A stretch of DNA of 64,000 nt from positions 770 to 64,769 of the IMG/VR virus record IMGVR_UViG_3300032213_002044; one strand, written 5' to 3'. The stretch is from a virus. Lineage: Duplodnaviria > Heunggongvirae > Uroviricota > Caudoviricetes. Below are positions 1-64,000 of the stretch, piece by piece; positions within the stretch are counted from its first letter, which is position 1; each line of letters begins with the position of its first letter. Made by a program: the position numbers and the translations under genes. The notes under the pieces were generated by a model, which saw only the letters and a program-made list of their open reading frames with translations, was not told the DNA's origin and did not search any database.

Positions 1-722
1 CAGTAAAAGGTAAAGAGATGTTAGATAAGTTAAATACGCATTTTGGATTGATACCTGGCTACACTTACTTATTTGAAATCATTTTTCCTGAAAACCGAAT
101 CGTTGTAGATTATGGAGGAGCTGAGAAATTAGTTGTATTGGGATGCTACAATAACGAAACCGGTGAGGAAGGTAATATCGATGAAATGGTTAATGAAGGG
201 TTTGAGGTAGTTACTAAGTACAATACATTCGGTGAAGGCTTTGATGAGCTGAAAAGAGAAATATCTAATTCAAAGGAAGGATATGTTATTCGTTTCAGAA
301 ATGGAATGAGAATGAAAATCAAAGGTGATGAGTATGTAAGATTGCACCGTATCCTTACTAACTTTTCAACTACTGATATTTGGGAGTTGTTAAGAAGTGG
401 GGGTGATATGAATGAATTCTTAGAGAGAGTACCTGATGAATTTGATAAGTGGGTTAAGGAAATCATTAGAGATTTGAAGTATGCTCATTTCCAAATATGT
501 GAAAGAGCTGGTAAGTTGCACGATGGATTCAGATATGGAAAGTATGGTGATGTATATCCAGAGCCAACTAAGAAAGAGTTTGCTGAATTTGTTATGAAAC
601 AAACTGAAGCATTAAGACCTATTATGTTCTCAATGTGGGATAAAAAACCATACGATGACATTGTGTGGAAACTTATTAAACCAAAATGGAGTAAACCTTT
701 CAAAAAAGATTTGGATAATTAA
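1..722 (+). CDS. ATP-dependent RNA ligase (T4 Rnl2-like), C-terminal portion. The gene start lies upstream of the window: the listed Met is at 18 but the frame is open to position 3.
   Basis: EGYVIRFRNGMRMKIK matches covalent nucleotidyltransferase motifs IV (EGYV) and V (K-x-K), cf. T4 Rnl2 EGYVLK...AIKCK. No in-frame stop between the window edge and 18. Confidence 0.5.
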   Translation, partial: VKGKEMLDKLNTHFGLIPGYTYLFEIIFPENRIVVDYGGAEKLVVLGCYNNETGEEGNIDEMVNEGFEVVTKYNTFGEGFDELKREISNSKEGYVIRFRNGMRMKIKGDEYVRLHRILTNFSTTDIWELLRSGGDMNEFLERVPDEFDKWVKEIIRDLKYAHFQICERAGKLHDGFRYGKYGDVYPEPTKKEFAEFVMKQTEALRPIMFSMWDKKPYDDIVWKLIKPKWSKPFKKDLDN

Positions 723-741
723 AAAACTTTTCGTATCTTTG
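710..741 (+). promoter_or_regulatory. Bacteroidetes-type sigma-A promoter (TTTG-N20-TATCTTTG) upstream of groES
   Basis: TTTG at 710-713 and TAtcTTTG at 734-741. The same TTTCGTATCTTT motif recurs before many genes in the window. Confidence 0.5.
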
Positions 742-748
742 TATAACT

Positions 749-791
749 ATACTGACAATCTGTCATCATAGATACGATGGTATGGTAATTG
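749..791 (+). promoter_or_regulatory. Conserved leader element ATACTGACAAT-N18-TGGTATGGTAATTG, copy 1 of 2, upstream of groES
   Basis: Identical motifs with identical spacing recur at 61847-61889 upstream of the hsp20 gene. Confidence 0.5.
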
Positions 792-825
792 AATATAATA
801 GATTAAACAAAAACAAATAAAAATT

Positions 826-1101
826 ATGAGCGTAAACGTAACACCTTTGCACGACAGAGTTATCGTGAAACCAGCAGAGAAAGCTGAAAAAACTGCAGGT
901 GGAATTATCATTCCTGATACTGCACAAGACAAACCACAACAAGGAGAAGTAGTAGCCGTTGGTAGCGGAAGAAAAGATGAACCATTGACTGTTAAAGTTG
1001 GTGATGTAGTTCTATTCGGAAAATACGGAGGTACTGAAATCGAATTAGATGGTGATAAATTTCTTTTATTAAAAGAAAGTGATATTTTTGCAATTATTTA
1101 A
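826..1101 (+). CDS. groES: Co-chaperonin GroES (Hsp10)
   Basis: 91 aa; ...[20 protein letters not shown]...[14 protein letters not shown] is the canonical GroES fold; sits immediately upstream of groEL. Confidence 0.95.
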
Positions 1102-1106
1102 ACTAA

Positions 1107-2759
<1,653 letters not shown>

Positions 2760-2768
2760 TAAGTTAAG

Positions 2769-2800
2769 ACCCTCAACCTAAAAATTGAGGGTTTTTTATT
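2769..2800 (+). terminator. Rho-independent terminator after groEL
   Basis: ACCCTCAA...TTGAGGGT hairpin followed by TTTTTT. Confidence 0.7.
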
Positions 2801-2827
2801 TGGAAATGTGGGTATAATTTCGTATAT

Positions 2828-3193
2828 TTGTATATGGAATTTAATTCAGACTTCAGATATGATTTAGAGTTTGGTGTTGTGGAAGGCGAGAGCTGGTTTC
2901 ACAATATAGTTACTAATTCTAAGGTTGAGGTTAAAACAGATAGATTAACCGAACAGACAGGTAATGTCTATATTGAGTATGAGAGTAGAGGTAAGAAATC
3001 AGGCATACGAACATCGGAAGCAGATTATTGGGTGTATAAGGTAAGTGAACACCGTGCAATTATCATAGCGAAAGATGAACTTAAACGGAAGCTAAAAGAA
3101 TTAGTTAGAAGTGGTAAGGCTAGAATGGGAGTTAAAGGTGGAGATAACAATACCTCATTGGGTATATTAGTAAACGTAAAAGAATTAATATGA
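2828..3193 (+). CDS. Hypothetical protein; possible PD-(D/E)xK-like nuclease fold (weak)
   Basis: 121-aa ORF; D...EVK / EYESRGKK pattern; overlaps the next gene by 4 nt (operon-like). Confidence 0.45.
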   Translation: MYMEFNSDFRYDLEFGVVEGESWFHNIVTNSKVEVKTDRLTEQTGNVYIEYESRGKKSGIRTSEADYWVYKVSEHRAIIIAKDELKRKLKELVRSGKARMGVKGGDNNTSLGILVNVKELI

Positions 3194-4083
3194 ATTTAGG
3201 ATATGCATGTATTAATATGAGTATGGGTAAGAAAGTAACTACTAACCGAGCAATGGTTAAACGTACTTTCGAATCAAAGGGGTTAGATTATGTATCAGAA
3301 CTTGCTCTATTAAACGCTAAAGATATCATTAAGATATTAGAGTGGAATAGAATGAATGGTATATCTTTGTTTAGATTATCATCTACTATTGTTCCGTGGG
3401 GAGACCATATTGATTTGACTCAATTGAAAGATTACAAAGAGATTAAGAGTGAGTTAAAGAAAGCAGGTGATTTCGCTAAGTTTTGGAATATGAGGGTTAA
3501 CTCACATCCTGGTCCATTTGTTGTATTAACTTCTCCGAATGAGGAAGTGGTTAAAAACGCAATTGCTGATTTAGAATTGCATGGTAAGATATTCGATATG
3601 ATGGGGTTATCTAAGACACGATTTAACAATATCAATATCCATTGTAATGGTGTGTATGGAGATAAACAATCTGCGATGGATAGATTTATCAAAAACTTTA
3701 AAAGACTATCGCCATCGGTAAGCAAACGATTGACGGTAGAGAATGATGATAAGGCATCTATGTATTCGGTTAAAGACCTTATGTATATCCATCAGAATAC
3801 TGGCATTCCAATTGTATTTGATTATCATCACCACCAATTTTGTACCGGTGATTTATCCGAAGAGCAAGCACTTAAGTTAGCAGCTACAACATGGCCTGAG
3901 GGGATAAAGCAAGAAGTTCATTATTCAGAAAGTAAAGCATTACATGAAAACAACCCAAAAGAAAAACCACAAGCACATTCCTATCTTATTAATGCCCTCC
4001 CCAATACATACGAATTGGATTTGGACATTATGGTTGAAGCAAAAGGAAAGGAGTTAGCAATATTACCATTTATAAACAAATAG
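3190..4083 (+). CDS. uvsE: UV DNA damage endonuclease (UvdE/UvsE family, TIM-barrel)
   Basis: MNLGYACIN N-terminus, LFRLSSTIVPW, TVENDDK, IVFDYHHH, IMVEAKGKE all co-linear with B. subtilis UvsE / S. pombe UVDE motifs. Confidence 0.85.
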   Translation: MNLGYACINMSMGKKVTTNRAMVKRTFESKGLDYVSELALLNAKDIIKILEWNRMNGISLFRLSSTIVPWGDHIDLTQLKDYKEIKSELKKAGDFAKFWNMRVNSHPGPFVVLTSPNEEVVKNAIADLELHGKIFDMMGLSKTRFNNINIHCNGVYGDKQSAMDRFIKNFKRLSPSVSKRLTVENDDKASMYSVKDLMYIHQNTGIPIVFDYHHHQFCTGDLSEEQALKLAATTWPEGIKQEVHYSESKALHENNPKEKPQAHSYLINALPNTYELDLDIMVEAKGKELAILPFINK

Positions 4084-4086
4084 AAT

Positions 4087-4248
4087 ATGAAAAAGGAAAA
4101 AACTAAAAGCCGAATTACATTTAACGAATGGGCTAAAGAATTAAAAGTATCTACTATGTGGGATGATACTAAGATTGAAAATAGAAATTTTATTGAAAGG
4201 TTGACGGTTGCAAGAGAATATTATTTTTCATCACCAACTAAAGGATAG
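4087..4248 (+). CDS. Small hypothetical protein (53 aa)
   Basis: Unlisted short ORF MKKEKTKSRITFNEW... filling the 4084-4251 gap. Confidence 0.25.
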   Translation: MKKEKTKSRITFNEWAKELKVSTMWDDTKIENRNFIERLTVAREYYFSSPTKG

Positions 4249-4251
4249 TAA

Positions 4252-4464
4252 ATGACTAAAATCGATTACGCTAAAATCTATCAGAAACAAATGTTAGAGA
4301 TGGCTTCTGAATCAAAGGAAACATTGACAGTTCGTAAAGAGATTATAATAGATACGAATATAACAGATTCTCAATTGGGTAGTATAATCCGAAAGATGTA
4401 TAGAGCAAAGTGTGAAGCGGCTGATGAGCATATAAAAAATATAAACAGAACAAATGCAGACTGA
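4252..4464 (+). CDS. Hypothetical protein
   Basis: 70-aa ORF, same strand, tightly packed. Confidence 0.4.
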   Translation: MTKIDYAKIYQKQMLEMASESKETLTVRKEIIIDTNITDSQLGSIIRKMYRAKCEAADEHIKNINRTNAD

Positions 4465-4723
4465 TTTAAAAGATAAGGTAGAAAGTAAAGAAAAAGAAAC
4501 TGATATCTCTGTATTAGTATTATACAATGATGATGTTAATTCATTTGAGCATGTGATAGCATGTTTAGTTGGAATATGTGGTCATTCATCTCATCAGGCA
4601 GAACAATGTGCAATGATAGTACATAATAGTGGTAAGTGTAAAGTGAAGAGTGGAGGATTAGAAGAGATGATTAAAATGGCGGAAAGGTTAATAGATAATG
4701 AGTTAACCGTTGAAGTAGTATAA
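4454..4723 (+). CDS. clpS: ATP-dependent Clp protease adaptor ClpS
   Basis: VLVLYNDDVNSFEHVIACL...AEQCAMIVHNSGKCKV aligns to the ClpS core (ILVNDDYTPMEFVIDVL...ATQLMLAVHYQGKAICG). Confidence 0.8.
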   Translation: MQTDLKDKVESKEKETDISVLVLYNDDVNSFEHVIACLVGICGHSSHQAEQCAMIVHNSGKCKVKSGGLEEMIKMAERLIDNELTVEVV

Positions 4724-4739
4724 AATAAAAAACAATAAT

Positions 4740-5177
4740 ATGGCAACAAAAGTAAAAATAGACACCGCAAAAGGTGTAATGATTGCAGAGTTATATGATA
4801 ACGAAACTCCAATCACCGTTAATAACTTTACAAAATTAATTGGAGAGGGATTCTATGATGGATTAAATTTCCATAGAGTTCTACCTAACTTTGTAATTCA
4901 GGGTGGATGTCCAAACAAAAATGGAACAGGGGGTCCTGGTTATACAATTCAATGTGAAGTATCAGCACCTAATCAGTTTCATGATAGAGGTGTGTTGAGT
5001 ATGGCACACGCCGGTCGTAACACCGGTGGTTCACAATTCTTTATTTGCCATAGTAGACAGGGTACATCACACTTAGATGGTAATCACACCTGCTTCGGTA
5101 AAGTTATCGAAGGGTTGGATGTGATTGATGCTATCCGTCCAATGGATACAATCAATTCAATTTCAATTGTAAAATAA
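4740..5177 (+). CDS. Peptidyl-prolyl cis-trans isomerase, cyclophilin type
   Basis: FHRVLPNFVIQGG...GTGGPGY...LSMAHAGRNTGGSQFFI...FGKVIEG cyclophilin signature blocks. Confidence 0.9.
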   Translation: MATKVKIDTAKGVMIAELYDNETPITVNNFTKLIGEGFYDGLNFHRVLPNFVIQGGCPNKNGTGGPGYTIQCEVSAPNQFHDRGVLSMAHAGRNTGGSQFFICHSRQGTSHLDGNHTCFGKVIEGLDVIDAIRPMDTINSISIVK

Positions 5178-5187
5178 AAATAATAAT

Positions 5188-5454
5188 ATGGAAGAGCAAC
5201 AAAAATGGTTTATACCACAAGAATTATCACAAGACGATGCATTAGGAGTAGTTAAACAAATTGAAGCCTATATAGAGGCACATCCTGATGAAGCAGACGA
5301 TTATTGGTTGGTAGATTATAATGATGAGGATATATTTGCTAAATCATTTCCGAAAGAGGAAGTAGATAAGGCAGCCGCACAATATCAAATTCCAGTTTTT
5401 GAGGTAATGATGGATATAATGAGACATCAAAACTCTACACCACCTACAGAATAA
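5188..5454 (+). CDS. Hypothetical protein
   Basis: 88-aa ORF. Confidence 0.45.
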   Translation: MEEQQKWFIPQELSQDDALGVVKQIEAYIEAHPDEADDYWLVDYNDEDIFAKSFPKEEVDKAAAQYQIPVFEVMMDIMRHQNSTPPTE

Positions 5455-5711
5455 TGAATAAATTTAACTATTGTGTTGGTAGAAAATATGGGCAAGGGTT
5501 TTCTTCTTTCTCTGTTAATAATAGAAAATGGGGAAGAGCTAATACGTCCACTATACCATTCACTGCTCAGTTAAATGAAATACAATATGGGACGATAGAG
5601 GATGCTGAAAAGTTTAAACAATATTGTGAAAGGCAGACTGGTAGGAAGTACGAAATTTATAAAATAGAAAAACTAAAAAAACAAAAAATAAAATCAAATG
5701 GAAATCAATAA
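5454..5711 (+). CDS. Hypothetical protein
   Basis: 85-aa ORF; stop/start overlap with the neighbour. Confidence 0.45.
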   Translation: MNKFNYCVGRKYGQGFSSFSVNNRKWGRANTSTIPFTAQLNEIQYGTIEDAEKFKQYCERQTGRKYEIYKIEKLKKQKIKSNGNQ

Positions 5712-5949
5712 AGCAGAATTAATTGAATTGTTAGTAGCCGGACCTGTAAGTGTAACATTCACAAAGGCGGATGGCACAGATAGAGTAATGAAATGTACTA
5801 AGTGGATGGATTTAATTCCTGAAGAGAATCACCCTAAGACAGAATCAGCAGGTGGTAATACATCCGATAACATCACCGTATTCGATTTGGAGAAAGGTGG
5901 ATGGAGAAGCTTTAATATCACAAAGGTAAAAGAGTATTCAGTAGTATAG
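5698..5949 (+). CDS. Hypothetical protein
   Basis: 83-aa ORF. Confidence 0.45.
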   Translation: MEINKAELIELLVAGPVSVTFTKADGTDRVMKCTKWMDLIPEENHPKTESAGGNTSDNITVFDLEKGGWRSFNITKVKEYSVV

Positions 5950-5950
5950 T

Positions 5951-6310
5951 ATGAACTTCAGAACACGCAAACTAATTAAGTACGAAGACCTTAATGCGAG
6001 GGGAACTCTATTCGGCGGACAGGTATTGAAATGGATTGATGAGGAAGCTGCAATCTTTTGTATATGCCAGTTGAGTACCCGAAGTATAGTTACTAAAGCA
6101 ATGAGTGAGGTGAACTTCATATCCTCTGCTAAGTTGGGTGATATTATAGAGATGGGATGTGAGTTAGTACAATTTGGTAATACATCAGTAACGATAGCGT
6201 GTGAAGTAAGAAATAAGGATACAAAGAAAACCATTATCAGAATAGATAAGATAGTATTCGTAGCGGTTGATGAAAATGGAAAACCGACACAACACGGAAT
6301 AATTAAATAA
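5951..6310 (+). CDS. Acyl-CoA thioesterase, hotdog fold (YciA-like)
   Basis: DLNARGTLFGGQVLKWIDEEAAI...VTKAMSEVNF...FVAVDENGKP matches the YciA acyl-CoA thioester hydrolase pattern. Confidence 0.75.
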   Translation: MNFRTRKLIKYEDLNARGTLFGGQVLKWIDEEAAIFCICQLSTRSIVTKAMSEVNFISSAKLGDIIEMGCELVQFGNTSVTIACEVRNKDTKKTIIRIDKIVFVAVDENGKPTQHGIIK

Positions 6311-6316
6311 AACAAT

Positions 6317-6718
6317 ATGACATCAAAAGAATTTGTCCTTTGGTTAAAAGGATTTACAGACGGAGTACATGAATTTAACATTACTCCAAAGCAATGGGAT
6401 ACCCTAAAAGACAAGTTGGCAGAGGTTAAAGATGAAGAACCAATAGGATTTCCATTTGGAGTTCCGAATACTGCACCAAATACACACCCGTTCCCTACTT
6501 GGCAACATCCACATTATGTAGACCCGTATAATCCATATAAAATAACTTGTACACCTGATACAAACGGAACAACGATTACAACAACACCAGGTGTTGGTTC
6601 TATAACAATAGCTAATCCACCATTTGGATTTGGAAGTACATCAACTACATATGGATATCCAAGTGGTAGTGCGTGGAGTTATACAAATGGCGGAAAGGAA
6701 AAAGAAAAGAGTGAATAG
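6317..6718 (+). CDS. Hypothetical protein with Pro/Thr/Gly-rich C-terminal half
   Basis: 133-aa ORF; low-complexity TTITTTPGVGSITIANPPFGFGST. Confidence 0.45.
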   Translation: MTSKEFVLWLKGFTDGVHEFNITPKQWDTLKDKLAEVKDEEPIGFPFGVPNTAPNTHPFPTWQHPHYVDPYNPYKITCTPDTNGTTITTTPGVGSITIANPPFGFGSTSTTYGYPSGSAWSYTNGGKEKEKSE

Positions 6719-6795
6719 AGAGCAAGAATTAATTAAAACATTTCCATTAGAAGATGGAACTACTTATATTCAATCGTTGGATAAACATTTAATGT

Positions 6796-7503
6796 GTGAG
6801 TAAAGTAATATACATACCTGAGTTAAGAAAGAATTTAATATTTTTTGAGAAGTCAGGGAGTTCCCTAATGGCAGGATTCTTTAAGAGTATATTAGATTGG
6901 AAGGGGATACCAGTTGTGGGTAATAGACACGAAGGTGAAACCCTTTTATTCGTAAGAAACCCAATGGAGAGATTGGTTAGTATATTCTACCACTTAGGTA
7001 TAGTAAGGGATATGGAAATACCATTTGCGGACAAGATAGCGGCATTAGATAAATTCTTAGATGGGTATAAGGATAAGTGTGCTAAATCAAATAACTCACA
7101 TCTACAACCGCAGAGTTGGGATTTGGATAGGGTAGGTAATGAAAAGATATATAAGGTAGAGGATATAAGAGCGGGATGGGATAGATTAGTAGATAGGTAC
7201 AGAGCTTCATCTAACATATCCTTCAGTACTACAAATCCTTTTTTCACTGCGGAAGAGTATATAAAGGATTTTGGTATATTAGAAGATATAGGAATATCAA
7301 TGGAGGATAATGATAGAATGTATTCGGTTACACTATATGGATTCATTCTTAATAAGTTAAACGAAGGTCATCACCATAACGAAGCACATCTAATGTTACA
7401 TAATTTATATGAGCAGGGGCATAGGGATATAATCGGAAAACTAAGAGAGATAACAAAGGAAGATATGGATACCTTTGGATATACTAACAAAGAATTGATA
7501 TAG
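6796..7503 (+). CDS. Sulfotransferase-like protein (GTG start; alternative ATG at 6868)
   Basis: FEKSGSS (5'-PSB-like) and VRNPMERLVSIFYH (3'-PB-like RNPxxRxxSxY) motifs. Confidence 0.4.
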   Translation: MSKVIYIPELRKNLIFFEKSGSSLMAGFFKSILDWKGIPVVGNRHEGETLLFVRNPMERLVSIFYHLGIVRDMEIPFADKIAALDKFLDGYKDKCAKSNNSHLQPQSWDLDRVGNEKIYKVEDIRAGWDRLVDRYRASSNISFSTTNPFFTAEEYIKDFGILEDIGISMEDNDRMYSVTLYGFILNKLNEGHHHNEAHLMLHNLYEQGHRDIIGKLREITKEDMDTFGYTNKELI

Positions 7504-7504
7504 T

Positions 7505-8143
7505 ATGATTTGTTTTTGTGGAGATTCATACATAGAAGACCATAAGATACTCAATACATCGATTCCATTAAGAAACCAATGGCATAGGATATTAGCTAGA
7601 AAACTATACGGTGATGAGTATCATTCTAAGTACCATAATTTCGGTGAGGGTGCGACGAGTATAGATAACCTAATAGAGGAACAACTGATAAAAGAAATTC
7701 TACCAATGTATCCTACGAACCCACCTGAGTATCTTATACTGAGTATAACATACAATGAGAGGTTCTCTATATCAGATGGTATAATGTGGTATCCTAATAT
7801 GATAGAGAGTGGGATGACGGATATAATGCGGGAGGTAATTGAATTCCGATTGAAATATGATAAGCAGATAATGGAGAGTAGAAGTGGGGTAATAAAACAT
7901 CTGCTGACACACTTTGAGAAATTCGGTACTAAAATCTATATGTTTAACGTAGATAAGGATAGAGAGGTATATGGGGATAAGAGATGGTATTTTAAGAGAA
8001 AGAATATACAATCCTATATTGATATCCATAATAACAATGAGAAAGGGTTAGAAGGTCATTACTCTAATCACCTAACCGAACGAAACAATAGTATAGTAGC
8101 GGAGAGGTTATATAAAGAGATAGTAGGTAGTGATATAATATAA
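7505..8143 (+). CDS. SGNH/GDSL-like hydrolase (weak)
   Basis: N-terminal FCGDSYIED block-I-like GDS motif. Confidence 0.3.
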   Translation: MICFCGDSYIEDHKILNTSIPLRNQWHRILARKLYGDEYHSKYHNFGEGATSIDNLIEEQLIKEILPMYPTNPPEYLILSITYNERFSISDGIMWYPNMIESGMTDIMREVIEFRLKYDKQIMESRSGVIKHLLTHFEKFGTKIYMFNVDKDREVYGDKRWYFKRKNIQSYIDIHNNNEKGLEGHYSNHLTERNNSIVAERLYKEIVGSDII

Positions 8144-8150
8144 ATTTATA

Positions 8151-8420
8151 ATGATAATAGACATAGTAGGATACATTGGGACAGCATTAATACTTATATC
8201 GTTCACCATAGAGGATATGTTTAAACTAAGGGTAGTAAACTCTATAGGGTGTATAGTATGGATAGTATATGGTATAGGGATAGGAGCTAACCCTACGATA
8301 TTAGTAAATGCGTGTGTACTATGTATTCATACCTATTGGTTCATTAAGCATAGAAGAAAACCCAAACCTAAGAGTATAGATAAGGATGAGTATGGTTGGT
8401 ATCCGGATGAGGGTATATAA
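8151..8420 (+). CDS. Small membrane protein
   Basis: Two hydrophobic helices in 89 aa. Confidence 0.45.
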   Translation: MIIDIVGYIGTALILISFTIEDMFKLRVVNSIGCIVWIVYGIGIGANPTILVNACVLCIHTYWFIKHRRKPKPKSIDKDEYGWYPDEGI

Positions 8421-8434
8421 TAAAATAATAGAAT

Positions 8435-8623
8435 ATGCCATTAGTAACAAAGGAATTAATAGAAGCGGCTAAAACAAATAAGGGAGGTTGGAAAGCATCT
8501 CAATTAAAAGTAATAGGTGTACAATGGCCTCCTCAAAAGGGGTGGAAGAAAAAGGTGATTAAGGAATTGATAGTATTGAATGATAATCAACTAAAAGAGT
8601 TCCTTAATATAGAGGGTATATGA
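8435..8623 (+). CDS. Hypothetical protein
   Basis: 62-aa ORF. Confidence 0.35.
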   Translation: MPLVTKELIEAAKTNKGGWKASQLKVIGVQWPPQKGWKKKVIKELIVLNDNQLKEFLNIEGI

Positions 8624-8767
8624 TAACTAACCCAATAGAGAAATCGAAGGGGCGGGGGTTGGGGGTATATCGTTTCCCTTTGTCCTTTCGGCCGGAAAAA
8701 ATTTTGGAGATAAGATTTATTGATAGCTGCTTTCATTGAGTAGTATAATAATTAAAGATATGAGTAA

Positions 8768-9112
8768 ATGGGAAAGAAGAAACTTAGCACTATGGGTACT
8801 AATAACCCTAGCGGCTCTATTGGTAGCCATAGGAGGTTAACCATAGCTAATTGGGATAAGATAGCGGTGGGGGTAGATAGAGCTAACACTATGGAGGGAG
8901 AGAGTTTCTATGCCATACGGATAGGGAGTTTAGGAGCAGTTATAGTACATAGAGAGATTGATGATGAAGAGTGTGTTATAGTGGAGGTAAGTAACAATGA
9001 GGGGGATAAGAGTGAGAATGGTAAGGTGTGGATAGGGTCTCAAACATTAGAAAACCCCGCAGAGCTGTTGGATAGGTTTATGAACGTACTAACCGAAAGG
9101 GGATGGATATAG
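8768..9112 (+). CDS. Hypothetical protein
   Basis: 114-aa ORF. Confidence 0.45.
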   Translation: MGKKKLSTMGTNNPSGSIGSHRRLTIANWDKIAVGVDRANTMEGESFYAIRIGSLGAVIVHREIDDEECVIVEVSNNEGDKSENGKVWIGSQTLENPAELLDRFMNVLTERGWI

Positions 9113-9235
9113 AAGGGGATAACCCAAAACACCAACATTGCGGACACTAAAAAGAATTCAGTTACAGAGTATAGTATAAAAGCCAATAAGAATAACCATA
9201 ATACAGAAGATAGATTAAATACAGAGTATAAAGAT

Positions 9236-9300
9236 AAAAAGGATAGTATAGGTATAGATAGTACTGATAGTATAGATGATAGGGAGGATAGTATAGGGAG
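9236..9300. repeat. Iteron-like imperfect direct repeats GGATAGTATAG(G), about 4 copies, in a ~1 kb non-coding region
   Basis: ggatagtatagg / gatagtactgatagtatagatgatagg / ggatagtataggg read directly in the sequence. Confidence 0.35.
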
Positions 9301-9402
9301 TGGTGAGGGTCCGACAACCAATCCACCACCGCAACCCACAGCTCCCCAATTCTTTTTTTAACCACAATCGATATATATACGGAGGTTAAACAAACAACGG
9401 AT

Positions 9403-9555
9403 ATGGAGCAAGGATTAAGTTTTATAGTGGTGATATGGTTATGTGCACTCGCTATAGTATTACACAATGGGCCTCTCTTTTTAGGGGTATTTACAATAGG
9501 GTCTCTTTATCTTTTACTAAGGGGTAAGAGAAAGGGATGGAGATGGAATCGATAG
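9403..9555 (+). CDS. Small hydrophobic protein (50 aa), unlisted ORF
   Basis: MEQGLSFIVVIWLCALAIVLHNGPLFLGVFTIGSLYLLLRGKRKGWRWNR; lies inside an otherwise non-coding region; weak. Confidence 0.2.
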   Translation: MEQGLSFIVVIWLCALAIVLHNGPLFLGVFTIGSLYLLLRGKRKGWRWNR

Positions 9556-10032
9556 TATTTACACCATATCTAAAAGTGGAGTGTCAAAGCGAGTAAAGCG
9601 TGTAATATTCTGAATTATACACTTAAGTAGTTATTTCTTATCTCTATAACGAAGGTGAAAAGTGGGAGGAAGTGGGGAAAAGTGGATATAGATGTATATG
9701 TCTAACGACCAAATTTTTTTTACGTGTTAGGAGTGTACAAAGGTACGAATAAAAATCCATATGACAAAGCCTTAGACACAGAATTTTATTCTACATAATG
9801 GGGTATAAGTAGGAAAATATACTGCGACCCGTCGGGCTGAGAGGAATAAAATTCTGTTTACAATTGTATAAGGGTTTACATATGTGATTTAGAGAGACCT
9901 AAACTTTTTAGACAACCCTAAACAATATAAACAGAGTACAAAAAAATAAAAACGAAATCCTATACATCTGTTATATAATGCGCCTTATGTTAAATAGGAC
10001 TGAAGATTCAAAGAAAAGATTGTACTATAGGG

Positions 10033-10070
10033 GGAAATAAAAAACCCAGCCATAGAGATAGCCGGGTTAA
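10033..10070 (-). terminator. Rho-independent terminator for the minus-strand island
   Basis: On the minus strand: AACCCGGC-loop-GCTGGGTT then TTTTTTATTT, immediately downstream of the 10105 stop. Confidence 0.55.
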
Positions 10071-10104
10071 CGTATGAATCAAAAAAAATAAACAACAATA
10101 TCTT

Positions 10105-10443
10105 TTAGTCAAACCACTGTTTACGATTGGTTTTTATATTCTTAATGCCAGGGTCTGAGAGTTTAGGGTCTTCACCAATCTTTTCTGCTGCCTTACGGAT
10201 TCCTTCTGTCCATGCTGAATCCCCTACTGCCCCTATCTCTTTTGCTTTCTTTAATTGTTCTGTGGATAACTCACTACCTACTGTCTGAGACATGAATTGT
10301 TTGGTGTGATATGTACCCAACGGACGAGTGAATTGTTTTAAGTGTTCAGCCTTACGGTCTAAGTACTCCATAAACTCATTCTCTGGCAGTTTAAACAACT
10401 CCTCTTCTGATAACTCTATAAATTCTTTTTTGTTTCCGTCCAT
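10105..10443 (-). CDS. Hypothetical protein
   Basis: 112-aa ORF, minus strand. Confidence 0.5.
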   Translation of the reverse strand: MDGNKKEFIELSEEELFKLPENEFMEYLDRKAEHLKQFTRPLGTYHTKQFMSQTVGSELSTEQLKKAKEIGAVGDSAWTEGIRKAAEKIGEDPKLSDPGIKNIKTNRKQWFD

Positions 10444-10446
10444 ACT

Positions 10447-10752
10447 CTATGCGGTTTTAAATTCAAATGGGACCAAACCCATATCCATTAATTGTGCCTT
10501 AGCCTCTTTAGCCCCACCATTTATTGCTTTGATGGCAATCTGCTCTTCAATCCATAACTCAGCCTTAGCCGGCGTTACAAACTTCTTTACTCCTCCACTC
10601 TTAAGGGTTACTGAGACCATCTCCGGAAAGGAAGGGGATGGAGCTGATTCTACTTTATAGTTTCTGTATTTTTTCATTTTTTGTTTTTTAAAAGAAATAA
10701 GCGTTGTGAATACGATAGATAGGAGCGTGGTATCTCTCACCCACTCTATCAT
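10447..10752 (-). CDS. Hypothetical protein (alternative internal start gives 10447-10677, MKKYRNYKV...)
   Basis: 101-aa ORF on the minus strand, co-directional with its neighbours. Confidence 0.45.
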   Translation of the reverse strand: MIEWVRDTTLLSIVFTTLISFKKQKMKKYRNYKVESAPSPSFPEMVSVTLKSGGVKKFVTPAKAELWIEEQIAIKAINGGAKEAKAQLMDMGLVPFEFKTA

Positions 10753-10933
10753 TGTTTAGTGAACCACCTTGCACCATAGATACATAGGGGGAGGGAACAA
10801 CCTCCATAAGACAAGTTCCGTGATACTCATCTATGTGGACAAGTTTAGCTCTGAGGGTAGGAGAGAAGTTTTCTGATACCTCCGTACCTATCACTTCGTT
10901 TAGTTCTATTAATTTGCTATCGCTTCTATTCAT
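10688..10933 (-). CDS. Hypothetical protein
   Basis: 81-aa ORF, minus strand. Confidence 0.4.
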   Translation of the reverse strand: MNRSDSKLIELNEVIGTEVSENFSPTLRAKLVHIDEYHGTCLMEVVPSPYVSMVQGGSLNNDRVGERYHAPIYRIHNAYFF

Positions 10934-10994
10934 AGTGTATCGTTTATATATTAAAGGTACAGTAAAGGTTTGATATATCCAAGCCTTTTACGGA

Positions 10995-11240
10995 TTATTT
11001 TTTACTTATTTTTCCCAATATAGAGTAGATATACCCATCAATCTTCTCATCTTCCCTCATACGACGGTCTCCATAGAACAAACCTTCATTGAATACCCCA
11101 TCTACTATACTTGCATATGAGAACACATCAATTATCAAATCATCACTCACCTCTTTAAAGTTGTTTAGGATTAAGTGGTTCATAGTATATCGTTTTATTA
11201 TATAGTAAAGATAGGGCATAGGGCTGATACGACCAAGCAT
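10995..11240 (-). CDS. Hypothetical protein
   Basis: 81-aa ORF, minus strand. Confidence 0.4.
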   Translation of the reverse strand: MLGRISPMPYLYYIIKRYTMNHLILNNFKEVSDDLIIDVFSYASIVDGVFNEGLFYGDRRMREDEKIDGYIYSILGKISKK

Positions 11241-11408
11241 TTACCCACTTATTTTTAAACATATTTAGGGGGGTATATGTGGATAACTTTTTAAAAATAA
11301 ATCGGATTTTGCTTGACTTTGTGGACGGAAAGCCGTATCTTTATAGGGTGGTAGGGCGGGAATAGATAGAGAGACAGCCGGTCCCTAACTCGCTGAGAAC
11401 CAATACCT

Positions 11409-11487
11409 TATAACTCGTTGATACTGAGGGAGATTAATTTCAAATAAATTTGTATATCCCAATCATTATACCTATATTGTATAAGTA
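11409..11487 (+). promoter_or_regulatory. Extended promoter/leader repeat, partial copy A (TAACTCGTTGATACTGA ... ATGAGAG)
   Basis: Shares the TAACTC(G/A)TTGATACTCA core and the ATGAG start context with the copies at 11786, 17075, 27130, 29205 and 56208. Confidence 0.4.
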
Positions 11488-11793
11488 ATGAGAGATATAA
11501 ACCCTTTAACCCCTAACCCTATGAGAGTGAGCCCAGCTACTATGAGCCGTATTAAATCCCTAATGAACCTATGTGAAGTTGTCGAAGGTGGACCAGGTAT
11601 GAAACCTACTGAGTTCGAATCGTATTGTGAACTAGCCGGCATCCGAATCGAGCCATTGGTAGTATCCCCTACGAATCTAAACGAAGGTATCTACCACATC
11701 ACCCTACCTGATTATGGGTATAGATGTGCATACTCACTTAATGGTTCACCGATTGAGATAAGTGGTAACCCTCTGAGAGACAATGAGTTATAA
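11488..11793 (+). CDS. Hypothetical protein
   Basis: 101-aa ORF starting with the repeat-encoded ATGAGAG. Confidence 0.5.
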   Translation: MRDINPLTPNPMRVSPATMSRIKSLMNLCEVVEGGPGMKPTEFESYCELAGIRIEPLVVSPTNLNEGIYHITLPDYGYRCAYSLNGSPIEISGNPLRDNEL

Positions 11794-11892
11794 GTCGTTG
11801 ATACTCAAGCAAGTTTTTTAGACGGAAACAGAAAATAATTCGGTTAATGCTTGGATATGTCGTCCCTATTACCTATCTTTACTATATGAGAT
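11786..11892 (+). promoter_or_regulatory. Extended promoter/leader repeat, copy B
   Basis: AGTTATAAGTCGTTGATACTCAAG ... AAAATAATTCGGTTAATGCTTGGATATG ... TATCTTTACTATATGAG. Confidence 0.45.
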
Positions 11893-12021
11893 TGAGAAAG
11901 ATACAATTGATTTCCCTTATTACCTTCCTTATGTACACCGGCAATGAGTGTAGAATGAGGGTAACCCCTATTGAGATTGAGGAAGCCCCTCGTACTGAAT
12001 TCGTAAATAAACCTTCATAAT

Positions 12022-12462
12022 ATGAACAATCCTTTAATTAAAGTTAATACAGACCCTATGGGTGGTAATGTATTCTATGGTACTATCAACATTAATGGTA
12101 ATAGGGTAAGTGTGAGTAATCTAACAGAATTGGGAACAGAGTACCGATTCCGATATACTGCTAAGGCAAGAGCCGGTTTTCCAGTGATTGGTGATGTAGA
12201 GTGTACAATAGAGAACTTACCATACTACCTAAGTAAGAACACCACTGTAGTAGAGATGGAGAGAATGATTGGTGGAAAACCTTATTGGTTTCACATCCTA
12301 ACTACTAAAGGTGGTAAATGGCATAGTATAGAGAAGAACCTATTAGAGAGTTTGACAGTAGGTGATATGCATGGGGCTTTCCCTAAGATGATTGATTGGA
12401 ATATATGGAAGGCTATGAACACTAAGTTCCATAGTTGTAAAGCATTCGTAAACAATAAATAA
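12022..12462 (+). CDS. Hypothetical protein
   Basis: 146-aa ORF. Confidence 0.5.
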   Translation: MNNPLIKVNTDPMGGNVFYGTININGNRVSVSNLTELGTEYRFRYTAKARAGFPVIGDVECTIENLPYYLSKNTTVVEMERMIGGKPYWFHILTTKGGKWHSIEKNLLESLTVGDMHGAFPKMIDWNIWKAMNTKFHSCKAFVNNK

Positions 12463-12472
12463 AATATAAATT

Positions 12473-12679
12473 ATGAGTATAGAAGTAAAGTACCCTAATG
12501 GGTATATGGAGAAAATCAATTTTTGGCAGACTAAGTACTATATAGCTCTCGGTAAGGGAGTGTGTGCTTATAACGATGGAGATAAGGAGTTGGGTAATAA
12601 GTGTAATGAGGAGGCCCACTATTGTATGGGTAAGCTGAGTTACTTCACTAATAAACAAAAAATGGTATATGGGAAGTAA
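12473..12679 (+). CDS. Hypothetical protein
   Basis: 68-aa ORF. Confidence 0.4.
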   Translation: MSIEVKYPNGYMEKINFWQTKYYIALGKGVCAYNDGDKELGNKCNEEAHYCMGKLSYFTNKQKMVYGK

Positions 12680-12872
12680 CTTTTTAATCGCCCTATGGGT
12701 ATGGTGGATTTTACTTTTTTTCCCACTTCGGTCCGCCAATAGGGAATTGAATAAGATGGGGAAGAGGTTATCCTTTGGGGAGACAGTATTCCTTTACCTA
12801 ACCTTAACATTTGCAATACCCCGTTACTACTACCTATGGATAAAGGAAGTACTCGGCGGAAACAAAAAATAA
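12669..12872 (+). CDS. Small membrane protein
   Basis: 67 aa; hydrophobic N-terminus ALWVWWILLFFPL. Confidence 0.4.
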   Translation: MGSNFLIALWVWWILLFFPLRSANRELNKMGKRLSFGETVFLYLTLTFAIPRYYYLWIKEVLGGNKK

Positions 12873-12898
12873 TTCAGTAACAAATAACACTATAGTAT

Positions 12899-13114
12899 AT
12901 GAGTATAGAAACAACAGTAGGTATAAGAGAGATAGTATATGAGACACCACATATGTTACCCAATGGGGCAGTAGTAAGTAAGAGTGTACTACCTATAACC
13001 CAATTGGAGTTTAACCAATGGGCAGCTCAGTTAGGAGTATCTTCATCCTATGTACCCACACTCCCAACAAACAGAGCAATGGAACAGATTCTGCAATGGG
13101 GATTACACAAATAA
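12899..13114 (+). CDS. Hypothetical protein
   Basis: 71-aa ORF. Confidence 0.4.
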   Translation: MSIETTVGIREIVYETPHMLPNGAVVSKSVLPITQLEFNQWAAQLGVSSSYVPTLPTNRAMEQILQWGLHK

Positions 13115-13293
13115 CTTAGGGGGCTAGGTGATAGGAGTTATCCACACTCTATAGGGTTTAGGTTCTATGGAGCTGTGGAAAACTTTTTTGTGTGGAGGGG
13201 GGCAGGGGTACACAAGCATATTTTGGTTAGGTTTTACCCTCGTGAGAAAAAATATATATTAATACCCAAAGGGTAAAATTTCACTAAAAAAAA

Positions 13294-13324
13294 TTTGGTT
13301 ATATGGGGGTTATTTCGTATCTTC
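13294..13324 (+). promoter_or_regulatory. Bacteroidetes-type promoter (TTTG-N19-TATCTTCG)
   Basis: TTTG at 13294-13297 and TTTCGTATCTTCG ending at 13324. Confidence 0.4.
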
Positions 13325-13341
13325 GTTAATCAATCAATAGA

Positions 13342-13659
13342 ATGAAGTACATCAACATAGACGGACACGATAAGATAAAAGGAGATATAGTTAAATCCAA
13401 TGGACAGGTATTGGGACATTGTGTAACATCTATTAATTGGGAAGGGGCGTATGAATTCGAATATGTGATTGGAGGATGGAGTGAGGTTATAAAGGTTCAC
13501 TTAATCAAAGAACCAAATCAGAATGGTTCACTACAGATAAAGGTAGATGGAGTATATGTACAACATAACCTCAGTTATAGTAACTTAAAGAGAGGAGCTG
13601 AAGAGTTCCGATACCAATTATACTCAGTAATTAAAAGATACTTCGAAGATAAACGATAA
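13342..13659 (+). CDS. Hypothetical protein
   Basis: 105-aa ORF. Confidence 0.5.
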   Translation: MKYINIDGHDKIKGDIVKSNGQVLGHCVTSINWEGAYEFEYVIGGWSEVIKVHLIKEPNQNGSLQIKVDGVYVQHNLSYSNLKRGAEEFRYQLYSVIKRYFEDKR

Positions 13660-13664
13660 ACTAT

Positions 13665-14027
13665 ATGAAACGATTAGAGATAAAGGGATTTTATTCAATG
13701 GCTACCAAAGTGGTATCAGATAGAATCAGAATTGATGGTATGGATACCTTAACCAAACTATATGTGATAAAGTTAAATACATCCACTAACCAATACCGAA
13801 TGGATATCATAAGAGAGGCTACCGAACATAGGGATATAGGTTATAGATATCAGATGTGGTTATACGATTGGACTAACAAAAAATCATATCCTATGGGAGT
13901 AACTACGAGAGATTTGATTTCATTGGATAACTTTACCCAATTCTTAGAGAACATATTAGATATTGCGGACAGAGGAGGATTCACTGGAGAGGCAGGAGAT
14001 TGGAGATTTAAAAAATTTAATTTATAA
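13665..14027 (+). CDS. Hypothetical protein
   Basis: 120-aa ORF. Confidence 0.5.
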   Translation: MKRLEIKGFYSMATKVVSDRIRIDGMDTLTKLYVIKLNTSTNQYRMDIIREATEHRDIGYRYQMWLYDWTNKKSYPMGVTTRDLISLDNFTQFLENILDIADRGGFTGEAGDWRFKKFNL

Positions 14028-14028
14028 T

Positions 14029-14238
14029 ATGAAAACGGCACTAACACTAGCCCTCCAACGAATAGAGTTGATGAAGGATTTACAAACCGATTCAATTCAT
14101 TGGGAGATGTTTAAGAGGAACTACTTAGAGATGGAGAAGAATCAGACAATAGATTTTGCATATGGGTGTACACATAATGTAGGTAGGGAAGATATTGAGG
14201 CATACTATAACGAAACTTATACCGATGATAACAATTAA
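14029..14238 (+). CDS. Hypothetical protein (start moved from listed 13963 to the internal MKTALTLALQ Met to avoid overlap)
   Basis: ATG at 14029, two nt after the upstream stop; in frame with ORF 13963-14238. Confidence 0.35.
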   Translation: MKTALTLALQRIELMKDLQTDSIHWEMFKRNYLEMEKNQTIDFAYGCTHNVGREDIEAYYNETYTDDNN

Positions 14239-14524
14239 GGGATACCAAAAGCTAGTAGGTAAGGTACTACATCCTAACTATTCCGTATTACACGTTAGTG
14301 AGGATGATAGGTTCTATGATTTCATCGTATCAAACAATGTAACGGCTAAGACATGTATAATAGGTCTTCGTAGGGATTCACTATCTTCTTATGAGGGAAG
14401 ACGGACCTATGAGATAACATATAATGGTAGGGATATAAGCAATGAGGTTACAAAGGATTGGATTTCGGATAAGGACAATATGTTAATTCAAATGGAAGGA
14501 ATATTAAGTGATTACCCATGCTAA
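14225..14524 (+). CDS. MITIKNY-family small protein, paralog 1 (MITIKGYQKLVG)
   Basis: Internal Met of listed ORF 14195-14524; N-terminus matches the next 5-7 tandem genes. Confidence 0.45.
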   Translation: MITIKGYQKLVGKVLHPNYSVLHVSEDDRFYDFIVSNNVTAKTCIIGLRRDSLSSYEGRRTYEITYNGRDISNEVTKDWISDKDNMLIQMEGILSDYPC

Positions 14525-14713
14525 CAATAAAACAATATGAATAAAGATAAAAAAATATCCGTTAATAGAATGAATACGATACAACCAATACCTTTAAGCA
14601 CCGCTATACGATTGATTAGTAAAATGATTAAGATAAGTAATATAACGGTTACCATACCATATAACGATAGTAAGGATAAATTAGAATTAAAAATTTCTAT
14701 CTAAGGCGAGTGT

Positions 14714-15031
14714 ATGATAACAATTAAGAACTATAAATTAGGTGAGGGTGCTCATTTCTTAGGATGGCAGTTAGATTCCGTTATGGAGATTGGGGATAAT
14801 TATGTTTTCCTTTGGACGGATATAGGTTCGAAGGGAAGACACCAATACCAAATCTTTTTAGGTAGACGGTTTGAGAACGCCAAAGGGGAATTACCTATGA
14901 TGATGTTTACTACTACACCTGGTACACAACCTTTATGGAGTGGAGTGGTAAACCGTCTTACATTAGAATACCATTGGGAGTGGATAGAGAAGTGTGTTAA
15001 GATAATGAATCAATATAAACCATATAAATGA
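14714..15031 (+). CDS. MITIKNY-family small protein, paralog 2
   Basis: MITIKNYKLGEG...; ~105 aa. Confidence 0.55.
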   Translation: MITIKNYKLGEGAHFLGWQLDSVMEIGDNYVFLWTDIGSKGRHQYQIFLGRRFENAKGELPMMMFTTTPGTQPLWSGVVNRLTLEYHWEWIEKCVKIMNQYKPYK

Positions 15032-15360
15032 TAACGATTAAGAACCACGACATTTGGATTGATTTTGTTTTCTCTATTAAGGGGAATCTATATCAATGCA
15101 AACATACGGAGGAGTTAGAAGATTGGTACACATTCCGATTTGAGAGTATAAGCGGGTGGAACTATCCTATGTTCGATGTTGCCATAAGTAGAGATAGGCA
15201 GAGCGAAGAACCGATACTCTACCGAATACAATCGCAACAATTAAAATCTCCTAATGAGGGTGGTGGGTTCTCTCATAGCGTTCTTACTAAGGATGAGATT
15301 GGGGATAAGTGGTTCATAGAAAGAGAGATGTTAAAGGTATTAGAAAATAGTTGCGGGTAA
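15028..15360 (+). CDS. MITIKNY-family small protein, paralog 3
   Basis: MITIKNHDIW...; 4-nt overlap with the previous gene. Confidence 0.55.
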   Translation: MITIKNHDIWIDFVFSIKGNLYQCKHTEELEDWYTFRFESISGWNYPMFDVAISRDRQSEEPILYRIQSQQLKSPNEGGGFSHSVLTKDEIGDKWFIEREMLKVLENSCG

Positions 15361-15372
15361 ATCATCAATAAT

Positions 15373-15741
15373 ATGAGTATAAAGTATATACAGAGTGGTA
15401 AGTTACTACAGATAAAGAATATAAAGGATAAGTTAATGGGGATACACGACTTAGGTGTTCGTGCACATCCATATAGTAATACTATTGAGTTCCTATGGGT
15501 AGATACTTACTTAGAGGATAGTGTATCAGAACCTCAGTATCGTATAGGGTTTAACTATGGGGGAATAGAGTACTCTTCTTATCTACATACTCTACCTATG
15601 TATAACGACCACGACCATTATAGGATGAATCTCTATGGTCCTGCTATGAAAGAGAACTCTTTTTATTTTCACTACAATGATTTCGTTTCTCCTAACGTAT
15701 TCATTTATTCACTTATCCGCCAATTAGATGCTAACAATTAA
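15373..15741 (+). CDS. Small protein, divergent member of the same array
   Basis: ...LLQIKNIKDKLMG...; similar size and position in the array. Confidence 0.45.
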   Translation: MSIKYIQSGKLLQIKNIKDKLMGIHDLGVRAHPYSNTIEFLWVDTYLEDSVSEPQYRIGFNYGGIEYSSYLHTLPMYNDHDHYRMNLYGPAMKENSFYFHYNDFVSPNVFIYSLIRQLDANN

Positions 15742-16048
15742 ACGATACGATAAAGACCTCCTTTCCGGCGTTATATACGGATGGGATTTGGCAAAGGCGT
15801 TCGAAGGAGTGGATTATTATGTATTCGTCTTCGAACAACGTATTGGGGATAAACAACCCGTAACTTGCCGAATAGAGAGAGGGTTATCGGATGGGTTAGT
15901 GGGTAAGGTGTATAAGTGTGAAGTATTTCAAGTGGGTGCGAGTTGGAGGTGTTCTTATATGTTAGAACCAAAGCATATCCAACATCCCGTTCTTCTTTAT
16001 GAATTGGTTGAGAGTACATTGGAGAATCATAAAGATAGTATAGTATAA
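15728..16048 (+). CDS. MITIKNY-family small protein, paralog 5
   Basis: MLTIKRYDKDL... Confidence 0.55.
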   Translation: MLTIKRYDKDLLSGVIYGWDLAKAFEGVDYYVFVFEQRIGDKQPVTCRIERGLSDGLVGKVYKCEVFQVGASWRCSYMLEPKHIQHPVLLYELVESTLENHKDSIV

Positions 16049-16377
16049 TGTTAGCCATACAAAACTATAAAAAACTTGTTGGGTTTGGGCTACAAAGTGG
16101 TGGATACTATATCCTTATCAACGATGTAACGGATTGTGTAACCTACTACCACTTTATGATGGAGTTGAAGGAGAGTGGTGAGACAAAGGATTTTCTTGCT
16201 CTTATATTGCGGAGGGAAACTCATAGGGATAGTATAGATGGTAATTGGTATAGGTTAGAGCCCGTTCATGCTAATGGAAAGCATCAACCTTTGCAGATTT
16301 TGCGTTCCGAAATGGATGAGATGAGAATATTTGGTGAGTTAGTGTGTATCTATGGGAGACAGGTATGGGATATCTAA
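16048..16377 (+). CDS. MITIKNY-family small protein, paralog 6
   Basis: MLAIQNYKKLVG... Confidence 0.55.
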   Translation: MLAIQNYKKLVGFGLQSGGYYILINDVTDCVTYYHFMMELKESGETKDFLALILRRETHRDSIDGNWYRLEPVHANGKHQPLQILRSEMDEMRIFGELVCIYGRQVWDI

Positions 16378-16452
16378 ACTATCAATATTCCCTCTCTAAA
16401 AATTTTCGGACGGGTTGGGGACTGATGGAGAGTATTAAAAAAGAAACTGAAT

Positions 16453-16746
16453 ATGGATAACACACATGGATTATTAAAAATAGAGAATATGGATAAACTT
16501 TCCGGTCGTACAATCGGGTTGGATTTCATCGTCTCCAAAATGGTTTACAACCGTGCCACTTATCTTATTTTCTTAAATGATATGTTGGGGTCTCATAAAA
16601 GAGATTTAAAATTGAATCGTTATCCTAAGAGTGTCAAAATGGGAAACTACAAATTGGAATACGGCTCCTCTTATGTTTATCTATCTAAATCAGAAATTTC
16701 CGACATCGATACGTTCTGCTCCGCCATTGAAAATCTAATATACTAA
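16453..16746 (+). CDS. Small protein, divergent member of the same array
   Basis: ...LLKIENMDKLSG... Confidence 0.45.
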   Translation: MDNTHGLLKIENMDKLSGRTIGLDFIVSKMVYNRATYLIFLNDMLGSHKRDLKLNRYPKSVKMGNYKLEYGSSYVYLSKSEISDIDTFCSAIENLIY

Positions 16747-17063
16747 TGTTAACGATACAAAACATATCCAAACTTTATAAGATGGAAGCCGGTGAATGGA
16801 GGATTGGTAAAGTAGAAACATTGGATACCGCTTACCTAATTAAATTGTATAGGTATAATAGAAGAGAAACTATGCAGGTTAATATAGAAAGGAATCCTAT
16901 AGGTGAAAGGGATACTGCCCTTTATGAGTTATGGTTTTGGAATGGTACTTCTACGAATGTTAATTATATGTCTCCCGTTAGAAGGTTAATGAGTGTAGGG
17001 GAGTTGAAAAAAGGCCCATCTCACATAGCACAAACGATTGGGGATATGTTAACTCTTAAGTAG
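16746..17063 (+). CDS. MITIKNY-family small protein, paralog 8
   Basis: MLTIQNISKLYK... Confidence 0.55.
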   Translation: MLTIQNISKLYKMEAGEWRIGKVETLDTAYLIKLYRYNRRETMQVNIERNPIGERDTALYELWFWNGTSTNVNYMSPVRRLMSVGELKKGPSHIAQTIGDMLTLK

Positions 17064-17074
17064 TTAGTTATCAA

Positions 17075-17180
17075 CGACTTATAACTCATTGATTCTCAAT
17101 AAACTTTTTTTAAAATAATTGGTTAAATGCTTGCCAGTTCCACACTTTTTCGTATCTTTACTATGTAACAAAAGATAAAC
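17075..17180 (+). promoter_or_regulatory. Extended promoter/leader repeat, copy C
   Basis: ATCAACGACTTATAACTCATTGATTCTCAAT ... AAAATAATTGGTTAAATGCTTGCC ... TTTCGTATCTTTACTATGTAACAAAAGATA. Confidence 0.45.
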
Positions 17181-17289
17181 AAAATGAGTAGATGTATTAA
17201 AGCCTATGTTGATGTAGTAATGATGGAACAACCTTCGTTATTCGAAATGGTATCTAATTTTTTCACAAACCTTTTTAAATCTAAGTAAT

Positions 17290-17490
17290 ATGAAAACTTC
17301 AGAAATTCTTAAGAAAGCTAATAGTATCGGAATGGATGCTGTTACATTTGATAAGTGGTTGGAAGAGAATAACATCAACTTTGAATGGTTGGATGTTACC
17401 CTAACCGATTTCAATGATGGGTATTATAACATCTTATTAGAGGATGATACCAATATATGTTTTGTTGATGGTAAATTTATAAACGAATAA
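17290..17490 (+). CDS. Hypothetical protein
   Basis: 66-aa ORF. Confidence 0.45.
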   Translation: MKTSEILKKANSIGMDAVTFDKWLEENNINFEWLDVTLTDFNDGYYNILLEDDTNICFVDGKFINE

Positions 17491-17501
17491 AATATAAAAT
17501 T

Positions 17502-17735
17502 ATGAGTAAGGTAAAAGAGTTATTAGAATTTTTAGAGTATGAAGCTCATTCTTTAACCGCAAGTGAGTTTTGTGGTATGTTAGATGGTAAAGAAATCCCT
17601 TGGGTTTGGGATGAGTGTGAAAACATTTTAGATTCCGATGAAGGTAGATGTGTAATCGAAGTCATTGAGTTAAGTAGAATGTATCGATTTGAAGATGGTT
17701 CATTCGTTGAAGAAATTGAAATTAATAATAAATAA
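17502..17735 (+). CDS. Hypothetical acidic protein
   Basis: 77-aa ORF. Confidence 0.45.
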   Translation: MSKVKELLEFLEYEAHSLTASEFCGMLDGKEIPWVWDECENILDSDEGRCVIEVIELSRMYRFEDGSFVEEIEINNK

Positions 17736-17745
17736 AATATAAAAT

Positions 17746-17922
17746 ATGAAATTAGATTTAACTCCCGAATACGTTAAGACGGTTGAAATCGCATTAAACG
17801 AATTGTTTAATAGTGATAGATGGATAAATGGTCGTGAAGAGAGTGAAATAGATAGAATAGCTGATAGGGCTCAGTATCTATTGAACTTAATTGAATCATA
17901 TAATAAAACAAATAAAATATAA
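17746..17922 (+). CDS. Small hypothetical protein (58 aa, unlisted)
   Basis: MKLDLTPEYVKTVEIALNELFNSDRW...; same AAAATATAAAATATG start context as its neighbours. Confidence 0.35.
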   Translation: MKLDLTPEYVKTVEIALNELFNSDRWINGREESEIDRIADRAQYLLNLIESYNKTNKI

Positions 17923-17925
17923 ATT

Positions 17926-18444
17926 ATGGAATTACATCAAACACTTATGGGTAAGAGATTAATTGAAAGTACTTTGCCTGATATTGCTCACCAATTAAAA
18001 AGAATTGCTGATTCATTAGAGAAGTTAACTGAATCTAAATCAGTTTCCGCTAACATCGGTGAATCCCTTCATATGATGACAAGTTTTCCTATGGTAGACC
18101 CGTTCAGTTCCGAATCAGAAATCGATAGTGAATATTTGAGAAGAGTATTAAGAGAAGAGAATGAATATGCTTCATCATTAGGATTGGATAAACCTAAAGT
18201 TATAGGAGAGGGAACTGCACAATCAGTTTTAGATTATGTAGAGAGAAATGGTTCAGTAAGATATAAAGAGTTACACGAATATTATAAATCTCTAAATGGT
18301 TCTAATACTTTCTCTTGGTGTTTGAGAAACTTAAGAGTTCCGTATAAGAATCGTTTAACCAAACGTTACTTAATTAAAAATGATATTGGTAAGTACGAAG
18401 TTAGATTGGCTAATCCATCTAATTGGGTAGTTAAAGATTATTAA
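17926..18444 (+). CDS. Hypothetical protein
   Basis: 172-aa ORF. Confidence 0.55.
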   Translation: MELHQTLMGKRLIESTLPDIAHQLKRIADSLEKLTESKSVSANIGESLHMMTSFPMVDPFSSESEIDSEYLRRVLREENEYASSLGLDKPKVIGEGTAQSVLDYVERNGSVRYKELHEYYKSLNGSNTFSWCLRNLRVPYKNRLTKRYLIKNDIGKYEVRLANPSNWVVKDY

Positions 18445-18455
18445 TATTTATTGTT

Positions 18456-18677
18456 ATGGATAAAGAACAACTACAAGAAGAATTAGATGAGGTTGTAAAG
18501 ATGTGTATGAGTAAAGGGTTAGACCAATATGATGCCTTTAAAGTTGCACTATTCTATTCTATGCAACGACATGATATGGGTGAGTTCGATGATGTTGAAC
18601 CACTATGGGAACAGACAACTACGATGGTAACAAAGATTGGATTTGAATCTAAGTTCGGAGAAATCTGCTTGAATTAG
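18456..18677 (+). CDS. Hypothetical protein
   Basis: 73-aa ORF. Confidence 0.45.
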   Translation: MDKEQLQEELDEVVKMCMSKGLDQYDAFKVALFYSMQRHDMGEFDDVEPLWEQTTTMVTKIGFESKFGEICLN

Positions 18678-18678
18678 A

Positions 18679-18710
18679 TTTGTTAATATCAATTTTTTTT
18701 CGTATCTTTA
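18679..18710 (+). promoter_or_regulatory. Bacteroidetes-type promoter (TTTG-N20-TATCTTTA)
   Basis: TTTTTTTTCGTATCTTTAC at 18691-18711; ATG at 18717. Confidence 0.5.
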
Positions 18711-18716
18711 CAAACT

Positions 18717-19055
18717 ATGGATTTATTAAAAGGGTTTTTCTTCGGAGTGTTAGGTCAGATATTTTCTTTCCTACAATTGCAGGGCAGTGTAAAATTTGGT
18801 TGGTATGAGAAATATCCAATTATAATTCTGTTAAGTTCTATTCCTGCCGGATGGTTTTATATTAAATCGGTTGAAGGGTTTGTTAATCACTTCGATGGAC
18901 AACTATGGCCTTCACGATTGATTGGGTTTGGGATTGGTATAGTTGTATTTGTAACATTGAGTATGTTAATGTTTAAAGAACCACTAACTACTAAAACATT
19001 AATCTGTTTATTATTAGCAGCAACAATATTAGGAATTCAAATTTTATGGAAATAA
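18717..19055 (+). CDS. Membrane protein
   Basis: 112 aa with 3-4 hydrophobic segments. Confidence 0.5.
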   Translation: MDLLKGFFFGVLGQIFSFLQLQGSVKFGWYEKYPIIILLSSIPAGWFYIKSVEGFVNHFDGQLWPSRLIGFGIGIVVFVTLSMLMFKEPLTTKTLICLLLAATILGIQILWK

Positions 19056-19187
19056 TAAAAAAGATATGGGGATGGATACGTTCCCGTTTTGTTAAAGACG
19101 AAATAATTACAATCATCGTAACCAATAAAGAAGGTGATGATGAATTGTGGGTTTATAAAAACGGAAAAAGAATAAAATAAAAAACAT

Positions 19188-19397
19188 ATGAGTTTATTTA
19201 AATTAGGAGATGCTTCTCCTTCGGCAAGAATGACATTCCTTTCAATAGGAGTGGTAGTATTTATCGCTAATTGTTTAGCGGGATTTGAAAACATTAGTTG
19301 GGTACATTGGTTGCCACCTGTATTATTACCGTTGGCTGCTTTAACCGGCATCTGTCCATTTAAAATTGTTTGGGAGAAGTTAGGATTTAAAAAATAA
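19188..19397 (+). CDS. Small membrane protein
   Basis: 69 aa; two TM helices. Confidence 0.45.
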   Translation: MSLFKLGDASPSARMTFLSIGVVVFIANCLAGFENISWVHWLPPVLLPLAALTGICPFKIVWEKLGFKK

Positions 19398-19401
19398 AAT
19401 A

Positions 19402-19668
19402 ATGAAACAACAAACAAAGGGTAAGTTAATCAAATCGGATAAAGTATTAGAATTAATGGAAGGTGTAGGTGTGGTAATGAGAATTGCTGCATTTGGTATG
19501 TTATCCGTAATGGGAAAGGATACACCGTTTCTTTATATGTGGATATGGAATACAATTGATGCGGTGATACTTACTTATTGTGCGTGGGAAAGAGATAACA
19601 AACCTTATATCCTAATGAATACTTTTTGGTTAATAGTAGGAGCAATAGGAATATATAATTCTATCTAA
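19402..19668 (+). CDS. Small membrane protein
   Basis: 88 aa; hydrophobic. Confidence 0.45.
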   Translation: MKQQTKGKLIKSDKVLELMEGVGVVMRIAAFGMLSVMGKDTPFLYMWIWNTIDAVILTYCAWERDNKPYILMNTFWLIVGAIGIYNSI

Positions 19669-19801
19669 TGAAACGAATCGGTGATATACTAACATCTATA
19701 TTGCTTCTCCCAATTTTGTTACTCGCGACGTTAGGTGTGGGAATTTATTTTGGAATACAATTTCCATTTTGGTATTATAATCATAAAGTGAAGAAACGAA
19801 A

Positions 19802-20356
19802 ATGAATATCAAAATCAAAGGTTGGGAAAAGATAAGTGGATACACATATAAAGGTCATTGTATAGTTAATCCAATACATAATGCGGGGGAAACAAAGTAT
19901 ATGGCGGATGTATTAGATTTAAACTTACCACATAGACCTAAATGGGAGTTGAATGTGTTAGCACCGGGTCATAAATTTAAATCAGTTACCGATGATATGT
20001 TTCATATACTACTATGGGATGAGGATAAGTACAGCACTCGTAAAGAAGTAGATAAGAATATGATTTCATCTGTATCTTCTTTCCGAAACGTATTTGAAAA
20101 TTTAGTAGATGAGTTGTTACAATTAAGAAAAAAGAATTCTTTTACACAACCGGCATCAGTTACTTCATCCACCGTAACGAAGAGAGTAAACGGAGGAAGT
20201 AGTGGTATAATAAACACCGTAACGAATAGTGGAACTACACACACTACAATTGATTATGGTAAGATGATGGAAGAGTTAATCAAAGCAATAAAAGAGCAAG
20301 ATAGTATTTCTAAAGATTTTAAAAAGGCATTAACAGATGCAATAAACGATTTATAA
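19802..20356 (+). CDS. Hypothetical protein
   Basis: 184-aa ORF. Confidence 0.5.
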   Translation: MNIKIKGWEKISGYTYKGHCIVNPIHNAGETKYMADVLDLNLPHRPKWELNVLAPGHKFKSVTDDMFHILLWDEDKYSTRKEVDKNMISSVSSFRNVFENLVDELLQLRKKNSFTQPASVTSSTVTKRVNGGSSGIINTVTNSGTTHTTIDYGKMMEELIKAIKEQDSISKDFKKALTDAINDL

Positions 20357-20357
20357 A

Positions 20358-20543
20358 ATGATACTAAATAAACAATTAGTTGAATTTAATGGAGAACTTT
20401 ATTGGGTATATCGTAAAATAAAAGTGGAGCAAGTTAAAGATGCTACTGCATTGAAAGATTTTTGGATGTGTGATATTGCATTAAAACAACAAGAGTGGAT
20501 ATGGTTTTGTAGACACATTCCTGAAGCTGTAATAGAATCGTAA
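20358..20543 (+). CDS. Hypothetical protein
   Basis: 61-aa ORF. Confidence 0.35.
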   Translation: MILNKQLVEFNGELYWVYRKIKVEQVKDATALKDFWMCDIALKQQEWIWFCRHIPEAVIES

Positions 20544-20544
20544 T

Positions 20545-20784
20545 ATGATAATTAATATTTCACCGGAAGAATTGGAACCCGAATTTAGGGAAAGTTGGAA
20601 GATGGGATTTATAACACAGCCATCCATCGATTATGCCGATAATGCAATATGGGCAATCTTAGAAGGTAAGCAAGTTGTTATATTTAGATTCAAAAATTAT
20701 GGATTCATTAATGATAACCGATATAATAAATATTTCATATCAGCAGGTAATGCTGGTATAACAATTAGGATTGAATCAAATTAA
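20545..20784 (+). CDS. Hypothetical protein
   Basis: 79-aa ORF. Confidence 0.4.
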   Translation: MIINISPEELEPEFRESWKMGFITQPSIDYADNAIWAILEGKQVVIFRFKNYGFINDNRYNKYFISAGNAGITIRIESN

Positions 20785-21115
20785 AGTTATGAGAAGACAG
20801 AAGGCTCAGTTACAAAAAATAATTAAAGAGTGGAAAGATGCTTCACCTAAAGAAGTTTGGGAAGGTGTGAGAGATAACTTTATATTTGGATTTTTAGGAG
20901 CTACATTAGTAGTATTCATTGCTACCAGAACAGATATAGCAGTATTAATAGGTTATATTACATATTATACATTTATGGGTAAGATAGTAAACCGACCTAA
21001 ATACATAACTGATTTCGGAAAACTTATAGTGTTTCCTTACCCATCTGCGTTAGGTGCATTTGCAGGATATAAATTATCATATATTCTTTTGGAATTAATA
21101 AATTCAATTAAATAA
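20771..21115 (+). CDS. Membrane protein
   Basis: 114 aa; 2-3 TM segments. Confidence 0.45.
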   Translation: MNQIKVMRRQKAQLQKIIKEWKDASPKEVWEGVRDNFIFGFLGATLVVFIATRTDIAVLIGYITYYTFMGKIVNRPKYITDFGKLIVFPYPSALGAFAGYKLSYILLELINSIK

Positions 21116-21120
21116 AAGTT

Positions 21121-21375
21121 ATGAATAAAATAAAAAATTGGATATCAAACAGAATAGAATTAATAGGATTGATATTATTTGTAGTAGGATATAGTATGTT
21201 TATATTCTTTATGGGCACGATATATGAGTGGGATAAGTATCGTAGAACAAGAGATATAGGAGTTGAAATACAAACTAGAATAATTGAATATAGATTAGGT
21301 ACTACTACATTAGGTAGAGATACTTTCAATGTAATTAAAGAAGTACCTAAAATGAAAGCAGATAAATTCGATTAA
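21121..21375 (+). CDS. Small membrane protein
   Basis: 84 aa; N-terminal TM. Confidence 0.4.
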   Translation: MNKIKNWISNRIELIGLILFVVGYSMFIFFMGTIYEWDKYRRTRDIGVEIQTRIIEYRLGTTTLGRDTFNVIKEVPKMKADKFD

Positions 21376-21484
21376 ATGGAACATCCTTTTTATTGGGTAT
21401 TGGGGATTGCATTACTAGTCAATTGTTTTAATTGGTACTATATGATTTTCATGCAGAGAAAACATATCCAACATAGAAGAGATA

Positions 21485-22735
21485 TTGCAAACAGAAAGAA
21501 AGCTAAAGCAAAATAATATGAGCGATAATATTCGTAAATTTAAAAATCAATTGAGAGATAAAGTATTGAAGGTTCAGGATATGAGTGATGCTGATATTGC
21601 TATGATTAAAGAGATGATGGCGGATTCTTCTAATAGAAGTGAAACCCTTCCTTCTATGATACCATATAGACCGGTGGATGCAGATGATTTCCCAATTGGT
21701 TCGTATGGATTAGAAGTAACAGGTAAACACTATACTCACTTCTTTAATGTTTCCGACCAATATAGGTTTACTAATTCGGATATAATTAAGTTTATAGATG
21801 AGTGTGGGTTAGAACAAATTCATTCTAGAGAATATTACGTTAACTCTTCACATAGCGCATCACGTTGGTATGAGATGAAAGATGATGTAGGTGTGTTACT
21901 ATTGAACGTTACTTATATGCCTCTTAATGGCAAACTAATTCGTAATGCTAGAGATATAGCAACTATTAGAATCTATTCAAATGTTATAGAATCGGTTTAC
22001 AATACAATCGTTGAAAAGGTAAAAGGTATAGCAAAGAAGCAGAGGGAGGAATCTAATAATGTTTCATTGGTTATTGCCAGTAGAAATGGGTATGATACTC
22101 AATCGTTTGAATTACCTAAACAACAAATGAATATTGAATTGAATTATGGTAAGGATTTTACTAAAGTGCATGAAAAGATTTTAAGTACACTTAACAAAAA
22201 GAAAGGTAAGGGATTAGTTCTATTACACGGAACTCCTGGTACAGGAAAGACTCACTACTTAAAGTATTTGGCTTCTAAGATTAAAGGTAAGAGAGTGTTA
22301 TTCATTCCACCTCACTTAGCTGATTTCATTACTTCACCAGAGATGACACCTTTCTTAATTCAAAATGCTAACTCTATTCTTTTCATCGAAGATGCGGAGA
22401 GAGTAATTACAGACAGAAACACCGGAGGTTCAGTAGGTGTATCTAATATCCTTAATTTAACAGATGGAATTCTTTCTGATATCCTAAACATTCAGATTGT
22501 CGCAACATTCAATATGGATAAGAGAAAGATTGATGAGGCTCTATTGAGAAAGGGTAGATTGATTGCTGAGCATGAGTTCGGTAAGTTATCAATTGAAGAT
22601 TCTAATTCAGTATTGAATCATTTAAAGATTCCATATGAAGCAACTAAGCCGATGACACTAACAGAGATTTATAATGTGAATGAAGCGGAGTATAAGAGTG
22701 AGGAGAAAGGTAAATCAACAATTGGATTTAGATAA
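21485..22735 (+). CDS. AAA+ ATPase
   Basis: Walker A LLHGTPGTGKTHYL, Walker B ILFIEDAERV, and an arginine-finger region. Confidence 0.7.
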   Translation: MQTERKLKQNNMSDNIRKFKNQLRDKVLKVQDMSDADIAMIKEMMADSSNRSETLPSMIPYRPVDADDFPIGSYGLEVTGKHYTHFFNVSDQYRFTNSDIIKFIDECGLEQIHSREYYVNSSHSASRWYEMKDDVGVLLLNVTYMPLNGKLIRNARDIATIRIYSNVIESVYNTIVEKVKGIAKKQREESNNVSLVIASRNGYDTQSFELPKQQMNIELNYGKDFTKVHEKILSTLNKKKGKGLVLLHGTPGTGKTHYLKYLASKIKGKRVLFIPPHLADFITSPEMTPFLIQNANSILFIEDAERVITDRNTGGSVGVSNILNLTDGILSDILNIQIVATFNMDKRKIDEALLRKGRLIAEHEFGKLSIEDSNSVLNHLKIPYEATKPMTLTEIYNVNEAEYKSEEKGKSTIGFR

Positions 22736-23163
22736 TGAGAGAGTGTGGTGATTGTGGAAGATGTTGTGATGGTAGATTCAAAGCAGAAATCTTTGGAGTA
22801 CCTATGGGTAATGGCATTAAGTGTACCTACTATGATACTAAATGTGGATGTACTATATATGAGAATAGACCAGAGCATCCTTGTCGTTCCTACAATTGTG
22901 AATGGTTAACGAATGAAGAGATACCGGATTGGATGAAACCAACTCTATCAAATGTTGTCATTTCACATAAAAAGCATCCAACCGATGATACACTTTCCTA
23001 TTATGATGTAATGGAACATAGTAAAAAAATGGATTCGGTTGTATTGAATTGGGTATTGAGGTGGGCGTTGGGTAATGGGAAAAACATAATATATGAGGTT
23101 GATGGTAAGCTATATACTATAGGTAATCCACAATTTTTAGAAACATTAGATAAGATTGTATAA
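22735..23163 (+). CDS. YkgJ/UPF0153-like Cys-cluster protein (CxxCxxCC)
   Basis: MRECGDCGRCCDG N-terminal motif. Confidence 0.4.
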   Translation: MRECGDCGRCCDGRFKAEIFGVPMGNGIKCTYYDTKCGCTIYENRPEHPCRSYNCEWLTNEEIPDWMKPTLSNVVISHKKHPTDDTLSYYDVMEHSKKMDSVVLNWVLRWALGNGKNIIYEVDGKLYTIGNPQFLETLDKIV

Positions 23164-23190
23164 GGGGAGTTTGATACTCCCTTTTTTATT
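23164..23190 (+). terminator. Rho-independent terminator
   Basis: GGGAGT-TTGAT-ACTCCC hairpin then TTTTTT. Confidence 0.65.
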
Positions 23191-23225
23191 TAAAACCTAA
23201 TATTTATGTATATAAGAAAAATATT

Positions 23226-23558
23226 ATGAGATTAAAGGATATTGTATCTAATGTGGTTTCTATACCAGTGATTAATAATCAACCATCTAAAATTGCTCCA
23301 ATTGATGAAGCTAAGAAATTAGAGTTCTTCAAAGCTAACTTTATAGTAACTTCAGCTAAAGCAGGCACAATACTATTATTACCGGCTACTATAGGTGATT
23401 TGGCTAAGGTGGAAAAGTATAGTGTGAATGAGGTATATAATGAGATTATTAAATATGCAAAGAAGAAGACGGGATTGGATTTCTATGCGAGACATACACA
23501 GGGTTCATATCAGTTTACAATTGAATTGGATTACGATTCTTTAATAGCTAAATTATAA
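23226..23558 (+). CDS. MIKLKDIL-family protein 1
   Basis: N-terminus MRLKDIVSN. Confidence 0.5.
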   Translation: MRLKDIVSNVVSIPVINNQPSKIAPIDEAKKLEFFKANFIVTSAKAGTILLLPATIGDLAKVEKYSVNEVYNEIIKYAKKKTGLDFYARHTQGSYQFTIELDYDSLIAKL

Positions 23559-24145
23559 TGATTAAATTAACATCCATATTGTCGGAAGACCTTCGTAAGT
23601 GGTTCGGTAGTGGAAAGACCGGTGGGTGGGATAGATATAATACTAAGGGTGAGAAAGTTGGTAAGTGTGGGGATAGTGAGGAAGGTTCAGCTTATGTAGC
23701 ATGTTTATCAAATGAGAAGGCGGCTAAGTTGGGTAAAGATGGTAGAGCATCATTTGTAAAAAGAAAGAGAGCGGCACAATCCGATGCAGGGGATGCTAAA
23801 AAAGGTGGTGAACAAAAGAAGGGACAGAAACCTACATTTGTAAAGACAGGAGCAAGTGAGGGAGTATCAGAAGATTGGTCTCAAAAATATAAAAACTCAA
23901 TTGATTGTAATAACCCTAAAGGTTTCTCACAGAAAGCACATTGTGCTGGTAAAAATGAAAGTATGAATTTAGAAGAAAAGTTAAATCTATTTTTAGAAAA
24001 GAATGTTCCAACTGACCCACAGAAATGGGCGGCATCTATAGCTGCGGCTAAAAGAAAGTTTGATGTTTATCCATCTGCTTATGCAAACGGATGGGCTGCA
24101 AAGAACTATAAAGAGAAAGGTGGTGGTTGGAAAACTGCTAAATAG
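23558..24145 (+). CDS. MIKLKDIL-family protein 2
   Basis: N-terminus MIKLTSILSEDL; Lys/Gly-rich middle. Confidence 0.55.
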   Translation: MIKLTSILSEDLRKWFGSGKTGGWDRYNTKGEKVGKCGDSEEGSAYVACLSNEKAAKLGKDGRASFVKRKRAAQSDAGDAKKGGEQKKGQKPTFVKTGASEGVSEDWSQKYKNSIDCNNPKGFSQKAHCAGKNESMNLEEKLNLFLEKNVPTDPQKWAASIAAAKRKFDVYPSAYANGWAAKNYKEKGGGWKTAK

Positions 24146-24151
24146 GATAAT

Positions 24152-24721
24152 ATGATAAAGTTAAAAGAAATATTAAACGAAGCTTGTTGGACAGGATATA
24201 AGCAGGTTGGTATGAAAAAGAAAGGGGATAGACAAGTTCCTAACTGCGTACCTGTTAATGAAAGTGAAACTCAATCAGTAGAATGTGCGGAGTGTGGATG
24301 GGAATGGGATTTATCCGATGGTGGTAAAGACCCATATCTTTGTCATAAATGTGGACACGATAATGGGGATGATTATGATGAATTAGATGTGGAGGATTAT
24401 GAGGAAGAGGATTTCTTAAACTTTTTAAAAGGATATACTACGGAGATAAACGAAGCAGAATATCAGGGTAGAGAAGTGAAGTTGGGTAAACCAATGCAAG
24501 GTGATGTTAAGAAGTTTAAGGTATATGTAAAGAATCCTGCTGGTAATGTTATTAAGGTAAACTTTGGGCATGGTGGTACTTCAGCGGCTGCGGCAGGTGA
24601 GGAAACAATGAGAATACGAAAATCAAATCCCGATAGAAGAAAAGCATTTAGAGCAAGACACAATTGTGATACACCAGGACCTAGAACAAAAGCAAGATAT
24701 TGGAGTTGTAAAAAATGGTAA
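24152..24721 (+). CDS. MIKLKDIL-family protein 3 (Cys/His-rich; acidic DYDELDVEDYEEED tract)
   Basis: N-terminus MIKLKEILNEA. Confidence 0.55.
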   Translation: MIKLKEILNEACWTGYKQVGMKKKGDRQVPNCVPVNESETQSVECAECGWEWDLSDGGKDPYLCHKCGHDNGDDYDELDVEDYEEEDFLNFLKGYTTEINEAEYQGREVKLGKPMQGDVKKFKVYVKNPAGNVIKVNFGHGGTSAAAAGEETMRIRKSNPDRRKAFRARHNCDTPGPRTKARYWSCKKW

Positions 24722-24722
24722 T

Positions 24723-25292
24723 ATGATTAAGTTAAAAGATATATTAACCGAAGGTGTTCGTAATCCTGCTAGTATAAAAGCGTATTATGAAGCATTGTGC
24801 AAGGATTTAAAAATAACACCTCTGCCTGTAAAATTTAATAATATTGGTAAGGGTGGTGCTGCAATAACGTTCAATCCTAAAACAATGAAAGCTCTTTACA
24901 TTTCATTTAATGTAAACAGAATGGAAGACCCGGAATATGCCGTTATACATGAGATAACACATCAGATAAAATTAGAAACTGAAAAGGATGCTTATATAGG
25001 TAAAAGAGACCAATCTGCTAAGTTTAAAAAATTAGAAAACAAATTGGTTGAAAAATATATGTATTCAAAATTTTCTAATTTATTATGGAAAGAAAATAAA
25101 GAAATGAATGAAAAGTTTTCAGTACAAGGTATGCGTGCGAGAGAAATAATATCTACTATATTAACAAAGACGGATTTTGCAGCAGGAGATATTGATTCTC
25201 AAAAGAAACACAAAAGAATGATAGATGATTTGGTAAACATTCTTAATAACTTTTATGAAAAATACAATATAGATAAAAAAATTACATTGTGA
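24723..25292 (+). CDS. MIKLKDIL-family protein 4 (contains HEITH zinc-peptidase-like motif); start moved to the internal Met
   Basis: Listed ORF 24666-25292 has in-frame MIKLKDILTEG at 24723, directly after the upstream stop. Confidence 0.5.
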   Translation: MIKLKDILTEGVRNPASIKAYYEALCKDLKITPLPVKFNNIGKGGAAITFNPKTMKALYISFNVNRMEDPEYAVIHEITHQIKLETEKDAYIGKRDQSAKFKKLENKLVEKYMYSKFSNLLWKENKEMNEKFSVQGMRAREIISTILTKTDFAAGDIDSQKKHKRMIDDLVNILNNFYEKYNIDKKITL

Positions 25293-25837
25293 TACGATTA
25301 AAAGATTTACTTTCGGAGACAGATAAACGATTTGAGATACCAAAAAATAAGTGGGCTCCAATCATGCGTTCCGAACTACCTCGTTTTAAGGCAATAATAT
25401 ATGATTTGATTGCAACTGCTTATGCACCAATAGGTGGTCATTCTAATGTAAAAGATAAAGAAGACCTTCCTGATGAGGGTGATTTCTTTGATGTGATAGA
25501 TGTAGATGGTGATGATGAAATAGATGCGGTTACGATAGCTAAATACAAAACAGCTGGTAAGAAGTTTGTTGCATTAGGGCATGATGGTTCTTCAGCAGGT
25601 AAATCGGCAGCTGTGAATCATCAAGTGGATAAACTAAAGAAGGGTGGATATTATGTAGAGGTTTCCGGTAAGATGAGAGATATATTTATGGGGAAAGGTT
25701 TAGTACCCGTTACCGATGAGGATGCCGTTCGTAGAGCATTAAAAGGTAAAGAACTTAAATGGAATGGTGATGGTTCATATGATAGAAAAATAGCTGGAAG
25801 TATGCACACCAAAATGATGTTTGGAAAACCGAAATGA
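25289..25837 (+). CDS. MIKLKDIL-family protein 5
   Basis: N-terminus MIRLKDLLSETD; 182 aa; clear paralog of the next gene. Confidence 0.55.
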   Translation: MIRLKDLLSETDKRFEIPKNKWAPIMRSELPRFKAIIYDLIATAYAPIGGHSNVKDKEDLPDEGDFFDVIDVDGDDEIDAVTIAKYKTAGKKFVALGHDGSSAGKSAAVNHQVDKLKKGGYYVEVSGKMRDIFMGKGLVPVTDEDAVRRALKGKELKWNGDGSYDRKIAGSMHTKMMFGKPK

Positions 25838-26382
25838 TAAGATTAACTGAAATATTAAATGAGTTAGAAATACCTCCTAATAAGTGGGTAACCTTAGATT
25901 TAAAATCCATAGATAATGAGGGTATAGAGGAGATATGGGATATGTATAAAACTACCTACTTAAATGCAGGTATGGATTTATCAGCTAATTCTGCTTCCGA
26001 ACTCCAATCTAAATACAAAGCAACTGCATTGAAAGATGTAGATTCGGATAAGAAGCCAGATGCTTTCATCATATACAAACCAACTAGATTTGGTAATAAG
26101 ATTGCCCTATTGGGAACTAACAATAAGAAGAGTGCAAAATCAGATGTAGTTAAAAAGGTTATCCAATTGTGTAATACAAATGGATGGTTTATTGAAGCTA
26201 GTTTGAAGATGGAGGATATTATGAAATCATCTGGAGCACCAGTGGTTAGAGATGAGCAAAAGATAATGGATATATTGGGTAGTGATAAGAACCCTGAATT
26301 TATAGGAGATGGATATTACACTCGTAAGTTATCCAAAGTTAACAAACGAATTGTAAAAAGGATATACGGAAAACCGAGATAA
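25834..26382 (+). CDS. MIKLKDIL-family protein 6
   Basis: N-terminus MIRLTEILNELE; 182 aa. Confidence 0.55.
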   Translation: MIRLTEILNELEIPPNKWVTLDLKSIDNEGIEEIWDMYKTTYLNAGMDLSANSASELQSKYKATALKDVDSDKKPDAFIIYKPTRFGNKIALLGTNNKKSAKSDVVKKVIQLCNTNGWFIEASLKMEDIMKSSGAPVVRDEQKIMDILGSDKNPEFIGDGYYTRKLSKVNKRIVKRIYGKPR

Positions 26383-26398
26383 ATTAATATTTATACCT

Positions 26399-27070
26399 AT
26401 GAGATTAAAAGATATACTAAAAGAATCAACTGAAGCATCCGACATCATAAAAGATTTGGATAAGGTAAGAACTGATTTAATAAAGAAAGTGGATGTTCTT
26501 ATTGCTAAAAAGAAGAAACTTTATTCGGATGTAGATATTACTACACCTATGTCGGCGGATGAAAAGAAATTAGATAAGGATATACAAGATATATTTTCTC
26601 AAATCCAACAGATAATCCAACAAAAAAGAAAGATTAAGAACGAATCCCTAAACGAAGGTAAATACTATGTAGGGTATAACAAAGGAAGAGGACAAGGAAC
26701 AGGAGTATTTAAAGATGTGTTTTCAACATATAAGGATGCTAAAAAAGAAGTAGAGAAAATTGAAAAGCAAAGAGGTGGTTCGTATAATCAAATTGCTTAT
26801 TATGTAGCAGATGAGAAAGGTAATTTTGTTCGTGAGGTGATGTTAGGAGAAGGTAGAGGAATTAAATCTATTCAATCAGATTTAGATAAAACAGTTATTG
26901 CGATAGAATCCGAAATTGCTTCTTATAAAGCAACCAAAGGAACACCACAAGAAAAGAAGCACATCGATAACCTTAAGAAACTACATCCTATTAAAAAGAA
27001 ATTACAATCGGAATTAGATATGGTGGTTAGTGGATTGTACAGAGATGCTGAGTTAAAGATAGAGGATTAA
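26399..27070 (+). CDS. MIKLKDIL-family protein 7
   Basis: N-terminus MRLKDILKEST. Confidence 0.55.
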   Translation: MRLKDILKESTEASDIIKDLDKVRTDLIKKVDVLIAKKKKLYSDVDITTPMSADEKKLDKDIQDIFSQIQQIIQQKRKIKNESLNEGKYYVGYNKGRGQGTGVFKDVFSTYKDAKKEVEKIEKQRGGSYNQIAYYVADEKGNFVREVMLGEGRGIKSIQSDLDKTVIAIESEIASYKATKGTPQEKKHIDNLKKLHPIKKKLQSELDMVVSGLYRDAELKIED

Positions 27071-27094
27071 CACATATAAAATATTATAATACAT

Positions 27095-27122
27095 AACCCA
27101 TTGATTTTCAATGGGTTTTTTG
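27095..27122 (+). terminator. Rho-independent terminator
   Basis: AACCCATTGA-TTTT-CAATGGGTT then TTTTT. Confidence 0.7.
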
Positions 27123-27129
27123 TTTGACG

Positions 27130-27215
27130 TAACTCGTTGATACTCAATCAAGAATTTTTAAAAATAATTGGATAAAAGCTTGTAAGTTCCAGCCTTTTTC
27201 GTATCTTTACTATGT
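27130..27215 (+). promoter_or_regulatory. Extended promoter/leader repeat, copy D
   Basis: TAACTCGTTGATACTCAATCAAG ... AAAATAATTGGATAAAAGCTTG ... TTTCGTATCTTTACTATGTAACAAAAGATA. Confidence 0.5.
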
Positions 27216-27230
27216 AACAAAAGATAAGAT

Positions 27231-27338
27231 ATGTACAACGAATCGATTTCAATTTTAGAGGCCATCATCATTGGTGGAGTTTCAATTATTGGGTATGTGT
27301 TAGGTAAGACGGTCTATGAACATTATTTTAAAAAATAA
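27231..27338 (+). CDS. Micro-ORF: 35-aa hydrophobic peptide
   Basis: MYNESISILEAIIIGGVSIIGYVLGKTVYEHYFKK immediately after repeat copy D; a similar 35-aa ORF at 17184-17291 follows copy C. Confidence 0.3.
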   Translation: MYNESISILEAIIIGGVSIIGYVLGKTVYEHYFKK

Positions 27339-27395
27339 TTGGTAAAATGCTTGGATATATGAGCGGAATTACCTATCTTTACTATGTAATAAAAA
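27327..27395 (+). promoter_or_regulatory. Extended promoter/leader repeat, partial copy E (lacks the upstream TAACTCGTTGATACTCAA box)
   Basis: AAAATAATTGGTAAAATGCTTGGATATATG ... TATCTTTACTATGTAATAAAAAATGAGAG. Confidence 0.45.
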
Positions 27396-27992
27396 ATGAG
27401 AGATATGAAAGCTAACAAAAACAAAATGAAATTTAATTATGCGGGGATGACTTTTGAAGTTCCTGCTGAGTGTTTAAGAACTACTGATTATTGGGGTAAA
27501 CCTTTGGAAACTCCTTATATCAACATCGGTAGAAAGGAAGTTGCCTCTATGAGTAAGGCCTTCGTTAAAAAGAACTATCCTAACCTTATGGTATGGGGTT
27601 CATCTGAGACTTTCGCAAATGGTAACTCCGTTTCGGTTTACGTTTGTAACTCAAATGGTTCAGATTTGGATATTGAATCTAAAGAGTGGAAAGAGATTGC
27701 CGGATTCGTTCATTCCCTTTCCGGTGGTAAGTACAATGGTTGGGAAGAGATTTATGAGTATGGTGATGGGTTCGTAACCGAAAATGGTACAAAAATTGAG
27801 AGTTGGGCTAAGTATGTTCATTGTAACAACGCCGCTCCACATGGTTCGTGGCCTTCAGCGGTTAAATGTTTGAAAGGTTTGATTGCCGGTGAGTATGTGT
27901 TCGGACCTCTTTCAATTGAGAAAGCAATTGAGAAAGCTAAGAGTTATGGTTATTCAGAATCGAATATCAGTAAGGCTTTGGGGTTAATTTAA
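27396..27992 (+). CDS. Hypothetical protein
   Basis: 198-aa ORF beginning ATGAGAGA like the other repeat-associated genes. Confidence 0.55.
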   Translation: MRDMKANKNKMKFNYAGMTFEVPAECLRTTDYWGKPLETPYINIGRKEVASMSKAFVKKNYPNLMVWGSSETFANGNSVSVYVCNSNGSDLDIESKEWKEIAGFVHSLSGGKYNGWEEIYEYGDGFVTENGTKIESWAKYVHCNNAAPHGSWPSAVKCLKGLIAGEYVFGPLSIEKAIEKAKSYGYSESNISKALGLI

Positions 27993-28033
27993 AAAAATAT
28001 TCAAAAAGACTTGGTAGATTGAAATAATTTTCG

Positions 28034-28041
28034 TATCTTTA
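28034..28041 (+). promoter_or_regulatory. -7 box TATCTTTA of a Bacteroidetes-type promoter
   Basis: TTTTCGTATCTTTAC at 28028-28042. Confidence 0.4.
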
Positions 28042-28142
28042 CGAAGTAAAAGAAAGGGATTAAATCAGAGAGACCCCTATTATAAAGTTCTCTTAAAACA
28101 AAAACCTCCATCAGTAGGAATAATCAAACTGAAACAATTATT

Positions 28143-28322
28143 ATGGCTAAGAAGTCAAAAGCAACAATGTACGAGACAGTATCTTCTAACATCCAAAAGA
28201 TTACAACTCCATCTGGAACTGTAAACTACAGAGTAAGAGTTGGATTCAATGGTGAGGTATTATCTCAATACGCTAGTTCTTTGAAGAAGGCTAAAGCGGT
28301 AAGAGCTGAATTAATGGCGTAA
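28143..28322 (+). CDS. Small basic protein with AP2/integrase-Arm-like DNA-binding motif (59 aa, unlisted)
   Basis: ...PSGTVNYRVRVGFNGEVLSQYASSLKKAKAVRAEL resembles YRxRxxxxGKxxxLGxFxTxEEAxxA; terminator follows. Confidence 0.35.
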   Translation: MAKKSKATMYETVSSNIQKITTPSGTVNYRVRVGFNGEVLSQYASSLKKAKAVRAELMA

Positions 28323-28351
28323 TTCCATTTAAGTTCTTATACTTATTACTA

Positions 28352-28384
28352 AGAAGGGGTTACCTTTGGTTTCCCCTTCTTTTA
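28352..28384 (+). terminator. Rho-independent terminator
   Basis: AGAAGGGG-loop-CCCCTTCT then TTTT. Confidence 0.55.
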
Positions 28385-28443
28385 CTACAAAATTTACAAT
28401 CAGTTATATAAATTTAATTAAAACAAAACAAAAAACAAAACAA

Positions 28444-28608
28444 ATGAAAAAAGTAATCGCAATTTTCGCAATCGCAGCTTTGACTGCATGTGGTGGCAAA
28501 GGTACATCAACAGAAGCAACTACAGATTCAACGGCAGTAGCTGTAGATTCAACTGCAACTACAACTGATTCTACATCAGTAGCAGCTGATACTACTGCAA
28601 CTAAGTAA
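28444..28608 (+). CDS. Small lipoprotein with Thr/Ser/Ala-rich repeats (start moved to the internal MKKVIAIF Met, downstream of the terminator)
   Basis: Signal peptide MKKVIAIFAIAALTAC with lipobox LTAC; repetitive TDSTAVAVDSTATTTDSTSVAADTTATK. Confidence 0.5.
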   Translation: MKKVIAIFAIAALTACGGKGTSTEATTDSTAVAVDSTATTTDSTSVAADTTATK

Positions 28609-28697
28609 TCGTTTATATAATAAAGGTTACGAGTAGGGTTACATCCTCAATCTCTCTTTTACTCTTTTATTACAACTAAAAGTACCCTACATAGTAA

Positions 28698-28730
28698 GGA
28701 TGGCAACGAGGAGGCCATCCTTTTTTATTT
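28698..28730 (+). terminator. Rho-independent terminator
   Basis: GGATGGC-aacgaggag-GCCATCC then TTTTTT. Confidence 0.75.
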
Positions 28731-28746
28731 TCTAAAGAAATCGTTT

Positions 28747-29199
28747 ATGGAAGCAGTTACACAGACTATTTATACAAAACCACCTAAGATGAAAATCTAT
28801 CTTAAGACACTAATAAAGGATATTGGTAGAAGGGAAACGGGTAGAATTGCCGCTATGGTATTCACATGGTGTAAACAAAATATGGGTGTTAACAATAGAA
28901 AAGGATATAAACCTATGTTCTATTTGTCCGCAATGATAGATGATGGACAAATTTGTGGGGATTACGATGAGATAGATAATGAAATTTGTATATATTATAA
29001 AAACCTAATAGATGTTAGGGAATTGGTAGATACAATGATACACGAATGGACTCATCAATTGCAACCATGTCGTACTAAATACAATAAGTTTAAGGGTTCA
29101 TATAAGAAGCATCCATTTGAAGTGGAGGCTTATGCATCAGAAAAAATTTACAATTCGAAATGCTGGAACGATATTAAGGGTAAGATAAATCGTTCATAA
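28747..29199 (+). CDS. Hypothetical protein with HExxH (possible zinc metallopeptidase)
   Basis: MIHEWTHQL motif. Confidence 0.35.
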   Translation: MEAVTQTIYTKPPKMKIYLKTLIKDIGRRETGRIAAMVFTWCKQNMGVNNRKGYKPMFYLSAMIDDGQICGDYDEIDNEICIYYKNLIDVRELVDTMIHEWTHQLQPCRTKYNKFKGSYKKHPFEVEAYASEKIYNSKCWNDIKGKINRS

Positions 29200-29204
29200 T
29201 CAAT

Positions 29205-29324
29205 TAGTTATAACTCGTTGATACTCAATCAAAAATTTTTCAATATTTCCAAAAATAATTGGTAAATTGCTTGGATATGTCATACTCATTTGGTATCTTT
29301 ACTATGTACTAAAAGAGATACACT
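29205..29324 (+). promoter_or_regulatory. Extended promoter/leader repeat, copy F
   Basis: AGTTATAACTCGTTGATACTCAATC ... AAAATAATTGGTAAATTGCTTGGATATG ... TATCTTTACTATGTACTAAAAGAGATACACTATGAG. Confidence 0.5.
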
Positions 29325-29684
29325 ATGAGTTTACCATTTAATCTATCTAAGATTCACGAACATTCTTCCCTAATCGAAGGGTATGAAGTTGTTCGAAATG
29401 CTTTCCCCGTTGTGGGTAAGTTTACCGGAAGGGTTATCACCTATTCCGATGCAGTATTTAACTCCTTAGAGGATTTGGCATCCGATTATTCGGATTGGCC
29501 GGAAGACCAGGGGTTTGGTTCTTCTGATATGACGTTTGTCAGACAAAACTTCATCGATTCGATGATTAACTATGGTAACCTTAGAGGGTACTACGAAACT
29601 GCTTTCAAACCTTATTTGAAGGTGGTTGAGTATTCGGAGTTTGAAAAGGAAGAATATGATTTACGAAGAGAGCAAGGTATTTAA
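29325..29684 (+). CDS. Hypothetical protein
   Basis: 119-aa ORF. Confidence 0.5.
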   Translation: MSLPFNLSKIHEHSSLIEGYEVVRNAFPVVGKFTGRVITYSDAVFNSLEDLASDYSDWPEDQGFGSSDMTFVRQNFIDSMINYGNLRGYYETAFKPYLKVVEYSEFEKEEYDLRREQGI

Positions 29685-29710
29685 TATTAATAAAATTTAA
29701 GATATAAAAT

Positions 29711-29923
29711 ATGAAAGTTACAAAAACTAGTCAATTAACAGGAAAGGAACATACGATGGAAATCGATGTTGACCAATATCAACTGATACGGATTCAAAAT
29801 CGTTCACAATCAAATGAATTAATTCAGAACATCGTTCCTCATTTATCTATGAGTGATAGAGAGTTCCTTATGACAGGTATTACAAATGAGGAGTGGATTC
29901 GAGCATTTGGAGAAATTGATTAA
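29711..29923 (+). CDS. Hypothetical protein
   Basis: 70-aa ORF. Confidence 0.4.
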   Translation: MKVTKTSQLTGKEHTMEIDVDQYQLIRIQNRSQSNELIQNIVPHLSMSDREFLMTGITNEEWIRAFGEID

Positions 29924-29945
29924 TTAAAATTTAAAATATAAAGTT

Positions 29946-30338
29946 ATGAAAAAGTTTGAGTTTGAGTTCTATGGGTTTATCCCTTCCTATGGTGATTTCG
30001 ACCAGGAGTGGGTTACTATTTCAGCTGAATCAGAAGATGAAGCTTGGAAAGAGTTTAATAAGATGTATCGTTATGTGAAAGCTGCAAAGGCTACAGAGGT
30101 GTTTGATTTTACCTTTAAGACCGTTGAGGATTATGAAAAGGCAGAACGAACCGGTTATATCGATGAGTTTAAGATAGTTCGAATTAAAGTTGCCAATAAA
30201 GATGGCGGGTGGCACGATTACCCTATTAAATCGGAAGAGGAGTACTATATCCAACTTAAACAACTTAAGGATAGAAAGGCTCAGATTGTGGAAGTTTATC
30301 CAACGATTCACTACTACGATATACAAGAATATGATTAA
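29946..30338 (+). CDS. Hypothetical protein
   Basis: 130-aa ORF. Confidence 0.5.
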   Translation: MKKFEFEFYGFIPSYGDFDQEWVTISAESEDEAWKEFNKMYRYVKAAKATEVFDFTFKTVEDYEKAERTGYIDEFKIVRIKVANKDGGWHDYPIKSEEEYYIQLKQLKDRKAQIVEVYPTIHYYDIQEYD

Positions 30339-30429
30339 AAATAAACGAAATAATATTTGGTGGTCTCGCCATTATTTCGTATATTTACTATGTAATAAAA
30401 ATTAAATATAAAACTTAAAATTTAAAATT

Positions 30430-30804
30430 ATGGGATGTTTCAGTTTCATTTGTAAAGAGAGTGGTTTGCCAGTTGCTTCATCTTCGTTTAATGGAGATGC
30501 GTGTAGAATGTACCTATTGAAAGATGGTAAAGTAATTGAAGAGATGCGTGGGCATTATGATTCTTATGGTAGAGTGTTTAAAGATTCTACTTATGAGGAT
30601 TCGTTTGAATGGAGTTTAGAATGGGGTAAGGTAGTAGATTTGATGTTTACTAAGAATGAAGGTGATGGAATTGCCGTTATCTTAGAGCAGTATTTCACCG
30701 GTACTATTCCAACGACTCGAAGTGAGAGTGACCCGAATCAAGGATGGGGTAAAAAGAATGGTGGTCGTAAAAAGATTAAAGAACCAATTCACATTATTTA
30801 TTAA
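30430..30804 (+). CDS. Hypothetical protein
   Basis: 124-aa ORF. Confidence 0.5.
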   Translation: MGCFSFICKESGLPVASSSFNGDACRMYLLKDGKVIEEMRGHYDSYGRVFKDSTYEDSFEWSLEWGKVVDLMFTKNEGDGIAVILEQYFTGTIPTTRSESDPNQGWGKKNGGRKKIKEPIHIIY

Positions 30805-30822
30805 ACTTTAAAATATAAAACT

Positions 30823-31278
30823 ATGGGATTAGACATGTATCTAAACAAACACACTTATGTTCAGCAATGGGAACACCAAAAGCCTGAAGAAAAGTATAAT
30901 GTAGAAGTAACCAAAGGTGGTGAACCTACAAATATTAACCCTAAAAAGATTAAGTACATCGTTGAGGAAGCGGGATATTGGCGTAAGCAAAATCAGATTC
31001 ACCAATGGTTTGTAGATAATGTACAGAAGGGTGTGGATGATTGTGGTAATTACTACGTTGGTACTGATGATTTGGAAAAATTATTAGACGCGTGTGAAAA
31101 GGTGAAAGCTGATAATTCGTTAGCAGAAACACTATTACCTTCCGCATCTGGATTCTTCTTCGGCGGAACAGAATACGATGAGTGGTACTTTAATGGCATC
31201 GATAATACAATTGAAATATTAAAAGAAGCACTAACAGATGAGAGTGATTCTTCTTATTACTATTCTTCATCTTGGTAA
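30823..31278 (+). CDS. Hypothetical protein
   Basis: 151-aa ORF. Confidence 0.5.
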   Translation: MGLDMYLNKHTYVQQWEHQKPEEKYNVEVTKGGEPTNINPKKIKYIVEEAGYWRKQNQIHQWFVDNVQKGVDDCGNYYVGTDDLEKLLDACEKVKADNSLAETLLPSASGFFFGGTEYDEWYFNGIDNTIEILKEALTDESDSSYYYSSSW

Positions 31279-31299
31279 ATAAAACAAAATAAAAATAAA

Positions 31300-31560
31300 A
31301 TGGATAAATTAAAAAAGTACAAAACTCAAATCTTCAATGCAATTACAATTTTTTTAATTGTAACATTCGTAATCTACCCAGGTCTAACAACCGCTAATAC
31401 GTTGTTAAACATCTTAGCTGGTATCGGATTATTGTTACTAATTGTTTGGGGTGGATTAGCATTATATGAATATGCTAGAAGTTCGGATGAATCGGTAGAA
31501 GAAGTTAAACCAATTGAACCTACCAATGTAAAACCAAAACGTAAACCTAAAACAAAGTAA
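31300..31560 (+). CDS. Small membrane protein, putative partner of the SPFH protein
   Basis: Two TM helices then a Lys/Pro-rich tail; its stop overlaps the SPFH gene start. Confidence 0.45.
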   Translation: MDKLKKYKTQIFNAITIFLIVTFVIYPGLTTANTLLNILAGIGLLLLIVWGGLALYEYARSSDESVEEVKPIEPTNVKPKRKPKTK

Positions 31561-31561
31561 T

Positions 31562-32473
31562 ATGGCATTGTATGATACAGATTATCAGGCTCTAAGACAA
31601 AAGGAGCGTGATGAACAAAAATTAAAACAACAATTAAAAATTAAAAAAATGATTAAAACAATCGGAGCAAGTATCATAGGATTTATCCTATTAGTAGTAT
31701 TATTCAATTCATGTGAAAGAGTAGATGCAGGGCATGTTGGTGTTAAAGTAAATCTTTATGGTGATAATAAAGGAGTGGATGATGTAGTAGCAGTTACCGG
31801 TATGGTATTCTACAATCCTATTACAACTCGCATTTATGAGTTCCCTACATACATTCAACATAAAGAATACAAAGGTGAGAATTCATTCATTGTAAATAGC
31901 AAGGATGGTTCAGAATTTAATGTATCACCTATTATGAACTATTCAGTACAGAGAGATAAAGTTCCGGCAATATTTTCTAAGTATCGTAGACCTTTGGAAG
32001 ATATCGAAGAAGGATTCTTAAAGACAGCAGTATATGATGCGTTCAGATTGGCAACTAACAAATATACGGCTGATGAATTAATTAGTAATAGAGCAATATT
32101 CGAAATCGAAGTTCGTAGATTATTAGATGGACAATTGTTAAAAGAGGGATTTACAATTAATCAGTTTACATCTAATTTGATTTACCCCGAAACATTCAAA
32201 CGTTCAATAGAGGCTAAGAACAATGCAGTTCAGGCGGCATTAAGAGCAGAAAATGAAGTTAAAACTGCAGAGGCACAGGCAAAGATTAAAGTTGCAACTG
32301 CGGAGGGTAATGCACAGGCAATGTTAACCTCTGCAAAAGCTGAAGCTGAATCAAATAGAATGAAGCAAGTAACATTGACACCATTGTTATTACAATTGGA
32401 GTACATTAACAAATGGGATGGTAAGTTGCCAGTTTATGGTACAGTACCTCAGATGTTTAAGAATATTCAATAG
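31562..32473 (+). CDS. SPFH/band-7 (prohibitin/HflK-like) membrane protein
   Basis: N-terminal TM anchor, band-7 core, Ala/Glu-rich coiled coil AENEVKTAEAQAKIKVATAEGNAQAMLTSAKAEAE. Confidence 0.6.
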   Translation: MALYDTDYQALRQKERDEQKLKQQLKIKKMIKTIGASIIGFILLVVLFNSCERVDAGHVGVKVNLYGDNKGVDDVVAVTGMVFYNPITTRIYEFPTYIQHKEYKGENSFIVNSKDGSEFNVSPIMNYSVQRDKVPAIFSKYRRPLEDIEEGFLKTAVYDAFRLATNKYTADELISNRAIFEIEVRRLLDGQLLKEGFTINQFTSNLIYPETFKRSIEAKNNAVQAALRAENEVKTAEAQAKIKVATAEGNAQAMLTSAKAEAESNRMKQVTLTPLLLQLEYINKWDGKLPVYGTVPQMFKNIQ

Positions 32474-32475
32474 GA

Positions 32476-32551
32476 TTTGTAAAAGTAAAATATTATTTGT
32501 ATATTTGTAGTGGTGGTAGAAATGTCACCACTATTTTTATTTGTATATTTA
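32476..32551 (+). promoter_or_regulatory. Tandem Bacteroidetes-type promoters (TATATTTG at 32500-32507 and TATATTTA at 32544-32551)
   Basis: GGATTTG ... TATTATTTGTATATTTG and TATTTGTATATTTATAGG. Confidence 0.4.
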
Positions 32552-32556
32552 TAGGT

Positions 32557-32697
32557 ATGGAAAAAGATATAGAAATATTAGAACAAGAATTAAAAGAGGT
32601 AGAAGAGATGGTAGAAGGTTACTATCGTTCACCTGAATTCGAATCGTATGTTATCCAATTAGAGAAATCTATGGAGAACCTAAACATCAATTTATGA
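32557..32697 (+). CDS. Small acidic protein (internal Met of listed ORF 32497)
   Basis: MEKDIEILEQELKEVEEM... begins just after the promoter boxes. Confidence 0.35.
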   Translation: MEKDIEILEQELKEVEEMVEGYYRSPEFESYVIQLEKSMENLNINL

Positions 32698-33098
32698 ATA
32701 TACTAACAGAGATTATAGAAAAATCCGATGAGATAGTTGATATACTAAAACAAACTAATTTCTTCGGTGATTACCCATTTGTAGATGAGGATGTTTTCAA
32801 ATACAGATTACAGGTGGCAATGCAAAGGAGATGGGAACAGACAGATGATATGAATCTAAGTTCAGAAGAATTTATTATACTTGTCAGAAAGATATCATCT
32901 GAAGGTATATCCACTACCATTAATGAGATGTGTGAGAAAAATTTATTAAGAATGGCAGTTAATCCTAAAGGTGAGTTAGTATATACTCTATCCGATGGAA
33001 TTACAAAAGGATTAAACCATAAAGAGATGGAATTGATTAGTTTATTCACTAATATAGGTGGGGAGAGTAAACAAAAAAGTAGAAGAACAAAAAAATAA
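32694..33098 (+). CDS. Hypothetical protein
   Basis: 134-aa ORF. Confidence 0.5.
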   Translation: MNILTEIIEKSDEIVDILKQTNFFGDYPFVDEDVFKYRLQVAMQRRWEQTDDMNLSSEEFIILVRKISSEGISTTINEMCEKNLLRMAVNPKGELVYTLSDGITKGLNHKEMELISLFTNIGGESKQKSRRTKK

Positions 33099-33100
33099 TA

Positions 33101-33961
33101 ATGTTAAGAGATATAAAGTTAGCATACTTCAATGGATGCTCGCATACGCAAGGTGGTGGATTAGAAACTGAAAATGATGTAGATTGGAATGAAAGAGATT
33201 CTAACGGAGTTGAGCCTCCTCTTACAGATGGTAGACGAGATGTTCTTAAAAAATATAAAGAGAAGCATGGAATTCCTTATTGGAAGACAAGATTAGATAT
33301 GGCTTACCCTGCGGTCTTCTCCGAAATGACAGGGATTAAAACGGTAAACGATTCAAAGAGTGGTGGTGGTATAGAGAGATTAATTCGTAAAACATTTAGA
33401 TTCGTTTCGGATAATTGGGAAACCCGAAAGGATATGATAGTATTCTTAGAGGTACCCGATTACTCTCGTTTGGAATTCTACTCAAAGAAATATAAGGATT
33501 ACCTTTTATTTAACTACACTATAGGTAATGATAACGATATAGAGGATTGGTTCGTATGTAGGGATTATGCGTTCCGTACACACAATGATGATAACAACTA
33601 CCTCCGTAATTCGTTTCTAGGTATCAAAGATTCGATTTTAGAACCTAAGAGTATAATCCAATCACTTAACCTTAAACTCCTTAATTTCCTCTCCTTTTTG
33701 AAGCTAAATGGGGTTAGATTCTATATCACACGAGATTTGGATTACAATTTGATTCAATTCCCTCAGCCGATGTTTACAGAACACTTAGTTCCCTTTGGAG
33801 CACCATATGAATATGCTCAAAAAGTTAATGGGTGTATTAAGGATGAAATTGATATCGAAGATGTACATCCTGGAGTATTCGGTCATCAAAAATATGCAAA
33901 AGAGATTGTTCAGTTCTTAGAAGTGGATTTAAGCTACTCACATATCGTACAACCCATATAA
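33101..33961 (+). CDS. SGNH/GDSL-family hydrolase
   Basis: Block I-like FNGCSHTQGGG near the N-terminus and block V DVHPGVFGH (DxxH) near the C-terminus. Confidence 0.45.
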   Translation: MLRDIKLAYFNGCSHTQGGGLETENDVDWNERDSNGVEPPLTDGRRDVLKKYKEKHGIPYWKTRLDMAYPAVFSEMTGIKTVNDSKSGGGIERLIRKTFRFVSDNWETRKDMIVFLEVPDYSRLEFYSKKYKDYLLFNYTIGNDNDIEDWFVCRDYAFRTHNDDNNYLRNSFLGIKDSILEPKSIIQSLNLKLLNFLSFLKLNGVRFYITRDLDYNLIQFPQPMFTEHLVPFGAPYEYAQKVNGCIKDEIDIEDVHPGVFGHQKYAKEIVQFLEVDLSYSHIVQPI

Positions 33962-34003
33962 TCTTATTTTCGATATTTATTATCGTAATATAGTTTATTC
34001 AGT

Positions 34004-35947
34004 ATGGGATTTTTTAAAAGTATAGGTAACGCATTTAAGAAGATTGGTAAAGCAATAAGTACAACGGTAGGTAAAGTAGTTGGTACGATAGCTGCAGTTG
34101 TAGCTGCTCCTTTTACCGGTGGACTTAGTTTATTATCATTACCTCTTATATTGGGTAAAAGTAAAGGTCCAGGACAATCTCAAACGGAAGAAATTGTAAA
34201 AAAGGAGCCTCCAAAGCCTGACTCAGCTGTTAAAACATTTCCGGTAAAATCCCCACCTCCTATTGTACCTTCAGTTGCTTCATTGGAAATAGTTGAACCT
34301 TTTATTGGATTGGGTGCAACCACAGGTAAAAAAGAGGCGGTAACATTAACGGGTTATTATTATGATGTAAACAGAATAACTATACCAATTGATACTGATT
34401 TAACAAATGTAGTAGTTGTACCTGAAACATTTTTTCCATATATTGCCGTAGTTGATAACCATCTTCCTTCCGATAAGAAAAGATATATTTCAGAGTTTAC
34501 ATTTACTACTCTTTCTATTGCACATAGAAATAATTTAGATAAAGTAATACATGATTTGGATAGAGATAATGGAAACTTTGTTTATATAAATTTTGATTGG
34601 CAAGATTTTGTAAATAAATATCTTTCTCAAAGTAAGGGATTAACTACAGATGGTGGTATATTATATTGGTCGATGGACCCGATTTTTATGTTACAATGGT
34701 TAGATGGAGGGTTATCTTCAACATTTCCTTTAGAATATTCATATAAGATTCCTGCAGGTGTTAAAACTGTATTTGATTTAAAAGGAGATAGTAAAGAAGC
34801 AACTATTGCACCTAGAACTGAAGCGACCGTACCTATAGACCCAAAGAGACGAGATAGAATAGCAAATATACTTAGTAGTATAGGAGCGGGAGTTGCTTAC
34901 GCAAATTTAGCCATAGCAGCAGTTGGTGGAGTAAAAAGTAGATTAGATAATGCAAAAGGAGCTATAAAGAATTTATCTAAAACTGCTAAAGATTTAAGTG
35001 ATAAATTTAAAAACTTTAAACCAGCTGAATTAAGTAAAGATATGATTAATGGTAAGATACAGGGGCTTAAAGATTTGGTTAATACAAAACTTCCTAAAAT
35101 ACCTTCTATTAAATCATTCTTTAAACGAAAAAACCCTATATTAAAACCAGAAGTTACACCTGAAAATGAAAATCTTTTAAGAACTCCGAAAGATAAAAAG
35201 ATTAGAGCTAAGTTTGGATTAAAATCAGTAACAGGAGCATTAGATAAAGTTGGTAATAAATTAGATAAGGTAACATCTAAAGTGGATAAGGTTGTAAGTA
35301 AAATACCAAAGATACCACCTGCTGCATTAAGCCTTGCACAAAAATTAGCCGGTGGAGGTAAACTTGATATTGGTTCGTTGGTATCAGTTGGATTACCTAA
35401 TTTAAGTAATGTAAATCTTAAAAGTTTTATACCTAATTTTAATAATATAAATTGGTCAGACCCATTAGCTGCAATCGATGGTATTACTGCTGGTATAAAT
35501 GGAGTTAGTAGTTTAGGAGAAAGGGTTGTGAGTTTAGATTTAAAAACAAATTCTCAAAAACAAGCAGAACTAAGTGCAATTAATCAAGCAAAAACAGATA
35601 AAATACTATCACAATTACAAACAACTGCAAAATTAGATTTACAAAATTATTTAAAAACTATACCATTATCAGTTCCATTACCTGCGAGACCAACCGTTGT
35701 CCCAACAATCTCTAGAAATGCAACCCCTGCACCTACTAATGCGGGTGGGTTAGTTACTGTTATAAGTGATAGAGCATATTTTCATTCCACACCAAATACT
35801 GTTTCTAAAAGAAATGCATATATTGTTAAGGGACAAGGAGGAACATTTACTAAAGTTGAAAATAATTTCGGATACTTACGATTTACCAATGCAAAAGGAA
35901 CGGTGACAGAGGGTTGGTTGCCAGTTTCGGATACAAAAATGGGTTAA
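34004..35947 (+). CDS. Large Lys-rich protein with N-terminal hydrophobic segment and C-terminal SH3-like domain (possible virion or injection protein)
   Basis: 647 aa; hydrophobic GTIAAVVAAPFTGGLSLLSLPLIL; K-rich repeats; C-terminal ...GYLRFTNAKGTVTEGWLPVSD. Confidence 0.5.
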   Translation: MGFFKSIGNAFKKIGKAISTTVGKVVGTIAAVVAAPFTGGLSLLSLPLILGKSKGPGQSQTEEIVKKEPPKPDSAVKTFPVKSPPPIVPSVASLEIVEPFIGLGATTGKKEAVTLTGYYYDVNRITIPIDTDLTNVVVVPETFFPYIAVVDNHLPSDKKRYISEFTFTTLSIAHRNNLDKVIHDLDRDNGNFVYINFDWQDFVNKYLSQSKGLTTDGGILYWSMDPIFMLQWLDGGLSSTFPLEYSYKIPAGVKTVFDLKGDSKEATIAPRTEATVPIDPKRRDRIANILSSIGAGVAYANLAIAAVGGVKSRLDNAKGAIKNLSKTAKDLSDKFKNFKPAELSKDMINGKIQGLKDLVNTKLPKIPSIKSFFKRKNPILKPEVTPENENLLRTPKDKKIRAKFGLKSVTGALDKVGNKLDKVTSKVDKVVSKIPKIPPAALSLAQKLAGGGKLDIGSLVSVGLPNLSNVNLKSFIPNFNNINWSDPLAAIDGITAGINGVSSLGERVVSLDLKTNSQKQAELSAINQAKTDKILSQLQTTAKLDLQNYLKTIPLSVPLPARPTVVPTISRNATPAPTNAGGLVTVISDRAYFHSTPNTVSKRNAYIVKGQGGTFTKVENNFGYLRFTNAKGTVTEGWLPVSDTKMG

Positions 35948-36011
35948 GATATAATCTAAAAAAGGTTGGTAAAAAAACTTTTTAATACTTATTGTTATAA
36001 ACCCAATCGAT

Positions 36012-36383
36012 ATGAAGAGAATATATTATCGTTTAAATTGGAAAAACTATTTAAGTGATGTTGAGGGTGAAGGTGGTTTCTCAGGCCATCTAAAAAATAA
36101 GGGCGATATTATCTATCAAACTTTTTTCAAACAAATTAAGACTGCTTCCGCAAGGAATTTAAAAGAACTATGTATCACTATAGATGATTACTCTCGTACT
36201 ATGATTGTAATTTCTAGAGATGAATATGCAGAAGTTCTATCTATGTGTATGATGTATTTTCAAAATAAAGAAGAGTATGAACAATGCGTTGAAATTAGAA
36301 ATCTGATACAGAAGATAAACACTAAAAAACTATCTTCTAAGGTTAGTAAGAAAGAGAAATTGATTCTTATGAAGATTGGTTAA
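36012..36383 (+). CDS. Hypothetical protein
   Basis: 123-aa ORF. Confidence 0.5.
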   Translation: MKRIYYRLNWKNYLSDVEGEGGFSGHLKNKGDIIYQTFFKQIKTASARNLKELCITIDDYSRTMIVISRDEYAEVLSMCMMYFQNKEEYEQCVEIRNLIQKINTKKLSSKVSKKEKLILMKIG

Positions 36384-36416
36384 GTTATGAGAGAGGAATA
36401 ACCTAACATTAAATTT

Positions 36417-37268
36417 ATGGGTAAAGTATCTAAAAGGATTACAAAGAGTGCTACAGAGCAAACAGTTACAAACACAATTGGAGAAATTGTAGAAAACAAA
36501 GTAGGAGGGATACCAAAATTAATATCACCAATAGAATTTAAAACAAGAAACCAAAAGAGATTGTATAAGGCAATCGAATCACACAAAAATAATATAGTTA
36601 TGGCTCATGCATTGGCAGGGGCAGGTAAAACATTCATAGGAATACAAAAAGGTATAGAGTTATTATACCAAAGGAATAGTGGAATATATAAAATGGTTAT
36701 TATAAACCCAACCGTCGATGTTGGTAACGAAGATAAGTTAGGTCACCTTCCTGGTGATTTGATGGAGAAGATAGCTTATCATAACGAATCGTCAATAGGA
36801 ATACTTCATAAAATTATAGGAGAAAAAGAAACCACTCGTTTGATTGAGTTGGGTAAGTTGGAATTTAAGGTTTTAAACTTCCTTAGAGGGATGAACTTTA
36901 ATAATACATACATCTTTATGGATGAGTCACAGAACGCTTCTCCTGCTCAGCTAAAAACACTCGTAACGCGTATATCAGATGATAGTAAGATGGTAATATG
37001 TGGAGACCTTTCCCAATGTGATAAATTTAGAGCAAATGGAGTACCTGCATATCAAAAGAGTGGGTTCTATGATATATGGAATAGATTTATGGGGGTAGAG
37101 GGTGTATATCAAGTGGAGTTCTCAAAAGAGGATTGTGTAAGGAGTGGTATCGTAAAGAGATTATTGGAAAGATATGATTTGGAAGAAGAAATAAGATTAG
37201 GTGAAAGTAAAACACAACCAGATTTGGAAAATTCAAAAAGTTTTTATACCTTTGTAGAAACCGAATAA
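36417..37268 (+). CDS. phoH: PhoH-like ATPase
   Basis: AHALAGAGKTF Walker A; IFMDESQNASPAQLKTLVTRISDDSKMVICGDLSQCD matches the PhoH DEAQN...TGDxxQxD block. Confidence 0.7.
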   Translation: MGKVSKRITKSATEQTVTNTIGEIVENKVGGIPKLISPIEFKTRNQKRLYKAIESHKNNIVMAHALAGAGKTFIGIQKGIELLYQRNSGIYKMVIINPTVDVGNEDKLGHLPGDLMEKIAYHNESSIGILHKIIGEKETTRLIELGKLEFKVLNFLRGMNFNNTYIFMDESQNASPAQLKTLVTRISDDSKMVICGDLSQCDKFRANGVPAYQKSGFYDIWNRFMGVEGVYQVEFSKEDCVRSGIVKRLLERYDLEEEIRLGESKTQPDLENSKSFYTFVETE

Positions 37269-37272
37269 AAAA

Positions 37273-37710
37273 ATGGAAGAAATTAAGATTACAATTGAAA
37301 AAAGTGGTGAACTCTCTGTATTACATTTAAAAACAGATAAATCTTTATTTGATATTATAGATGCTATTGGAAAGATTACCAAAGAAGAAGATGTTGCTTC
37401 TTTTATAGAAAAACAATTATTATTAGATGGTAATGAAACTTTTATATATGAATCACCTGATAATGGTGGTACTATATATAGAAGGAAGATTGGTGAAAAG
37501 AAAAGAGAAGTAATCACTAAGAAACAATTCAAAACTGAAACCTTACATGATATGGGTGGAAGTTATGAAGCCGAAGTTAAAGAAACTGATGGTTGGAAAT
37601 GTTCTTATTGTGGTGAGAATACTTTTGAAGTTGAATCCGATTATTTAGTAGGAGTTGACCATTTATCCTGTCTTTTAAAGTATGACATTGAAAAAAAAGA
37701 AAAAGGATAA
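37273..37710 (+). CDS. Hypothetical protein
   Basis: 145 aa; contains CxxC (WKCSYCGEN). Confidence 0.45.
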   Translation: MEEIKITIEKSGELSVLHLKTDKSLFDIIDAIGKITKEEDVASFIEKQLLLDGNETFIYESPDNGGTIYRRKIGEKKREVITKKQFKTETLHDMGGSYEAEVKETDGWKCSYCGENTFEVESDYLVGVDHLSCLLKYDIEKKEKG

Positions 37711-38110
37711 ACCGGATTTAGTAGTATGGGATGAAGAACGTGGTTACTATCAGAGAGAATTAACTTATGGTAGTAATCACGGAGCTCCCGCTATTAAATT
37801 AGAGGATGTTTCTGGATGGAAATCGAGAGGGGTAGTTAGAGTTAACCATCACTTTAAATCTCGCTACGAAGAAATAAAAGCAGAAGCACAAAACCTAATT
37901 GATGAATACAATTGGAATGAGTTAGTTTATACCGCTCAATTCAATTTTCAACCTGTAATGGGGGAAACATATCATCTTTATATGAGAGAAGATGAATCTG
38001 TTTTTCTTTCTCTTATACCTCCGAATGCTTGGAAACAAAAATATATAGCTTCTTTTGAATTGGATAGTAGAGAGAAGTGGGTTAAGATAAATTTTGAACA
38101 TGAATTATGA
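37682..38110 (+). CDS. Hypothetical protein
   Basis: 142-aa ORF. Confidence 0.45.
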   Translation: MTLKKKKKDKPDLVVWDEERGYYQRELTYGSNHGAPAIKLEDVSGWKSRGVVRVNHHFKSRYEEIKAEAQNLIDEYNWNELVYTAQFNFQPVMGETYHLYMREDESVFLSLIPPNAWKQKYIASFELDSREKWVKINFEHEL

Positions 38111-38972
38111 TTTAGTAATTATTAACGGAGATTCATTTTCCGAAGGTAATGGGTTATATAGGCAATTTGATACATACAAAGAAGAATGTAAGTATTACGA
38201 TTATTGGTTGGAATTAAAAAAACATTCTAATAATGAGGTATTCTTAGACAGGTCTTTTAGTTGGGGATTAAAGATAGCAGAATTATTAGGTGTTCCACTT
38301 TTAAATATATCTAAGAGTGGTTCATCTAATAAATCTATTCTGCGTAGATGGTATTACATATCAGGCATTGAACCCAAAGTTAATCCTTATTTCATATACG
38401 ATTATAAAGTTGGAGAAGATAATTGGGTATTTTTAGAACCCAATAAAAGAATTTTTAAGAAGTATGATAAATCACTTTTAAAAAATTATAAGAATCCTCT
38501 ATGTATAACACAATGGAGTGGTTCATATAGAGCGGATATGACTTATAAGGCTTTAGTACATTCTCTTAATCCAGGTATGAATCAGGTTAATATAGTAGAG
38601 GATTGGCTTAAGCACAATGATATACCAGTTGATTCGGAAAAATTTCATACATTCTTTTCATACTTCACCAATTTTGTAATGACTGATTATTTAGTTCAAT
38701 ATGAAAACTTAAATAATCTAATGGCATATAATCAATTAATGCAAATGAATAGGTTTGATTCTTACTCTATCGCACATCGAATGGCAAATAGTATGGAGTT
38801 TGGATATGATAAGATACTTAATAATGTATTGCCTATGAATGATACCAAACGTATAGAAGAGAACACTTATACATTAAAAGATGTAGGTATTGAAAACTTA
38901 CACTATAGTTTAGAAGGACATGAATATTTTGGAGAATCTATTTTAAATATGATAGAAAAAGGAATAATATAA
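38094..38972 (+). CDS. SGNH/GDSL-like hydrolase (weak)
   Basis: N-terminal VIINGDSFSEGNG block-I motif. Confidence 0.4.
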   Translation: MNMNYDLVIINGDSFSEGNGLYRQFDTYKEECKYYDYWLELKKHSNNEVFLDRSFSWGLKIAELLGVPLLNISKSGSSNKSILRRWYYISGIEPKVNPYFIYDYKVGEDNWVFLEPNKRIFKKYDKSLLKNYKNPLCITQWSGSYRADMTYKALVHSLNPGMNQVNIVEDWLKHNDIPVDSEKFHTFFSYFTNFVMTDYLVQYENLNNLMAYNQLMQMNRFDSYSIAHRMANSMEFGYDKILNNVLPMNDTKRIEENTYTLKDVGIENLHYSLEGHEYFGESILNMIEKGII

Positions 38973-40099
38973 TGGTTAAAGCTTTATACATACACAATAA
39001 TGCTGATACTGAAATAAGAGATGGTGGGTTAGTATTCTATCTACCAATCGGATTTACTTCAACAACTGCATTTAACAAAAATGTAAAGTTAATAGAGGTT
39101 GGTAAATCTATGGACACATTCAATTATAACAATCCAACATATGTAAATAAATTAGTTTCTAAAATAGAATCACTATATGATTTTGATTCCGATTTAAGGT
39201 TTATAATAAATTTTGGCATAGAAGAAAGTATAGTTACAGATGATATTATAAATTTTTACAAAAAAATTCTACATAATAAACCTATACTTTATTTAACAAA
39301 TAATATAAATTATTTAGTAGAACCGAATTTTATTTTATATAATAACAACGAATGGGTTAATCAAAATTGTGATGTTCACTTTATAGATGCGTTAGATAGA
39401 ATTAAAAATGCTGATTTAGGTACAATAAAGAAAAAATTTATGTTTCTTAATAATCACTTCTCTCCTATTAGATTTGATATACTTAAATTAATTCATAAAA
39501 ATAATAAACAATCGGAAGGTAATATATCTTTTAATTTAATAGATTTTAATGAAGCACAATTCGGTATAGAATCGGAGGAATGGTTTTTAAAAGAATGTGA
39601 AGAGTATGGTATTAAATATCCTATGTACTATGATACCTATCCTGGATTATCTAAGATTAGTGAAGTAGAACAACAGAAAAAGAAAATATTAGATATAAAT
39701 CATATAGGCACTGTTCCAATGAATTATAGAATATATTTTGAATCCTTTTTTGAAATAATAACAGAAACTCACCATTTATTAAACGTGCCTTCAGGTGGTA
39801 CATATATTTCCGAAAAAATATATAAGGCTCTTAAATCAGGAAATCCATTTGTATATTATGGAAAAAAAGAAGTTAAGCAACAATTAGAAAAAAAAGGATT
39901 TACATTTAATTCCCCTATATATTTTTTTGGAGTTGGAGAAGAATTTATGAATCATTTAGAAACTATATTAAATAATGATATGGAGTGGTATAATGATGTG
40001 CAGAGAAGATATTTGAAAGAGTATATAAATAATGTTCATGAATATAGTAATCTACAACGGCTTCAAAGTAATATAATAGTAAAATACATATACTCATGA
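38972..40099 (+). CDS. Glycosyltransferase, GT10 alpha-1,3-fucosyltransferase-like
   Basis: C-terminal ETHHLLNVPSGGTYISEKIYKALKSGNPFVYYG resembles the FucT motif FENSxxxxYxTEK(I)xxA...P(I)YWG. Confidence 0.35.
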   Translation: MVKALYIHNNADTEIRDGGLVFYLPIGFTSTTAFNKNVKLIEVGKSMDTFNYNNPTYVNKLVSKIESLYDFDSDLRFIINFGIEESIVTDDIINFYKKILHNKPILYLTNNINYLVEPNFILYNNNEWVNQNCDVHFIDALDRIKNADLGTIKKKFMFLNNHFSPIRFDILKLIHKNNKQSEGNISFNLIDFNEAQFGIESEEWFLKECEEYGIKYPMYYDTYPGLSKISEVEQQKKKILDINHIGTVPMNYRIYFESFFEIITETHHLLNVPSGGTYISEKIYKALKSGNPFVYYGKKEVKQQLEKKGFTFNSPIYFFGVGEEFMNHLETILNNDMEWYNDVQRRYLKEYINNVHEYSNLQRLQSNIIVKYIYS

Positions 40100-40539
40100 T
40101 TTATTGGTTAACAGGTCAGCCAGGTGCAGGTAAAACAACCTTAGTAAAAATGTTATATACACATCTTCATTCTCTCCGCCCTACTATTGTAGATGGTGAT
40201 GATATAAGAGAGATATTTAACAATAAGGATTATTCGGAAGCAGGCCGTAGAAAGAATGTAGAATTGGCACAACATCTTTCTCACTTCATACATAATAAAG
40301 GAGGTCTTGCATTAGTATCATTAGTTTCCCCATATAAAGACCAAAGAGATTCTTTTAAACAATTAATAGGAGAAGATAACATCAAAGAAATATACGTTCA
40401 CACAACGGAGGAAAGAGGTAGAGAGGATTTCTTTGTAGAAGGATACCAACCACCGATTGAAAACTTTATAGATTGTGATACGACAGTTGATAACGAATTT
40501 CAATCCTATAGAAAATTATTACAAAAATTAGATTTATGA
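40096..40539 (+). CDS. cysC: Adenylylsulfate (APS) kinase
   Basis: P-loop WLTGQPGAGKTT, VDGDDIRE (cf. LDGDNVRH), and GRRKNVELAQHL...LVSLVSPYKDQR (cf. DRKENIRRVGEVA...AFISP..R). Confidence 0.75.
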   Translation: MIYWLTGQPGAGKTTLVKMLYTHLHSLRPTIVDGDDIREIFNNKDYSEAGRRKNVELAQHLSHFIHNKGGLALVSLVSPYKDQRDSFKQLIGEDNIKEIYVHTTEERGREDFFVEGYQPPIENFIDCDTTVDNEFQSYRKLLQKLDL

Positions 40540-40913
40540 AAAAATATGCAATGTACATTGGAAGATGGCAAAACTGGCACAAAGGGCATGAATGGTTAAT
40601 AAACCAACAATTAAACAAAGGAAAAAATGTTTGGGTAGCAATTAGAGATGTTCCACAGGATGAGAACAATCCAAAAACTGCTCATCAAGTTTTTTTAGAA
40701 TTAATTGAAGAACCGTTCTTTATTGAAAATAGTAATAAAATTTTAATCAGTATTATTCCTGATATTGAATCGGTTAATTATGGTAGAGGTGTAGGGTACG
40801 ATGTAATCTATCACGAGCCACCATCCGATGTAGCAGTAATTAGTGGAACTGCAATTAGAACAGGTCATATGACACCCGATGGAACTATAACATACGATAA
40901 AACCAAAGGATAG
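40536..40913 (+). CDS. Cytidylyl/adenylyl-transferase-like nucleotidyltransferase (HxGH motif)
   Basis: AMYIGRWQNWHKGHEWL matches the (T/H)xGH nucleotidyltransferase signature (cf. TagD GTFDLLHWGHIKLL). Confidence 0.45.
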   Translation: MKKYAMYIGRWQNWHKGHEWLINQQLNKGKNVWVAIRDVPQDENNPKTAHQVFLELIEEPFFIENSNKILISIIPDIESVNYGRGVGYDVIYHEPPSDVAVISGTAIRTGHMTPDGTITYDKTKG

Positions 40914-41533
40914 TGAACGGAAAAGAGAAACTAATATTATCATCGGATGCAATAATGATTGATGAATTGAAAGAGAAATATAAAAACAATTTTGTTATGC
41001 ACAAAGGTGAGAAATCTCTAATGGTTAAGTTAGCTGAAATTGCTACTAAAAACGGAGGAGATATTTTAGAACTGGGATTTGGAATGCATTTATCAGCGGA
41101 TGCCGTTCAATCTAATCCTAATGTTACATCTCATACAATCATAGAAGTTCATCCTGAGATTTATAAATATGCTTTAATATGGGCTAAAAATAAACCAAAT
41201 ACCGAAATAATATTAGGTGATTGGATTGATATACTACCTACATTAGATAAAAAATTTGATGGTGTTCTGCATGATACTCATCGTGATGAAAATATTCCTA
41301 AATTTTTAGATTATATAAAACCTAATTGTAAGAATGGGACAATAGTTTCATTCTTTTATTTTCCTATATTAGATAATCGGTTTAACTCATATAGACATGA
41401 ATTAGCTGAAAGTGAAACTGAATACTTACCATATAGTAAAAATAAATCGTTTAGATATAATTACGAATTGAAATATACTACATTTGACGGTGAATCATTT
41501 GTTAAGGATAAAAATATAAAAAATATTATATGA
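40913..41533 (+). CDS. Hypothetical protein; possibly a class I SAM-dependent methyltransferase
   Basis: GGDILELGFGM motif-I-like segment; weak. Confidence 0.3.
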   Translation: MNGKEKLILSSDAIMIDELKEKYKNNFVMHKGEKSLMVKLAEIATKNGGDILELGFGMHLSADAVQSNPNVTSHTIIEVHPEIYKYALIWAKNKPNTEIILGDWIDILPTLDKKFDGVLHDTHRDENIPKFLDYIKPNCKNGTIVSFFYFPILDNRFNSYRHELAESETEYLPYSKNKSFRYNYELKYTTFDGESFVKDKNIKNII

Positions 41534-41742
41534 TAGTAGAAAGAAAGAGACATATTGCTAAAACCATATCATATCGTATTGTAAGTACTTTAGTTGGATT
41601 CTTATTGATGTGGCTGATAAGTGGTTCAATTAAGATAGGAGCAGCGTTTGGAGTAGCAGAATTGATTTATAAACCCATTCAATATTATATCCACGAAAGA
41701 GTATGGTACAAATGGATAAAATACGGATTAAAAAATAAATAA
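41530..41742 (+). CDS. Small membrane protein
   Basis: 70 aa; two TM helices. Confidence 0.45.
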   Translation: MIVERKRHIAKTISYRIVSTLVGFLLMWLISGSIKIGAAFGVAELIYKPIQYYIHERVWYKWIKYGLKNK

Positions 41743-42311
41743 TGTTTTATAAATTTATTGAAAACTTTTTAAGTAAAGAAGAATGTGATTTTATCATTTC
41801 GTATGGAGAGGATAATGGATTGCAACAAATGAAATCATCTAAAATCCTAAACGGAAAAGTGATTGAAGCGGATATTGAATATAATGGTAATAAACGAATG
41901 GGTGGATATTTTGTAGATGATTTATTATTAGATTCTCGTATAAAAATTATATCGGATAAGATTTTATCAATTTCAAATGAGTTAAACCCGTTCAATGGAG
42001 TAACATATACATCTATCCCAAAGTACTCATTTAATCGTTATTCCGATGGGGATTTTTTAGAATGGCATGAGGATAAGCATGAAATAATAAATGGAGCAAC
42101 TATAACACTTATTATTCAATTAAATGATAATTATGAAGGAGGATTAGTTAAATACAATATAAATAAAGTAGAGTATTCAATACCAAAACAAATGGGAAGT
42201 GTGTTTATTTTTGATTCTAACATAACACATTCGGTTGATATAATAGAATCGGGTCTAAGATATTCATTGAATGTTTGGCCATCATCAATTAAAAAAGTTA
42301 GTTTAATATAA
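41742..42311 (+). CDS. 2OG-Fe(II) oxygenase, prolyl 4-hydroxylase-like (paralog A)
   Basis: YSDGDFLEWHEDK (HxD), downstream H (ITHSV) and RYSLNVW (RxS). Confidence 0.6.
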   Translation: MFYKFIENFLSKEECDFIISYGEDNGLQQMKSSKILNGKVIEADIEYNGNKRMGGYFVDDLLLDSRIKIISDKILSISNELNPFNGVTYTSIPKYSFNRYSDGDFLEWHEDKHEIINGATITLIIQLNDNYEGGLVKYNINKVEYSIPKQMGSVFIFDSNITHSVDIIESGLRYSLNVWPSSIKKVSLI

Positions 42312-42322
42312 ACAATAGTATC

Positions 42323-42889
42323 GTGTCTAATAATATAATCAAAACATTTGAAAACTTTATATCAACGGAAGAATGTGATTTTATTTTAAATAAATGTAAG
42401 GAAGAATTAACTTTAAAAGCTGCGGAAGTTTATGTTGCTAATTCTAATGATAGATATGATACAAAAATTAGAAAATCATCGATTGGTTGGATATCCGATT
42501 TGGGATTTTTAAATGAAAGATTGACAAGCAAATTAAGAGAAACTTTCAATATAAATGGAATGGAAGTTACAGGATTAGGAGATTTTCAATTTACTGAATA
42601 TAAAGAAGGTGATGAGTATAATTGGCACACCGATGGTGATAATACAATCTTTAGAGATAGATTTACATCAATCGTAATTCAGTTAAATGATGGTTATAAT
42701 GGAGGGGTTTTAGAAATTAAAAATATTAAAGGTGAATTAGTACCAATAGAAAATAAAATTGGTACACTATATATTTTTGATTCAAGACTACTTCATAGAG
42801 TAACACCGGTTGAAACGAATGTACGATATTCATTAGTAAATTGGATATCATTAGTTAAGACCGATTTAAAAAAACAAAATATAATATGA
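42323..42889 (+). CDS. 2OG-Fe(II) oxygenase, prolyl 4-hydroxylase-like (paralog B)
   Basis: EYNWHTDGD (HxD), LLHRV, RYSLVNW; same N-terminal (T/S)xEECDFI(I/L) as paralogs A and C. Confidence 0.6.
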   Translation: MSNNIIKTFENFISTEECDFILNKCKEELTLKAAEVYVANSNDRYDTKIRKSSIGWISDLGFLNERLTSKLRETFNINGMEVTGLGDFQFTEYKEGDEYNWHTDGDNTIFRDRFTSIVIQLNDGYNGGVLEIKNIKGELVPIENKIGTLYIFDSRLLHRVTPVETNVRYSLVNWISLVKTDLKKQNII

Positions 42890-44133
42890 AAAATGTAATT
42901 GTTATTGGAGGAGGAACTGCGGGTTGGTTGACTGCTTTATCCGTTAATAAATTTTGGAAAGATGCTTCCGTTACCTTAATTGAAAGTTCTAAGATAGGAA
43001 TTTTAGGTGCGGGTGAAGGTGGTACACCAAATTTCGGAGCATTCTTATCTCTATTAGGAATAAATCAAAATGATTTTTATAAGAGAACAGGGTGTACGAG
43101 TAAAATTGGATTAACTCTAACGAATTGGACAGGTGATGGCAAGAGTTCATCACATCTTTTTACAGGCCCTAAACCTAATGAGTTTAAGCAAAATTTTGCA
43201 TATCACTTTGATGCTAGAATGGTGGCGGAATATTTGAAAGAGATATCTTTATCTAGAGGTGTTAAATGGATTGATGGTGAAGTTGATAATGTAGGTAAGG
43301 AAGGAGATGATATCCATTCTGTTTCACTTAAGGATGGAACTGATATTAAAGATATAGATTTTATATTTGATTGCAGTGGATTTGCTAGAATTATCATAGG
43401 TAAAGTTCATAATGAAGAGTGGATTGATTATTCCAAATATCTTTTATTGAATAGAGCTATGGCATATTTTCTACCACAAGAAAATCAATATTCAATAGGA
43501 GATGTTACCCACACTAACATGATTTCAATGAATTCAGGATGGATGTGGCAGATACCATTACAACATAGATGGGGATGTGGATATACATTTAACTCAGAAT
43601 TTATTACCGTTGATGAAGCTAAAAAAGAGGTAGAAGATTATATTGGTAAAGAAATTACTATACAAAAAGTATTTGATTTTAAGCCTGGTACACATAAGAG
43701 GAGTTGGATAGGTAATAGTGTTGCAATTGGATTATCATATGGATTCATAGAACCATTGGAAGCTACTTCGTTGATGTCAACTATAATGCAATTAAGGAGA
43801 ATAATAAGTGCTAAATTCGATGTTTCTCTTAGAGATAGATTTAATGATACTTGCTCTAGTATCAATGAGCAAAATATGATGTTCGTTAGATATCATTATT
43901 TAGCCGAAAGGTTTGATACTCCTTTTTGGAAAGCATCATATGAAATGCCTATTCCTGAGAAGTTACAACTTATATTAGATGCGGATAATAATATAATCCC
44001 AAAAACAAATGCTGAATTACTGAAAATTTTTGATTTAAAAGAAGTGGATGAAATGGAATTAACTTTCTTTACTTATAATTATCAAATGATTTTTAAGAAA
44101 AATAAAAAAGTTTCAATAAAAGAATTAATATAA
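42886..44133 (+). CDS. Flavin-dependent halogenase family protein (tryptophan-halogenase-like)
   Basis: VIVIGGGTAGWLTA FAD motif (GxGxxG followed by W) and GWMWQIPL (WxWxIP), plus FIEPLEATS. Confidence 0.7.
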   Translation: MKNVIVIGGGTAGWLTALSVNKFWKDASVTLIESSKIGILGAGEGGTPNFGAFLSLLGINQNDFYKRTGCTSKIGLTLTNWTGDGKSSSHLFTGPKPNEFKQNFAYHFDARMVAEYLKEISLSRGVKWIDGEVDNVGKEGDDIHSVSLKDGTDIKDIDFIFDCSGFARIIIGKVHNEEWIDYSKYLLLNRAMAYFLPQENQYSIGDVTHTNMISMNSGWMWQIPLQHRWGCGYTFNSEFITVDEAKKEVEDYIGKEITIQKVFDFKPGTHKRSWIGNSVAIGLSYGFIEPLEATSLMSTIMQLRRIISAKFDVSLRDRFNDTCSSINEQNMMFVRYHYLAERFDTPFWKASYEMPIPEKLQLILDADNNIIPKTNAELLKIFDLKEVDEMELTFFTYNYQMIFKKNKKVSIKELI

Positions 44134-44134
44134 T

Positions 44135-44782
44135 ATGGAAAAAATTTATTTCGATGATGCCACTTTTATATGGAAAGGCAAATTAGATTTATCCATGTAT
44201 AAGGATATAATTTTAAGGGAAGCAAATGAAGTAATAGATTCTTTAAAAGAAGTAGTTCATACCGATGGATTTGGTTATAAAATAGAATGGACTAATGATA
44301 TAAATTTCAATGGGAACTTTTCTATACAAAATAAATTAGATGAGGTTTGTCAATATGGAATTGATGTATGTAAAGATATATACTTAGAGCAGTTTGGTAA
44401 AGAATTTAATAAAGTTAACACCGATGCATGGGTAAATGTTGTTCGTTCAAAAGAGCCGGTGCAAGAAAACTTCTATGATAAAAAACAAAAATACCATATT
44501 CATACAGAAATTAATAAGAAAACAAAATCATTTGTTCCCGATTATACATATGTTTATTATATACAGATGCCAGATACGATGGAAGGTGAGGATGGTGTTT
44601 TATATTTTAAAGGAAAGGATGATACAGAATATTGGATAAGACCTGAAGAAGATGATATAATAGTAATGGAAGGTTGGATGCCACACGCTCCAAACAATGC
44701 ACCTACCTCTACAATAGATAGAGTTGTATTAGCGGGAAATGTTGGATTTGATTTTATTAAAAAAGAAAAAAGTTTACTTTAA
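44135..44782 (+). CDS. Hypothetical protein
   Basis: 215-aa ORF inside the modification cluster. Confidence 0.5.
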   Translation: MEKIYFDDATFIWKGKLDLSMYKDIILREANEVIDSLKEVVHTDGFGYKIEWTNDINFNGNFSIQNKLDEVCQYGIDVCKDIYLEQFGKEFNKVNTDAWVNVVRSKEPVQENFYDKKQKYHIHTEINKKTKSFVPDYTYVYYIQMPDTMEGEDGVLYFKGKDDTEYWIRPEEDDIIVMEGWMPHAPNNAPTSTIDRVVLAGNVGFDFIKKEKSLL

Positions 44783-45507
44783 TGTTAATTGATAATAAAT
44801 TTGTTTATTTATCCTTACCTAGATGTGCATCAACTTCTTTTCATATCTCGTGTATTAGACATAATTTTGATGTAAAGCATGCCAATCCTAAGTTTGATAA
44901 ATCTTATAAAAATGATGAATTAATTAAATTAAGTAATATGGAATTGGTATATGATATAAATCATTTTCATGAGACAATTAATGAGTTAACAGAAACATTT
45001 GGTAGAGAATATGATATAATATCAGTTAAACGAAATAGATACGATAGATATATATCTTATTTTAATCATTGTATTGGAGAACTACAACGACATGACATTT
45101 TTATGATAGCGGATACATTATTAGAATTAAATGTAGATGATATTTTGTTTTATAAAAGTGAAGACCTAATAAGTAAAGAATCCAGACTTGATTTACTTAA
45201 CACATTTCTTAAAAGAATAGGTTATTTAAATTTTCATAAAAGATTAGAATCTTTATTATTACCATTGTTTTCACCCATGTCTGTTTACCACAATAATAAT
45301 TCTAACATAATTTGGTTTGATTTTACTAATTTAAAACATTTAGAAGAGTGGGTATCATTTAAAACAAGTAAACCTTTTAAGCTAGAAATGTTTGGTTCTA
45401 GTATTGATTATAAATCTAATATAATAAATGATGAATATTTTGTAAAAAAATATAATTCAATATATGATTACTATGATTTTTTTAAAAAACAAGATACCTT
45501 AATTTAA
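44782..45507 (+). CDS. Sulfotransferase-like protein (paralog 1)
   Basis: LSLPRCASTSFH PAPS 5'-phosphosulfate-binding-loop-like motif; paralog of the next gene. Confidence 0.35.
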   Translation: MLIDNKFVYLSLPRCASTSFHISCIRHNFDVKHANPKFDKSYKNDELIKLSNMELVYDINHFHETINELTETFGREYDIISVKRNRYDRYISYFNHCIGELQRHDIFMIADTLLELNVDDILFYKSEDLISKESRLDLLNTFLKRIGYLNFHKRLESLLLPLFSPMSVYHNNNSNIIWFDFTNLKHLEEWVSFKTSKPFKLEMFGSSIDYKSNIINDEYFVKKYNSIYDYYDFFKKQDTLI

Positions 45508-45508
45508 T

Positions 45509-46255
45509 ATGTTAATTGACAATAAATTTTTATATATTTCTCTACCTAGATGTGGCTCTACATCATTTCATTATTCATGTATCATAAATGGATTAGATGT
45601 AAAGAATTTAGATACTCGTGCTGACTATGAAAATTCTAAGATAGATTTTGGTTCTATAGATGAATCCAACATAATGAATTTTATAGAGCACGGTCATACA
45701 CCCTTAAGTGAACTACAGAATAAATTTGGATATGATTTACCTATAATAGCAACTAAAAGAGATAGGTATGAGAGATTCTATTCTTTATACAGGCATATTA
45801 TATATGATTTAGATAGAGTTGGTCTAACTAAATTATCTTCCGAAATTTGTAATCTAGATTTAAATGAATTATTCTTTTTCAATACAATGGATATTATATC
45901 AAAAAGAAAAAGATATGATTCTATTTATTCTTTTTTAATTAAATTAATACCTGAAATAAAGTATAATGAAAGTGATAGTTTTTATCAATATGTAATTAAC
46001 GTAATTGATATTTTATTAACACCTATTTCACACTGGCATAATCATGACAAAAATATTATTTGGTTTGATATAAATGAAACGAATAAGATGGAAGAATGGG
46101 TATCAAATATCACAAATATCGAATTTAAATTAAAACATGTAAATTCTAGTATGTTTATCCAACCTAAGTTGAAGTTGGATAGTGAATTTATAGAAAGATA
46201 TGATTCTGTATATGAATACTATGATTTTCCAAAGAGCAATAAATCACTATTATAA
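45509..46255 (+). CDS. Sulfotransferase-like protein (paralog 2)
   Basis: ISLPRCGSTSFH; RDRYERFYSLY region resembles the 3'-PB. Confidence 0.35.
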   Translation: MLIDNKFLYISLPRCGSTSFHYSCIINGLDVKNLDTRADYENSKIDFGSIDESNIMNFIEHGHTPLSELQNKFGYDLPIIATKRDRYERFYSLYRHIIYDLDRVGLTKLSSEICNLDLNELFFFNTMDIISKRKRYDSIYSFLIKLIPEIKYNESDSFYQYVINVIDILLTPISHWHNHDKNIIWFDINETNKMEEWVSNITNIEFKLKHVNSSMFIQPKLKLDSEFIERYDSVYEYYDFPKSNKSLL

Positions 46256-46548
46256 TGAATATACCAAACTATAGAGAAATATTTGAAGCATGGATAATTT
46301 CTAAAAATCCAACGGAAACGCAGAAATTGATGGCAAATGATAGGTTAGATATATGTAAGACTTGTGAGTATAGAAAGGAGATTTTTAAAGGTAATAAATG
46401 GTCTACTATATGCAAAAAATGTGGATGTCCATTGAGTAAAAAAGTATTTTCCCCGTTGTTTAATCCATGTCCAATGGAAAAATGGGAGGAAATTGATTCT
46501 AACTATATGCAGAAAGTACCCAAAAAATCAAAGAGTACTATAATATAA
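46255..46548 (+). CDS. Small Cys-rich protein (zinc-ribbon-like)
   Basis: CKTCEY...CKKCGCPL...NPCPME. Confidence 0.45.
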   Translation: MNIPNYREIFEAWIISKNPTETQKLMANDRLDICKTCEYRKEIFKGNKWSTICKKCGCPLSKKVFSPLFNPCPMEKWEEIDSNYMQKVPKKSKSTII

Positions 46549-46584
46549 AAAATAGATATTTATACTAAATTAACAGAATAATAT

Positions 46585-48075
46585 ATGAAAGGAGTGATAA
46601 TTGGCAGTGATTTGTTGGAACACAACGGAGATGTCAAGTTTATAGAAATTAACACTAATACAACTATCTATAATAATGGAGCCGAACTGCTTGATTATGA
46701 TAGTTTATTTGATATGCTTACTTCCAATGGGATAACCGAATTCCATTTTATTTGGACAGAATACGATGCGTTTACACCTCTATACGAACCATATAAGTTT
46801 AGGGAAATCGTAGAACAAAGGTGTTCTGATAATAACATTTCATTCCATGCTTATGTTGTACCAATGGGTTCTATTACAATTCCTTATATAGAAGATTCCG
46901 CAACTAAGTTTATCTTACGACAATCATATGATACAACTGCTCTAATAGATGAAACATATTGTGCGGATAAGTTTGGATTTTTCGATTTAATGCATAGTTC
47001 AGAATATATTCCAAAAACATTTTTTGATACGGCTGAAATAAATTTTGATACATTAGATTCTGTAGATTACAGTAGTAGTTTACATCCTAATATTTTAATA
47101 AAAGCTAGATATCCACAATATGATAAAGTTTCGTATCCAGAAATTCAGATTATTAGTAATAATTCTGAATTAGATAATATAAAGAGTAATCTTCCTACTA
47201 ACTATTTGGCACAGGAATTTATATATTCTGAGGATAATTTAGTTGAAGATAGATATTCTGTAATTAGAAGTATAGATATATTGTATGGTCCCAATTTAGA
47301 TGTAATAAATATGGGAGGGTATAGACAATCTACTATTTTACCAATTTCAACATTTGAGAATGAATTTAAAAGTGGTTCTACAATATTAGACCAAAAAAGT
47401 AGATACAAATATATCACAAAAATGATAGATGATGTAAAACATGAATATCATACAGATGAAGATTCTTTAATTGTAGATTATACTGGTTCACTACAAAGAG
47501 CCGATGCTATACAATTAGGTACTTATATTCGTTCAATTGATTTTGTTGATTTCAATGGTAATCATGCAGCTAACTTCGAAGAAGGAAAATTAGATGTATT
47601 AGGATGGGAAAGTACATTACAACAATCCAAAGATACGTTAGCTCAAACTACCTCTAGTTTAAATAATATTGTATCTGCATCGGTTGATACTATGTTTATT
47701 AGAGTTACATTGACAGATGGTAGAAGCTGGATAGATTCACCTGCGTGTACATACTATATAGAGGAATCTGGTTCATTAGCAACTAGATTTGAAATATTAA
47801 ATAAAATGTATGTAGGAGACAAAATAGTAATCACAAATGCGGAAACTTCTGAATTAACTACATTAGAAATCGCAGGATTAGAAATGGAACACACAAAAAT
47901 GACGGTATATGCTTTGGATTTTGAACCATCCGACCTTTTCTTAGTTGATTTAGGAGCGGGTAATTTTGGAGTAATGCACAACCCCTGTTGGTGTCCATGG
48001 AGTTATTGTGGAAATTGGTGCTTTAGTAGCTATTGCAGCCAATGTGGTGGTGGTCGTCCACCTGCGAAAGTTTAA
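46585..48075 (+). CDS. Large protein of unknown function with Cys/Trp-rich C-terminal tail
   Basis: C-terminal HNPCWCPWSYCGNWCFSSYCSQCGGGRPPAKV: 7 Cys, 3 Trp, 2 Tyr, 4 Pro in the last 32 aa. Confidence 0.55.
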   Translation: MKGVIIGSDLLEHNGDVKFIEINTNTTIYNNGAELLDYDSLFDMLTSNGITEFHFIWTEYDAFTPLYEPYKFREIVEQRCSDNNISFHAYVVPMGSITIPYIEDSATKFILRQSYDTTALIDETYCADKFGFFDLMHSSEYIPKTFFDTAEINFDTLDSVDYSSSLHPNILIKARYPQYDKVSYPEIQIISNNSELDNIKSNLPTNYLAQEFIYSEDNLVEDRYSVIRSIDILYGPNLDVINMGGYRQSTILPISTFENEFKSGSTILDQKSRYKYITKMIDDVKHEYHTDEDSLIVDYTGSLQRADAIQLGTYIRSIDFVDFNGNHAANFEEGKLDVLGWESTLQQSKDTLAQTTSSLNNIVSASVDTMFIRVTLTDGRSWIDSPACTYYIEESGSLATRFEILNKMYVGDKIVITNAETSELTTLEIAGLEMEHTKMTVYALDFEPSDLFLVDLGAGNFGVMHNPCWCPWSYCGNWCFSSYCSQCGGGRPPAKV

Positions 48076-48248
48076 ACTAAAAATTAAATACAAAAATAAA
48101 TAAAATGTTTAAAGTAAATAAAATAGAAAGACCTCAAACGGTCATTAAAGTTTTAGTTAAACCAATTTCGGTTGAACTTAAAACTAAAATATCATCTGCC
48201 GTTCAATCATTTGTAAATAGAGTTAAGGATAAACATTTGAGTTAATAT

Positions 48249-48767
48249 ATGTTAACACAATCAATCCTATTCACTAAAGAAGAATGTGATTATATCATTG
48301 GATTAAAAAATAAATATCCACAACAAGGTGATAATGGTAGATGGGAAGAATTTGATAACTTCATATACAAATTTCATACTCTGGAACATTTATCTGATGT
48401 AGATTGGGTAATCAAACGATTATGTGATTTTTTTGAATCCCAAATGGATTTGCATATTTTCGTAAGACCAACTAAACTTAATTTACACCATTATACGGAA
48501 GGAGATGAATTTGGTAAACATATAGATACTGGTACTCCTATAAAAGAATGGAATGTTGGTATTCTGTTAAACGAAGATTTTGATGGTGGTGATTATTTAG
48601 TGTTCAATAAAAATGATGAACCTATTGTAATTGATAAAAAGATAGGTAATGTGTGTATATATCAATCACAAACTCCACATCAAGTTACTCCGATAACAAA
48701 AGGAGAAAGATGGGCGGTGGCTATGTTCATACATAAATTTAGAATGAATCCTAATACACTTTTATGA
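48249..48767 (+). CDS. 2OG-Fe(II) oxygenase, prolyl 4-hydroxylase-like (paralog C)
   Basis: EFGKHIDTG (HxD), TPHQV, RWAVAMF; N-terminal TKEECDYII. Confidence 0.6.
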   Translation: MLTQSILFTKEECDYIIGLKNKYPQQGDNGRWEEFDNFIYKFHTLEHLSDVDWVIKRLCDFFESQMDLHIFVRPTKLNLHHYTEGDEFGKHIDTGTPIKEWNVGILLNEDFDGGDYLVFNKNDEPIVIDKKIGNVCIYQSQTPHQVTPITKGERWAVAMFIHKFRMNPNTLL

Positions 48768-49405
48768 AAATATTAATATTAGGTACACCTAGAAGTGGTT
48801 CAACTTCATTGGTTAGATTAGTAGATTCTCAAATGAATCTTTTTAATTATAGAATGTTTATCGAACCATTCAATCAACTTCTAGATGAAGAGATTACTTC
48901 AATAACACCTTTATTAGAATACGATAACATTTTAGTTAAGAATTTATTTTTAATAGGCAATGATGAATATCCAAAAGATTCATTTATGGATTTTTTTGAA
49001 TATTTAAATTGGTGTTATTCTTATTTTGATAAAATAATTATATTAGATAGAAAGGATAAACTTGCTCAATCGGAAAGTTTTGCTGTAAATGAAACATCTA
49101 TGCGAGAAAAAGGTATCGGATGGCATACACCTAAGATTTATGATGTTGATAAAATAGAACCATCTTATATCAAAACAATGATTGATAGATATACCAAATC
49201 AAGTGAAATCCTACATAATATATCATACAAACAAAAGTTTCCTATATTCTACTATGAAGATATATTCTTAGAAAAAAGTAGAAAACATATTGAAGAATTA
49301 TTTAGTTATTTAGATATGGAGGTGGATGAATCTAATTATATGGAATGGATATTATCGCCTGATAGAAGAGTTAGAATTAATAAAAACAAACAAAGTTTAA
49401 TATAA
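48764..49405 (+). CDS. Sulfotransferase (Stf0-like)
   Basis: ILILGTPRSGSTSL matches the PRSGST 5'-PSB motif. Confidence 0.5.
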   Translation: MKILILGTPRSGSTSLVRLVDSQMNLFNYRMFIEPFNQLLDEEITSITPLLEYDNILVKNLFLIGNDEYPKDSFMDFFEYLNWCYSYFDKIIILDRKDKLAQSESFAVNETSMREKGIGWHTPKIYDVDKIEPSYIKTMIDRYTKSSEILHNISYKQKFPIFYYEDIFLEKSRKHIEELFSYLDMEVDESNYMEWILSPDRRVRINKNKQSLI

Positions 49406-49974
49406 TGGAAAAGTTATTTTACAAAAATCAAAATTGGGATGAATTTCATGTCAATAGTGGTAAGATTTTAACGGATGTAAAAATTATATCCAATTCGGTT
49501 TATCACGAATTCAGAGGTTCTATATGGACTACATTTCATTCGGATTATTTCCCAAAGGTATTACCATCTGATTTACAATTTAAACACGATAGATTCTCAC
49601 AATCATATAAGGGTGTGTTGAGGGGATTACATTATGATGATAAGACTTGGAAACTATTAAGTTGTCCAATTGGTTCTCTCTATACCGTATTAGTTGATAT
49701 GAGACCTGAATCTGAAACGTATTTAAAATCGGAAACGTTTATTATGTCTCCTCAAACTAATATACAAATACTTTGTCCTCCAATGTTTGCAAACGGTCAT
49801 TATGTATTAACATATGATTCTTTATTCTGCTATAAAATGGCATACGAAGGTGAATACAATGATGATACTAAACAAAAGACAGTTAGGTGGGATGACCCTA
49901 AGTTGGGAATAGATTGGCCTACTAAAACTCCTACTTTATCTAAAAGAGATGCTAACGCAGCATTTATCGATTAA
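49405..49974 (+). CDS. dTDP-4-dehydrorhamnose 3,5-epimerase-like cupin (RmlC family)
   Basis: GVLRGLHYD (cf. RGLHFQ), PMFANGHYVL, VRWDDPKLGIDWP (cf. YDDPTLAIEWP). Confidence 0.7.
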   Translation: MEKLFYKNQNWDEFHVNSGKILTDVKIISNSVYHEFRGSIWTTFHSDYFPKVLPSDLQFKHDRFSQSYKGVLRGLHYDDKTWKLLSCPIGSLYTVLVDMRPESETYLKSETFIMSPQTNIQILCPPMFANGHYVLTYDSLFCYKMAYEGEYNDDTKQKTVRWDDPKLGIDWPTKTPTLSKRDANAAFID

Positions 49975-51004
49975 TATGAGTATCAAACCTTACATACGAA
50001 ATGAATGGGGGAAACTAAAAGAGATAATAGTTGGTAGACCAGAGTTTGCTCAGATTCCTACTATAAGGGATAAATCTCTACATACAATTGATTATGCTAA
50101 TTATACAGATGACCAATTTCGTAAGATACCATATGGAACTTATCCTAATTGGATGATTGAGGAAACGAAAGAGGATTTAGATAACCTATCGATTACATTA
50201 GAAGGGTTGGGTGTTAAAGTACATAGACCTTCTCTGATAGATTGGAGTGAGAAGTATTCAACTGAAAATTGGGAAGTAGATGGATACTATGGTTACTGCC
50301 CTAGAGATTCTATGTTAGTTATAGAAGATAAAGTTATTGCTACTCCTATGGCTCTCCGCCAAAGACAAAATGAAACGAGAGCATTTAAACATCTATTCGA
50401 TGAAACACATTGGGTAGATTTTCCCAAACCGAAATTATTAGATTCAATATACGATAGGGGTTTATTACCAGGCCCTACATTAAGAAATGATGAGCCTGTA
50501 TTTGATGCGGCTAATATCCTTAAGTGTAATAACGATATTCTATTCCTAATATCGAATACCGGTAATAGAGCAGGAGCTGAATATCTTCAAAAATGGTTAG
50601 ATGAAAATATGAAGGAAAAGTATAATGTACATCCTATTGAAGATGTGTATGCATTCATCCATATAGATACCACTTTTGTCCTCATTAGAGAGGGACTGGT
50701 CTTAGTTAATCCTAAAAGGGTAAATAGTACCAACCTACCTAAAATCTTTCAATCGTGGGAGGTTATATACTCTCCTGAGATGGTGGAGACGAATTGTTTA
50801 GAACATTGGGCAGAAGCATCACCCTGGTTGGGAATGAACACCTTATCCTATGATGAGAATACGATGATAGTAGAGGAACGCCAAATACCTCTTATGAAGG
50901 AGTTAAAGAAATATGGGGTAGATTCTATACCCGTTAAAATGAGACACGCTCGTACATTTAGTGGAGGCCCTCATTGTGTAACATTGGATACAATTAGAGA
51001 ATAA
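49949..51004 (+). CDS. Amidinotransferase-family protein
   Basis: C-terminal FSGGPHCVTLD matches the catalytic-Cys block of glycine/inosamine amidinotransferases; 351 aa is family-typical. Confidence 0.55.
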   Translation: MLTQHLSINMSIKPYIRNEWGKLKEIIVGRPEFAQIPTIRDKSLHTIDYANYTDDQFRKIPYGTYPNWMIEETKEDLDNLSITLEGLGVKVHRPSLIDWSEKYSTENWEVDGYYGYCPRDSMLVIEDKVIATPMALRQRQNETRAFKHLFDETHWVDFPKPKLLDSIYDRGLLPGPTLRNDEPVFDAANILKCNNDILFLISNTGNRAGAEYLQKWLDENMKEKYNVHPIEDVYAFIHIDTTFVLIREGLVLVNPKRVNSTNLPKIFQSWEVIYSPEMVETNCLEHWAEASPWLGMNTLSYDENTMIVEERQIPLMKELKKYGVDSIPVKMRHARTFSGGPHCVTLDTIRE

Positions 51005-51008
51005 TTTA

Positions 51009-51040
51009 TTTGGATATATCGATTATTTTTCGTATCTTTG
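51009..51040 (+). promoter_or_regulatory. Bacteroidetes-type promoter (TTTG-N20-TATCTTTG)
   Basis: ATTTATTTGG ... TTTTTCGTATCTTTG. Confidence 0.45.
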
Positions 51041-52618
51041 AAGACTAATAAAATTATAATGTCAGATAAGAAATATTTTTACGAAAAGTGTGATTATTTT
51101 AACGAACCTCATATTAACTTAAAATATGAAGATGTACTTAAAATGACACTTACCGAATTCGAAGAGTGGGTTACTATGTTCCGTAAGACCGTAGTTGATG
51201 AGTGGAACAAAACAGGAGCACCTCCACGCATTGGTTCTTCGGAGGCTGAGATTATAGACCAATTCTCTAAACTACAAACCTATAAGGTTGATAAATTTGA
51301 AGAGAAAGATGATGATGGAAATGATGTTATTTTTAACTTCAATAAATTTGCTACTCCGGTAAATCAATTCTTTCCCGCGATGTATAAGACGGGGATTGGT
51401 GGTTCTTCTTATGATAAACCAAAACCATCTATCTACGATATATTTTGTAATGATGAATTTCTTCCTGAATTTGCAAAACAAATGAGGAGATTGACACGAC
51501 AAGATGCTATGTATCGTTTCTCTAAAACATTAGCTAAAGATAATAAAGAACATCATAATTCACATCTTACTACAGGTAAAGAATGGATTGAAAAATGGAT
51601 GAATGGAAATGTGTGGGAAGGGCATGATTTTTGCTTAGCACAAACTGATAGTAGAATTGAATCTTTACCAATTACTGCTGAAGAGGTAAAAGAATTGTAC
51701 AAAGCAGGTGTGATTCAGTATAAACATATATCATCACTTAAAACTGCTAATTGGGGAGAAGATATTGATTCATTAACTGAATTGGAAAAACAACCTATTC
51801 AATTAAAGTGGTATCCTTTGGGTCAAACTATTTTTCCTGAAGCAACTGCGGCATTTAGAATTGGAATGGGTACACAAGCAGCTGTAAACTTTCCTCCACT
51901 AACTGCAAAGTATTTGTATCAGAAATATACAAACCATATTAAAGACCAAAAACAAATTAATATCTATGACCCATCTTCTGGCTGGGGAGGTAGAATATTA
52001 GGTGCGTTATCGGTTGATGATAGAAACATTCACTACATAGGTAATGACCCAAATACAGAGAATTATATTCCTGAAATTGGTAAGAGTAGATATGAATATT
52101 TAGCAGAGTTCTTTAATAGTAAAATACCTGGAGCATGTAATCCATTTTGGGGACACAAAAACACATATGAGATTTACAGAACGGGCTCAGAGATTATTAG
52201 TGAGCAAGAAGGATTCCAAAAGTATAAAGGTAATTTAGATTTTATATTTACTTCACCTCCTTACTTTGATAGAGAAAGATATTCCGATGATGAAACACAA
52301 TCATTTAAGAAATTTGGTAACTACGAAAGTTGGAGAGATGGATTTTTACGACCTACTTTGGTAACCGCATTTGAGTATTTACGAAATGATAGATATATAT
52401 TATGGAACATTGCTGATATTAAGATAGGAAAAAGTTTCTATCCATTAGAACAGGATTCAATTGATATACTAACCGAATTAGGAATGGAGTATCAAGGTAA
52501 AATCCGAATGACGATGTCTCCAATGACGGGAGTTGATTTAAGTGGTGTTAAAAATAGTATGAAGATAGGTGGTCAGTTCTACAAATATGAACCGATATTT
52601 ATATTCTACAAAAAATAA
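51038..52618 (+). CDS. Putative SAM-dependent amino-methyltransferase (N6-A/N4-C type, SPPY motif) with a large N-terminal extension
   Basis: Motif I-like IYDPSSGWGGR followed by motif IV FIFTSPPYF; paralog of 59802-61016. Confidence 0.45.
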   Translation: MKTNKIIMSDKKYFYEKCDYFNEPHINLKYEDVLKMTLTEFEEWVTMFRKTVVDEWNKTGAPPRIGSSEAEIIDQFSKLQTYKVDKFEEKDDDGNDVIFNFNKFATPVNQFFPAMYKTGIGGSSYDKPKPSIYDIFCNDEFLPEFAKQMRRLTRQDAMYRFSKTLAKDNKEHHNSHLTTGKEWIEKWMNGNVWEGHDFCLAQTDSRIESLPITAEEVKELYKAGVIQYKHISSLKTANWGEDIDSLTELEKQPIQLKWYPLGQTIFPEATAAFRIGMGTQAAVNFPPLTAKYLYQKYTNHIKDQKQINIYDPSSGWGGRILGALSVDDRNIHYIGNDPNTENYIPEIGKSRYEYLAEFFNSKIPGACNPFWGHKNTYEIYRTGSEIISEQEGFQKYKGNLDFIFTSPPYFDRERYSDDETQSFKKFGNYESWRDGFLRPTLVTAFEYLRNDRYILWNIADIKIGKSFYPLEQDSIDILTELGMEYQGKIRMTMSPMTGVDLSGVKNSMKIGGQFYKYEPIFIFYKK

Positions 52619-52620
52619 TT

Positions 52621-52999
52621 GGGGGTGCCTGGTTTTGACAGGTACGATGAGTTAGTACGTTGATGCAAGCAGGGTTAGATGGAAATCCTTAAATACCTAT
52701 CGAACAATAAACGACGTAGAATTATCTACAATGACCTTCGAAGATGCAATGGCATTCGTTGGTGCTGATTACGCTGTAGCAGCCTAATCTCTCCCGCACA
52801 CATCGTGGGATATAAAATAGAATGTGTACCAAGGTGGAAAAGTGATTGAACCCGAAATCGAATCACCTATTGTTTATCGGTTGCCGATGGTGAAGAACCA
52901 ACCGAATATTTTGTTTGTTAAGAAAAACAAACTAAGCTTGTGAATGAGGTTTATTAAATCCGTATTTGGACGAGGGTTCGACTCCCTCCACCTCCACCA
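52621..52999 (+). ncRNA. ssrA: tmRNA (SsrA), phage-encoded
   Basis: 5' GGGGGUG pairs with 3' CACCUCC-A-CCA including a G3:U wobble; T-arm GGTTCGACTCCC; tag reading frame ...GADYAVAA followed by TAA. Confidence 0.85.
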
Positions 53000-53008
53000 A
53001 TTTAATTT

Positions 53009-53698
53009 ATGATAAATAGCATTATATCCTTTGGTTGTTCTTTCTCTTGTTGGAGACAGGATTTTACCAAAGGATTTGTTGATTTAGTTGCTAATGATTA
53101 TGGAGTTCAGTATCAGAATCATTCTATTCCAGGTAACTCAAACGAATCTATTATACATGAATTCAATAAAAGATACCACCAATATGAATTAAAGGATTCA
53201 CTAATTTTATTTCAACCTACATTCTTAACCAGATATTCTTATTATGATTCTAAATTTAGAAACTTAATATCTTTACAGAATATGGTAAATCCTAATAATG
53301 GAGACGAGGTTGTTTCTAATTTTCAGGCAATGTTTGGAGATGGTAATGGAGAAACGATTGAATTTTATGAAAAGAAATTAGAACTATTCAGAGATTATCA
53401 AACATACTTATATAACGATGATTATGAATATAATAAACTATTGTATTCACTTTACAATATTCAAAGTAGTGTAGAAAAGATAGGTTCTAAAATAATATTC
53501 ATATACTTTGATACCTGGTATAAATCAACACCTATGTTCAATAAGATTAATTTCCTTAGATTTGGAAATGAATTATCTTGTCTTAATTGGGCTAAGAAAA
53601 ACGATTTAACTTACTCAAAGGAAGACCTACATCTATCGGAGGAAGGTAATAAAGTTTTAGCAGAGAAGATACTTAGTATGGGTCATAGTATGGAGTAA
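53009..53698 (+). CDS. SGNH-like hydrolase (weak)
   Basis: N-terminal IISFGCSFSCW block-I-like motif. Confidence 0.35.
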   Translation: MINSIISFGCSFSCWRQDFTKGFVDLVANDYGVQYQNHSIPGNSNESIIHEFNKRYHQYELKDSLILFQPTFLTRYSYYDSKFRNLISLQNMVNPNNGDEVVSNFQAMFGDGNGETIEFYEKKLELFRDYQTYLYNDDYEYNKLLYSLYNIQSSVEKIGSKIIFIYFDTWYKSTPMFNKINFLRFGNELSCLNWAKKNDLTYSKEDLHLSEEGNKVLAEKILSMGHSME

Positions 53699-54635
53699 AT
53701 GCTCGACCCGTATTTTCTATTTTCATTCTTATAATTTGTGGATGATTTCTAATCCCATCAATTATATTTTCTTTATCCAATGTACTAAACTTATCCTGTC
53801 CCTTTATATCAAATACGGGGCAATATCCTAATCTCAGACTTTTATCTTCAGGTGTTTTTTCAAATTTAGCGAGTTTATCTCTCATACCAAACGATTCAAT
53901 CATACCTTCGTGAGTTCTATCAAATAAAGAGAATTGTAAATCAAACTCTCCACTAAGTAATCGGTGTTCAGAAATATTACCTGGTTCTATTTGGTCATCA
54001 TCATCGATACACACTTCTTGCCACGTCTTACCTAATTGTGCATAGTGTAAATAACCTCTACCAAATGCACCATCCAATGTAAACCATTCATCTGCTTCTT
54101 TTGGCAGTTCTACTTTTTGTATTGGAGAAACTCCATTCATAAAGGTAGTGTAAATTGTAGCATCTCCCCTCATATTCCATTCTTCAATTTCATGTGAAAG
54201 GTCGTTTAATCCTCTAACTGCATTTATAAGAGCCCAATCTTGTCTTTCGCATATTCTATTCCAATATTCCGATGGTCTCCACACTTGTCCAATTAGGGTT
54301 TCAAAATGATGGTGGATTATATTGTGAACTTCCATTGGATAATCTTCTGTAATCATATCAGATTCGATAATATGATATTCAAACCAATCAGAGTTATTAA
54401 TTGTTTCTACACATCTTTTTAGTTTATCTACTAATATTTTAGGATGACGAGTTGGTAGTTTAAATGCTCCCCAACGGGTTTCTAGTTTCCATGTTTCATC
54501 TTTCAATAACCCACTTAACATATCATACCACAATTCGGCAATGGGATTTTCTTGTACTTCGAAATCTAAGGAATATTCGGAAACTAATCTATTCTCATCG
54601 AATTTGCCGAAATCTATAGTGAAGGTTTTTTTCAT
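53673..54635 (-). CDS. Hypothetical protein (only large minus-strand gene in this region)
   Basis: 320-aa ORF; convergent with its neighbour, 26-nt overlap. Confidence 0.5.
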   Translation of the reverse strand: MKKTFTIDFGKFDENRLVSEYSLDFEVQENPIAELWYDMLSGLLKDETWKLETRWGAFKLPTRHPKILVDKLKRCVETINNSDWFEYHIIESDMITEDYPMEVHNIIHHHFETLIGQVWRPSEYWNRICERQDWALINAVRGLNDLSHEIEEWNMRGDATIYTTFMNGVSPIQKVELPKEADEWFTLDGAFGRGYLHYAQLGKTWQEVCIDDDDQIEPGNISEHRLLSGEFDLQFSLFDRTHEGMIESFGMRDKLAKFEKTPEDKSLRLGYCPVFDIKGQDKFSTLDKENIIDGIRNHPQIIRMKIENTGRAFTPYYDPY

Positions 54636-54691
54636 ATCAAAACATTTTAATAAAACGATTATATCTATAATTATAACGTAAATACAAAATT

Positions 54692-55348
54692 ATGGAAGGT
54701 TCATACTATAAAGAGAACTTATATGATATAAATCATTTAAAGGAAGAATTAGATGAAATATATCACTTATCAACTCAATTAGAAAAATATACTAAAACAA
54801 TACACAGAGGTGCTGGTCATTTTGGTGGAATGGAAACACATGAATCGCATCAAACTGCTAAATCATATATGAATATGATTACGGAATGGTATGCAGAAGA
54901 TTCTAATCGTAAAATTGGACAACTATGCTTAAATGGAGGTGAATTAGATTGGGGTGATTATCCCAACACATATAAGTGGATAATTGATAAATCATTTGAA
55001 TTATTTAAAGAGCAGTGTAAGAAAAGACATACATTATTTGCAGGAAAACCATTATTAACACTTTATACGAAAGGTTGTAAATTAGGTGGTCATCAAGATG
55101 GAAAGCCAGATGGGTATGAAGAGTTTCCACAACAAAAACCCTCTAATGTGCTTATCTATCTCAATAAAGATTATAAGGAAGAATATGGTGGATTATTCGT
55201 TGTTGAAAATGATAAATTAATACCATCATTTGCGGATATAGTATTTCTTAATTTCAGCGGAGAATCCGACCCGTTTCATATGGTTAGTGAGGTGGTAGAA
55301 GATGTTAACCGATTTGCACTTCTTTTCAATGTTCAGTATAATAAATAA
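54692..55348 (+). CDS. Hypothetical protein; possibly a 2OG-Fe(II) oxygenase-like cupin
   Basis: LGGHQDG HxD-like motif; weak. Confidence 0.4.
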   Translation: MEGSYYKENLYDINHLKEELDEIYHLSTQLEKYTKTIHRGAGHFGGMETHESHQTAKSYMNMITEWYAEDSNRKIGQLCLNGGELDWGDYPNTYKWIIDKSFELFKEQCKKRHTLFAGKPLLTLYTKGCKLGGHQDGKPDGYEEFPQQKPSNVLIYLNKDYKEEYGGLFVVENDKLIPSFADIVFLNFSGESDPFHMVSEVVEDVNRFALLFNVQYNK

Positions 55349-55380
55349 TTTGTTTATCTCAACTTTTTTTCGTATATTTG
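55349..55380 (+). promoter_or_regulatory. Bacteroidetes-type promoter (TTTG-N20-TATATTTG)
   Basis: TTTTTTCGTATATTTG at 55365-55380. Confidence 0.45.
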
Positions 55381-56163
55381 GATATGAAATATAATATTAC
55401 TGGTATATCAGATACTCACAACAAACACAATCAACTTAATGGTAAGTTACCAGGTGGGCATATTTTAATCCATAGTGGAGATATTACATCTTTGGGTAGA
55501 AAGCATGAGGTAGCGGATTTTATCAAATGGTTTGATAAGCAAGATTACACTCATAAAATCTTTATCGCGGGCAATCACGATATGACCTTTGATAGAGAGA
55601 TTCTATTGAGGAATAAATTGGCACACTTCGAAGGTAGAAATGTAAATGATTATGATACATCTTGTTCAGAGGGTAAACCTCAATGGTTAGAGGAAATGTT
55701 AGAGAATCTTCCAAATGGAGTTTATTATTTAGAGAATACCTCAGTTAAGATAGAAGGATTGAATATATGGGGTTCACCCTATTCACCATCATTTGGATAT
55801 GGTTGGGGGTTTAATGCTGATAGAGGGTATGATATAACACAGATTTGGAATCAAATACCATTAGATACCGATATAGTAATTACTCACTCTCCGATTTATG
55901 GATACAATGATAGAGCACTTAACACTAATCAAAATGTAGGATGTTCTGATTTGTATCATAGATTGCATGAAGTAAAACCTCATTTACACTTTGCCGGTCA
56001 CATACACGAAGGATATGGTTACGGAACTATACCTTACAAAGATGAATGGGGAGATATATACACATTTAATCCATCAACGTGTAACTTAAGGTATGAGGCT
56101 ATTAATGACCCTATCAAATTCAACTATGATTTTGTAAGTAGGGAAATTGAGTTCCTTATGTAA
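55378..56163 (+). CDS. Calcineurin-like metallophosphoesterase
   Basis: GISDTH, HSGDITSLG, FIAGNHD, ITHSP, GHIHEG motifs in canonical order. Confidence 0.7.
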   Translation: MDMKYNITGISDTHNKHNQLNGKLPGGHILIHSGDITSLGRKHEVADFIKWFDKQDYTHKIFIAGNHDMTFDREILLRNKLAHFEGRNVNDYDTSCSEGKPQWLEEMLENLPNGVYYLENTSVKIEGLNIWGSPYSPSFGYGWGFNADRGYDITQIWNQIPLDTDIVITHSPIYGYNDRALNTNQNVGCSDLYHRLHEVKPHLHFAGHIHEGYGYGTIPYKDEWGDIYTFNPSTCNLRYEAINDPIKFNYDFVSREIEFLM

Positions 56164-56171
56164 ATGATTGA

Positions 56172-56205
56172 CCCCTAATGTTTTACATATTAGGGGTTTT
56201 TTTAT
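56172..56205 (+). terminator. Rho-independent terminator
   Basis: CCCCTAAT-loop-ATTAGGGG then TTTTTTT. Confidence 0.75.
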
Positions 56206-56207
56206 TC

Positions 56208-56325
56208 ATAACTCATTGATACTCAATAAAAAACTTTTCTTAATAGGCTAGAAAAAGTTGGTAAAATGCTTGGATATATGGTCGAGATTGTGTACCTTTA
56301 CTATGTACTAAAAGAGATACACACT
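56208..56325 (+). promoter_or_regulatory. Extended promoter/leader repeat, copy G
   Basis: ATAACTCATTGATACTCAATAAAA ... GGTAAAATGCTTGGATATATG ... TACCTTTACTATGTACTAAAAGAGATACACACTATGAG. Confidence 0.5.
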
Positions 56326-56673
56326 ATGAGAACAATGAACGAAAAAGCCTTAAGTTATTTAAAAGGTAATCCGAAAGTAGCTGAATTCATAACAAAGGTA
56401 AACGAAGAACGAAAAGAACACTACAAAAATATGAGTAGTATGTGGGGTAAAACTGACTTAGTTATGGAAGTTGGTAACAAATTCCTCCGTTTATGGGATG
56501 GAACATCGTGTTGGGGATTCATCAGTAGAGTTGATGGTGATTTAAAAGGTTCACCGATTAAGAAAGGTGATTTGTTAAAGCCAGCGAGTTGGAAAGCACC
56601 GGCAAAGCATGCGAGAGGAAACATTATCGATGGAACTGCTCGTTATTCGACATACGGACCGGAGTATTTATAA
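56326..56673 (+). CDS. Hypothetical protein (start at the repeat-encoded ATGAG; listed ORF begins at 56266 inside the repeat)
   Basis: MRTMNEKAL... mirrors how gene 29325 follows copy F. Confidence 0.5.
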   Translation: MRTMNEKALSYLKGNPKVAEFITKVNEERKEHYKNMSSMWGKTDLVMEVGNKFLRLWDGTSCWGFISRVDGDLKGSPIKKGDLLKPASWKAPAKHARGNIIDGTARYSTYGPEYL

Positions 56674-56703
56674 TAAAACAAACAACAAATAAACAAAAAT
56701 AAG

Positions 56704-57087
56704 ATGAGTGTAAGAGAAAAAGGATTTAAGACAATTTTTAGTGATATTGATGGTACTTTAATTGAGCAAGTAGATTTTAATGTTTTAAACCCCAATATAG
56801 TAAATGTTCTACCGGGTGTTAAAGAAAAGATGACCGAATGGATGAACGCCGGACACTACATTGTTTTAACTACTGCGAGACCAGAAGAATTAAGAGAGAT
56901 TACTAAACAACAAATGTTAACTGCGGGGATTCTTTATCACCAATTGGTAATGGGAATCGGAAGAGATGAGAGAATCTTAATCAACAACAACTCCAAAGGA
57001 ACTCCGGAAGTACCGAGAGCATTAGCGGTTGATGTTGTGAGAGATGCGGGATTCGATTCAGAACGATTTGCTAAAGTAGGTTTGTAA
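56704..57087 (+). CDS. HAD-superfamily phosphatase-like protein
   Basis: FSDIDGTL (DxDGT motif I) and a downstream T (motif II); short, like the T4 Pnkp phosphatase domain. Confidence 0.5.
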   Translation: MSVREKGFKTIFSDIDGTLIEQVDFNVLNPNIVNVLPGVKEKMTEWMNAGHYIVLTTARPEELREITKQQMLTAGILYHQLVMGIGRDERILINNNSKGTPEVPRALAVDVVRDAGFDSERFAKVGL

Positions 57088-57626
57088 TGAAACGTTTAAT
57101 ACCGATACTATTTTTATTCGGGTGTACGAAGGATGTAGATATACCAATTCCTAACAAAACTTACACACTACAGATTAATGGTGTAATGAATCAGAATGGA
57201 ATAGGTTCACTTCCTAAAGATGCTAATGGGTATTACCATCTTAAATTAGACAAATCTAAAAACCAAACCGTACATAGAGTTAATGGAACAATATTGATAA
57301 ATGGTAAAGAACCTTATCCATCTGAAAAGGTTGAATGGGAAAGTAATTTGTATTGGTTATTGAGAAGAAATGATACCGTTGCTACAATTACAAAGACGTA
57401 TATCAATTACTTCACAGGTCAGTACCAAATCGTTCAATTACCGGCTTTAATTGCCTCCAAAGATGAATTAGTACCAACAATCAATTCATCCTCTTATAGT
57501 GGAAGCAAAGGGGAAATAAACACTATGATTGCACCTATTTATAGTATGAAAGGAGATACTATGATTATAAAAGCGAGTAATTATAACTCTAAGTTATTTA
57601 TAATAAAGAAAATTGTGTTAGAATAA
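57087..57626 (+). CDS. Lipoprotein
   Basis: Signal peptide MKRLIPILFLFGC with lipobox LFGC. Confidence 0.5.
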   Translation: MKRLIPILFLFGCTKDVDIPIPNKTYTLQINGVMNQNGIGSLPKDANGYYHLKLDKSKNQTVHRVNGTILINGKEPYPSEKVEWESNLYWLLRRNDTVATITKTYINYFTGQYQIVQLPALIASKDELVPTINSSSYSGSKGEINTMIAPIYSMKGDTMIIKASNYNSKLFIIKKIVLE

Positions 57627-57953
57627 ATGAAGCAACCTAAAATAGAATTAGACTTAACTCCTATTACGGAGCAAAAATTAGAAGAATTAGGATTTGAAAA
57701 AGTATTAGAAGATGATAGTAGTGGGTTTTATAATTACCTACTTAGATTACCAAAGAATTCCGTAGACCCAAATTGTATGTGTCTCATTTCCTCATATAGT
57801 AATGAATGGAAAGAGATTGGATTAGATGAGGGAGAATATATAGTAGAATTATTCGATAGTGGAGGGTTAGGATTTTGCACATCAGTAGAAGAGGTTGATA
57901 TGCTTTATTATGTACTCACTAAACTTACTATATATCCATCGGAAAATAATTAA
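57627..57953 (+). CDS. Hypothetical protein
   Basis: 108-aa ORF. Confidence 0.45.
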   Translation: MKQPKIELDLTPITEQKLEELGFEKVLEDDSSGFYNYLLRLPKNSVDPNCMCLISSYSNEWKEIGLDEGEYIVELFDSGGLGFCTSVEEVDMLYYVLTKLTIYPSENN

Positions 57954-57960
57954 AAATATT

Positions 57961-57992
57961 TTTGGTCGTTCCAAAAACATTTCGTATATTTG
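57961..57992 (+). promoter_or_regulatory. Bacteroidetes-type promoter (TTTG-N20-TATATTTG)
   Basis: TTTGGTCG ... CATTTCGTATATTTG. Confidence 0.45.
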
Positions 57993-58054
57993 TATTATTA
58001 AATAACAGTCGAACCATAAACTGATTGGTGTAGACACAAAAACAAAACACAATT

Positions 58055-59764
58055 ATGGCAACAAGAATTGCACAGACTAAATCTGTTTTAGATTTAGTGG
58101 ATTTTCAGAAAGATGGATATCTATTCCATCAACTTTCAAAAGGTAGTAAGTTTACAATCTCAAATGTACCGATTGGCGTGTACAATCAACTTTTTACCAA
58201 TTCAGTAATTAATCCTACACCCAGGTATCAAAGACCTTACATCTATACCGATATATTTGGGGGTGATGGTGATGAGTGGCAACAAAATTTAGTTGCGGCG
58301 GTATCTAAGGGTGAATTTATTCAACCTATCCATATTAGATTTAGAACCAAATCTATTAATTTAACCGAACAGACAAAATCAGTTGATTATTACACATTAG
58401 AAGTTTTAGATGGAGGTCATCGAACTCGTACAATATGTAATTTTATTGCGGGTAAAATCAAAACACCTTCTGATTTTATACTTTCAATTGATGGTCTAAA
58501 ATATGAATGTTCTAATTTACACTTCTCTGAATTGGAAGAAGTTGTAAAAAATTATTTCCTTTCTATTGAATTAACACTTTGTGTTCATTACAATTTAAGT
58601 AACGATGAAGCGGGTGAGAGATTCAGAACCCTTAACAATCTACATGATATGAGTAGACAAGAGAAGAGAAGTTCTTTCTACAAACATATCGCTCGTATAA
58701 TCAGAAATATGGGAGCAGTAGATTTATCACAATACAGAATGTTCTCTGAATTAGAACCAAATAATAATAATTCCCTTAAACATATTGGAATTAGTCTAGA
58801 AAAAGATAGTAGAGCAACCGATGAATTGGTTGCTACTTTATTTCATCTTTTCTCAAATATGACTAAGGGTAATTTAGATTCATATGTAAAATCAAATCAT
58901 AGCGTAATAGATGCTATGTACAAAAATGATTCATCTGAAGATAATGATGAATCTACATCCAAATTTAATTCATCAACTGAGGTTTACCAAAGAGTTACAA
59001 AAGTTTTGGAGTTCATTAACAAACTTACAGTTGATAACAATGATATCAATGCATTAAATTTCTCTAAGAAGAAACTTACCAAATCATCTATTATTAAATT
59101 GGCAATCTTTTTTGATTGGGTGTTTGTTACCTCAAAGAGTTCAAAATTGAAAATAGAAAATTTCGATGCTGAAACATTTTGGAAAAAACTTTATGATAAA
59201 GTTACTTCCATAAAGATTCCTCACATTGAATATCAAACTTACAAACTTAAAAACGGAAAAGTAGTTATCGATGAAGCTGGAAAACCTGATAAAAAGGTGA
59301 TACCATCCGCGTGGTCAGTTTGGGGTACAGGTGATAGGTTAGATGATATGCAATATATTCTTTTACACTTAATGTTAGATTTTGATATCGTAGAATGGGG
59401 ATTTACTAAAACAAAGAAACACAATCTAAGAGAATTCACCGATGCTCAAAAGGAACAATTATACAAAGAGCAAAACGGAATATGTAGAAGAACCGGCAAA
59501 CCTTTAGTTGATATGAAGAGAGCTGCTGACCACATTATTCCTTATTCATACGGAGCACCTACAATTGTTGAAAATGGTCAATTGATTTGTGCAGAAGTTA
59601 ACGGAAATAAATCATCCGGAGTAAGTATTGATGATGTAAAGTTGGTATGTAAACGTATGGGATATACAAAGGTTGAATCTTTAATTGATATGTTTGAAAC
59701 AAACACATCAGAGCTTCTACCGGAAGATATTGAATTGGTAGTAAAGAAGGTATTTAAATCTTAA
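58055..59764 (+). CDS. DUF262 (ParB-like) + C-terminal HNH (His-Me finger) protein, GmrSD-like architecture
   Basis: N-terminal PRYQRPYIYTD and LDGGHRTRTI (cf. DUF262 QRxYxW / DGQQR); C-terminal ADHIIPYSYGAPTIVENGQLICAEVNGNKSSG HNH block. Confidence 0.5.
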   Translation: MATRIAQTKSVLDLVDFQKDGYLFHQLSKGSKFTISNVPIGVYNQLFTNSVINPTPRYQRPYIYTDIFGGDGDEWQQNLVAAVSKGEFIQPIHIRFRTKSINLTEQTKSVDYYTLEVLDGGHRTRTICNFIAGKIKTPSDFILSIDGLKYECSNLHFSELEEVVKNYFLSIELTLCVHYNLSNDEAGERFRTLNNLHDMSRQEKRSSFYKHIARIIRNMGAVDLSQYRMFSELEPNNNNSLKHIGISLEKDSRATDELVATLFHLFSNMTKGNLDSYVKSNHSVIDAMYKNDSSEDNDESTSKFNSSTEVYQRVTKVLEFINKLTVDNNDINALNFSKKKLTKSSIIKLAIFFDWVFVTSKSSKLKIENFDAETFWKKLYDKVTSIKIPHIEYQTYKLKNGKVVIDEAGKPDKKVIPSAWSVWGTGDRLDDMQYILLHLMLDFDIVEWGFTKTKKHNLREFTDAQKEQLYKEQNGICRRTGKPLVDMKRAADHIIPYSYGAPTIVENGQLICAEVNGNKSSGVSIDDVKLVCKRMGYTKVESLIDMFETNTSELLPEDIELVVKKVFKS

Positions 59765-59801
59765 AACAAAGGGGAGGAGAAATCCTCCCTTTATTATTGT
59801 T

Positions 59802-61016
59802 ATGATAAAAGAATATTTTAAAAAGTTTTATGGAATGACTCCCTATCTTCGAATAGAGAAAGATGAGTGGAAGCATATCATAAACACATATACAAAAGAG
59901 GAGATTGTAGATGAACTTTCCGAAGTGCTACATTCCTATCCACCACCGATACCTAGAATTACCGAAGAGGATACAATTGATGCTTATAAGAAATTAAAAG
60001 GTACCTGGTGGCCTGATATCTTAGTTGAGGGTAAATGGTTTCCTCGTAACGAAAGGCAATCTACATATCCCCTAACATACGATGGTAGTAATTACTATTT
60101 TAAACGTACTAATGTAGGTAATAATGCTTCGAATCCTTTCCATATCGAAAATCGTTGGAAGGTTGATTGGGTTAGAACTCCTTCGGGATGGAAAACATGG
60201 CAAACGGTAGATGGTATTAAAACGATTGTAAGAGCATATTTTACTTTGGATAAGATGTTATTAGATGTAACGGAAGAAACCCTTAGAACTGCCACTACAT
60301 TACGAAAATATGTAGCATCTCAATTTAAACCCGTCATAGCAAAGGCATTTTACGATAGATTTAAGAGTGAGAATGTATTAGATTTTTCTGCGGGGTGGGG
60401 TGATAGAATGTGTGGATTCTTTGCAGGTGAAACTACTAAATTTTATTTAGGTATTGACCCAAATAGTAATAACCATCCTAACTACCAAAAACAGATTGAG
60501 TTCTATAAGAAACACCAAACGTTTTTTGAGAGTGATAAAGAGGTTGAGATGTTAGATATGGCAGCCGAAGATGTGGATTATTCCAAATACACAGATTTCT
60601 TTGATACTATCTTCACTTCCCCTCCATATTTCAACACAGAGAGGTATAGCTTCGATGAAACCCAAAGTTGGATACGTTATAAGAAGTTTGATGATTGGAA
60701 CAAAGGATTCCTCCAAAATACCCTAGAAAAGGTTATTCCTACTCTTAAAAAAGGTGGAATTATGGCAATCAATATAGCGGATGTATTTTCGGCTCCTGAT
60801 AAGGGGTATGTAGATATAACCAATTCTATGAACGATTTCCTCCATTCTAAGGGGTTAACTTATAAAGGGTGTATTGGTATGGAAATGACAAAAAGACACA
60901 ACAGCGGAGGTGCTGGGAGGGCCATATCGGATTATTTCTCAGAGGAACTAAGGGATAAGGTAGAAGAGGCTAAAAATCAAGCATTTGGAGAACCAATTTG
61001 GATATGGGAAAAATAA
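59802..61016 (+). CDS. Putative SAM-dependent amino-methyltransferase (SPPY motif), paralog of 51038
   Basis: VLDFSAGWGDR (motif I-like) then IFTSPPYFNTERYSFDETQSW, nearly identical to the 51038 block. Confidence 0.45.
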   Translation: MIKEYFKKFYGMTPYLRIEKDEWKHIINTYTKEEIVDELSEVLHSYPPPIPRITEEDTIDAYKKLKGTWWPDILVEGKWFPRNERQSTYPLTYDGSNYYFKRTNVGNNASNPFHIENRWKVDWVRTPSGWKTWQTVDGIKTIVRAYFTLDKMLLDVTEETLRTATTLRKYVASQFKPVIAKAFYDRFKSENVLDFSAGWGDRMCGFFAGETTKFYLGIDPNSNNHPNYQKQIEFYKKHQTFFESDKEVEMLDMAAEDVDYSKYTDFFDTIFTSPPYFNTERYSFDETQSWIRYKKFDDWNKGFLQNTLEKVIPTLKKGGIMAINIADVFSAPDKGYVDITNSMNDFLHSKGLTYKGCIGMEMTKRHNSGGAGRAISDYFSEELRDKVEEAKNQAFGEPIWIWEK

Positions 61017-61063
61017 TTTTAAAAATAAATTGGGTAAATGTTGTAAAATTGGAAAATTTTTTG

Positions 61064-61071
61064 TATATTTG
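61064..61071 (+). promoter_or_regulatory. -7 box TATATTTG
   Basis: TTTTTTGTATATTTGTGG. Confidence 0.35.
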
Positions 61072-61163
61072 TGGTATCTTTTTATAGTATCACTAGACCA
61101 GACAAGATAAAAGAAAAGCTTAAAAAAATAAAACTTAAAACAAAGAAAAAAAAAAGAAAAGAA

Positions 61164-61823
61164 ATGAAAAATTACACTAACGAACAATTAGAGAACAATT
61201 ACAAGAAGTTTATTTCAATTATCCAAAAATACACATCAGGTGAAAGACAAGAGAAGTTGCTGAAAATGTATTCTATGGATGAATTAGGTCCTAACCTTAT
61301 GTTATCACCTGCAAGTGGTAATAAAAACTTTCACAATGCATATGAAGGGGGTTATATTGACCATATTTTTAATGTGTGTAAAAATGCATTAAAAATGAAA
61401 AATCTTTTTGTTGATGCAGGATGTAAGATAGATTTTACTGATGATGAATTATTGTTTGCAGCATTGCATCATGATTTGGGTAAGTTAGGCACTAAAGGAA
61501 TAATGCATTATGTTCCTAATGATTCAGAATGGCACGTTAAAAACAGAGGTGAATACTTTAAAAGAAATGAAGAGAACACTTATATGACTTTAACTGATAG
61601 AACTTTCTTTTTATTAAATCTTTATGGTATTCAGCATAATGAAAAAGAATATTTTGGTATTAAACTTACAGATGGTATGTATGATGAAGATAATCAAAAG
61701 TATTTAAAGACTTATGTATCTGGTGCTTCTATTAAGACACCTATGTATCATATTCTGCATTTCGCAGATTCTATGAGTTCATTTATTGAAAGACAAGAAG
61801 CATTAGGTTCAGATATATTTTAA
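61164..61823 (+). CDS. HD-domain phosphohydrolase (start at the internal Met MKNYTNEQ; listed ORF 61071 begins in a poly-A/Lys tract)
   Basis: H...AALHHDLGK HD motif; HNAYEGGYIDH upstream His. Confidence 0.5.
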   Translation: MKNYTNEQLENNYKKFISIIQKYTSGERQEKLLKMYSMDELGPNLMLSPASGNKNFHNAYEGGYIDHIFNVCKNALKMKNLFVDAGCKIDFTDDELLFAALHHDLGKLGTKGIMHYVPNDSEWHVKNRGEYFKRNEENTYMTLTDRTFFLLNLYGIQHNEKEYFGIKLTDGMYDEDNQKYLKTYVSGASIKTPMYHILHFADSMSSFIERQEALGSDIF

Positions 61824-61846
61824 TTAACTGACACTTTTTCACACTT

Positions 61847-61889
61847 ATACTGACAATTTTACCATATCACTACGGTGGTATGGTAATTG
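61847..61889 (+). promoter_or_regulatory. Conserved leader element ATACTGACAAT-N18-TGGTATGGTAATTG, copy 2 of 2, upstream of hsp20
   Basis: Same two boxes and the same 18-nt spacing as 749-791 upstream of groES. Confidence 0.5.
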
Positions 61890-61919
61890 TTTTTATAGTA
61901 TAAACTAAACAAAAATATT

Positions 61920-62327
61920 ATGTACAACACAAACAAAAAAAATTACACAACACTTGATGAAGTATTTCAATCATTTTTCAATGATGCAATTTTCACTCCA
62001 TCTACACCAGCTGTAAAATATCAAAACTCAAGATTATCAATTGATGTAACAGACGAGGAAGCAGTTATTGCTTTATCAGTTTTAGGTCATAGTAAAGATG
62101 ATATTACTATCGAATTGGAAGAAGATGCAATTTTTGTAAAATCAGTAGAAAGAGAATTATCAAAAGTTGAAAAGGAACTTATCTCTACTATTAATGATAG
62201 AATTGCGGTAGGAGATAAATTTGATGGAGAAAAAACTTCAGCTAAAATCCTAAATGGTATTCTTTATTTAACTATTCCTAAGAAGGAAGAAGCAAAACCA
62301 AAAAAGGTTACGATTAAAGTTGGTTAA
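61920..62327 (+). CDS. Small heat-shock protein (Hsp20/alpha-crystallin family)
   Basis: 135 aa; alpha-crystallin-domain pattern ...LSIDVTDEEAVIALSVLGHSKDDITIELEEDAIFVK...ILNGILYLTIPKKEE. Confidence 0.7.
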   Translation: MYNTNKKNYTTLDEVFQSFFNDAIFTPSTPAVKYQNSRLSIDVTDEEAVIALSVLGHSKDDITIELEEDAIFVKSVERELSKVEKELISTINDRIAVGDKFDGEKTSAKILNGILYLTIPKKEEAKPKKVTIKVG

Positions 62328-62351
62328 TTGAAAAATTATTCCTATCTTTGT

Positions 62352-62385
62352 AAGGAAGGCTAATACTAGTCTTCCTTTTTTATTT
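62352..62385 (+). terminator. Rho-independent terminator
   Basis: AAGGAAG-gctaatactagt-CTTCCTT then TTTTT. Confidence 0.65.
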
Positions 62386-62421
62386 AATATATATTTATAA
62401 TATACAACAAACAAAAGTTTT

Positions 62422-62598
62422 ATGGCAAAATTTGAACAAAGAATTACAGACAACAACGAAGCAGTTAAACAAAGACTTCGTATCGTATTAGACATGATGA
62501 GAGGTGCTAGACCTGCTGATAATGTAGAAGCAATTAGATTATTAGAAGAAATTAAGTTTATGATTGATACAAACAATGACTTAATTACTTTAGGATAA
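62422..62598 (+). CDS. Small hypothetical protein (58 aa, unlisted)
   Basis: MAKFEQRITDNNEAVKQRLRIVLDMMRGARP...; stop 2 nt before the next ATG. Confidence 0.35.
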   Translation: MAKFEQRITDNNEAVKQRLRIVLDMMRGARPADNVEAIRLLEEIKFMIDTNNDLITLG

Positions 62599-62600
62599 AA

Positions 62601-63569
62601 ATGAATTGGTTAAAGGTATTAGTCGGATTATCAGCAGTTATAGTTGCCGGATGTGCAGCCTATTTCTCCGTAACTGGGTTGGGTGTACTCTTTGCGGGTG
62701 CATCTATTTCTGTTATGGTTATGGCGGGTTCATTGGAATTCGCTAAATTGGTTGCGGCTACCTACCTTAAACAGACTTGGGGTGAGATTAAGGGGTTTAA
62801 TAAGTGGTATTTAACACTTTCTGTGGGTATTCTGATGATAATTACCTCTGCGGGTATATTCGGTTACCTTTCTAATGCCTTCCAACAACAATCCTTACAA
62901 TTACAACAAGTGGATAGGGAAGTTGCGGTGTGGCAAACGAAAATAGACCAAAATAACACCCAAATTACCCAATTATCCACTCAAATTACCGAATCTAACA
63001 CCAATCAAGGTAAAATATTGGATGGTGGTAAGGTAAATAGTAGATTACTTCGCTCTGTAGATAATAGAGATAAGGAAATCAGTAAATTAAACGATAAAAT
63101 CGGTAAATTACAAACCGAAAATGCTACAAATACCGAAGAAATCAACAAAATTAAGATTGCTAACATCGATTTAGAGAAAGAAGTAGGTGGGTTTAGGTTT
63201 GTCGCTGAGGCATTTGGTATAGAATTGAAAAATGTAGTGAAATTCTTTATATTTTTGATTGTAATAGTGTTTGACCCTCTCGCAATTGCTCTTATTATCG
63301 CATTTAACGGGTTAGTAATGAAAAGAGAGGAAGAAAAAGTACCTTCTATGTATGAAGTTTACGGAGAAACTCCAATACTGAAATCAGAGAAAGATGCTGA
63401 AATATTTTTTAACGAAATAGAGAATCCATCAGAACCAAACGAACAATTAGTTAATGCGGCTACTCAATATAATGAGGACATAAAAAAAAACGAAATTAAT
63501 TCCACTACAACAAATGTGGAAGAAGATGGGGCAATCTTAACCGATGAAGAATTAAAAAAAAAGTCGTAG
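62601..63569 (+). CDS. Membrane protein with lipobox-like N-terminus, several TM segments and a central coiled coil
   Basis: MNWLKVLVGLSAVIVAGCAAY...; Q/N-rich coiled coil; second TM cluster FFIFLIVIVFDPLAIALIIAF; ends at the A AAA AAG heptamer plus 2 codons. Confidence 0.55.
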   Translation: MNWLKVLVGLSAVIVAGCAAYFSVTGLGVLFAGASISVMVMAGSLEFAKLVAATYLKQTWGEIKGFNKWYLTLSVGILMIITSAGIFGYLSNAFQQQSLQLQQVDREVAVWQTKIDQNNTQITQLSTQITESNTNQGKILDGGKVNSRLLRSVDNRDKEISKLNDKIGKLQTENATNTEEINKIKIANIDLEKEVGGFRFVAEAFGIELKNVVKFFIFLIVIVFDPLAIALIIAFNGLVMKREEEKVPSMYEVYGETPILKSEKDAEIFFNEIENPSEPNEQLVNAATQYNEDIKKNEINSTTTNVEEDGAILTDEELKKKS

Positions 63570-63823
63570 AAGATGAAGAACTTAACTTATTAACTAGAGA
63601 TTTATCCAAAAGGGGAATCGATTTAGATGGAGATGGTTCAATAGATGGATATGATTTAGATGGGGATGGATTAATTGATAGATGGAATTATTCGGGTGTT
63701 ATAATGCAAAAAGAAGGTAGGCTTCCCTACTACGCACAACCAGATTTTGATTGGAATGATAAATCTAAATGGATTAATGACCAAAACGCAGTTAATTATT
63801 GGATTGCTCATAGAAAAATTTAA
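63563..63823 (+). CDS. -1 frame extension (87 codons), translated only by a -1 frameshift or an indel in the A9 run; encodes DxDGDG Ca-binding-like repeats
   Basis: The -1 frame opens at a TGA at 63545-63547, just before the slippery site, and has no Met start of its own; DLDGDGSIDGYDLDGDGLID. Confidence 0.35.
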   Translation, partial: VVEDEELNLLTRDLSKRGIDLDGDGSIDGYDLDGDGLIDRWNYSGVIMQKEGRLPYYAQPDFDWNDKSKWINDQNAVNYWIAHRKI

Positions 63824-63842
63824 ATATTATACGAAATATTTG

Positions 63843-63870
63843 TAAATTTGAAAAAATTGTATTATATTTG
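63843..63870 (+). promoter_or_regulatory. Bacteroidetes-type promoter (TTTG-N19-TATATTTG)
   Basis: TAAATTTG ... TTGTATTATATTTG. Confidence 0.45.
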
Positions 63871-63891
63871 TATAATATTAAATAAAAAATA

Positions 63892-64000
63892 TGAAATTAA
63901 CTAAGATTGAAGCAGTTCCATTCACCAAATCAGATGAAGAACTAATTGAAAAAACACTAAAGAGATTTGCTAAACAAAATAATTTATCAGCAGTTTGTAC
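63892..64000 (+). CDS. Hypothetical protein, 5' part (runs off the window end)
   Basis: ATG 22 nt after the promoter box; MKLTKIEAVPFTKSDEELIEKTLKRFAKQNNLSAVC... with no stop before 64000. Confidence 0.35.

Follow-up and report, generated by a model that had tools for sequence, protein, structure and literature searches.

Seven tandem genes, termed P1–P7, were found on the plus strand at positions 23226–27070 of the window, the 64 kb stretch of viral DNA that was analysed. Each of them begins with an N-terminal leader of the form M(I)[KR]L[KT][DES][IL][LV]x[EN]. This decapeptide is likely to be a capsid-targeting sequence (CTS) and propeptide of the T4 type, going by comparison with T4 and related viral loci, and would accompany head loading, cleavage and ejection of the proteins that carry it. 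From the same comparison we infer that P1–P7 are themselves packaged, cleaved and ejected. This kind of tag is already known from the T4 CTS; its expansion here is unusual, with a seven-gene array and at least 107 cargo clusters. The source is probably a large T4-like myovirus, distantly related to Flavobacterium phage vB_FspM_immuto (immuto), with a Bacteroidota host. The array and its borders contain the following features:

23162–23184, plus strand: intrinsic-terminator-like hairpin and T-run (9-bp stem, 4 GC pairs, TTTATTTAAA tail)
23200–23207, plus strand: candidate promoter motif ATATTTAT, 26 nt upstream of the P1 ATG
23226–23558, plus strand: P1, 110 aa; leader MRLKDIVSN (23226–23252), a 9-residue variant ending in N, not E
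23558–24145, plus strand: P2, 195 aa; leader MIKLTSILSE (23558–23587)
24152–24721, plus strand: P3, 189 aa; leader MIKLKEILNE (24152–24181)
24723–25292, plus strand: P4, 189 aa; leader MIKLKDILTE (24723–24752)
25289–25837, plus strand: P5, 182 aa, GTG start; leader MIRLKDLLSE (25289–25318)
25834–26382, plus strand: P6, 182 aa, paralogue of P5; leader MIRLTEILNE (25834–25863)
26399–27070, plus strand: P7, 223 aa; leader MRLKDILKE (26399–26425), a 9-residue variant
27095–27117, plus strand: intrinsic-terminator-like hairpin and T-run (10-bp stem, TTTTGTTTGA tail), downstream limit of the array

The initial annotation had described an array of seven genes with a common decapeptide, and the open reading frames were indeed found at these positions. 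A six-frame regular-expression scan of the whole 64 kb matched the leader motif at the seven P1–P7 starts only. The start of P4 is placed at a GTG (24666) in the mechanical ORF list; the ATG that opens its leader lies at 24723, 1 nt past the P3 stop. Junctions from P1 to P7 are, in order, a 1-nt overlap, a 6-nt gap, a 1-nt gap, two 4-nt overlaps and a 16-nt gap. The hairpin at 23162–23184 ends an upstream AAA-ATPase/Cys-rich gene pair and sets the upstream limit of the array. With these tight junctions and a T-run hairpin on either side, the description of one coupled operon between two terminators holds.

The motif ATATTTAT before P1 is a candidate promoter of a class that precedes the first genes of structural-module operons in related phages. 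Of the genes with an upstream gap of at least 40 nt in about 200 related loci, 21% have it at −60 to −10, compared with 0.9% expected from its density. It lies upstream of 17 of 20 head-completion-like and 12 of 13 gp073-like genes in related loci, and it is rarer there before leader genes (6/55) than before other gapped genes (187/873). Its place before P1 agrees with the CTS reading, its rarity before leader genes does not. Inside the window alone, a 14-mer version of the motif had no significance.

Similarity among the seven proteins was proposed to end after the leader, apart from the pair starting at 25289 and 25834. When the first 11 residues were cut off and the bodies compared all against all by BLASTP, P5 and P6 alone matched (30% identity, E 2e-17) and every other pair remained at E > 0.1, in agreement with this proposal. 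Six of the seven bodies are basic. That of P1 (pI 8.8) had zero matches in Pfam and matched PHROGs at E values above 0.04 only. P2 (pI 9.6) is made of small modules which recur in marine phage proteins (phrog_27331, 12753, 23735). P3 has a Cys module (CWxGY...VPNCVP) and a CxxC...CxxC stretch, together with an acidic linker and, at the C-terminus, a conserved domain (phrog_7595). This domain recurs in over 30 leader loci and in gp099 of immuto, a protein starting MIRLQEIVGL. P3 is also the protein described earlier as Cys/His-rich and acidic. The first part stands, with 8 Cys and 4 His, and since the overall pI is 6.5, the second is true of its acidic stretch only. P7 is Lys/Glu-rich and probably helical.

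The HExxH member that had been pointed out is P4, whose body carries the sequence HEITH; H76, E77 and H80 are invariant in 43 homologues. In the leaders of these homologues L4, I7 and E10 are invariant as well, while positions 3, 5, 6 and 9 vary. The AlphaFold2 (AF2) model of P4 was poor (pLDDT 64), and structure comparison with that model gave no fold match. P5 consists of the leader, a short variable linker that is indel-rich among homologues, and a globular domain. In its AF2 model (pLDDT 90.7), residues 1–13 form a low-confidence, detached helix and linker ahead of the confident domain. A Foldseek search against the PDB returned GNAT acetyltransferases as all top matches (RimI 5isv, E 3.5e-4; GCN5/PCAF, TM about 0.5), and P5 and P6 are thus predicted to be GNAT-like. 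Leaders of P5 homologues include MIKLIDLLNE, MKLLKILAE and MKSLYELYLE, and pT24 gp057, a distant homologue, starts MVNISEYLEE.

The exact leader was found in IMG/VR at least 131 times, in at least 120 loci, and among the matches listed it is always at an ORF start. Only 15 matches were found in 596 Gb of prokaryotic genomes; going by these searches, the leader is virus-specific. With a relaxed leader score, the loci listed from IMG/VR contain at least 217 leader ORFs, whose bodies fall into at least 107 BLAST-unrelated clusters. Pfam families among this cargo include lysozymes, M23, Hydrolase_2, ART-PolyVal, ADPrib_exo_Tox, NUDIX, RNase_T and Zeta toxin, and also ATP-grasp. NUDIX, P-loop kinase and ATP-grasp cargo are not typical of virion proteins, which counts against packaging. 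The cargo types ART, lysozyme, M23 and GNAT-like are what would point to a role as injected effectors.

An alternative origin for such a family would be divergence of tandem paralogues, with the N-terminus as the slowest-evolving ancestral remnant and no role as a tag. P5 and P6 are true paralogues, and locus L081 contains several paralogous leader genes. However, the bodies in the window belong to different families or folds (GNAT-like P5/P6, HExxH in P4, Cys modules and phrog_7595 in P3), as do the unrelated IMG/VR clusters. Moreover, an alignment of 114 leader-ORF representatives has a mean column identity of 5%, with M1, L4 and E10 alone nearly invariant. Common descent of the whole proteins is therefore extremely improbable. 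Array content differs among relatives in which P5 is 80–92% identical, and in the closest relative, L144, the place of P7 is held by a 312-aa protein that is only 44% identical. The array would thus be a fast-turnover locus in which genes for cargo come, go and change order, each keeping the tag. In immuto, a cultured relative, leader genes number only about 3–4, gp231, gp099 and gp082 among them, a low count that speaks against the CTS reading.

Conservation at the RNA level, with synonymous change absent, had been named as a possible explanation. Across the leaders, Leu4 (TTA/CTA/CTT/CTC) and Leu8 (TTA/TTG/CTA) are drawn from both codon families near background frequencies, which speaks against it. 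Lys3, Ile2 and Glu10 also follow background usage, and the window's own leaders contain the synonymous variants ATT/ATA, AAA/AAG, TTA/CTT and GAA/GAG. Since the Leu codons vary synonymously, selection appears to act on the peptide. Codons 5–7, on the other hand, prefer AAA-GAC-ATA at the nucleotide level, a bias for which codon-pair context fails to account. Ile7 is encoded by ATA 141, ATT 11 and ATC 3 times, but Ile2 in these peptides by ATT 98, ATA 73 and ATC 16 times; Asp6 is GAC 95 and GAT 59 times, compared with 74–83% GAT for Asp in the same loci. A second, nucleic-acid-level role of the leader is therefore possible.

The conserved start could then be a nucleic-acid element, either a (re-)initiation enhancer for coupled genes in non-Shine-Dalgarno hosts or a short homology cassette for recombinational shuffling of cargo. 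Besides the bias beyond peptide constraint at Ile7 and Asp6, this would fit the translational coupling of the array genes, the quick turnover of cargo between close relatives that retain the leader, and the AT-richness of the leader (GC 0.23, against 0.28 at other gene starts). It is nevertheless unlikely. Leu4 and Leu8 swap between the TTR and CTN families at background rates, replacements at the protein level are conservative (K/R, I/L/V, D/E/N), and homologous cargo has re-registered leaders that keep the hydrophobic pattern only. No stable or distinctive RNA fold was found at the leader (dG −2.7, against −3.0 for other genes), an Rfam search gave zero matches, and no conservation was seen upstream of it. 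Structural genes that are highly expressed in these phages do not carry the leader, and the codon bias could be compatible with a peptide function.

At the peptide level, T4 leaders read from NC_000866 (ipII/ipIII MKTYQEFIAE, gp24 MAKINELLRE, Alt MELITELFDE and gp22 MLKEQLIAE) have a pattern in common with the window leaders: M-x-x-hydrophobic-x-acid-hydrophobic-hydrophobic-x-E. In 140 variant leaders the best-kept positions are L4, I/L7, L/I/V8 and E10, and positions 5, 6 and 9 are variable. Mutagenesis of T4 IPIII assigned residues 4 and 7 to targeting, and 8 and 10 to processing (PMC9026906). The best-conserved leader positions are thus those critical in T4. By analogy with the T4 data, the final N of the P1 leader could allow targeting without cleavage.

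Under the CTS reading, the leader would be an N-terminal amphipathic tag, M-I-K/R-L-x-D/E-I/L-L-x-E, on unrelated, mostly basic soluble proteins. Its hydrophobic positions 4 and 7 would bind the scaffolding core of the prohead under assembly, and closure of the gp23-type shell would enclose the tagged proteins. A gp21-type (Peptidase_S77) prohead protease would then cut after Glu10, in the hydrophobic-hydrophobic-x-E motif, and the mature proteins, freed within the head, would be ejected together with the DNA at infection.

Further genomic analysis linked the leader to T4-type head genes. Among the 120 leader loci listed from IMG/VR, 46 contain head genes of the T4/immuto type (Peptidase_S77 in 19, Gp23 in 16, Portal_T4 in 13); conversely, 13 of 80 protease-selected loci have same-strand leader ORFs. 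The catalytic His/Ser/Asp of the S77 protease is invariant, T4 gp21 included. Homologues of three window proteins lie inside TerL-portal-S77 protease-scaffold-MCP operons. P2 homologues (63–75% identity) are found between TerL and portal in L013 and after the S77 protease in L056, P3 homologues (52–69%) adjoin TerL/portal in L013, L056 and L096, and the L056 head operon also encodes a weak P1 homologue (29%) with the leader MIKLRDLLNE. Where the related MCPs align with the T4 gp23 maturation site FLTE↓AEIGG, all of them have QL[VIL]xE followed by A/S/N/V, mostly A. The sought cleavage consensus at the end of the decapeptide would be the same hydrophobic-hydrophobic-x-E. Protease N-termini have LLIE, comparable to T4 LIE-9, and one scaffold starts MAKDILKEA. 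Neither the window nor L123 nor the close relatives L144–L151 contain head genes, and the T4-type head of the window phage is suggested by the genes that it has in common with immuto and by baseplate synteny between the two. Pattern, conserved positions, head-gene linkage, head-operon homologues and the MCP cleavage motif together favour the T4-style CTS first proposed in the initial annotation.

A secretion signal, the alternative raised at the same time, is unsupported because the P1–P7 leaders have no hydrophobic core. More broadly, the leader could serve export, membrane targeting or other localisation in the infected cell, or degradation, unrelated to the capsid. It is short, amphipathic and N-terminal, and cell-wall hydrolases are among the cargo. 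Such a role is very unlikely, as P1–P7 lack an h-region, a twin-arginine motif and a predicted TM segment (maximum 19-residue Kyte-Doolittle mean 1.48), and the virus-specific leader is linked to T4-type head genes, occurs inside head operons and ends in the motif of the homologous MCP cleavage site.

It is also conceivable, if quite improbable, that the leader targets the prohead core but that the proteins serve in assembly or as part of the core, as T4 gp67/gp68 do, and are degraded or expelled during maturation instead of reaching the next host. P2 and P3 homologues are conserved in many loci, where they lie between TerL, portal and protease, the position of gp67/gp68 in T4; small proteins whose N-termini are related are also encoded in these operons. 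Enzymes as cargo (ART, lysozyme, NUDIX, exonuclease, GNAT-like) and a fast-changing array are nevertheless closer to T4 IPs/Alt than to structural core proteins, and members may divide both roles.

Short targeting tags are also known from encapsulins, in which a short, conserved cargo-loading peptide is enough to bring proteins of unrelated kinds inside a shell of the HK97 fold. Most such tags are C-terminal; they stay uncleaved and bind to the shell, not to a scaffold core, and encapsulins are not known to involve DNA, protease or ejection. The leader would likewise bring unrelated cargo into an HK97-fold shell, but is N-terminal and proposed to be cleaved. In the Dar anti-restriction system of phage P1, accessory proteins are packed in the myovirus head (DarA/Hdf-dependent loading) and injected against host defences. 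Unlike the loading proposed for the array, Dar loading follows an ordered protein-protein hierarchy and is not known to use a common short N-terminal tag. The effector domains of polyvalent proteins are thought to be delivered with DNA. These proteins of phages and conjugative elements, as Iyer and colleagues reportedly described in 2017, fuse many domains in one giant polypeptide. The leader cargo has overlapping effector domains (ART-PolyVal, lysozyme, M23, Zeta toxin), but with one small gene per domain, each with its own tag.

In phiKZ-like giant phages (phiKZ, 201phi2-1, SPN3US), an S80 prohead protease distantly related to gp21 processes inner-body and ejection proteins (PMC5694885). As would be the case here, many proteins enter the head and are cut after Glu in a short motif. 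Their propeptides, however, are mostly longer than 100 residues with an S/A/G-x-E motif, compared with a 10-residue tag, a hydrophobic P3 and a protease of the S77 (T4) family. The closest parallel is T4, in which IPI/IPII/IPIII, Alt and gp24 carry a CTS (Mullaney & Black 1996, reviewed in PMC9026906, PMC5694885, PMC3012670). Both have a 9–10-residue N-terminal peptide of the same pattern on unrelated, mostly basic proteins, and in both the peptide ends in hydrophobic-x-E, the motif of the gp21 protease. The relatives have the same head-gene families (S77 protease, gp22-like scaffold, gp23, gp20), the loci are hypervariable in both, and ADP-ribosyltransferase, as in Alt, is one cargo class. 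Unlike T4, the lineage is a distant T4-like branch nearest to immuto, Microcystis phage Mel-JY01 and Rhodothermus RM378, its consensus is MIKLKDILxE rather than MKTYQEFIAE, and many recognisable enzymes are among its cargo. Whereas T-even phages have a handful of tagged genes, the leader, known here from sequence alone, is found in arrays of 7–9 tagged genes and across those at least 107 cargo clusters.

Seven tandem genes (P1-P7), all on the + strand of the AT-rich window (about 33% GC; nearly every gene on that strand), share an N-terminal leader of about ten residues resembling MIKLKDILxE. The array and its flanks comprise:

23162-23184: terminator-like hairpin with T-run, upstream flank
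23226-23558, + strand: P1, first residues MRLKDIVSN
23558-24145, + strand: P2, first residues MIKLTSILSE
24152-24721, + strand: P3, first residues MIKLKEILNE
24723-25292, + strand: P4, first residues MIKLKDILTE
25289-25837, + strand: P5, first residues MIRLKDLLSE, GTG start
25834-26382, + strand: P6, first residues MIRLTEILNE
26399-27070, + strand: P7, first residues MRLKDILKE
27095-27117: terminator-like hairpin with T-run, downstream flank

The true start of P4 is the ATG at 24723, where a mechanical ORF list places an upstream GTG instead. Neighboring genes overlap or are separated by gaps of at most 16 nt, and a six-frame scan of the whole 64 kb found no leader motif outside the seven starts. 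When the bodies were compared without their leaders, P5 and P6 were the sole similar pair (30%, E 2e-17). ORF starts, motif scan, and hairpins thus bear out the initial annotation, which had described seven tandem genes with a common leader between terminators at 23226-27070 and divergent bodies apart from the 25289/25834 pair. A short N-terminus shared by unrelated mature parts, as in the T4 capsid-targeting sequence (CTS, a propeptide taken off by the gp21 prohead protease), was found in all seven genes. The pI of six bodies is basic (8.8-9.6) and that of P3 nearly neutral; all seven mature parts lack a hydrophobic segment. We consider it likely that the leader works as a capsid-targeting propeptide of the T4 type and that the array is a hypervariable set of genes for internal-head cargo: the proteins would be packaged into the head, the leader would be cleaved after Glu10, and the cargo would be ejected.

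Directly 5' of the array, at 21485-23163, an AAA+ ATPase (416 aa, PF00004) and a Cys-rich protein of 142 aa that matches phrog_9155 (E 1e-33) are encoded by translationally coupled genes. This pair is 92-94% conserved and occupies the same position in L144 (IMG/VR 3300032293_000813), the closest relative of the window, with a 92% identical P5.

A degenerate DNA pattern for M-I-K-L-K-D-I-L-x-E gave at least 131 matches in at least 120 IMG/VR loci. Every match listed stands at an ORF start, 0-59 codons past the preceding in-frame stop, on contigs of 4-369 kb with 25-46% GC. In 596 Gb of bacterial and archaeal genomes the same pattern turned up just 15 times, almost always on MAG contigs, most of which carry further leader genes. 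With a relaxed score, 217 leader ORFs were found in the 120 loci listed, and tandem arrays recur elsewhere (nine genes in one locus, L081, and five or six in another, L069). When 114 leader-ORF representatives were aligned, near-invariance was confined to M1, L4, and E10. Diverged paralogy, in which the leader would be the remnant of common descent, suits the P5/P6 pair but is contradicted by the bodies of the 217 ORFs, which form 107 clusters unrelated by BLAST. A literature search found no published mention of the motif strings, and one combining CTS with Flavobacterium or Bacteroidetes returned work on T4 and SPN3US only. Compared by megablast with 50,697 phage records, 10 kb of the window gave no match. 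Two abundant leader-bearing families, searched by tblastn against phage isolates, yielded either nothing or matches confined to an internal domain; the carriers are essentially uncultured.

Clustering of the larger ORFs from the 120 listed loci yielded recurrent families, among which Pfam and PHROGs identified head functions (Peptidase_S77, 19 loci; Gp23, 16; Portal_T4, 13; T4-type terminase, TerL, 15). Also recurrent, in 18 of these loci, is an unannotated putative scaffold rich in Ala, Glu, and Lys, and 46 loci have at least one such head gene. When the proteases are aligned with T4 gp21 and with gp070 of Flavobacterium phage vB_FspM_immuto (immuto), a cultured T4-like relative, the catalytic His, Ser, and Asp are invariant. 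The major capsid proteins (MCPs) are closest to those of immuto (53%), Microcystis phage Mel-JY01, and Rhodothermus phage RM378. In the reverse test, where loci were picked by protease only, leader ORFs were found in 13 of the 80 loci listed, all on the protease strand. The set of S77 protease, gp22-like scaffold, gp23, and gp20 is present among leader-bearing relatives and in immuto. Candidate leaders of immuto itself are those of gp231 (MIKLIDLLTE), gp099 (MIRLQEIVGL), and gp082 (MRLLELLRE). Moreover, homologues of P2 (63-75%), P3 (52-69%), and P1 (29%) lie inside the head operons of loci L013, L056, and L096, whose order is TerL, leader genes, portal, gp073-like gene, S77 protease, leader genes, scaffold, and MCP. 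The same operon place belongs in T4 to the prohead-core genes 67 and 68. Small proteins encoded between portal and protease genes have related but different amphipathic starts (MKLKELKQIVKEE, MKITKERLKEIIKD, MTKEELKQIVREE, and MNKQDLIELIKEV):

L056:6166-7013: portal-protease interval protein
L096:154-507: portal-protease interval protein
L013 (reverse complement) 5979-6284: portal-protease interval protein
immuto gp072: portal-protease interval protein

Their starts recall that of T4 gp67 (MEGLIEAIK), and they may represent a second class of core-binding N-termini.

No head genes were found in about 74 kb of the window scaffold including locus L123, nor in L144-L151, the close relatives of the window, and window-lineage contigs were not among the matches listed in an IMG/VR protease-profile scan. 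The scaffold measures 94 kb and derives from an ENA metagenome; ten kb further downstream it encodes gp25-like and wedge baseplate proteins. Window and flank have GroES/GroEL, PhoH, a phosphoesterase, and a syntenic baseplate block in common with immuto (160 kb), whose head module is T4-type (gp20 portal, 'prohead core protein serine protease', acidic scaffold, and gp23 MCP). Because of these common genes and the baseplate synteny, the window phage is inferred from sequence to have a T4-type head. Its close IMG/VR relatives are contigs of 164-238 kb.

Several other features of this lineage were recorded:

826-2759, + strand: GroES (91 aa, 44% to immuto) and GroEL (545 aa; PHROG 5725, E 1e-176; 55% to immuto and 62% to bacterial GroL)
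9040-11240 (approximate): sole stretch with minus-strand ORFs, GC skew reversed (-0.05 vs about +0.25 elsewhere), flanked by long non-coding gaps (9113-9402, 9556-10126, and 10661-11487); may be an inserted module
42886-44133: tryptophan-halogenase-like gene (phrog_2928, E 8e-93), an auxiliary gene unusual for phages
52621-52999, + strand: complete tmRNA gene with tag peptide DVELSTMTFEDAMAFVGADYAVAA, on which ARAGORN and Rfam RF00023 (101 bits, E 2e-38) agree
L123 11291-11842 and 13090-14775: peptide deformylase-like protein and carbamoyltransferase, likewise unusual

In relatives whose P5 is 80-92% identical, the gene content and order of the array differ, and the leader is on every gene. 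This turnover resembles that of the hypervariable internal-protein loci of T-even phages. The window contains promoter-like motifs of two classes. Six + strand copies of the 20-mer TTCGTATCTTTACTATGTAA (up to 3 mismatches; 0.02 expected) occur in the window:

17149, + strand: TTCGTATCTTTACTATGTAA copy ahead of a small gene cassette
27198, + strand: likewise
27370, + strand: likewise
28030, + strand: likewise
29290, + strand: likewise
30376, + strand: likewise

A TTG box lies about 20 nt upstream of each copy, and the motif looks like a Bacteroidota-type (TAnnTTTG-like) promoter class. The cassettes flank the leader array, ahead of which TTCGTATCTTTACTATGTAA is absent. The second motif, ATATTTAT, stands 26 nt before P1 and is found at:

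23200, 33973, and 46556 of the window
18764 (approximate) of L123
many IMG/VR loci

Its reverse complement contains ATAAATA, the T4 late promoter core, in opposite orientation. The promoter evidence for ATATTTAT is informative only in cross-locus analysis: within the window a 14-mer taken around the motif ahead of P1 occurs 3 times against 2.4 expected, which is no enrichment, and sigma-70-type promoter scans were at background level. Among genes preceded by a gap in about 200 related loci, 21% (0.9% expected) have ATATTTAT at a distance of 25-45 nt on their 5' side, and the motif precedes 17 of 20 head-completion-like and 12 of 13 post-portal genes, making it a candidate late promoter of the phage clade. 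Its place before P1 fits late co-expression with head genes; this is only suggestive, because just 6 of 55 gapped leader genes have the motif.

Pfam and PHROGs gave no functional annotation for P1-P7. The P5 structure was predicted well (AF2 pLDDT 90.7), with the N-terminal helix and linker detached and of low confidence ahead of the domain. All top 50 Foldseek PDB hits of this model are GNAT-superfamily enzymes (best E 3.5e-4, TM 0.4-0.5), so that the predicted body of P5 has a GNAT alpha/beta fold, with P6 as its paralogue. P5 has no Pfam hit; its conserved motifs are GHDGS and EVSGK, and a GNAT acetyltransferase would be expected to carry the acetyl-CoA-binding motif A (Q/R-x-x-G-x-G/A) and catalytic residues. 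In P4 an HExxH motif is invariant; since the structure model is poor (pLDDT 64) and Foldseek returned no match below E 0.1, calling P4 a metalloprotease is a guess from this motif. P2 and P3 are made of small modules that many marine phage proteins also contain. The CWxGY...VPNCVP module of P3 (24164-24280, residues 5-45) aligns with internal stretches of at least seven PHROGs, and its C-terminal domain (24446-24721, residues 99-189; phrog_7595) is present again in immuto gp099 and in over 30 leader loci. Such modules resemble a kit of parts shuffled among virion-associated proteins. P2 and P3 may be purely structural 'core proteins'. In L144 a leader ORF of 352 aa (7834-8892) combines a P2-like start, MIRITSILSEDLRK, with a 94% match to P3, pointing to a P2-P3 fusion in this relative or to a split in the window; a 208-aa leader gene without window counterpart follows it. 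Most of the 114 leader-ORF representatives had no Pfam hit. The matches obtained were wall-related (phage lysozymes, tail lysozyme, Peptidase_M23, and Hydrolase_2), ADP-ribosylating (ART-PolyVal and ADPrib_exo_Tox), RNA- or nucleotide-related (NUDIX, RNase_T, and 2'-5' RNA ligase), or others (Zeta toxin, ATP-grasp enzymes, and NT5C). Wall hydrolases are frequent among virion proteins, and T4 Alt is an ADP-ribosyltransferase.

The initial annotation had also raised conservation at the RNA level, with synonymous variation absent. This was not borne out: Leu4 is encoded by TTA, CTA, CTT, and CTC, and Leu8 by TTA, TTG, and CTA. Usage at leader codons 2, 3, 4, 8, and 10 tracks the background of the same loci, and replacements are conservative at the protein level. 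No conserved sequence was found upstream of the leader, and leader gene starts showed no Rfam match and no stable RNA fold (mean dG -2.7 vs -3.0 kcal/mol at 107 other gene starts). Therefore, selection on the leader acts on the peptide. Among homologues with the same cargo, leaders vary in sequence and even register (MIKLIDLLNE, MKLLKILAE, and MKSLYELYLE), with the hydrophobic pattern and the Glu kept. A nucleic-acid element, contradicted by these results, would find its support at codons 5-7, where AAA-GAC-ATA is preferred far above background (200 leaders, L003-L122). Ile7 is ATA in 141, ATT in 11, and ATC in 3 cases, compared with 98 ATT, 73 ATA, and 16 ATC at Ile2, and Asp6 is GAC in 62% (17-26% in the same loci); window leaders (23238-23246 and equivalents) use GAT and still prefer ATA. 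Codon-pair context was rejected as the source of the bias for Asp6 and is only a partial one for Ile7 and Lys5. A dual role, in which the prohead-loading peptide doubles as a DNA repeat of about 30 nt (core AAA-GAC/T-ATA) serving as crossover site for swapping, capturing, or reordering effector genes, would explain both the synonymous-site bias and the fast turnover of arrays with the tag on every gene. We regard it as improbable; if true, the leader would be a built-in gene-cassette system for injected proteins.

A secretion signal, another option of the initial annotation, is contradicted. A Sec or Tat signal peptide would have a positively charged N-terminal region ahead of a hydrophobic core of 10-15 residues, with RR in the case of Tat; in the leaders, charged or polar residues predominate at positions 5, 6, and 10, the 19-residue hydropathy maximum is at most 1.48, and RR is absent. 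The phiKZ-like inner-body/ejection class was likewise rejected, the linked protease being Pfam Peptidase_S77 and aligning with T4 gp21. S80-processed proteins of phiKZ-like phages often have propeptides of more than 100 aa, cut at S/A/G-x-E, whereas the leader has 9-10 aa with L/I/V at P3.

If the T4-like propeptide reading holds, the ten-residue string is a computational handle on the injected proteins of aquatic T4-like phages that form a large and mostly uncultured group. The more than 100 cargo families so far include ADP-ribosyltransferases, peptidoglycan hydrolases, the GNAT-like pair, and many of no known kind, and they would be natural candidates for first-minute host takeover and anti-defence. 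CTS loading would then be old and widespread in the T4 superfamily, far beyond the T-even phages where it was defined, and could be extended from a handful of internal proteins to 7-9-gene arrays; the leaders would also offer alternative tags for protein-delivery engineering.

The corresponding T4 peptides (NC_000866; slash, cleavage) are MKTYQEFIAE/A in ipII and ipIII, MKTFKEF...ITE/A in ipI, MAKINELLRE/S in gp24, MELITE/LFDE in Alt, MLKEQLIAE/A in gp22, and MNEPQLLIE in gp21. Both they and the window leaders are hydrophobic at positions 4, 7, and 8, acidic at 6, and carry Glu at 10, a positional pattern from which only P1 departs, with N in place of the final Glu. In T4 IPIII the first ten residues are enough for encapsidation, residues 4 and 7 serving targeting and residues 8 and 10 processing; Asp10 stops processing and leaves targeting unaffected (PMC9026906). 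In the new leader, positions 4, 7, 8, and 10 are the best conserved, and 5, 6, and 9 drift. At the gp23 maturation site of T4 (FLTE/AEIGG), every related MCP aligned there reads QL[VIL]xE, followed by A/S/N/V, mostly A. The leaders end in I/L-L-x-E, and at the level of sequence leader residues 7-10 and the MCP site have the same hydrophobic-hydrophobic-x-Glu, a putative cleavage motif of the phage's own prohead protease. Several relatives' proteases begin M.KGLLIE, comparable to LIE-9 of T4 gp21, and one scaffold begins MAKDILKEA. The proposed system is of a kind already known from T4, and what is new is its consensus, its lineage, and its scale.

Follow-up and report, generated by a model that had tools for sequence, protein, structure and literature searches.

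A possible peptide-maturation cassette in a phage genome, organised around an ATP-grasp–Hint protein with a cysteine-rich tail

Which molecule would a phage modify with its own complement of sulfate-handling, halogenating and hydroxylating enzymes? The question is raised by a gene block at positions 38094–51004 of the viral DNA analysed here (the window, 64,000 nucleotides), for which a preliminary description had offered two readings: (a) a sulfated, fucose-containing glycan or (b) post-translational modifications on the tail of the protein encoded at 46585. The ORFs run consecutively on the + strand as described there, all intact and tightly packed or overlapping, and most of the original gene calls hold up. 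The features are:

38094..40099, + strand: two peripheral ORFs, 292 aa (38094, GDS motif) and 375 aa (38972)
40096..40539, + strand: APS-kinase-like P-loop kinase, 147 aa, shortened lid (PF01583, 1.5e-18)
40536..40913, + strand: minimal HxGH/ISGTxIR nucleotidyltransferase (NTase), 125 aa (motifs GRWQNWHKGH and ISGTAIR)
40913..41533, + strand: SAM-methyltransferase-like accessory protein, 206 aa (Methyltransf_24, 1.2e-3, weak)
41530..41742, + strand: DUF2061 small membrane protein (PF09834, 8e-17)
41742..42311, + strand: P4H-type 2OG-Fe(II) oxygenase (a) (PF13640, 3.5e-11; LSKEECDFI box)
42323..42889, + strand: P4H-type 2OG-Fe(II) oxygenase (b) (PF13640, 8e-14)
42886..44133, + strand: short flavin-dependent Trp-halogenase-family enzyme, 415 aa (PF04820, 2.2e-91)
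44135..44782, + strand: divergent 2OG-oxygenase-like protein (g215), 215 aa (PF13640, 4e-4, below cutoff)
44782..45507, + strand: candidate sulfotransferase, 241 aa, PRCASTS loop (35–37% identical to 45509)
45509..46255, + strand: candidate sulfotransferase (ST248), 248 aa, PRCGSTS loop (invariant His, R84-x7-S92)
46255..46548, + strand: Cys-rich zinc-ribbon-like protein (Zn97), 97 aa, CxxC...CxxCGC...CPxxKW (phrog_13558, 2.5e-8; DUF6171, 0.012, weak)
46585..47439, + strand: ATP-grasp amide-ligase domain of the 496-aa protein (GH496), aa 1–285
47452..47982, + strand: Hint (bacterial-intein-like) domain of the 496-aa protein, aa ~290–466
47983..48075, + strand: 30-aa tail PCWCPWSYCGNWCFSSYCSQCGGGRPPAKV and stop codon, presumed core peptide
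48105..48245, + strand: basic ORF (s46), 46 aa, IERPxTVIK...KHLS
48249..48767, + strand: P4H-type 2OG-Fe(II) oxygenase (c) (PF13640, 2.2e-11)
48764..49405, + strand: sulfotransferase (ST213), 213 aa, PRSGST loop (PF13469/PF00685, sub-threshold)
49405..49974, + strand: peripheral RmlC-like cupin (PF00908, 1.3e-37)
49949..51004, + strand: peripheral amidinotransferase (StrB1, 1bwd, 8.3e-83 over the full length)

A core order (APS-kinase-like gene, NTase, DUF2061, 2OG oxygenase, halogenase, g215, 2OG oxygenase, ST248, Zn97, GH496, s46 and ST213) was found again in about 80 IMG/VR viral contigs (at least 80 in one count), some of them up to 333 kb. Homologous blocks in related phages, raised earlier as a point to check, are thus syntenic, and the block is far more than a chance assemblage. 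All relatives found were on viral or metagenomic contigs, with none in GTDB genomes, and an APS-kinase-like gene is rare among phage records (13 of 50,697), which supports both the phage origin and the unusual character of the enzyme set. A host-derived remnant was rejected, given the order shared among viral contigs.

The 496-aa protein (46585–48075), with the tail rich in Cys, Trp, Pro and Tyr that had been described, is of a new kind: a ligase domain is fused to a putatively self-cleaving domain of intein type, which in turn carries a tail of 30 residues with six cysteines. Its AF2 model (pLDDT 87.3, pTM 0.82; tail disordered, pLDDT < 50) and profile matches show an ATP-grasp amide ligase fused to a Hint domain, an architecture found in no BFVD viral structure. 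Catalytic-type residues of the ATP-grasp domain are invariant. The profile of the Hint region matched the KlbA intein (6.5e-9); the domain is without the conserved N-terminal nucleophile and terminates in His465-Asn466. Of 113 cluster representatives, with identities as low as 22%, 106 have His-Asn at the corresponding alignment position. Residue +1 after Asn466 is Pro in the window and the block-F His typical of inteins is apparently Asp, as read from the sequence, so that the cleavage competence of the domain is unproven.

The tail starts right after Asn466 and ends in Lys and a hydrophobic residue. Within the clade, C468, C470, C475, C479 and C484 are present in 59/59 tails and C487 in 58/59; G476 is invariant, W469 (58/59), W472 (54/59) and K495 (58/59) are nearly so, and P471, Y474, S481, Y483 and P485 are also conserved. 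Across the family, Cys makes up 16.3% of tail residues vs 0.5% of the body, and 64 of 69 tails have an even number of Cys (8, 6, 10 or 12), which suggests a disulfide-bonded product that would act outside the reducing cytoplasm, e.g. after lysis. In some relatives the Cys-rich segment is set between two self-cleaving domains, either as HN-[45-aa Cys-rich]-C-Hint (P0243) or as HN-[Cys-rich]-K|S-Peptidase_S74 (P0278 and eight others), and this arrangement is independent support for a modified peptide.

Two small genes accompany the 496-aa gene. The zinc-ribbon-like call for 46255 is borne out by the matches listed above, and this gene is a near-constant partner even for the most distant members (L010, L090, L091), lying 7.6 kb away in L011. 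Nearly all of the relatives inspected have the 46-aa ORF after the 496-aa gene, with ORFs of 43–50 aa at its position in L006, L008, L011, L090, L091 and the P0278 contig. The three-gene unit is therefore present even in the most distant relatives, one of which, L091, lacks halogenase, 2OG oxygenase and sulfotransferase genes for 10 kb around, indicating that the unit works without them. A 26%-identical homologue of the 496-aa protein has an APS kinase, an NTase, a 2OG oxygenase and a carbamoyltransferase as neighbours, and another homologue adjoins rSAM-SPASM enzymes, a class commonly involved in RiPP peptide maturation.

The calls of a flavin-dependent halogenase and three P4H-like oxygenases stand. 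The halogenase carries both GGGTAGW and WMWQIP and matched BrvH (3e-59), RebH and VirX1 (5e-57) in the PDB, and every P4H-type protein combines a PF13640 match (e-11 to e-14) with an xxEECD(F/Y)I box. The halogenase alignment to Pfam stops before the end of the HMM, at position 419 of 458; solved relatives have 497–554 aa. Unlike free-Trp halogenases, the enzyme has no C-terminal module, which favours reading (b). g215, which comes directly after the halogenase gene in almost all halogenase-bearing loci, may be a fourth, divergent 2OG oxygenase, to judge by its sub-threshold match. In some relatives with Trp-rich tails (L003, L050, L081) no halogenase lies within reach. Sulfotransferases are fewer than the four originally counted. 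The PR(S/C)(G/A)ST loop occurs in only three ORFs of the whole window (44782, 45509 and 48764), and family-level support is confined to 48764, for which many homologues of 62–79% identity have precomputed PF00685/PF13469 matches. For 44782, profile, PDB and hhalign comparisons gave nothing in favour of the call other than the loop. In 45509, which lies directly upstream of the zinc-ribbon gene in nearly every locus, P13, R14, S17, T18, H61, H63, R84 and S92 are invariant; 0/276 homologues had a Pfam match, a profile search against the PDB gave none, and hhalign against the 48764 family aligned the loop alone. Thus, profile searches, which could have exposed spurious calls, upheld the halogenase, the P4H-type enzymes and 48764 and left 44782 and 45509 as candidate, unproven sulfotransferases.

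We tentatively read the block as a phage-borne peptide-maturation cassette, in which a self-processing carrier would release a disulfide-rich peptide that neighbouring enzymes decorate; the product is probably a peptide with such decorations, and not a sulfated sugar. Asn466 would cyclise as in the C-terminal cleavage of inteins and BILs, freeing the tail with a new N-terminus, and decoration could precede or follow release. The short Trp halogenase may target W469/W472, the P4H-type oxygenases P471/P485 and the C-terminal prolines, and the sulfotransferase(s) Tyr or Ser, with PAPS from the APS-kinase-like enzyme and the 125-aa NTase possibly acting as a mini ATP sulfurylase. The ATP-grasp domain would activate a carboxylate, most simply that of the tail's own C-terminus, beside the invariant Lys, giving an amide bond by cyclisation or by ligation to an amine. 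Reading (b) has accordingly gained a Hint domain with a terminal His-Asn, an ATP-grasp domain and a bracketed Cys-rich segment, whereas its pairing of tailoring enzymes with the tail as substrate is suggested by synteny only, as guilt by association. The relatives with Trp-rich tails but no nearby halogenase, the members that lack a Cys-rich segment altogether and the two candidate sulfotransferases without profile matches all weigh against it.

It is unlikely that the target is instead a sugar, an aminocyclitol or a polysaccharide of the host surface, modified by the oxygenases, sulfotransferases, APS kinase, amidinotransferase and RmlC-like epimerase, with the 496-aa protein an unrelated neighbour. 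Some 48764 homologues were named 'LPS sulfotransferase NodH' by JGI, NodH being a carbohydrate sulfotransferase, and GT25, carbamoyltransferase, PIG-L and glucosamine-isomerase genes lie nearby in relatives. The RmlC-like cupin (1e-37) and the amidinotransferase (8e-83 to StrB1; also SxtG, 8.5e-50, and AGAT, 4e-44), both correctly named before, belong to families of sugar or aminocyclitol pathways, the cupin scoring 108.7 bits against TIGR01221, below the cutoff of 155.75. However, this pair is peripheral and found in only a subset of relatives, the conserved core includes neither a glycosyltransferase nor a nucleotide-sugar synthase, and this reading offers no explanation for the tight Hal-g215-2OG-ST248-Zn97-GH496 order. 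The proposed GT10 fucosyltransferase (38972) fails, as neither it nor 38094 had a match in Pfam, PHROGs, NCBIfam or the PDB; SGNH hydrolases reduce to the single ORF 38094 with its GDS motif, and only a subset of loci, those with PhoH upstream as well, contain the two ORFs. To our knowledge, the substrates of both the P4H-type oxygenase and the Trp halogenase families are peptides or aromatic compounds and do not include glycans. Reading (a) is consequently weak.

Cyanophages and pelagiphage HTVC008M were already known to carry arrays of 2OG oxygenases with Trp halogenases, and peptide modification was predicted for phage arrays of dioxygenases and halogenases (Iyer et al. 2010, PMC2938197), so that the claim of something new for a phage needs qualifying; in the literature searched, no isolated phage or paper describing a modified-peptide cassette of the present kind was found. 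In HTVC008M these genes sit in the structural module, which would suit a structural or receptor-binding role for the 496-aa protein: its variable Cys-rich end would be a binding tip, Hint and S74 would help in folding or maturation, as such modules do in tail fibres, and the neighbouring enzymes would hydroxylate, halogenate or sulfate virion proteins. Peptidase_S74, a tail-fibre intramolecular chaperone, does end nine relatives, and clades differ strongly in the C-terminal segment, a pattern typical of receptor-binding tips. We consider this improbable: the N-terminal 285 residues form a globular ATP-grasp enzyme and are no fibre or anchor, BFVD viral structures do not contain the two-domain architecture, and the block's neighbours in the window are PhoH, methylase and tmRNA genes rather than structural ones.

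The kinase and NTase could, with similarly low probability, serve nucleotide or cofactor salvage (e.g. a kinase with an NMN adenylyltransferase) and supply no PAPS, the PR(S/C)GST proteins then being unrelated P-loop-like proteins without sulfation chemistry. The small HxGH NTase announced earlier is recognisable by its motifs, and its profile matches, all weak, are to NMNAT (the best) and cytidylyltransferase families; it may serve the kinase as a small sulfate adenylyltransferase. PHROG 10255 ('kinase', 230 aa) covers both ORFs, implying that the two are fused in other phages, and in Xylella phage Salvo the fused form lies in a replication/nucleotide-metabolism region with no sulfotransferase nearby, so that the pair may have another role. 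The kinase has a shortened lid and falls below the NCBIfam equivalog cutoff (68.9 < 138.7). Against salvage, the earlier APS kinase call is sustained at the level of APS-kinase-like by PF01583 (67.8 bits vs a cutoff of 21.1), by the best 22 PDB matches, all APS kinases (top 5cb6, 2.7e-12), and by retained DGDxxR, RxxN and SPY motifs; 48764 homologues have true sulfotransferase matches; and in most loci the gene still heads the block, co-occurring with block genes there and in the 26%-identity relative. The enzyme is the presumed PAPS supplier.

Very unlikely is a small-molecule amide synthetase that would conjugate acids with amines during infection (to glutathionylspermidine-like or other products), in which case Hint and tail would be an appendage for regulation, metal binding or redox sensing and no peptide would be produced: the nearest folds (YgiC, GspS, glutathione synthetases, Cp1B) are all small-molecule ligases, no other part of the protein is as invariant as the ATP-grasp domain, and some members are without a Cys-rich segment (e.g. 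P0352, with two Hint domains in tandem), but the near-universal His-Asn, the second self-cleaving module, the even Cys counts and the co-localised peptide-type tailoring enzymes would go unexplained.

Among the accessory genes, 40913 homologues in L008, L009 and L011 have a precomputed match to PF27704 (guanidinoacetate N-methyltransferase family), and the DUF2061 gene is always paired with the 125-aa NTase.

The plus-strand ORFs of the block (38094-51004), named here by start coordinate, lay where the preliminary description had placed them, and every one was intact. We compared the ORFs of about 90 related loci with the window genes by BLASTP, a check for synteny in related phages that had been proposed there, and found that the block order recurred: APS kinase, nucleotidyltransferase, DUF2061, 2OG oxygenase(s), halogenase, 44135 (g215), 2OG oxygenase, the candidate sulfotransferase 45509 (ST248), a 97-aa Cys protein (46255), a 496-aa protein (46585-48075), a 46-aa ORF (48105) and the candidate sulfotransferase 48764 (ST213). 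The DUF2061 membrane protein, absent from the original gene list, was confirmed by searches. A host-derived island with broken genes was ruled out, since the genes are all intact and the synteny is restricted to viral contigs. Both flanks were kept in only a subset of loci, namely the 292-aa and 375-aa ORFs on the left and RmlC, the amidinotransferase and a 526-aa protein (g526) on the right. It is to this variable right flank that the 51038-52618 protein belongs. A tmRNA lies directly downstream of the block.

51038-52618 and 59802-61016, plus strand: two large proteins with a common C-terminal DNA-methyltransferase-like region (phrog_12517, phrog_498; weak PF01555).
52621-52999, plus strand: tmRNA, ARAGORN tag DVELSTMTFEDAMAFVGADYAVAA; Rfam RF00023, 101 bits, full length.

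The best-conserved gene of the block encodes the 496-aa protein, which had no match in Pfam, PHROG or NCBIfam. A word-indexed search returned 528 matches to its family, and an exhaustive one yielded 271 clusters at 50 % identity, with full-length identities as low as 22 %. AlphaFold supplied with close homologues only (60-87 % identity) produced a model with a pLDDT of 42; a diverse alignment of 52 sequences gave a pLDDT of 87.3 and a pTM of 0.82, with disorder only at residues 325-336 and in the last 28. The protein comprises an ATP-grasp fold with conserved Mg/ATP-binding residues (residues 1-285), a BIL-type Hint fold (about 290-466) that ends in His465-Asn466 and a 30-residue tail; independently of the model, the family profile matched the M. 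jannaschii KlbA intein (6.5e-9). We regard this ATP-grasp, Hint and Cys-rich tail architecture as close to certain. Residues E21, N23, R112, D122 and R228 were invariant in the diverse alignment, and K173, H465 and N466 were conserved in more than 90 % of it, as would be predicted if both the ATP-grasp site and the intein-type C-terminus were functional.

The terminal His-Asn was present in 106 of 113 full-length cluster representatives and in all members (59/59) of the clade of close relatives of the window protein. Position 1 of the Hint domain varied (Ser in the clade, Asp or others in distant members), as did residue +1 after Asn (Pro in the window; A/P/Y/V and others family-wide). A splicing intein was ruled out, as there is neither an N-terminal nor a +1 nucleophile and no downstream extein, just a short tail. 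Because the N-terminal nucleophile is unconserved and only this tail lies beyond Asn, the domain is a BIL-like module in which cleavage could occur at the C-terminal end alone. Identity of the ATP-grasp domain to YgiC, glutathionylspermidine synthetase (GspS) and eukaryotic glutathione synthetase was only 11-14 %, and it differs from all three in being fused to Hint and a peptide. The strand bearing its E-x-N metal-binding motif sits N-terminally, which suggests a circularly permuted fold, presumably a likeness to the permuted ATP-grasp fold of eukaryotic glutathione synthetase. The combined architecture had no match in isolated phages by tblastn, matched BFVD viral structures through the Hint domain only (TMq ≤ 0.29) and was not found in the searched literature under the term combinations used. 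The candidate substrate with its carrier is the new part of the system.

The segment that follows His-Asn differed widely in sequence between clades and was constant in character, with a cysteine content of 16.3 % (0.5 % in the remainder of the protein), an abundance of Gly, Ser, Tyr and Pro, and Lys among the last three residues in 40 of 69 tails. The cysteine count was even in 64 of the 69 (8, 6, 10 or 12), which points to disulfides and hence to action outside the cytoplasm. Within the clade the tail core, at a mean pairwise identity of 65 %, equalled the enzyme domains in conservation and read x-C-W-C-P-W-x-Y-C-G-x-(W/Y)-C-x-S-x-Y-C-P-x-C, followed by a variable Gly/Pro linker (29 % identity), K495 in 58 of 59 members and a hydrophobic final residue. 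The window tail contains no Asp or Glu, and its sole carboxylate is the C-terminus, beside the invariant Lys. In one family protein (P0243), MHN is followed by a 45-residue Cys-rich segment, C-LTSDT, the body of a canonical Hint domain and finally THN-AKKF; in another (P0278) and at least eight more, HN is followed by a Cys/Trp/Gly-rich segment, K|SD and Peptidase_S74 (PF13884, up to 29 bits, four above cutoff). Proteins of both types thus have a Cys-rich segment flanked by two self-cleaving modules, and it is this bracketing that speaks most strongly for a released product as opposed to a linker. A counter-example, P0352, reads HN-YE-Hint-HN-RPMIGV-Hint-HNK and has no Cys-rich segment.

Two small genes travelled with the 496-aa gene. 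A Zn-ribbon-like Cys-rich protein (69-97 aa, CxxC...CxxCGC...CPxxKW) was encoded near it in all four distant relatives that were readable, adjoining it in loci L010, L090 and L091 and lying 7.6 kb away in L011, and a 43-50-aa ORF stood directly 3' of it in nearly all relatives examined, including those of 25-30 % identity. The latter is represented in the window by the first of the following ORFs, which is conserved in sequence within the clade and had no family match; the second is the sole other plus-strand Cys-rich ORF of notable size.

48105-48245, plus strand: 46-aa basic ORF, MFKVNKIERPQTVIK...KDKHLS, shorter than the customary ORF-length cut-off.
22735-23163, plus strand: 142-aa protein with nine cysteines (CGDCGRCC...), far from the block.

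The enzymes around the 496-aa gene were more changeable. One homologue, of 26 % identity, had a carbamoyltransferase, APS kinase, nucleotidyltransferase and 2OG oxygenase as neighbours; another had rSAM-SPASM and B12-rSAM enzymes, a 2OG oxygenase and GT25; a third had a 2OG oxygenase as its only tailoring neighbour, and a fourth had none of these tailoring enzymes within 10 kb. Whether a locus had a halogenase bore no relation to how Trp-rich the tail was. Since the tailoring enzymes depend on lineage and the halogenase does not follow tail Trp, the triad of Zn-ribbon-like protein, 496-aa protein and 43-50-aa ORF is the core system, and the halogenase, oxygenases and sulfotransferases are an add-on of the window's lineage. 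Among the relatives (L011, 3920-4930 and 8083-9786, minus strand; L006, 770-2407; L010, 1743-3419), a radical-SAM/SPASM enzyme, a B12-binding radical-SAM enzyme, NodU/CmcH-type carbamoyltransferases and GT25 glycosyltransferases replaced the halogenase set or stood beside it.

The flavin-dependent halogenase of the preliminary description (42886) was borne out by PF04820 (307 bits, 2e-91) and carries GGGTAGW, GWMWQIP (the WxWxIP signature), TSKIG and EPLEAT; its catalytic Lys and Glu are, we assume, the counterparts of PrnA K79/E346. At 415 aa it is shorter than free-Trp halogenases (497-554 aa) and is without their C-terminal substrate-binding module, the part by which enzymes of the RebH/PrnA type, we presume, surround free Trp; its alignments end at HMM position 419 of 458 in Pfam and at query residues 351-371 in PDB matches. 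The three P4H-like 2OG-Fe(II) oxygenases also held, with PF13640 scores (41742, 44.3 bits; 42323, 52.8 bits; 48249, 45.0 bits) that all exceeded the gathering score of 27, and 44135 (21.7 bits, below 27; membership unconfirmed) may be added as a divergent fourth oxygenase-like protein.

The activated-sulfate step had been assigned to an APS kinase (cysC), and 40096 is indeed APS-kinase-like: it scored 67.8 bits against PF01583 (cutoff 21.1; 1.5e-18), its best 22 PDB matches were all APS kinases, and it carries GQPGAGKT, VDGDDIR, RRKN and VSPY in its sequence and its alignment to 5cb6. It falls under the NCBIfam equivalog cutoff (TIGR00455, 68.9 bits vs 138.7), as under that of every subfamily model, and its lid is about 30 residues shorter than that of 5cb6. 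The accompanying small HxGH nucleotidyltransferase (125 aa) has the HxGH and ISGTxIR motifs, and its top profile matches were NMN adenylyltransferases. Kinship within the ATP sulfurylase superfamily and the fusion of such a nucleotidyltransferase to the kinase in PHROG 10255 suggest that it might be a minimal sulfate adenylyltransferase. A separate reading, in which the pair serves nucleotide or NAD salvage and not PAPS supply, draws on the NMN adenylyltransferase matches and on the presumably fused form in Xylella phage Salvo, which occurs without sulfotransferases; we consider it improbable. APS-kinase-like genes were present in just 13 of 50,697 phage records, and the closest isolated-phage relative was Salvo gp32 (NC_042345.1; L093, 3983-4729), a 248-aa APS-kinase-like 'kinase' whose length suggests room for the kinase-nucleotidyltransferase fusion of PHROG 10255. 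The genes around it encode MazG, a topoisomerase and a cysteine dioxygenase, and no sulfotransferase gene lies close by.

Four sulfotransferase-like proteins had originally been proposed, but the PR(S/C)(G/A)ST loop occurs in no more than three ORFs of the entire window, and family-level evidence was obtained for 48764 only: its own scores (PF13469, 18.2 bits; PF00685, 16.4 bits) were each under cutoff, and many of its homologues at 62-79 % identity have precomputed PF00685/PF13469 matches. Scanning 25 members of the 44782/45509 family against Pfam gave no match to a sulfotransferase family at E ≤ 1. PDB searches with 48764, 45509 or 38972 as single queries found nothing significant, nor did those with family profiles built for 45509 and 48764, and hhalign of these two families matched the loop alone (14 columns, probability 23 %). 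Residues P13, R14, S17, T18, H61/H63, R84 and S92 are invariant in the 45509 family, and its P-R-x-x-S-T, His and R-x7-S elements follow the order expected of a sulfotransferase, from which we infer a candidate function; motif order and spacing presumably resemble those of SULT1E1. The interval 44001-46000, which spans the two PRC(A/G)STS paralogues, has a GC content of only 0.248, compared to about 0.33 window-wide.

Domain architecture, conservation, synteny and enzyme family assignments were established directly here, and from them we infer the steps of a mechanism. Asn466 would cyclise and free the 30-residue tail; the short halogenase would act on its conserved Trp residues, the P4H-type oxygenases on its conserved Pro residues and one or more sulfotransferases on Tyr or Ser, with PAPS supplied by the APS-kinase-like enzyme. 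The ATP-grasp domain would make an amide from a carboxylate, for which the C-terminus is the only candidate in the window tail. On co-localisation and the autoprocessing architecture the block may be a RiPP-type cluster, and we put the release-and-decoration model as a whole at slightly under an even chance. The earlier suggestion of conotoxin-like modifications on a Cys-rich tail is partly supported and gains a concrete mechanism in the form of the carrier architecture, and synteny suggests that the neighbouring enzymes may tailor that tail.

The alternative that the enzymes tailor a glycan or a small molecule, with the 496-aa protein as a bystander, is unlikely. It corresponds in part to the sulfated, fucose-containing glycan of the preliminary description, and both the NodH-derived name of the 48764 family and the presence of an RmlC/StrB1-like pair speak for it, but the conserved core is without any glycosyltransferase and the oxygenases and halogenase are of peptide type, so that the glycan proposal is now weak. 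The Peptidase_S74 variants could instead mark the 496-aa protein as a virion component or an adhesin whose tip is variable and whose maturation modules are of the fibre type; as its ATP-grasp domain is globular and catalytically conserved and its genomic context is non-structural, we think this quite improbable. A role for the protein as a ligase of small molecules, the tail being regulatory, is very improbable.

The release-and-decoration model can be extended, more speculatively, to the 496-aa family at large, which may perhaps act as a single-polypeptide peptide factory and provide the substrate class for marine phage oxygenases and halogenases; we consider this doubtful. Intein-like Asn cyclisation would cut out a disulfide-rich peptide, which the fused ATP-grasp domain would close or conjugate, for example head-to-tail into a cyclotide-like knot or via the invariant Lys-X at its C-terminus. 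Conotoxin-like decorations would come from the phage-encoded halogenase, prolyl hydroxylases and PAPS-dependent sulfotransferases, and once lysis had freed the product, its targets would be competitors, grazers or uninfected hosts.

Among the flank enzymes, the amidinotransferase call (49949) proved bona fide, with similarity to StrB1 across residues 16-350 (1bwd, 8.3e-83), SxtG (8.5e-50) and AGAT (4e-44). The RmlC-like cupin (49405) was upheld by PF00908 (129.5 bits vs 27) and lies below the TIGR01221 cutoff (108.7 vs 155.75); RmlA, RmlB and RmlD were all absent from the block. Two calls failed: the GT10 fucosyltransferase (38972) matched only DUF6123 (0.25) in Pfam at E ≤ 10 and nothing in PHROG, NCBIfam or PDB, and the SGNH hydrolase (38094) had no match in Pfam (E ≤ 10), PHROGs or NCBIfam, leaving an N-terminal GDSF motif. 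Homologues of the methyltransferase at 40913-41533 belong to the guanidinoacetate N-methyltransferase Pfam family PF27704. By sequence similarity, the amidinotransferase (49949-51004) and this methyltransferase resemble two steps of creatine-type guanidino-compound synthesis; alternatively, their substrate could be the invariant tail Lys, which they would amidinate and methylate.

Parts of this system have precedents. Iyer et al. 2010 (PMC2938197) predicted peptide modification for phage arrays of 2OG-Fe(II) dioxygenases and Trp halogenases, and also pointed out bacterial operons in which tail-collar or Gly-rich proteins are joined by beta-hydroxylases, sulfotransferases and PAPS synthetases. 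Oxygenase-halogenase arrays are already known from T4-like cyanophages (cyanomyoviruses) and pelagiphage HTVC008M, where the two families stand side by side in marine phages as they do in the window; in HTVC008M a 2OG oxygenase lies immediately upstream of the halogenase. The window halogenase is 28-36 % identical to those in 83 phage records and matches VirX1 of cyanophage Syn10 (PDB 6qgm, 5e-57), but is about 100 residues shorter than the cyanophage and HTVC008M enzymes. Unlike the window, these arrays have no ATP-grasp-Hint protein (tblastn found nothing), no relative of 48764 and no identified candidate substrate, and their records are absent from the 13 with an APS-kinase-like gene.

The closest systems in concept, by analogy, are BIL/BUBL autoprocessing, cargo release by pretoxin-HINT and RiPP precursors that are fused to an enzyme, for instance borosins. 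BIL domains share the terminal His-Asn and the dispensable +1 nucleophile; in BIL, BUBL and pretoxin-HINT proteins a polypeptide is set free from a larger precursor, as predicted here. The Ubl of Tetrahymena BUBL (BIL-Ubl-BIL) lies between two autoprocessing domains like the Cys-rich segment in relatives of the window protein, and the C-terminal cargo of pretoxin-HINT polymorphic toxins is variable, as in the 496-aa family. In contrast to these Hint-type systems, the window's Hint is phage-encoded, fused to an ATP-grasp ligase and without an N-terminal nucleophile, and the cargo whose cleavage is predicted is a 25-100-residue Cys-rich peptide instead of a Ubl or an enzymatic toxin. In borosins (OphMA) the RiPP core peptide and its enzyme form one fusion protein, and in graspetides such as microviridins ATP-grasp enzymes are paired with a ribosomal peptide; the window likewise has an enzyme and a presumed core peptide on one chain, with tailoring enzymes around the precursor. 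However, its ATP-grasp domain is of the YgiC/GspS/glutathione-synthetase type and not that of microviridin ligases, its tail offers no Asp/Glu for the side-chain lactones or lactams of graspetides, and release would come from the fused Hint domain instead of a separate protease. In Xanthomonas, the tyrosine-sulfated ribosomal peptide RaxX is accompanied by the sulfotransferase RaxST and the dedicated PAPS-synthesis genes RaxPQ, so that a sulfotransferase and its own activated-sulfate enzymes adjoin a ribosomal peptide, as would be the case for the predicted tail sulfation. Conotoxins, which contain bromo-Trp, hydroxy-Pro, sulfo-Tyr and disulfides, offer a chemical analogy only, in that Trp, Pro, Tyr and Cys, the conserved residues of the window tail, are the types modified. 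The window's carrier architecture is altogether different from both. Peptide-modification clusters and Hint autoprocessing are each already known, and there is a substantial chance that their combination here is a new ribosomal natural product route.

Marine phages with many 2OG-Fe(II) oxygenases and Trp halogenases have been recognised since about 2005-2010, and we know of no substrate for these enzymes. The block offers a concrete candidate, a conserved six-Cys peptide on a predicted self-cleaving carrier, in an architecture that is widespread (271 clusters, on contigs of up to 333 kb). If the model is correct, lytic phages would be able to make heavily modified peptides, intein-type release and a fused ligase would join the repertoire of peptide natural-product biosynthesis, and the 415-aa halogenase, 147-aa APS kinase and 125-aa nucleotidyltransferase would be compact enzymes for biocatalysis.

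The window as a whole has a low GC content (about 0.33, and 0.25-0.30 throughout the block, 38 to 50 kb), a strong GC skew and nearly every gene on the plus strand; its genes include GroEL, PhoH, an endonuclease, DNA-methylase-like proteins and the tmRNA. A promoter and terminator scan gave no excess above shuffled sequence. Megablast of the block and of window positions 1-25000 found no near-identical DNA among 50,697 phage records. All block relatives found were IMG/VR or metagenomic contigs, some of 288-333 kb, with none in GTDB representative genomes, and on these grounds the source of the window is an uncultured large phage lineage. The Flavobacteriia host put forward previously found no support; the -YAVAA end of the tmRNA tag might hint at the host group. 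The chaperonin listed here is 59-62 % identical to GroEL of Bacteroides phages and huge uncultured phages.

1122-2759, plus strand: GroEL chaperonin, full length (phrog_5725, 1e-176).

Follow-up and report, generated by a model that had tools for sequence, protein, structure and literature searches.

Marine phages commonly carry genes for flavin-dependent halogenases; to our knowledge, VirX1 is the only phage halogenase to have been characterised, and we know of no natural substrate or biological role for any of them. VirX1, the halogenase of cyanophage Syn10 (PDB 6qgm), has a large accessible site, a wide substrate range and a preference for iodide (PMC8407142). Clusters in cyanophages S-SSM6a and P-SSM2 combine a halogenase with 2OG oxygenases, DSBH enzymes, carbamoyltransferases and methylases, and have been read as acting on small molecules or polysaccharides (PMC7824862). 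Flavin halogenases can also modify gene-encoded substrates: SrpI modifies Trp in a long, structured proteusin precursor (PMC10858898), and ChlH acts on internal and terminal Trp (bioRxiv 10.1101/2025.01.12.632611). An unlinked flavin reductase is usual for two-component halogenases (PMC12615548).

A viral flavin-dependent halogenase as such is not new, given VirX1, PHROG 2928 and the homologues annotated in 83 catalogued phage records. What is new in the locus described here is the unusually short form of the enzyme (400-417 aa) and its gene context.

A short halogenase with an intact catalytic site

The window is a 64,000-nucleotide stretch (positions 770 to 64,769) of IMG/VR virus record IMGVR_UViG_3300032213_002044. 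Its source is an uncultured large phage, and the phage origin, which a sequence-only reading of this DNA had proposed, is supported: IMG/VR catalogues syntenic contigs of up to 333 kb with halogenases up to 93% identical, and the window's genes, nearly all on one strand, include GroEL, PhoH, HNH and methylase genes of phage type. Among the window's genes none was identified as structural, megablast of its 30-55 kb region against 50,697 phage genomes gave no match, and tblastn searches with its PhoH and GroEL among catalogued phages returned only distant or cell-like relatives. The halogenase gene is an open frame with an ATG start, and stops are abundant on the reverse strand; its features are as follows.

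42886..44133, + strand: short-form flavin-dependent (Trp-type) halogenase, 415 aa, from Pfam, PHROG, PDB, fold and hhalign matches
42907..42927, + strand: GGGTAGW, the GxGxxG FAD-binding motif, residues 8-14; G8 and G10 invariant, W14 present in 43 of 44 halogenases
43102..43104, + strand: codon of K73, the catalytic Lys79 of PrnA/RebH in phmmer, hmmsearch and hhalign alignments; invariant (44/44)
43153..43161, + strand: H90-L-F92, the indole-stacking H101/F103 of PrnA by hhalign; H90 invariant, F92 is Phe in 38/44 and otherwise Leu, Met or Val
43537..43560, + strand: GWMWQIPL, the WxWxIP motif, residues 218-225; W219 invariant, second Trp replaced by Phe in 19/44 relatives
43759..43761, + strand: codon of E292 in FIEPLEATS, aligned with PrnA E346 (RebH E357); invariant

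The 415-aa protein matches Pfam PF04820 (Trp_halogenase) with an E value of 2.2e-91 and 307.4 bits against a cut-off of 21, and PHROG 2928 ('tryptophan halogenase') with 8.4e-93; its PDB sequence matches are BrvH, RebH, VirX1 and PrnA (1e-54 to 3e-59), hhalign aligns it to PrnA with an E value of 2e-50, and among solved structures the top matches, whether ranked by sequence or by fold, are flavin-dependent halogenases without exception. The halogenase identity assigned by the sequence-only reading thus stands. That reading had named a best match to a non-halogenating FAD monooxygenase as evidence to the contrary; the next-best Pfam families (Pyr_redox_2 and DAO, at most 25 bits) trail Trp_halogenase by about 280 bits, and NCBIfam gives partial matches to CmlS and monooxygenases that fall far under their cut-offs.

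Both hallmark motifs lie exactly where they had been reported, and the proposed alignment to characterised enzymes finds the catalytic Lys and Glu in place. Across 44 unique halogenases, down to 32% identity, K73, H90, W219, E289, E292, T294 and F394 are invariant, as are the GxGxxG motif and the GxGE loop; T294/S295 correspond to T348/G349 of the PrnA halide-site backbone. Judged from these residues, the gene encodes a two-component flavin-dependent halogenase, tryptophan-halogenase in type, with its catalytic site intact and with predicted activity.

A structure prediction, likewise suggested beforehand, agrees with this assignment. The AF2 model (pLDDT 84.8, pTM 0.85) superposes on PyrH, PrnA and RebH (TM ~0.8), and the top 50 Foldseek matches in the PDB are all flavin halogenases (E ~1e-31 to 1e-33), with TM scores of 0.76-0.83 on the query and 0.62-0.70 on the target (PyrH, PrnA, RebH and MibH among them); segments 37-43 and 286-293, which line the cofactor site, are modelled with pLDDT <50.

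The enzyme is shorter than PrnA and RebH because about 44 residues are deleted after PrnA position 107 and nothing is alignable past PrnA position 409. The hhalign gap lies opposite PrnA ~108-152, a few residues past H90-L-F92, and the alignment ends at query residue 351, which bears out the earlier suspicion of a reduced C-terminal substrate-binding module. The PrnA residues that bind the amino-acid part of Trp (Y443, Y444, E450, F454, W455 and N459) have no counterparts alignable by hhalign, and the best local C-terminal match, NYQMIF to NYYCIF of PrnA, is no better than shuffles (366/500). Every halogenase linked to the 496-aa family described below has 400-417 aa, compared with 454-485 aa in HTVC008M and P-SSM2 by the ORF calls used for this comparison (annotated lengths 464 and 485 aa) and 511-550 aa in the solved enzymes. 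As the enzyme has the deletion behind the His/Phe pair and has lost most of the module enclosing free Trp in PrnA, its substrate site is probably open.

The surrounding cassette

The halogenase gene lies in a cassette of co-directional genes whose start and stop codons overlap or abut, with the following members.

40096-40539, + strand: APS-kinase-like P-loop kinase (Pfam)
40536-40913, + strand: HIGH-type nucleotidyltransferase-like ORF (NCBIfam nucleotidyltransferase matches)
40913-41533, + strand: methyltransferase-like ORF (Pfam)
41530-41742, + strand: DUF2061 membrane protein (Pfam)
41742..42311, + strand: second 2OG-Fe(II) oxygenase (Pfam PF13640, 3.5e-11)
42323..42889, + strand: 2OG-Fe(II) oxygenase, P4H/PKHD-like (PF13640, 8e-14; NCBIfam Fe2+-dependent dioxygenase, 1.7e-12)
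44135..44782, + strand: 215-aa 2OG-oxygenase-like protein (Pfam 2OG-FeII_Oxy_3, 4e-4; PADLOC 2OG, 3.2e-6; synteny)
44782..46255, + strand: two paralogous ORFs of 241 and 248 aa, starting MLIDNKF.Y.SLPRC.STSF, conserved in the close clade
46255..46548, + strand: 97-aa Cys-rich Zn-ribbon-like protein (PHROG 13558, 2.5e-8; weak DUF6171 and Zn-ribbon matches; synteny)
46585..48075, + strand: 496-aa protein of an unannotated family, candidate substrate or precursor, with an N-domain ending in H465-N466 followed by a Cys/Trp-rich tail
47983..48072, + strand: the tail, PCWCPWSYCGNWCFSSYCSQCGGGRPPAKV, residues 467-496, proposed site of Trp halogenation (W469, W472), with its motif in all close homologues
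48105..48245, + strand: 46-aa ORF, placed by its position after the 496-aa gene
48249..48767, + strand: third clear 2OG-Fe(II) oxygenase (Pfam PF13640, 2.2e-11)
48764..49405, + strand: 213-aa ORF with a weakly sulfotransferase-like N-terminus (Sulfotransfer_3, 0.0032; Sulfotransfer_1, 0.0062; both sub-threshold)

The stop of the 2OG oxygenase ORF at 42323..42889 overlaps the halogenase start by 4 nt. Upstream, PHROG 10255 is split over the ORFs at 40096-40539 and 40536-40913, and the block 40096..41742 is syntenic in four related loci (L002, L004, L100 and L123). RmlC and ADI-like ORFs are also part of the window cassette, and L004 has carbamoyltransferase, GT25 and epimerase genes just upstream. 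The 20 neighbouring ORFs scanned contain no flavin reductase domain, and PADLOC defence-system profiles match nothing in the cassette beyond the generic 2OG model.

The neighbours had been described as oxygenases and sulfotransferases, and the first half of that description holds: four 2OG ORFs score at or near the Pfam threshold, that at 44135 weakly. A sulfotransferase identity for the ORFs at 44782, 45509 and 48764 is unsupported at family thresholds; that at 48764 stays sub-threshold (E 0.003-0.006) with no sulfotransferase support from NCBIfam or the PDB, and those at 44782 and 45509 have no match in Pfam, NCBIfam, PHROGs or the PDB.

The cassette is hypervariable. Between the window and L002 it is 42-67% identical, compared with 91-99% in the flanks, a divergence that fits a module under diversifying pressure. 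Our literature search found no described phage cassette combining a halogenase, Hint and a Cys-rich protein.

A 496-aa protein family with variable ends

The sequence-only reading had listed the C-terminal peptide of the 46585 ORF among the test substrates for the halogenase, and this proved to be its most productive lead. The family comprises 528 close homologues and 317 distant representatives, and the protein and its family profile have no match in Pfam, the PDB, PHROGs, PADLOC or catalogued phage genomes; Pfam returns nothing for the window protein even at E values up to 10. Structure prediction from 30 close homologues reached a pLDDT of 47.7.

The C-terminal motif reads HN-x-CWCPW-x-x-CG-x-x-C. 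Members sharing 21-43% identity all have N466 and almost all have H465; the residue after HN is Ser, Thr, Ala, Gly, Pro or Asn, and is followed in the close clade by an invariant Cys. The six invariant Cys could bind metal and so bury the tail, a possibility that counts against the tail as a substrate. In long or distant relatives, HN is followed by self-cleaving modules of Hint or Peptidase_S74-like type: Hint matches occur in 10 of 20 relatives, all in extra C-terminal domains, and in P0368 and P0376 a canonical Hint domain begins directly after HN. Family members thus end in nothing, one Hint, two Hints or an S74-like module. The window protein has no Hint profile match, and we found no invariant N-terminal Cys or Ser nucleophile in the family.

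The family shares an invariant D9/E21/N23/K173/R228 set that is catalytic in appearance. Weak RimK matches occur in 2 of 20 members, and a few members match RimK or GSP-synthetase weakly; as hhalign against E. coli RimK gives a probability of 0.1%, an ATP-grasp assignment for the N-domain is a lead only.

Halogenase presence follows the tail tryptophan

Related loci were sought with a diverse alignment, taking the best 80 of 387 matches, and distant contexts come from 12 loci taken singly. Among the matches listed, 65 viral loci have at least 4 kb of upstream sequence, and in 62 of these the halogenase gene precedes the 496-aa family gene by 1.7-3.1 kb; in the window the candidate tail is encoded 2.4 kb downstream of the halogenase. 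The order 2OG oxygenase, halogenase, ~210-aa 2OG-like protein, Zn-ribbon ORF, family gene, small ORF is kept at 42% partner identity (L108 and L121). Distant loci included, an ORF of the 44135 type (205-217 aa) follows the halogenase in nearly all loci and the Zn-ribbon-like ORF is immediately 5′ of the family gene in most; a small ORF (32-49 aa) is directly 3′ of it in every locus looked at.

Halogenase and tail Trp also co-vary. Dereplicated by tail sequence, 45 tail types have both and none has a halogenase with a Trp-less tail, while three have Trp without halogenase and four have neither halogenase nor a Trp or tail (Fisher p 1.3e-4, a value that ignores phylogeny and is drawn from one large related clade plus a few independent distant loci, two with halogenase and four to six without). 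In one syntenic pair exactly these features differ: L121 has a halogenase and a CTGCSW tail, and L119 has CFGCDY and no halogenase. L123, which has no tail Trp, is missing the whole oxygenase/halogenase block between the DUF2061 and Zn-ribbon ORFs, and the tail-less members L111, L113 and L115 are without halogenase. The three exceptions, L038, L069 and L100, have close-clade tail types and keep the Trp motif with the halogenase lost. The longer halogenases of HTVC008M and P-SSM2 have no 496-aa family relatives near them and no Cys-rich ORF beside them; Cys-rich windows there are off-frame noise.

Proposed function and alternatives

We propose that the enzyme is a tailoring halogenase, acting in nature most likely on W469 and/or W472, which lie in the tail of the 496-aa protein encoded with it, a reading that we hold about as readily as we doubt it. 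In the scheme that follows we infer the activity, the halide, the substrate and the role of the modified product alike. A host flavin reductase, proposed because none is seen among the neighbouring ORFs, would supply reduced FAD; by the chemistry established for PrnA, RebH and their family, this would react with O2 and halide to yield hypohalous acid, which would be guided to K73/E292 and halogenate an indole held against H90/F92. The halogenase would be one of several dispensable tailoring enzymes, beside the 2OG-Fe(II) oxygenases, of the hypervariable cassette.

More tentatively, the cassette as a whole may be a phage system for post-translational protein tailoring, in which the tail would be Trp-halogenated, hydroxylated by 2OG oxygenases and, in some relatives, uncovered or set free when a Hint or Peptidase_S74-type module cleaves itself. 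What results might be a modified disulfide- or metal-knotted RiPP-like peptide, or the modified tip of a virion or effector protein, diversified rapidly between near-identical phages.

A small-molecule substrate is a possible reading that we find rather unlikely, in which the cassette would be a phage pathway for a halogenated metabolite derived from amino acids or sugars, or for decorating host surface polysaccharide, and the 496-aa protein an unrelated neighbour or a pathway enzyme such as an ATP-grasp-like ligase. It accords with the published interpretation of S-SSM6a/P-SSM2-type clusters (PMC7824862), with the catalytic-looking invariant set and weak RimK/GSP-synthetase matches in the 496-aa family, and with the halogenases found without that family, HTVC008M keeping the 2OG-halogenase pair and P-SSM2 a halogenase with a 2OG oxygenase nearby; from such cyanophage and pelagiphage cases it follows that the enzyme family as a whole has other substrates. 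The APS-kinase-like, nucleotidyltransferase-like, methyltransferase-like, RmlC and ADI-like ORFs of the window cassette also fit it, as do the carbamoyltransferase, GT25 and epimerase genes of L004, and enzymes of these sugar and small-molecule types (RmlC and ADI-like in the window, carbamoyltransferase and GT25 in L004) count against a tail substrate. However, the carbamoyltransferase and sugar genes lie outside the conserved core, the window cassette, L108 and L121 having none of them, and a small-molecule pathway leaves unexplained why the halogenase is restricted to Trp tails (CWC/CxW) and absent in L119 and L123; the lost enclosing module argues against free Trp itself.

The probable open site would suit a broad-scope enzyme that, like VirX1 or BrvH, halogenates free indoles or other aromatics; the gene would then be a stand-alone auxiliary gene, with host metabolites as the targets and no partner dedicated to it. 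The best single PDB match is the indole halogenase BrvH (3e-59), and VirX1 (5e-57) is itself viral, with a large accessible site and wide substrate range (PMC8407142). We nevertheless consider this improbable, as the gene is tightly set, with overlapping or abutting codons, in a conserved co-directional cassette and its presence co-varies with the tail Trp; moreover, we know of no natural substrate for VirX1 or BrvH, and the analogy thus says little about biology. It is hardly credible that halogenation has been lost altogether, leaving a halogenase descendant that works as a flavin monooxygenase or serves, without catalysis, in binding or as a scaffold. Such a loss could be read from the replacement by Phe, in 19 of 44 relatives, of the second Trp in WxWxIP, the strong truncation and the lack of a flavin reductase gene nearby, but the window protein has the full motif (W219-M-W221-Q-I-P224), K73, E292, GxGxxG and the GxGE loop would hardly stay invariant in 44 sequences, some as little as 32% identical, if catalysis had been lost, and an unlinked reductase is normal for most two-component halogenases (PMC12615548).

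The conserved, co-varying candidate substrate of this short clade, encoded 2.4 kb away, offers a directly testable answer to what a phage halogenase does. If the link between halogenase and tail is true, phages modify proteins or peptides of their own by halogenation and probably also by hydroxylation; biocatalysis would gain a compact 400-417-aa Trp halogenase for peptides or proteins; and the way would be open to studying a large unannotated family whose self-cleaving ends are interchangeable. Under the tailoring reading, a viral halogenase would for the first time be matched with its natural substrate, and a phage protein would for the first time be known to be halogenated. Should the link fail, the gene adds another phage member to an enzyme family already known.

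Comparison with known systems

The window halogenase shares its fold (TM ~0.8) and 25-28% identity with PrnA, RebH, PyrH and Thal, and has their GxGxxG and WxWxIP motifs, catalytic Lys and Glu, halide-site Thr (T294) and indole-stacking His/Phe. In contrast to these enzymes, which come from antibiotic pathways, it is encoded in a phage cassette, is ~100-120 residues shorter, and has a C-terminal region that cannot be aligned with their Trp-binding module. VirX1 is viral and of the same Pfam family (phmmer E 5e-57; ~31% identity by tblastn to the Syn10 genome), but has 531 aa and full-length architecture, against 415 aa here, and belongs to a T4-like cyanophage; its iodide preference is not transferable to the window enzyme.

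Like the window cassette, the S-SSM6a/P-SSM2 clusters join a halogenase to several 2OG-Fe(II) oxygenases and to methyltransferase- and sugar-type enzymes, and are polymorphic between related phages. Their core of carbamoyltransferases, HemK-like methylase and HAD phosphatases differs from the conserved core here, and the P-SSM2 halogenase has 485 aa and no 496-aa family member within 9 kb. The closest catalogued phage homologue, in gp078-gp079 of Pelagibacter phage HTVC008M (36% identity over 84% of the query), resembles the window in that the 2OG oxygenase and 'tryptophan halogenase' genes overlap, but is annotated with 464 aa and sits between the small and large terminase genes, with no Zn-ribbon ORF or 496-aa gene nearby.

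MibH, a peptide halogenase (PDB 5uao), is among the structural matches (TM 0.82). By sequence, affinity is closer to PrnA (7e-70) and to PrnA/PyrH/RebH together (1e-65 to 1e-70) than to MibH (only 1e-45); this nearness to free-Trp enzymes, and retention of their typical Glu and His/Phe pair, count against a tail substrate, and we count the precedent of Trp-modifying flavin halogenases that act on ribosomal peptides or proteins (SrpI, ChlH and MibH) in its favour. Those three modify Trp in a ribosomally made peptide or protein encoded nearby; the candidate in the window, in a viral setting, is the tail of a neighbouring gene product, whose relatives bear Hint or S74 modules and belong to no recognised class of RiPP precursor.

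The halogenase and its gene neighbourhood

The putative halogenase lies in a block of co-directional genes that abut or overlap one another, and the strand opposite its reading frame is closed.

Genes in and around the halogenase block (window coordinates; single numbers are starts)
40096 (+): APS-kinase-like kinase, 147 aa
40536 (+), ending at 40913: HIGH-type nucleotidyltransferase-like ORF, 125 aa
40913: methyltransferase-like ORF
41530: DUF2061 membrane protein
41742: 2OG-Fe(II) oxygenase
42323: 2OG-Fe(II) oxygenase, overlapping the halogenase start by 4 nt
42886-44133 (+): halogenase, open ORF with an ATG start, 415 aa
44135: 2OG-like protein, 215 aa
44782 and 45509: two paralogous ORFs with no match in Pfam, NCBIfam, PHROGs, or the PDB
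46255-46548: Zn-ribbon-like ORF, 97 aa
46585-48075 (+): 496-aa protein
48105-48245: 46-aa ORF
48249: a further 2OG oxygenase
48764: ORF with a sub-threshold sulfotransferase-like N-terminus
49405: RmlC
49949: ADI-like ORF

The sequence-only reading had described the neighbours as oxygenases and sulfotransferases; the oxygenases are solid, and the sulfotransferases find no support at family thresholds. The 147- and 125-aa ORFs (40096-40913, +) match the two halves of phrog_10255 'kinase' (positions 2-93 and 133-226), and could represent one enzyme that is split or made of two parts, possibly for sulfate activation (PAPS-type).

Both hallmark motifs reported from the sequence are present, GGGTAGW at residues 8-14 and GWMWQIPL at residues 218-225. 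The protein matches Pfam Trp_halogenase (PF04820) with 307 bits (E 2.2e-91; cut-off 21) and phrog_2928 'tryptophan halogenase' at 8.4e-93; the remaining Pfam FAD families score at most 25 bits, over the N-terminal dinucleotide-binding stretch only, and NCBIfam gives just partial matches far below threshold. Trp_halogenase is thus the best profile by far, not a non-halogenating FAD monooxygenase. The best matches of solved structure in the PDB are BrvH, a halogenase from Pseudoalteromonas, RebH, VirX1, BorH, PyrH, and PrnA, at 1e-54 to 3e-59. The original observation is confirmed, and a chance match is ruled out.

Active site and predicted fold

Residue equivalences were taken from HMMER and hhalign alignments, using a PrnA sequence identical to PDB 2apg and checking residue identities. 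The catalytic pair, which the sequence-only reading had singled out for checking, is in place by both methods: K73 aligns on K79 of PrnA/RebH, and E292 (within FIEPLEATS) on E346 of PrnA and E357 of RebH. The alignments also place T294/S295 on the T348/G349 halide-site backbone and H90-L-F92 on the indole-stacking H101-L-F103 of PrnA. Across 44 unique halogenases from related loci and phages HTVC008M and P-SSM2, with identities down to 32%, there is no variation at residues G8, G10, E44, K73, H90, H107, W219, E289, E292, T294, and F394, and 19 of the 44 have Phe in place of the second Trp of WxWxIP. Structure prediction gave a halogenase fold: the AlphaFold2 model (29 homologues; pLDDT 84.8, pTM 0.85) is weak only in two cofactor-lining loops and the final 8 residues, and flavin-dependent halogenases account for all of its best 50 Foldseek matches in the PDB, with TM 0.76-0.83 on the query and E about 1e-31 to 1e-33; the lanthipeptide halogenase MibH is one of them.

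The hhalign alignment to PrnA (E 2e-50) has a gap opposite PrnA residues of about 108-152, shortly past the His/Phe pair. In PrnA, the amino-acid part of free tryptophan is held by Y443, Y444, E450, F454, W455, and N459; hhalign and local matching found no equivalents of these, because the alignment ends at query residue 351 (PrnA 409) and the remainder is unmatched, its best local match (NYQMIF against NYYCIF) being no better than with shuffled sequence. With 64 residues left there against 129 in PrnA, the suspicion that the C-terminal substrate-binding module is reduced was well founded. The indole-stacking and catalytic pairs are both kept, and we infer from these alignments that the substrate is probably of an indole type, presented in an open site. 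The protein is very probably an active flavin-dependent halogenase; that it is a non-halogenating derivative of one is most improbable.

Phage setting

Close relatives of the halogenase (59-93% identity) come from 28 viral contigs in IMG/VR, the longest being 164 kb, and the gene for the 496-aa protein family is on contigs of up to 333 kb among the matches listed; the window also shares synteny with JGI and NCBI contigs of 141 and 293 kb. Genes for a phage-type GroEL, PhoH, an endonuclease, an HNH protein, and DNA-methylase-like proteins are present, nearly all genes are on one strand, and GC skew is positive. No structural genes were recognised within the 64-kb window; the related locus L004 encodes, 9 kb downstream, a protein that has the tail-fibre chaperone domain Peptidase_S74. 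Megablast of window DNA (positions 30-55 kb) against 50,697 phage genomes gave no match, and identity of the PhoH to those in that collection does not exceed 31%; the window therefore belongs to an uncultured large-phage lineage.

Several other features of the window were recorded. The GroEL-type chaperonin (1122-2759, +) matches PHROG 5725 (1e-176) and is about 62% identical to cellular-type GroEL in the phage collection. A full-length tmRNA gene (52621-52999, +) lies directly 3' of the ORF at 51038-52618 and matches Rfam RF00023 over model positions 1-374 of 374 (101 bits, E 2e-38); ARAGORN gives the tag peptide DVELSTMTFEDAMAFVGADYAVAA, the end of which differs from the usual ...ALAA, and the gene appears to be phage-borne. 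The ORFs at 51038-52618 and 59802-61016 (both +) each match PHROG 12517 and DNA methyltransferase families, and seem to be methylase-like paralogues with about 7 kb between them. The 10001-12000 stretch is the sole one with negative GC and AT skew, the rest being strongly positive; a few ORFs on the minus strand (10105-10752) fall there, and the stretch could be a small module in inverted orientation or a point where transcription switches.

A hypervariable cassette

Comparison with L002, a related 293-kb contig, shows flanking genes that are 91-99% identical at the protein level, whereas the genes from the 2OG oxygenases through the 46-aa ORF are merely 42-67% identical; because of this difference, the cassette is a hypervariable module within an otherwise conserved genome. 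Comparison with L002 and a second relative, L007, places the hypervariable region at about 40500-48250 of the window. In some close relatives the same position holds a halogenase of a far more divergent type (400-414 aa, 40-49% identity), which suggests module swapping. Most loci have a Zn-ribbon-like ORF (81-102 aa) directly 5' of the 496-aa family gene, and every locus examined has a small ORF (32-49 aa) directly 3' of it; both are kept even where the main gene is 22-40% identical.

The 496-aa partner family

The 496-aa protein ends in ...YALDFEPSDLFLVDLGAGNFGVMHN-PCWCPWSYCGNWCFSSYCSQCGGGRPPAKV, and every close homologue keeps the motif HN-x-C-[WY]-C-[PST]-W-x-x-C-G-x-[WYF]-C-x3-C-x2-C. Close members number 528, each annotated 'hypothetical', and an exhaustive profile search gives 317 representatives at 50% clustering; the family has no match in Pfam, PDB, PHROG, or PADLOC, and no member in catalogued phage genomes. 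The conserved N-domain (~460 aa) closes on an invariant Asn, past which the ends are interchangeable, as distant members show: a Cys/aromatic-rich tail alone; such a segment followed by one canonical Hint domain (members P0242, P0243, P0248, P0250, and P0252); two tandem Hint domains straight past the conserved HN, with no Cys-rich segment (P0368, P0369, P0373, and P0376); a long Cys-rich tail with a Peptidase_S74-like module at its end (P0273 and P0277); or nothing (P0290). Of 20 members, Pfam detects Hint families in 10 and, weakly, Peptidase_S74 in 2; precomputed PT-HINT matches are also present.

Residues D9, E21, N23, D104, R112, D116, D122, K173, R228, D450, and N466 are invariant among members at 21-43% identity, a pattern that makes the N-domain look catalytic and the terminal Asn functional. 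A relationship to ATP-grasp enzymes is only hinted at; D9/E21/N23 resemble the ATP-grasp Mg-ligand motif, but at the N-terminus.

Association of the halogenase with tail tryptophans

Of the 65 listed viral loci with at least 4 kb of upstream sequence, 62 have a halogenase gene at a distance of 1.7-3.1 kb upstream of the 496-aa family gene, and the family gene is present in all halogenase loci with enough downstream DNA. The linked halogenases are all 400-417 aa; no family member occurs within 8-9 kb of the longer halogenases in HTVC008M (464 aa) and P-SSM2 (485 aa). In the distant loci L108 and L121, where the partner is about 42% identical, the order is (2OG), halogenase (407-408 aa), ~205-aa 2OG-like gene, 95-aa Zn-ribbon ORF, family gene, and 45-aa ORF.

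Loci were dereplicated by tail sequence and scored for Trp in the first 8 tail residues. Such a Trp is present in all 45 tails at loci with a halogenase (0 lack it or lack a tail); where the halogenase is absent, 3 have the Trp and 4 have no such Trp or no tail. Fisher's test gives p 1.3e-4, a statistic that ignores shared ancestry when the 45 are largely one clade, and the independent distant loci behind the association are few. Among these, L121/L122 have the tail VCTGCSWSACGNYWC and a halogenase; L119/L120, with the same upstream genes (Endonuclease_NS, then ~745-aa and 133-aa genes), carry the tail ECFGCDYADCGTFPC, with neither the halogenase nor the ~205-aa gene. L123 (tail IDCSGCNPFGTTCGNFNC) passes from APS-kinase, nucleotidyltransferase, and DUF2061 directly to the Zn-ribbon ORF and family gene, without the entire oxygenase/halogenase block. 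L117 (tail PCTYCGYYTYPCGNYWC) has Tyr at the window's Trp position, and the 4.5 kb upstream and 10 kb downstream of its family gene contain no halogenase, and the tail-less members at L111, L113, and L115 have no halogenase. The exceptions are L038, L069, and L100, where the halogenase is gone and the remaining cassette kept; the halogenase thus behaves like a tailoring gene that can be dispensed with.

At L109 (3753-4139) and L113/L114, which have tail-less, double-Hint members, a SET-domain protein, of the protein lysine methyltransferase type, is among the neighbours. Several 2OG oxygenases are near the family gene in these loci, with no halogenase. This hints that the enzymes for protein modification in these cassettes suit the C-terminus of the partner.

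Candidate substrates

By analogy with the established chemistry of PrnA and RebH, in which HOX arises at the flavin from FADH2, O2, and halide, FADH2 supplied here by an unlinked (host) reductase would react with O2 and halide to form HOX, which would be delivered to K73/E292 for electrophilic substitution on an indole held by H90/F92. Genomic context suggests that this indole could be W469 and/or W472 of the 496-aa protein, and that the 2OG oxygenases may be further tailoring enzymes on the same tail. We favor these tail tryptophans as the substrate tentatively, at close to an even call.

Cyanophage halogenase/2OG clusters have been read as small-molecule or polysaccharide pathways (PMC7824862), and a halogenated amino-acid- or sugar-derived metabolite, or a decorated polysaccharide, is a less likely product here. 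The RmlC, APS-kinase-like, and methyltransferase-like genes of the window fit such a pathway, as do the carbamoyltransferase and GT25 genes of L004, but the sugar genes lie outside the conserved core and the co-variation with tail Trp is left unexplained. We give distinctly less weight again to an enzyme resembling VirX1 or BrvH, a stand-alone halogenase of broad indole/aromatic scope. The enzyme class itself is familiar, but to our knowledge the natural substrate is known for no phage halogenase, and this case lends itself to a direct two-gene test.

Comparison with known halogenases

A halogenase in a phage is not new. Homologues occur in 83 catalogued phage records; the best, 36% identical, is from Pelagibacter phage HTVC008M, and T4-like cyanophages and Campylobacter phages are among the others. 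Halogenase-like genes are reported in 20 of 153 cyanophages (PMC10452541), and VirX1 of cyanophage Syn10 has been characterised in structure and enzymology (PMC8407142). No account of the short 400-417-aa clade, of its fixed tie to an unannotated self-processing family, or of the Trp co-variation turned up in the literature searched, and to that extent these are new. As a member of PF04820, the protein is predicted to work as PrnA and RebH do, but it departs from their free-tryptophan subgroup in its C-terminal binding module and in its length, and has no specific sequence relationship to the known peptide halogenases. MibH, SrpI, and ChlH nonetheless provide precedent for Trp halogenation in ribosomal peptides, and even in folded proteins.
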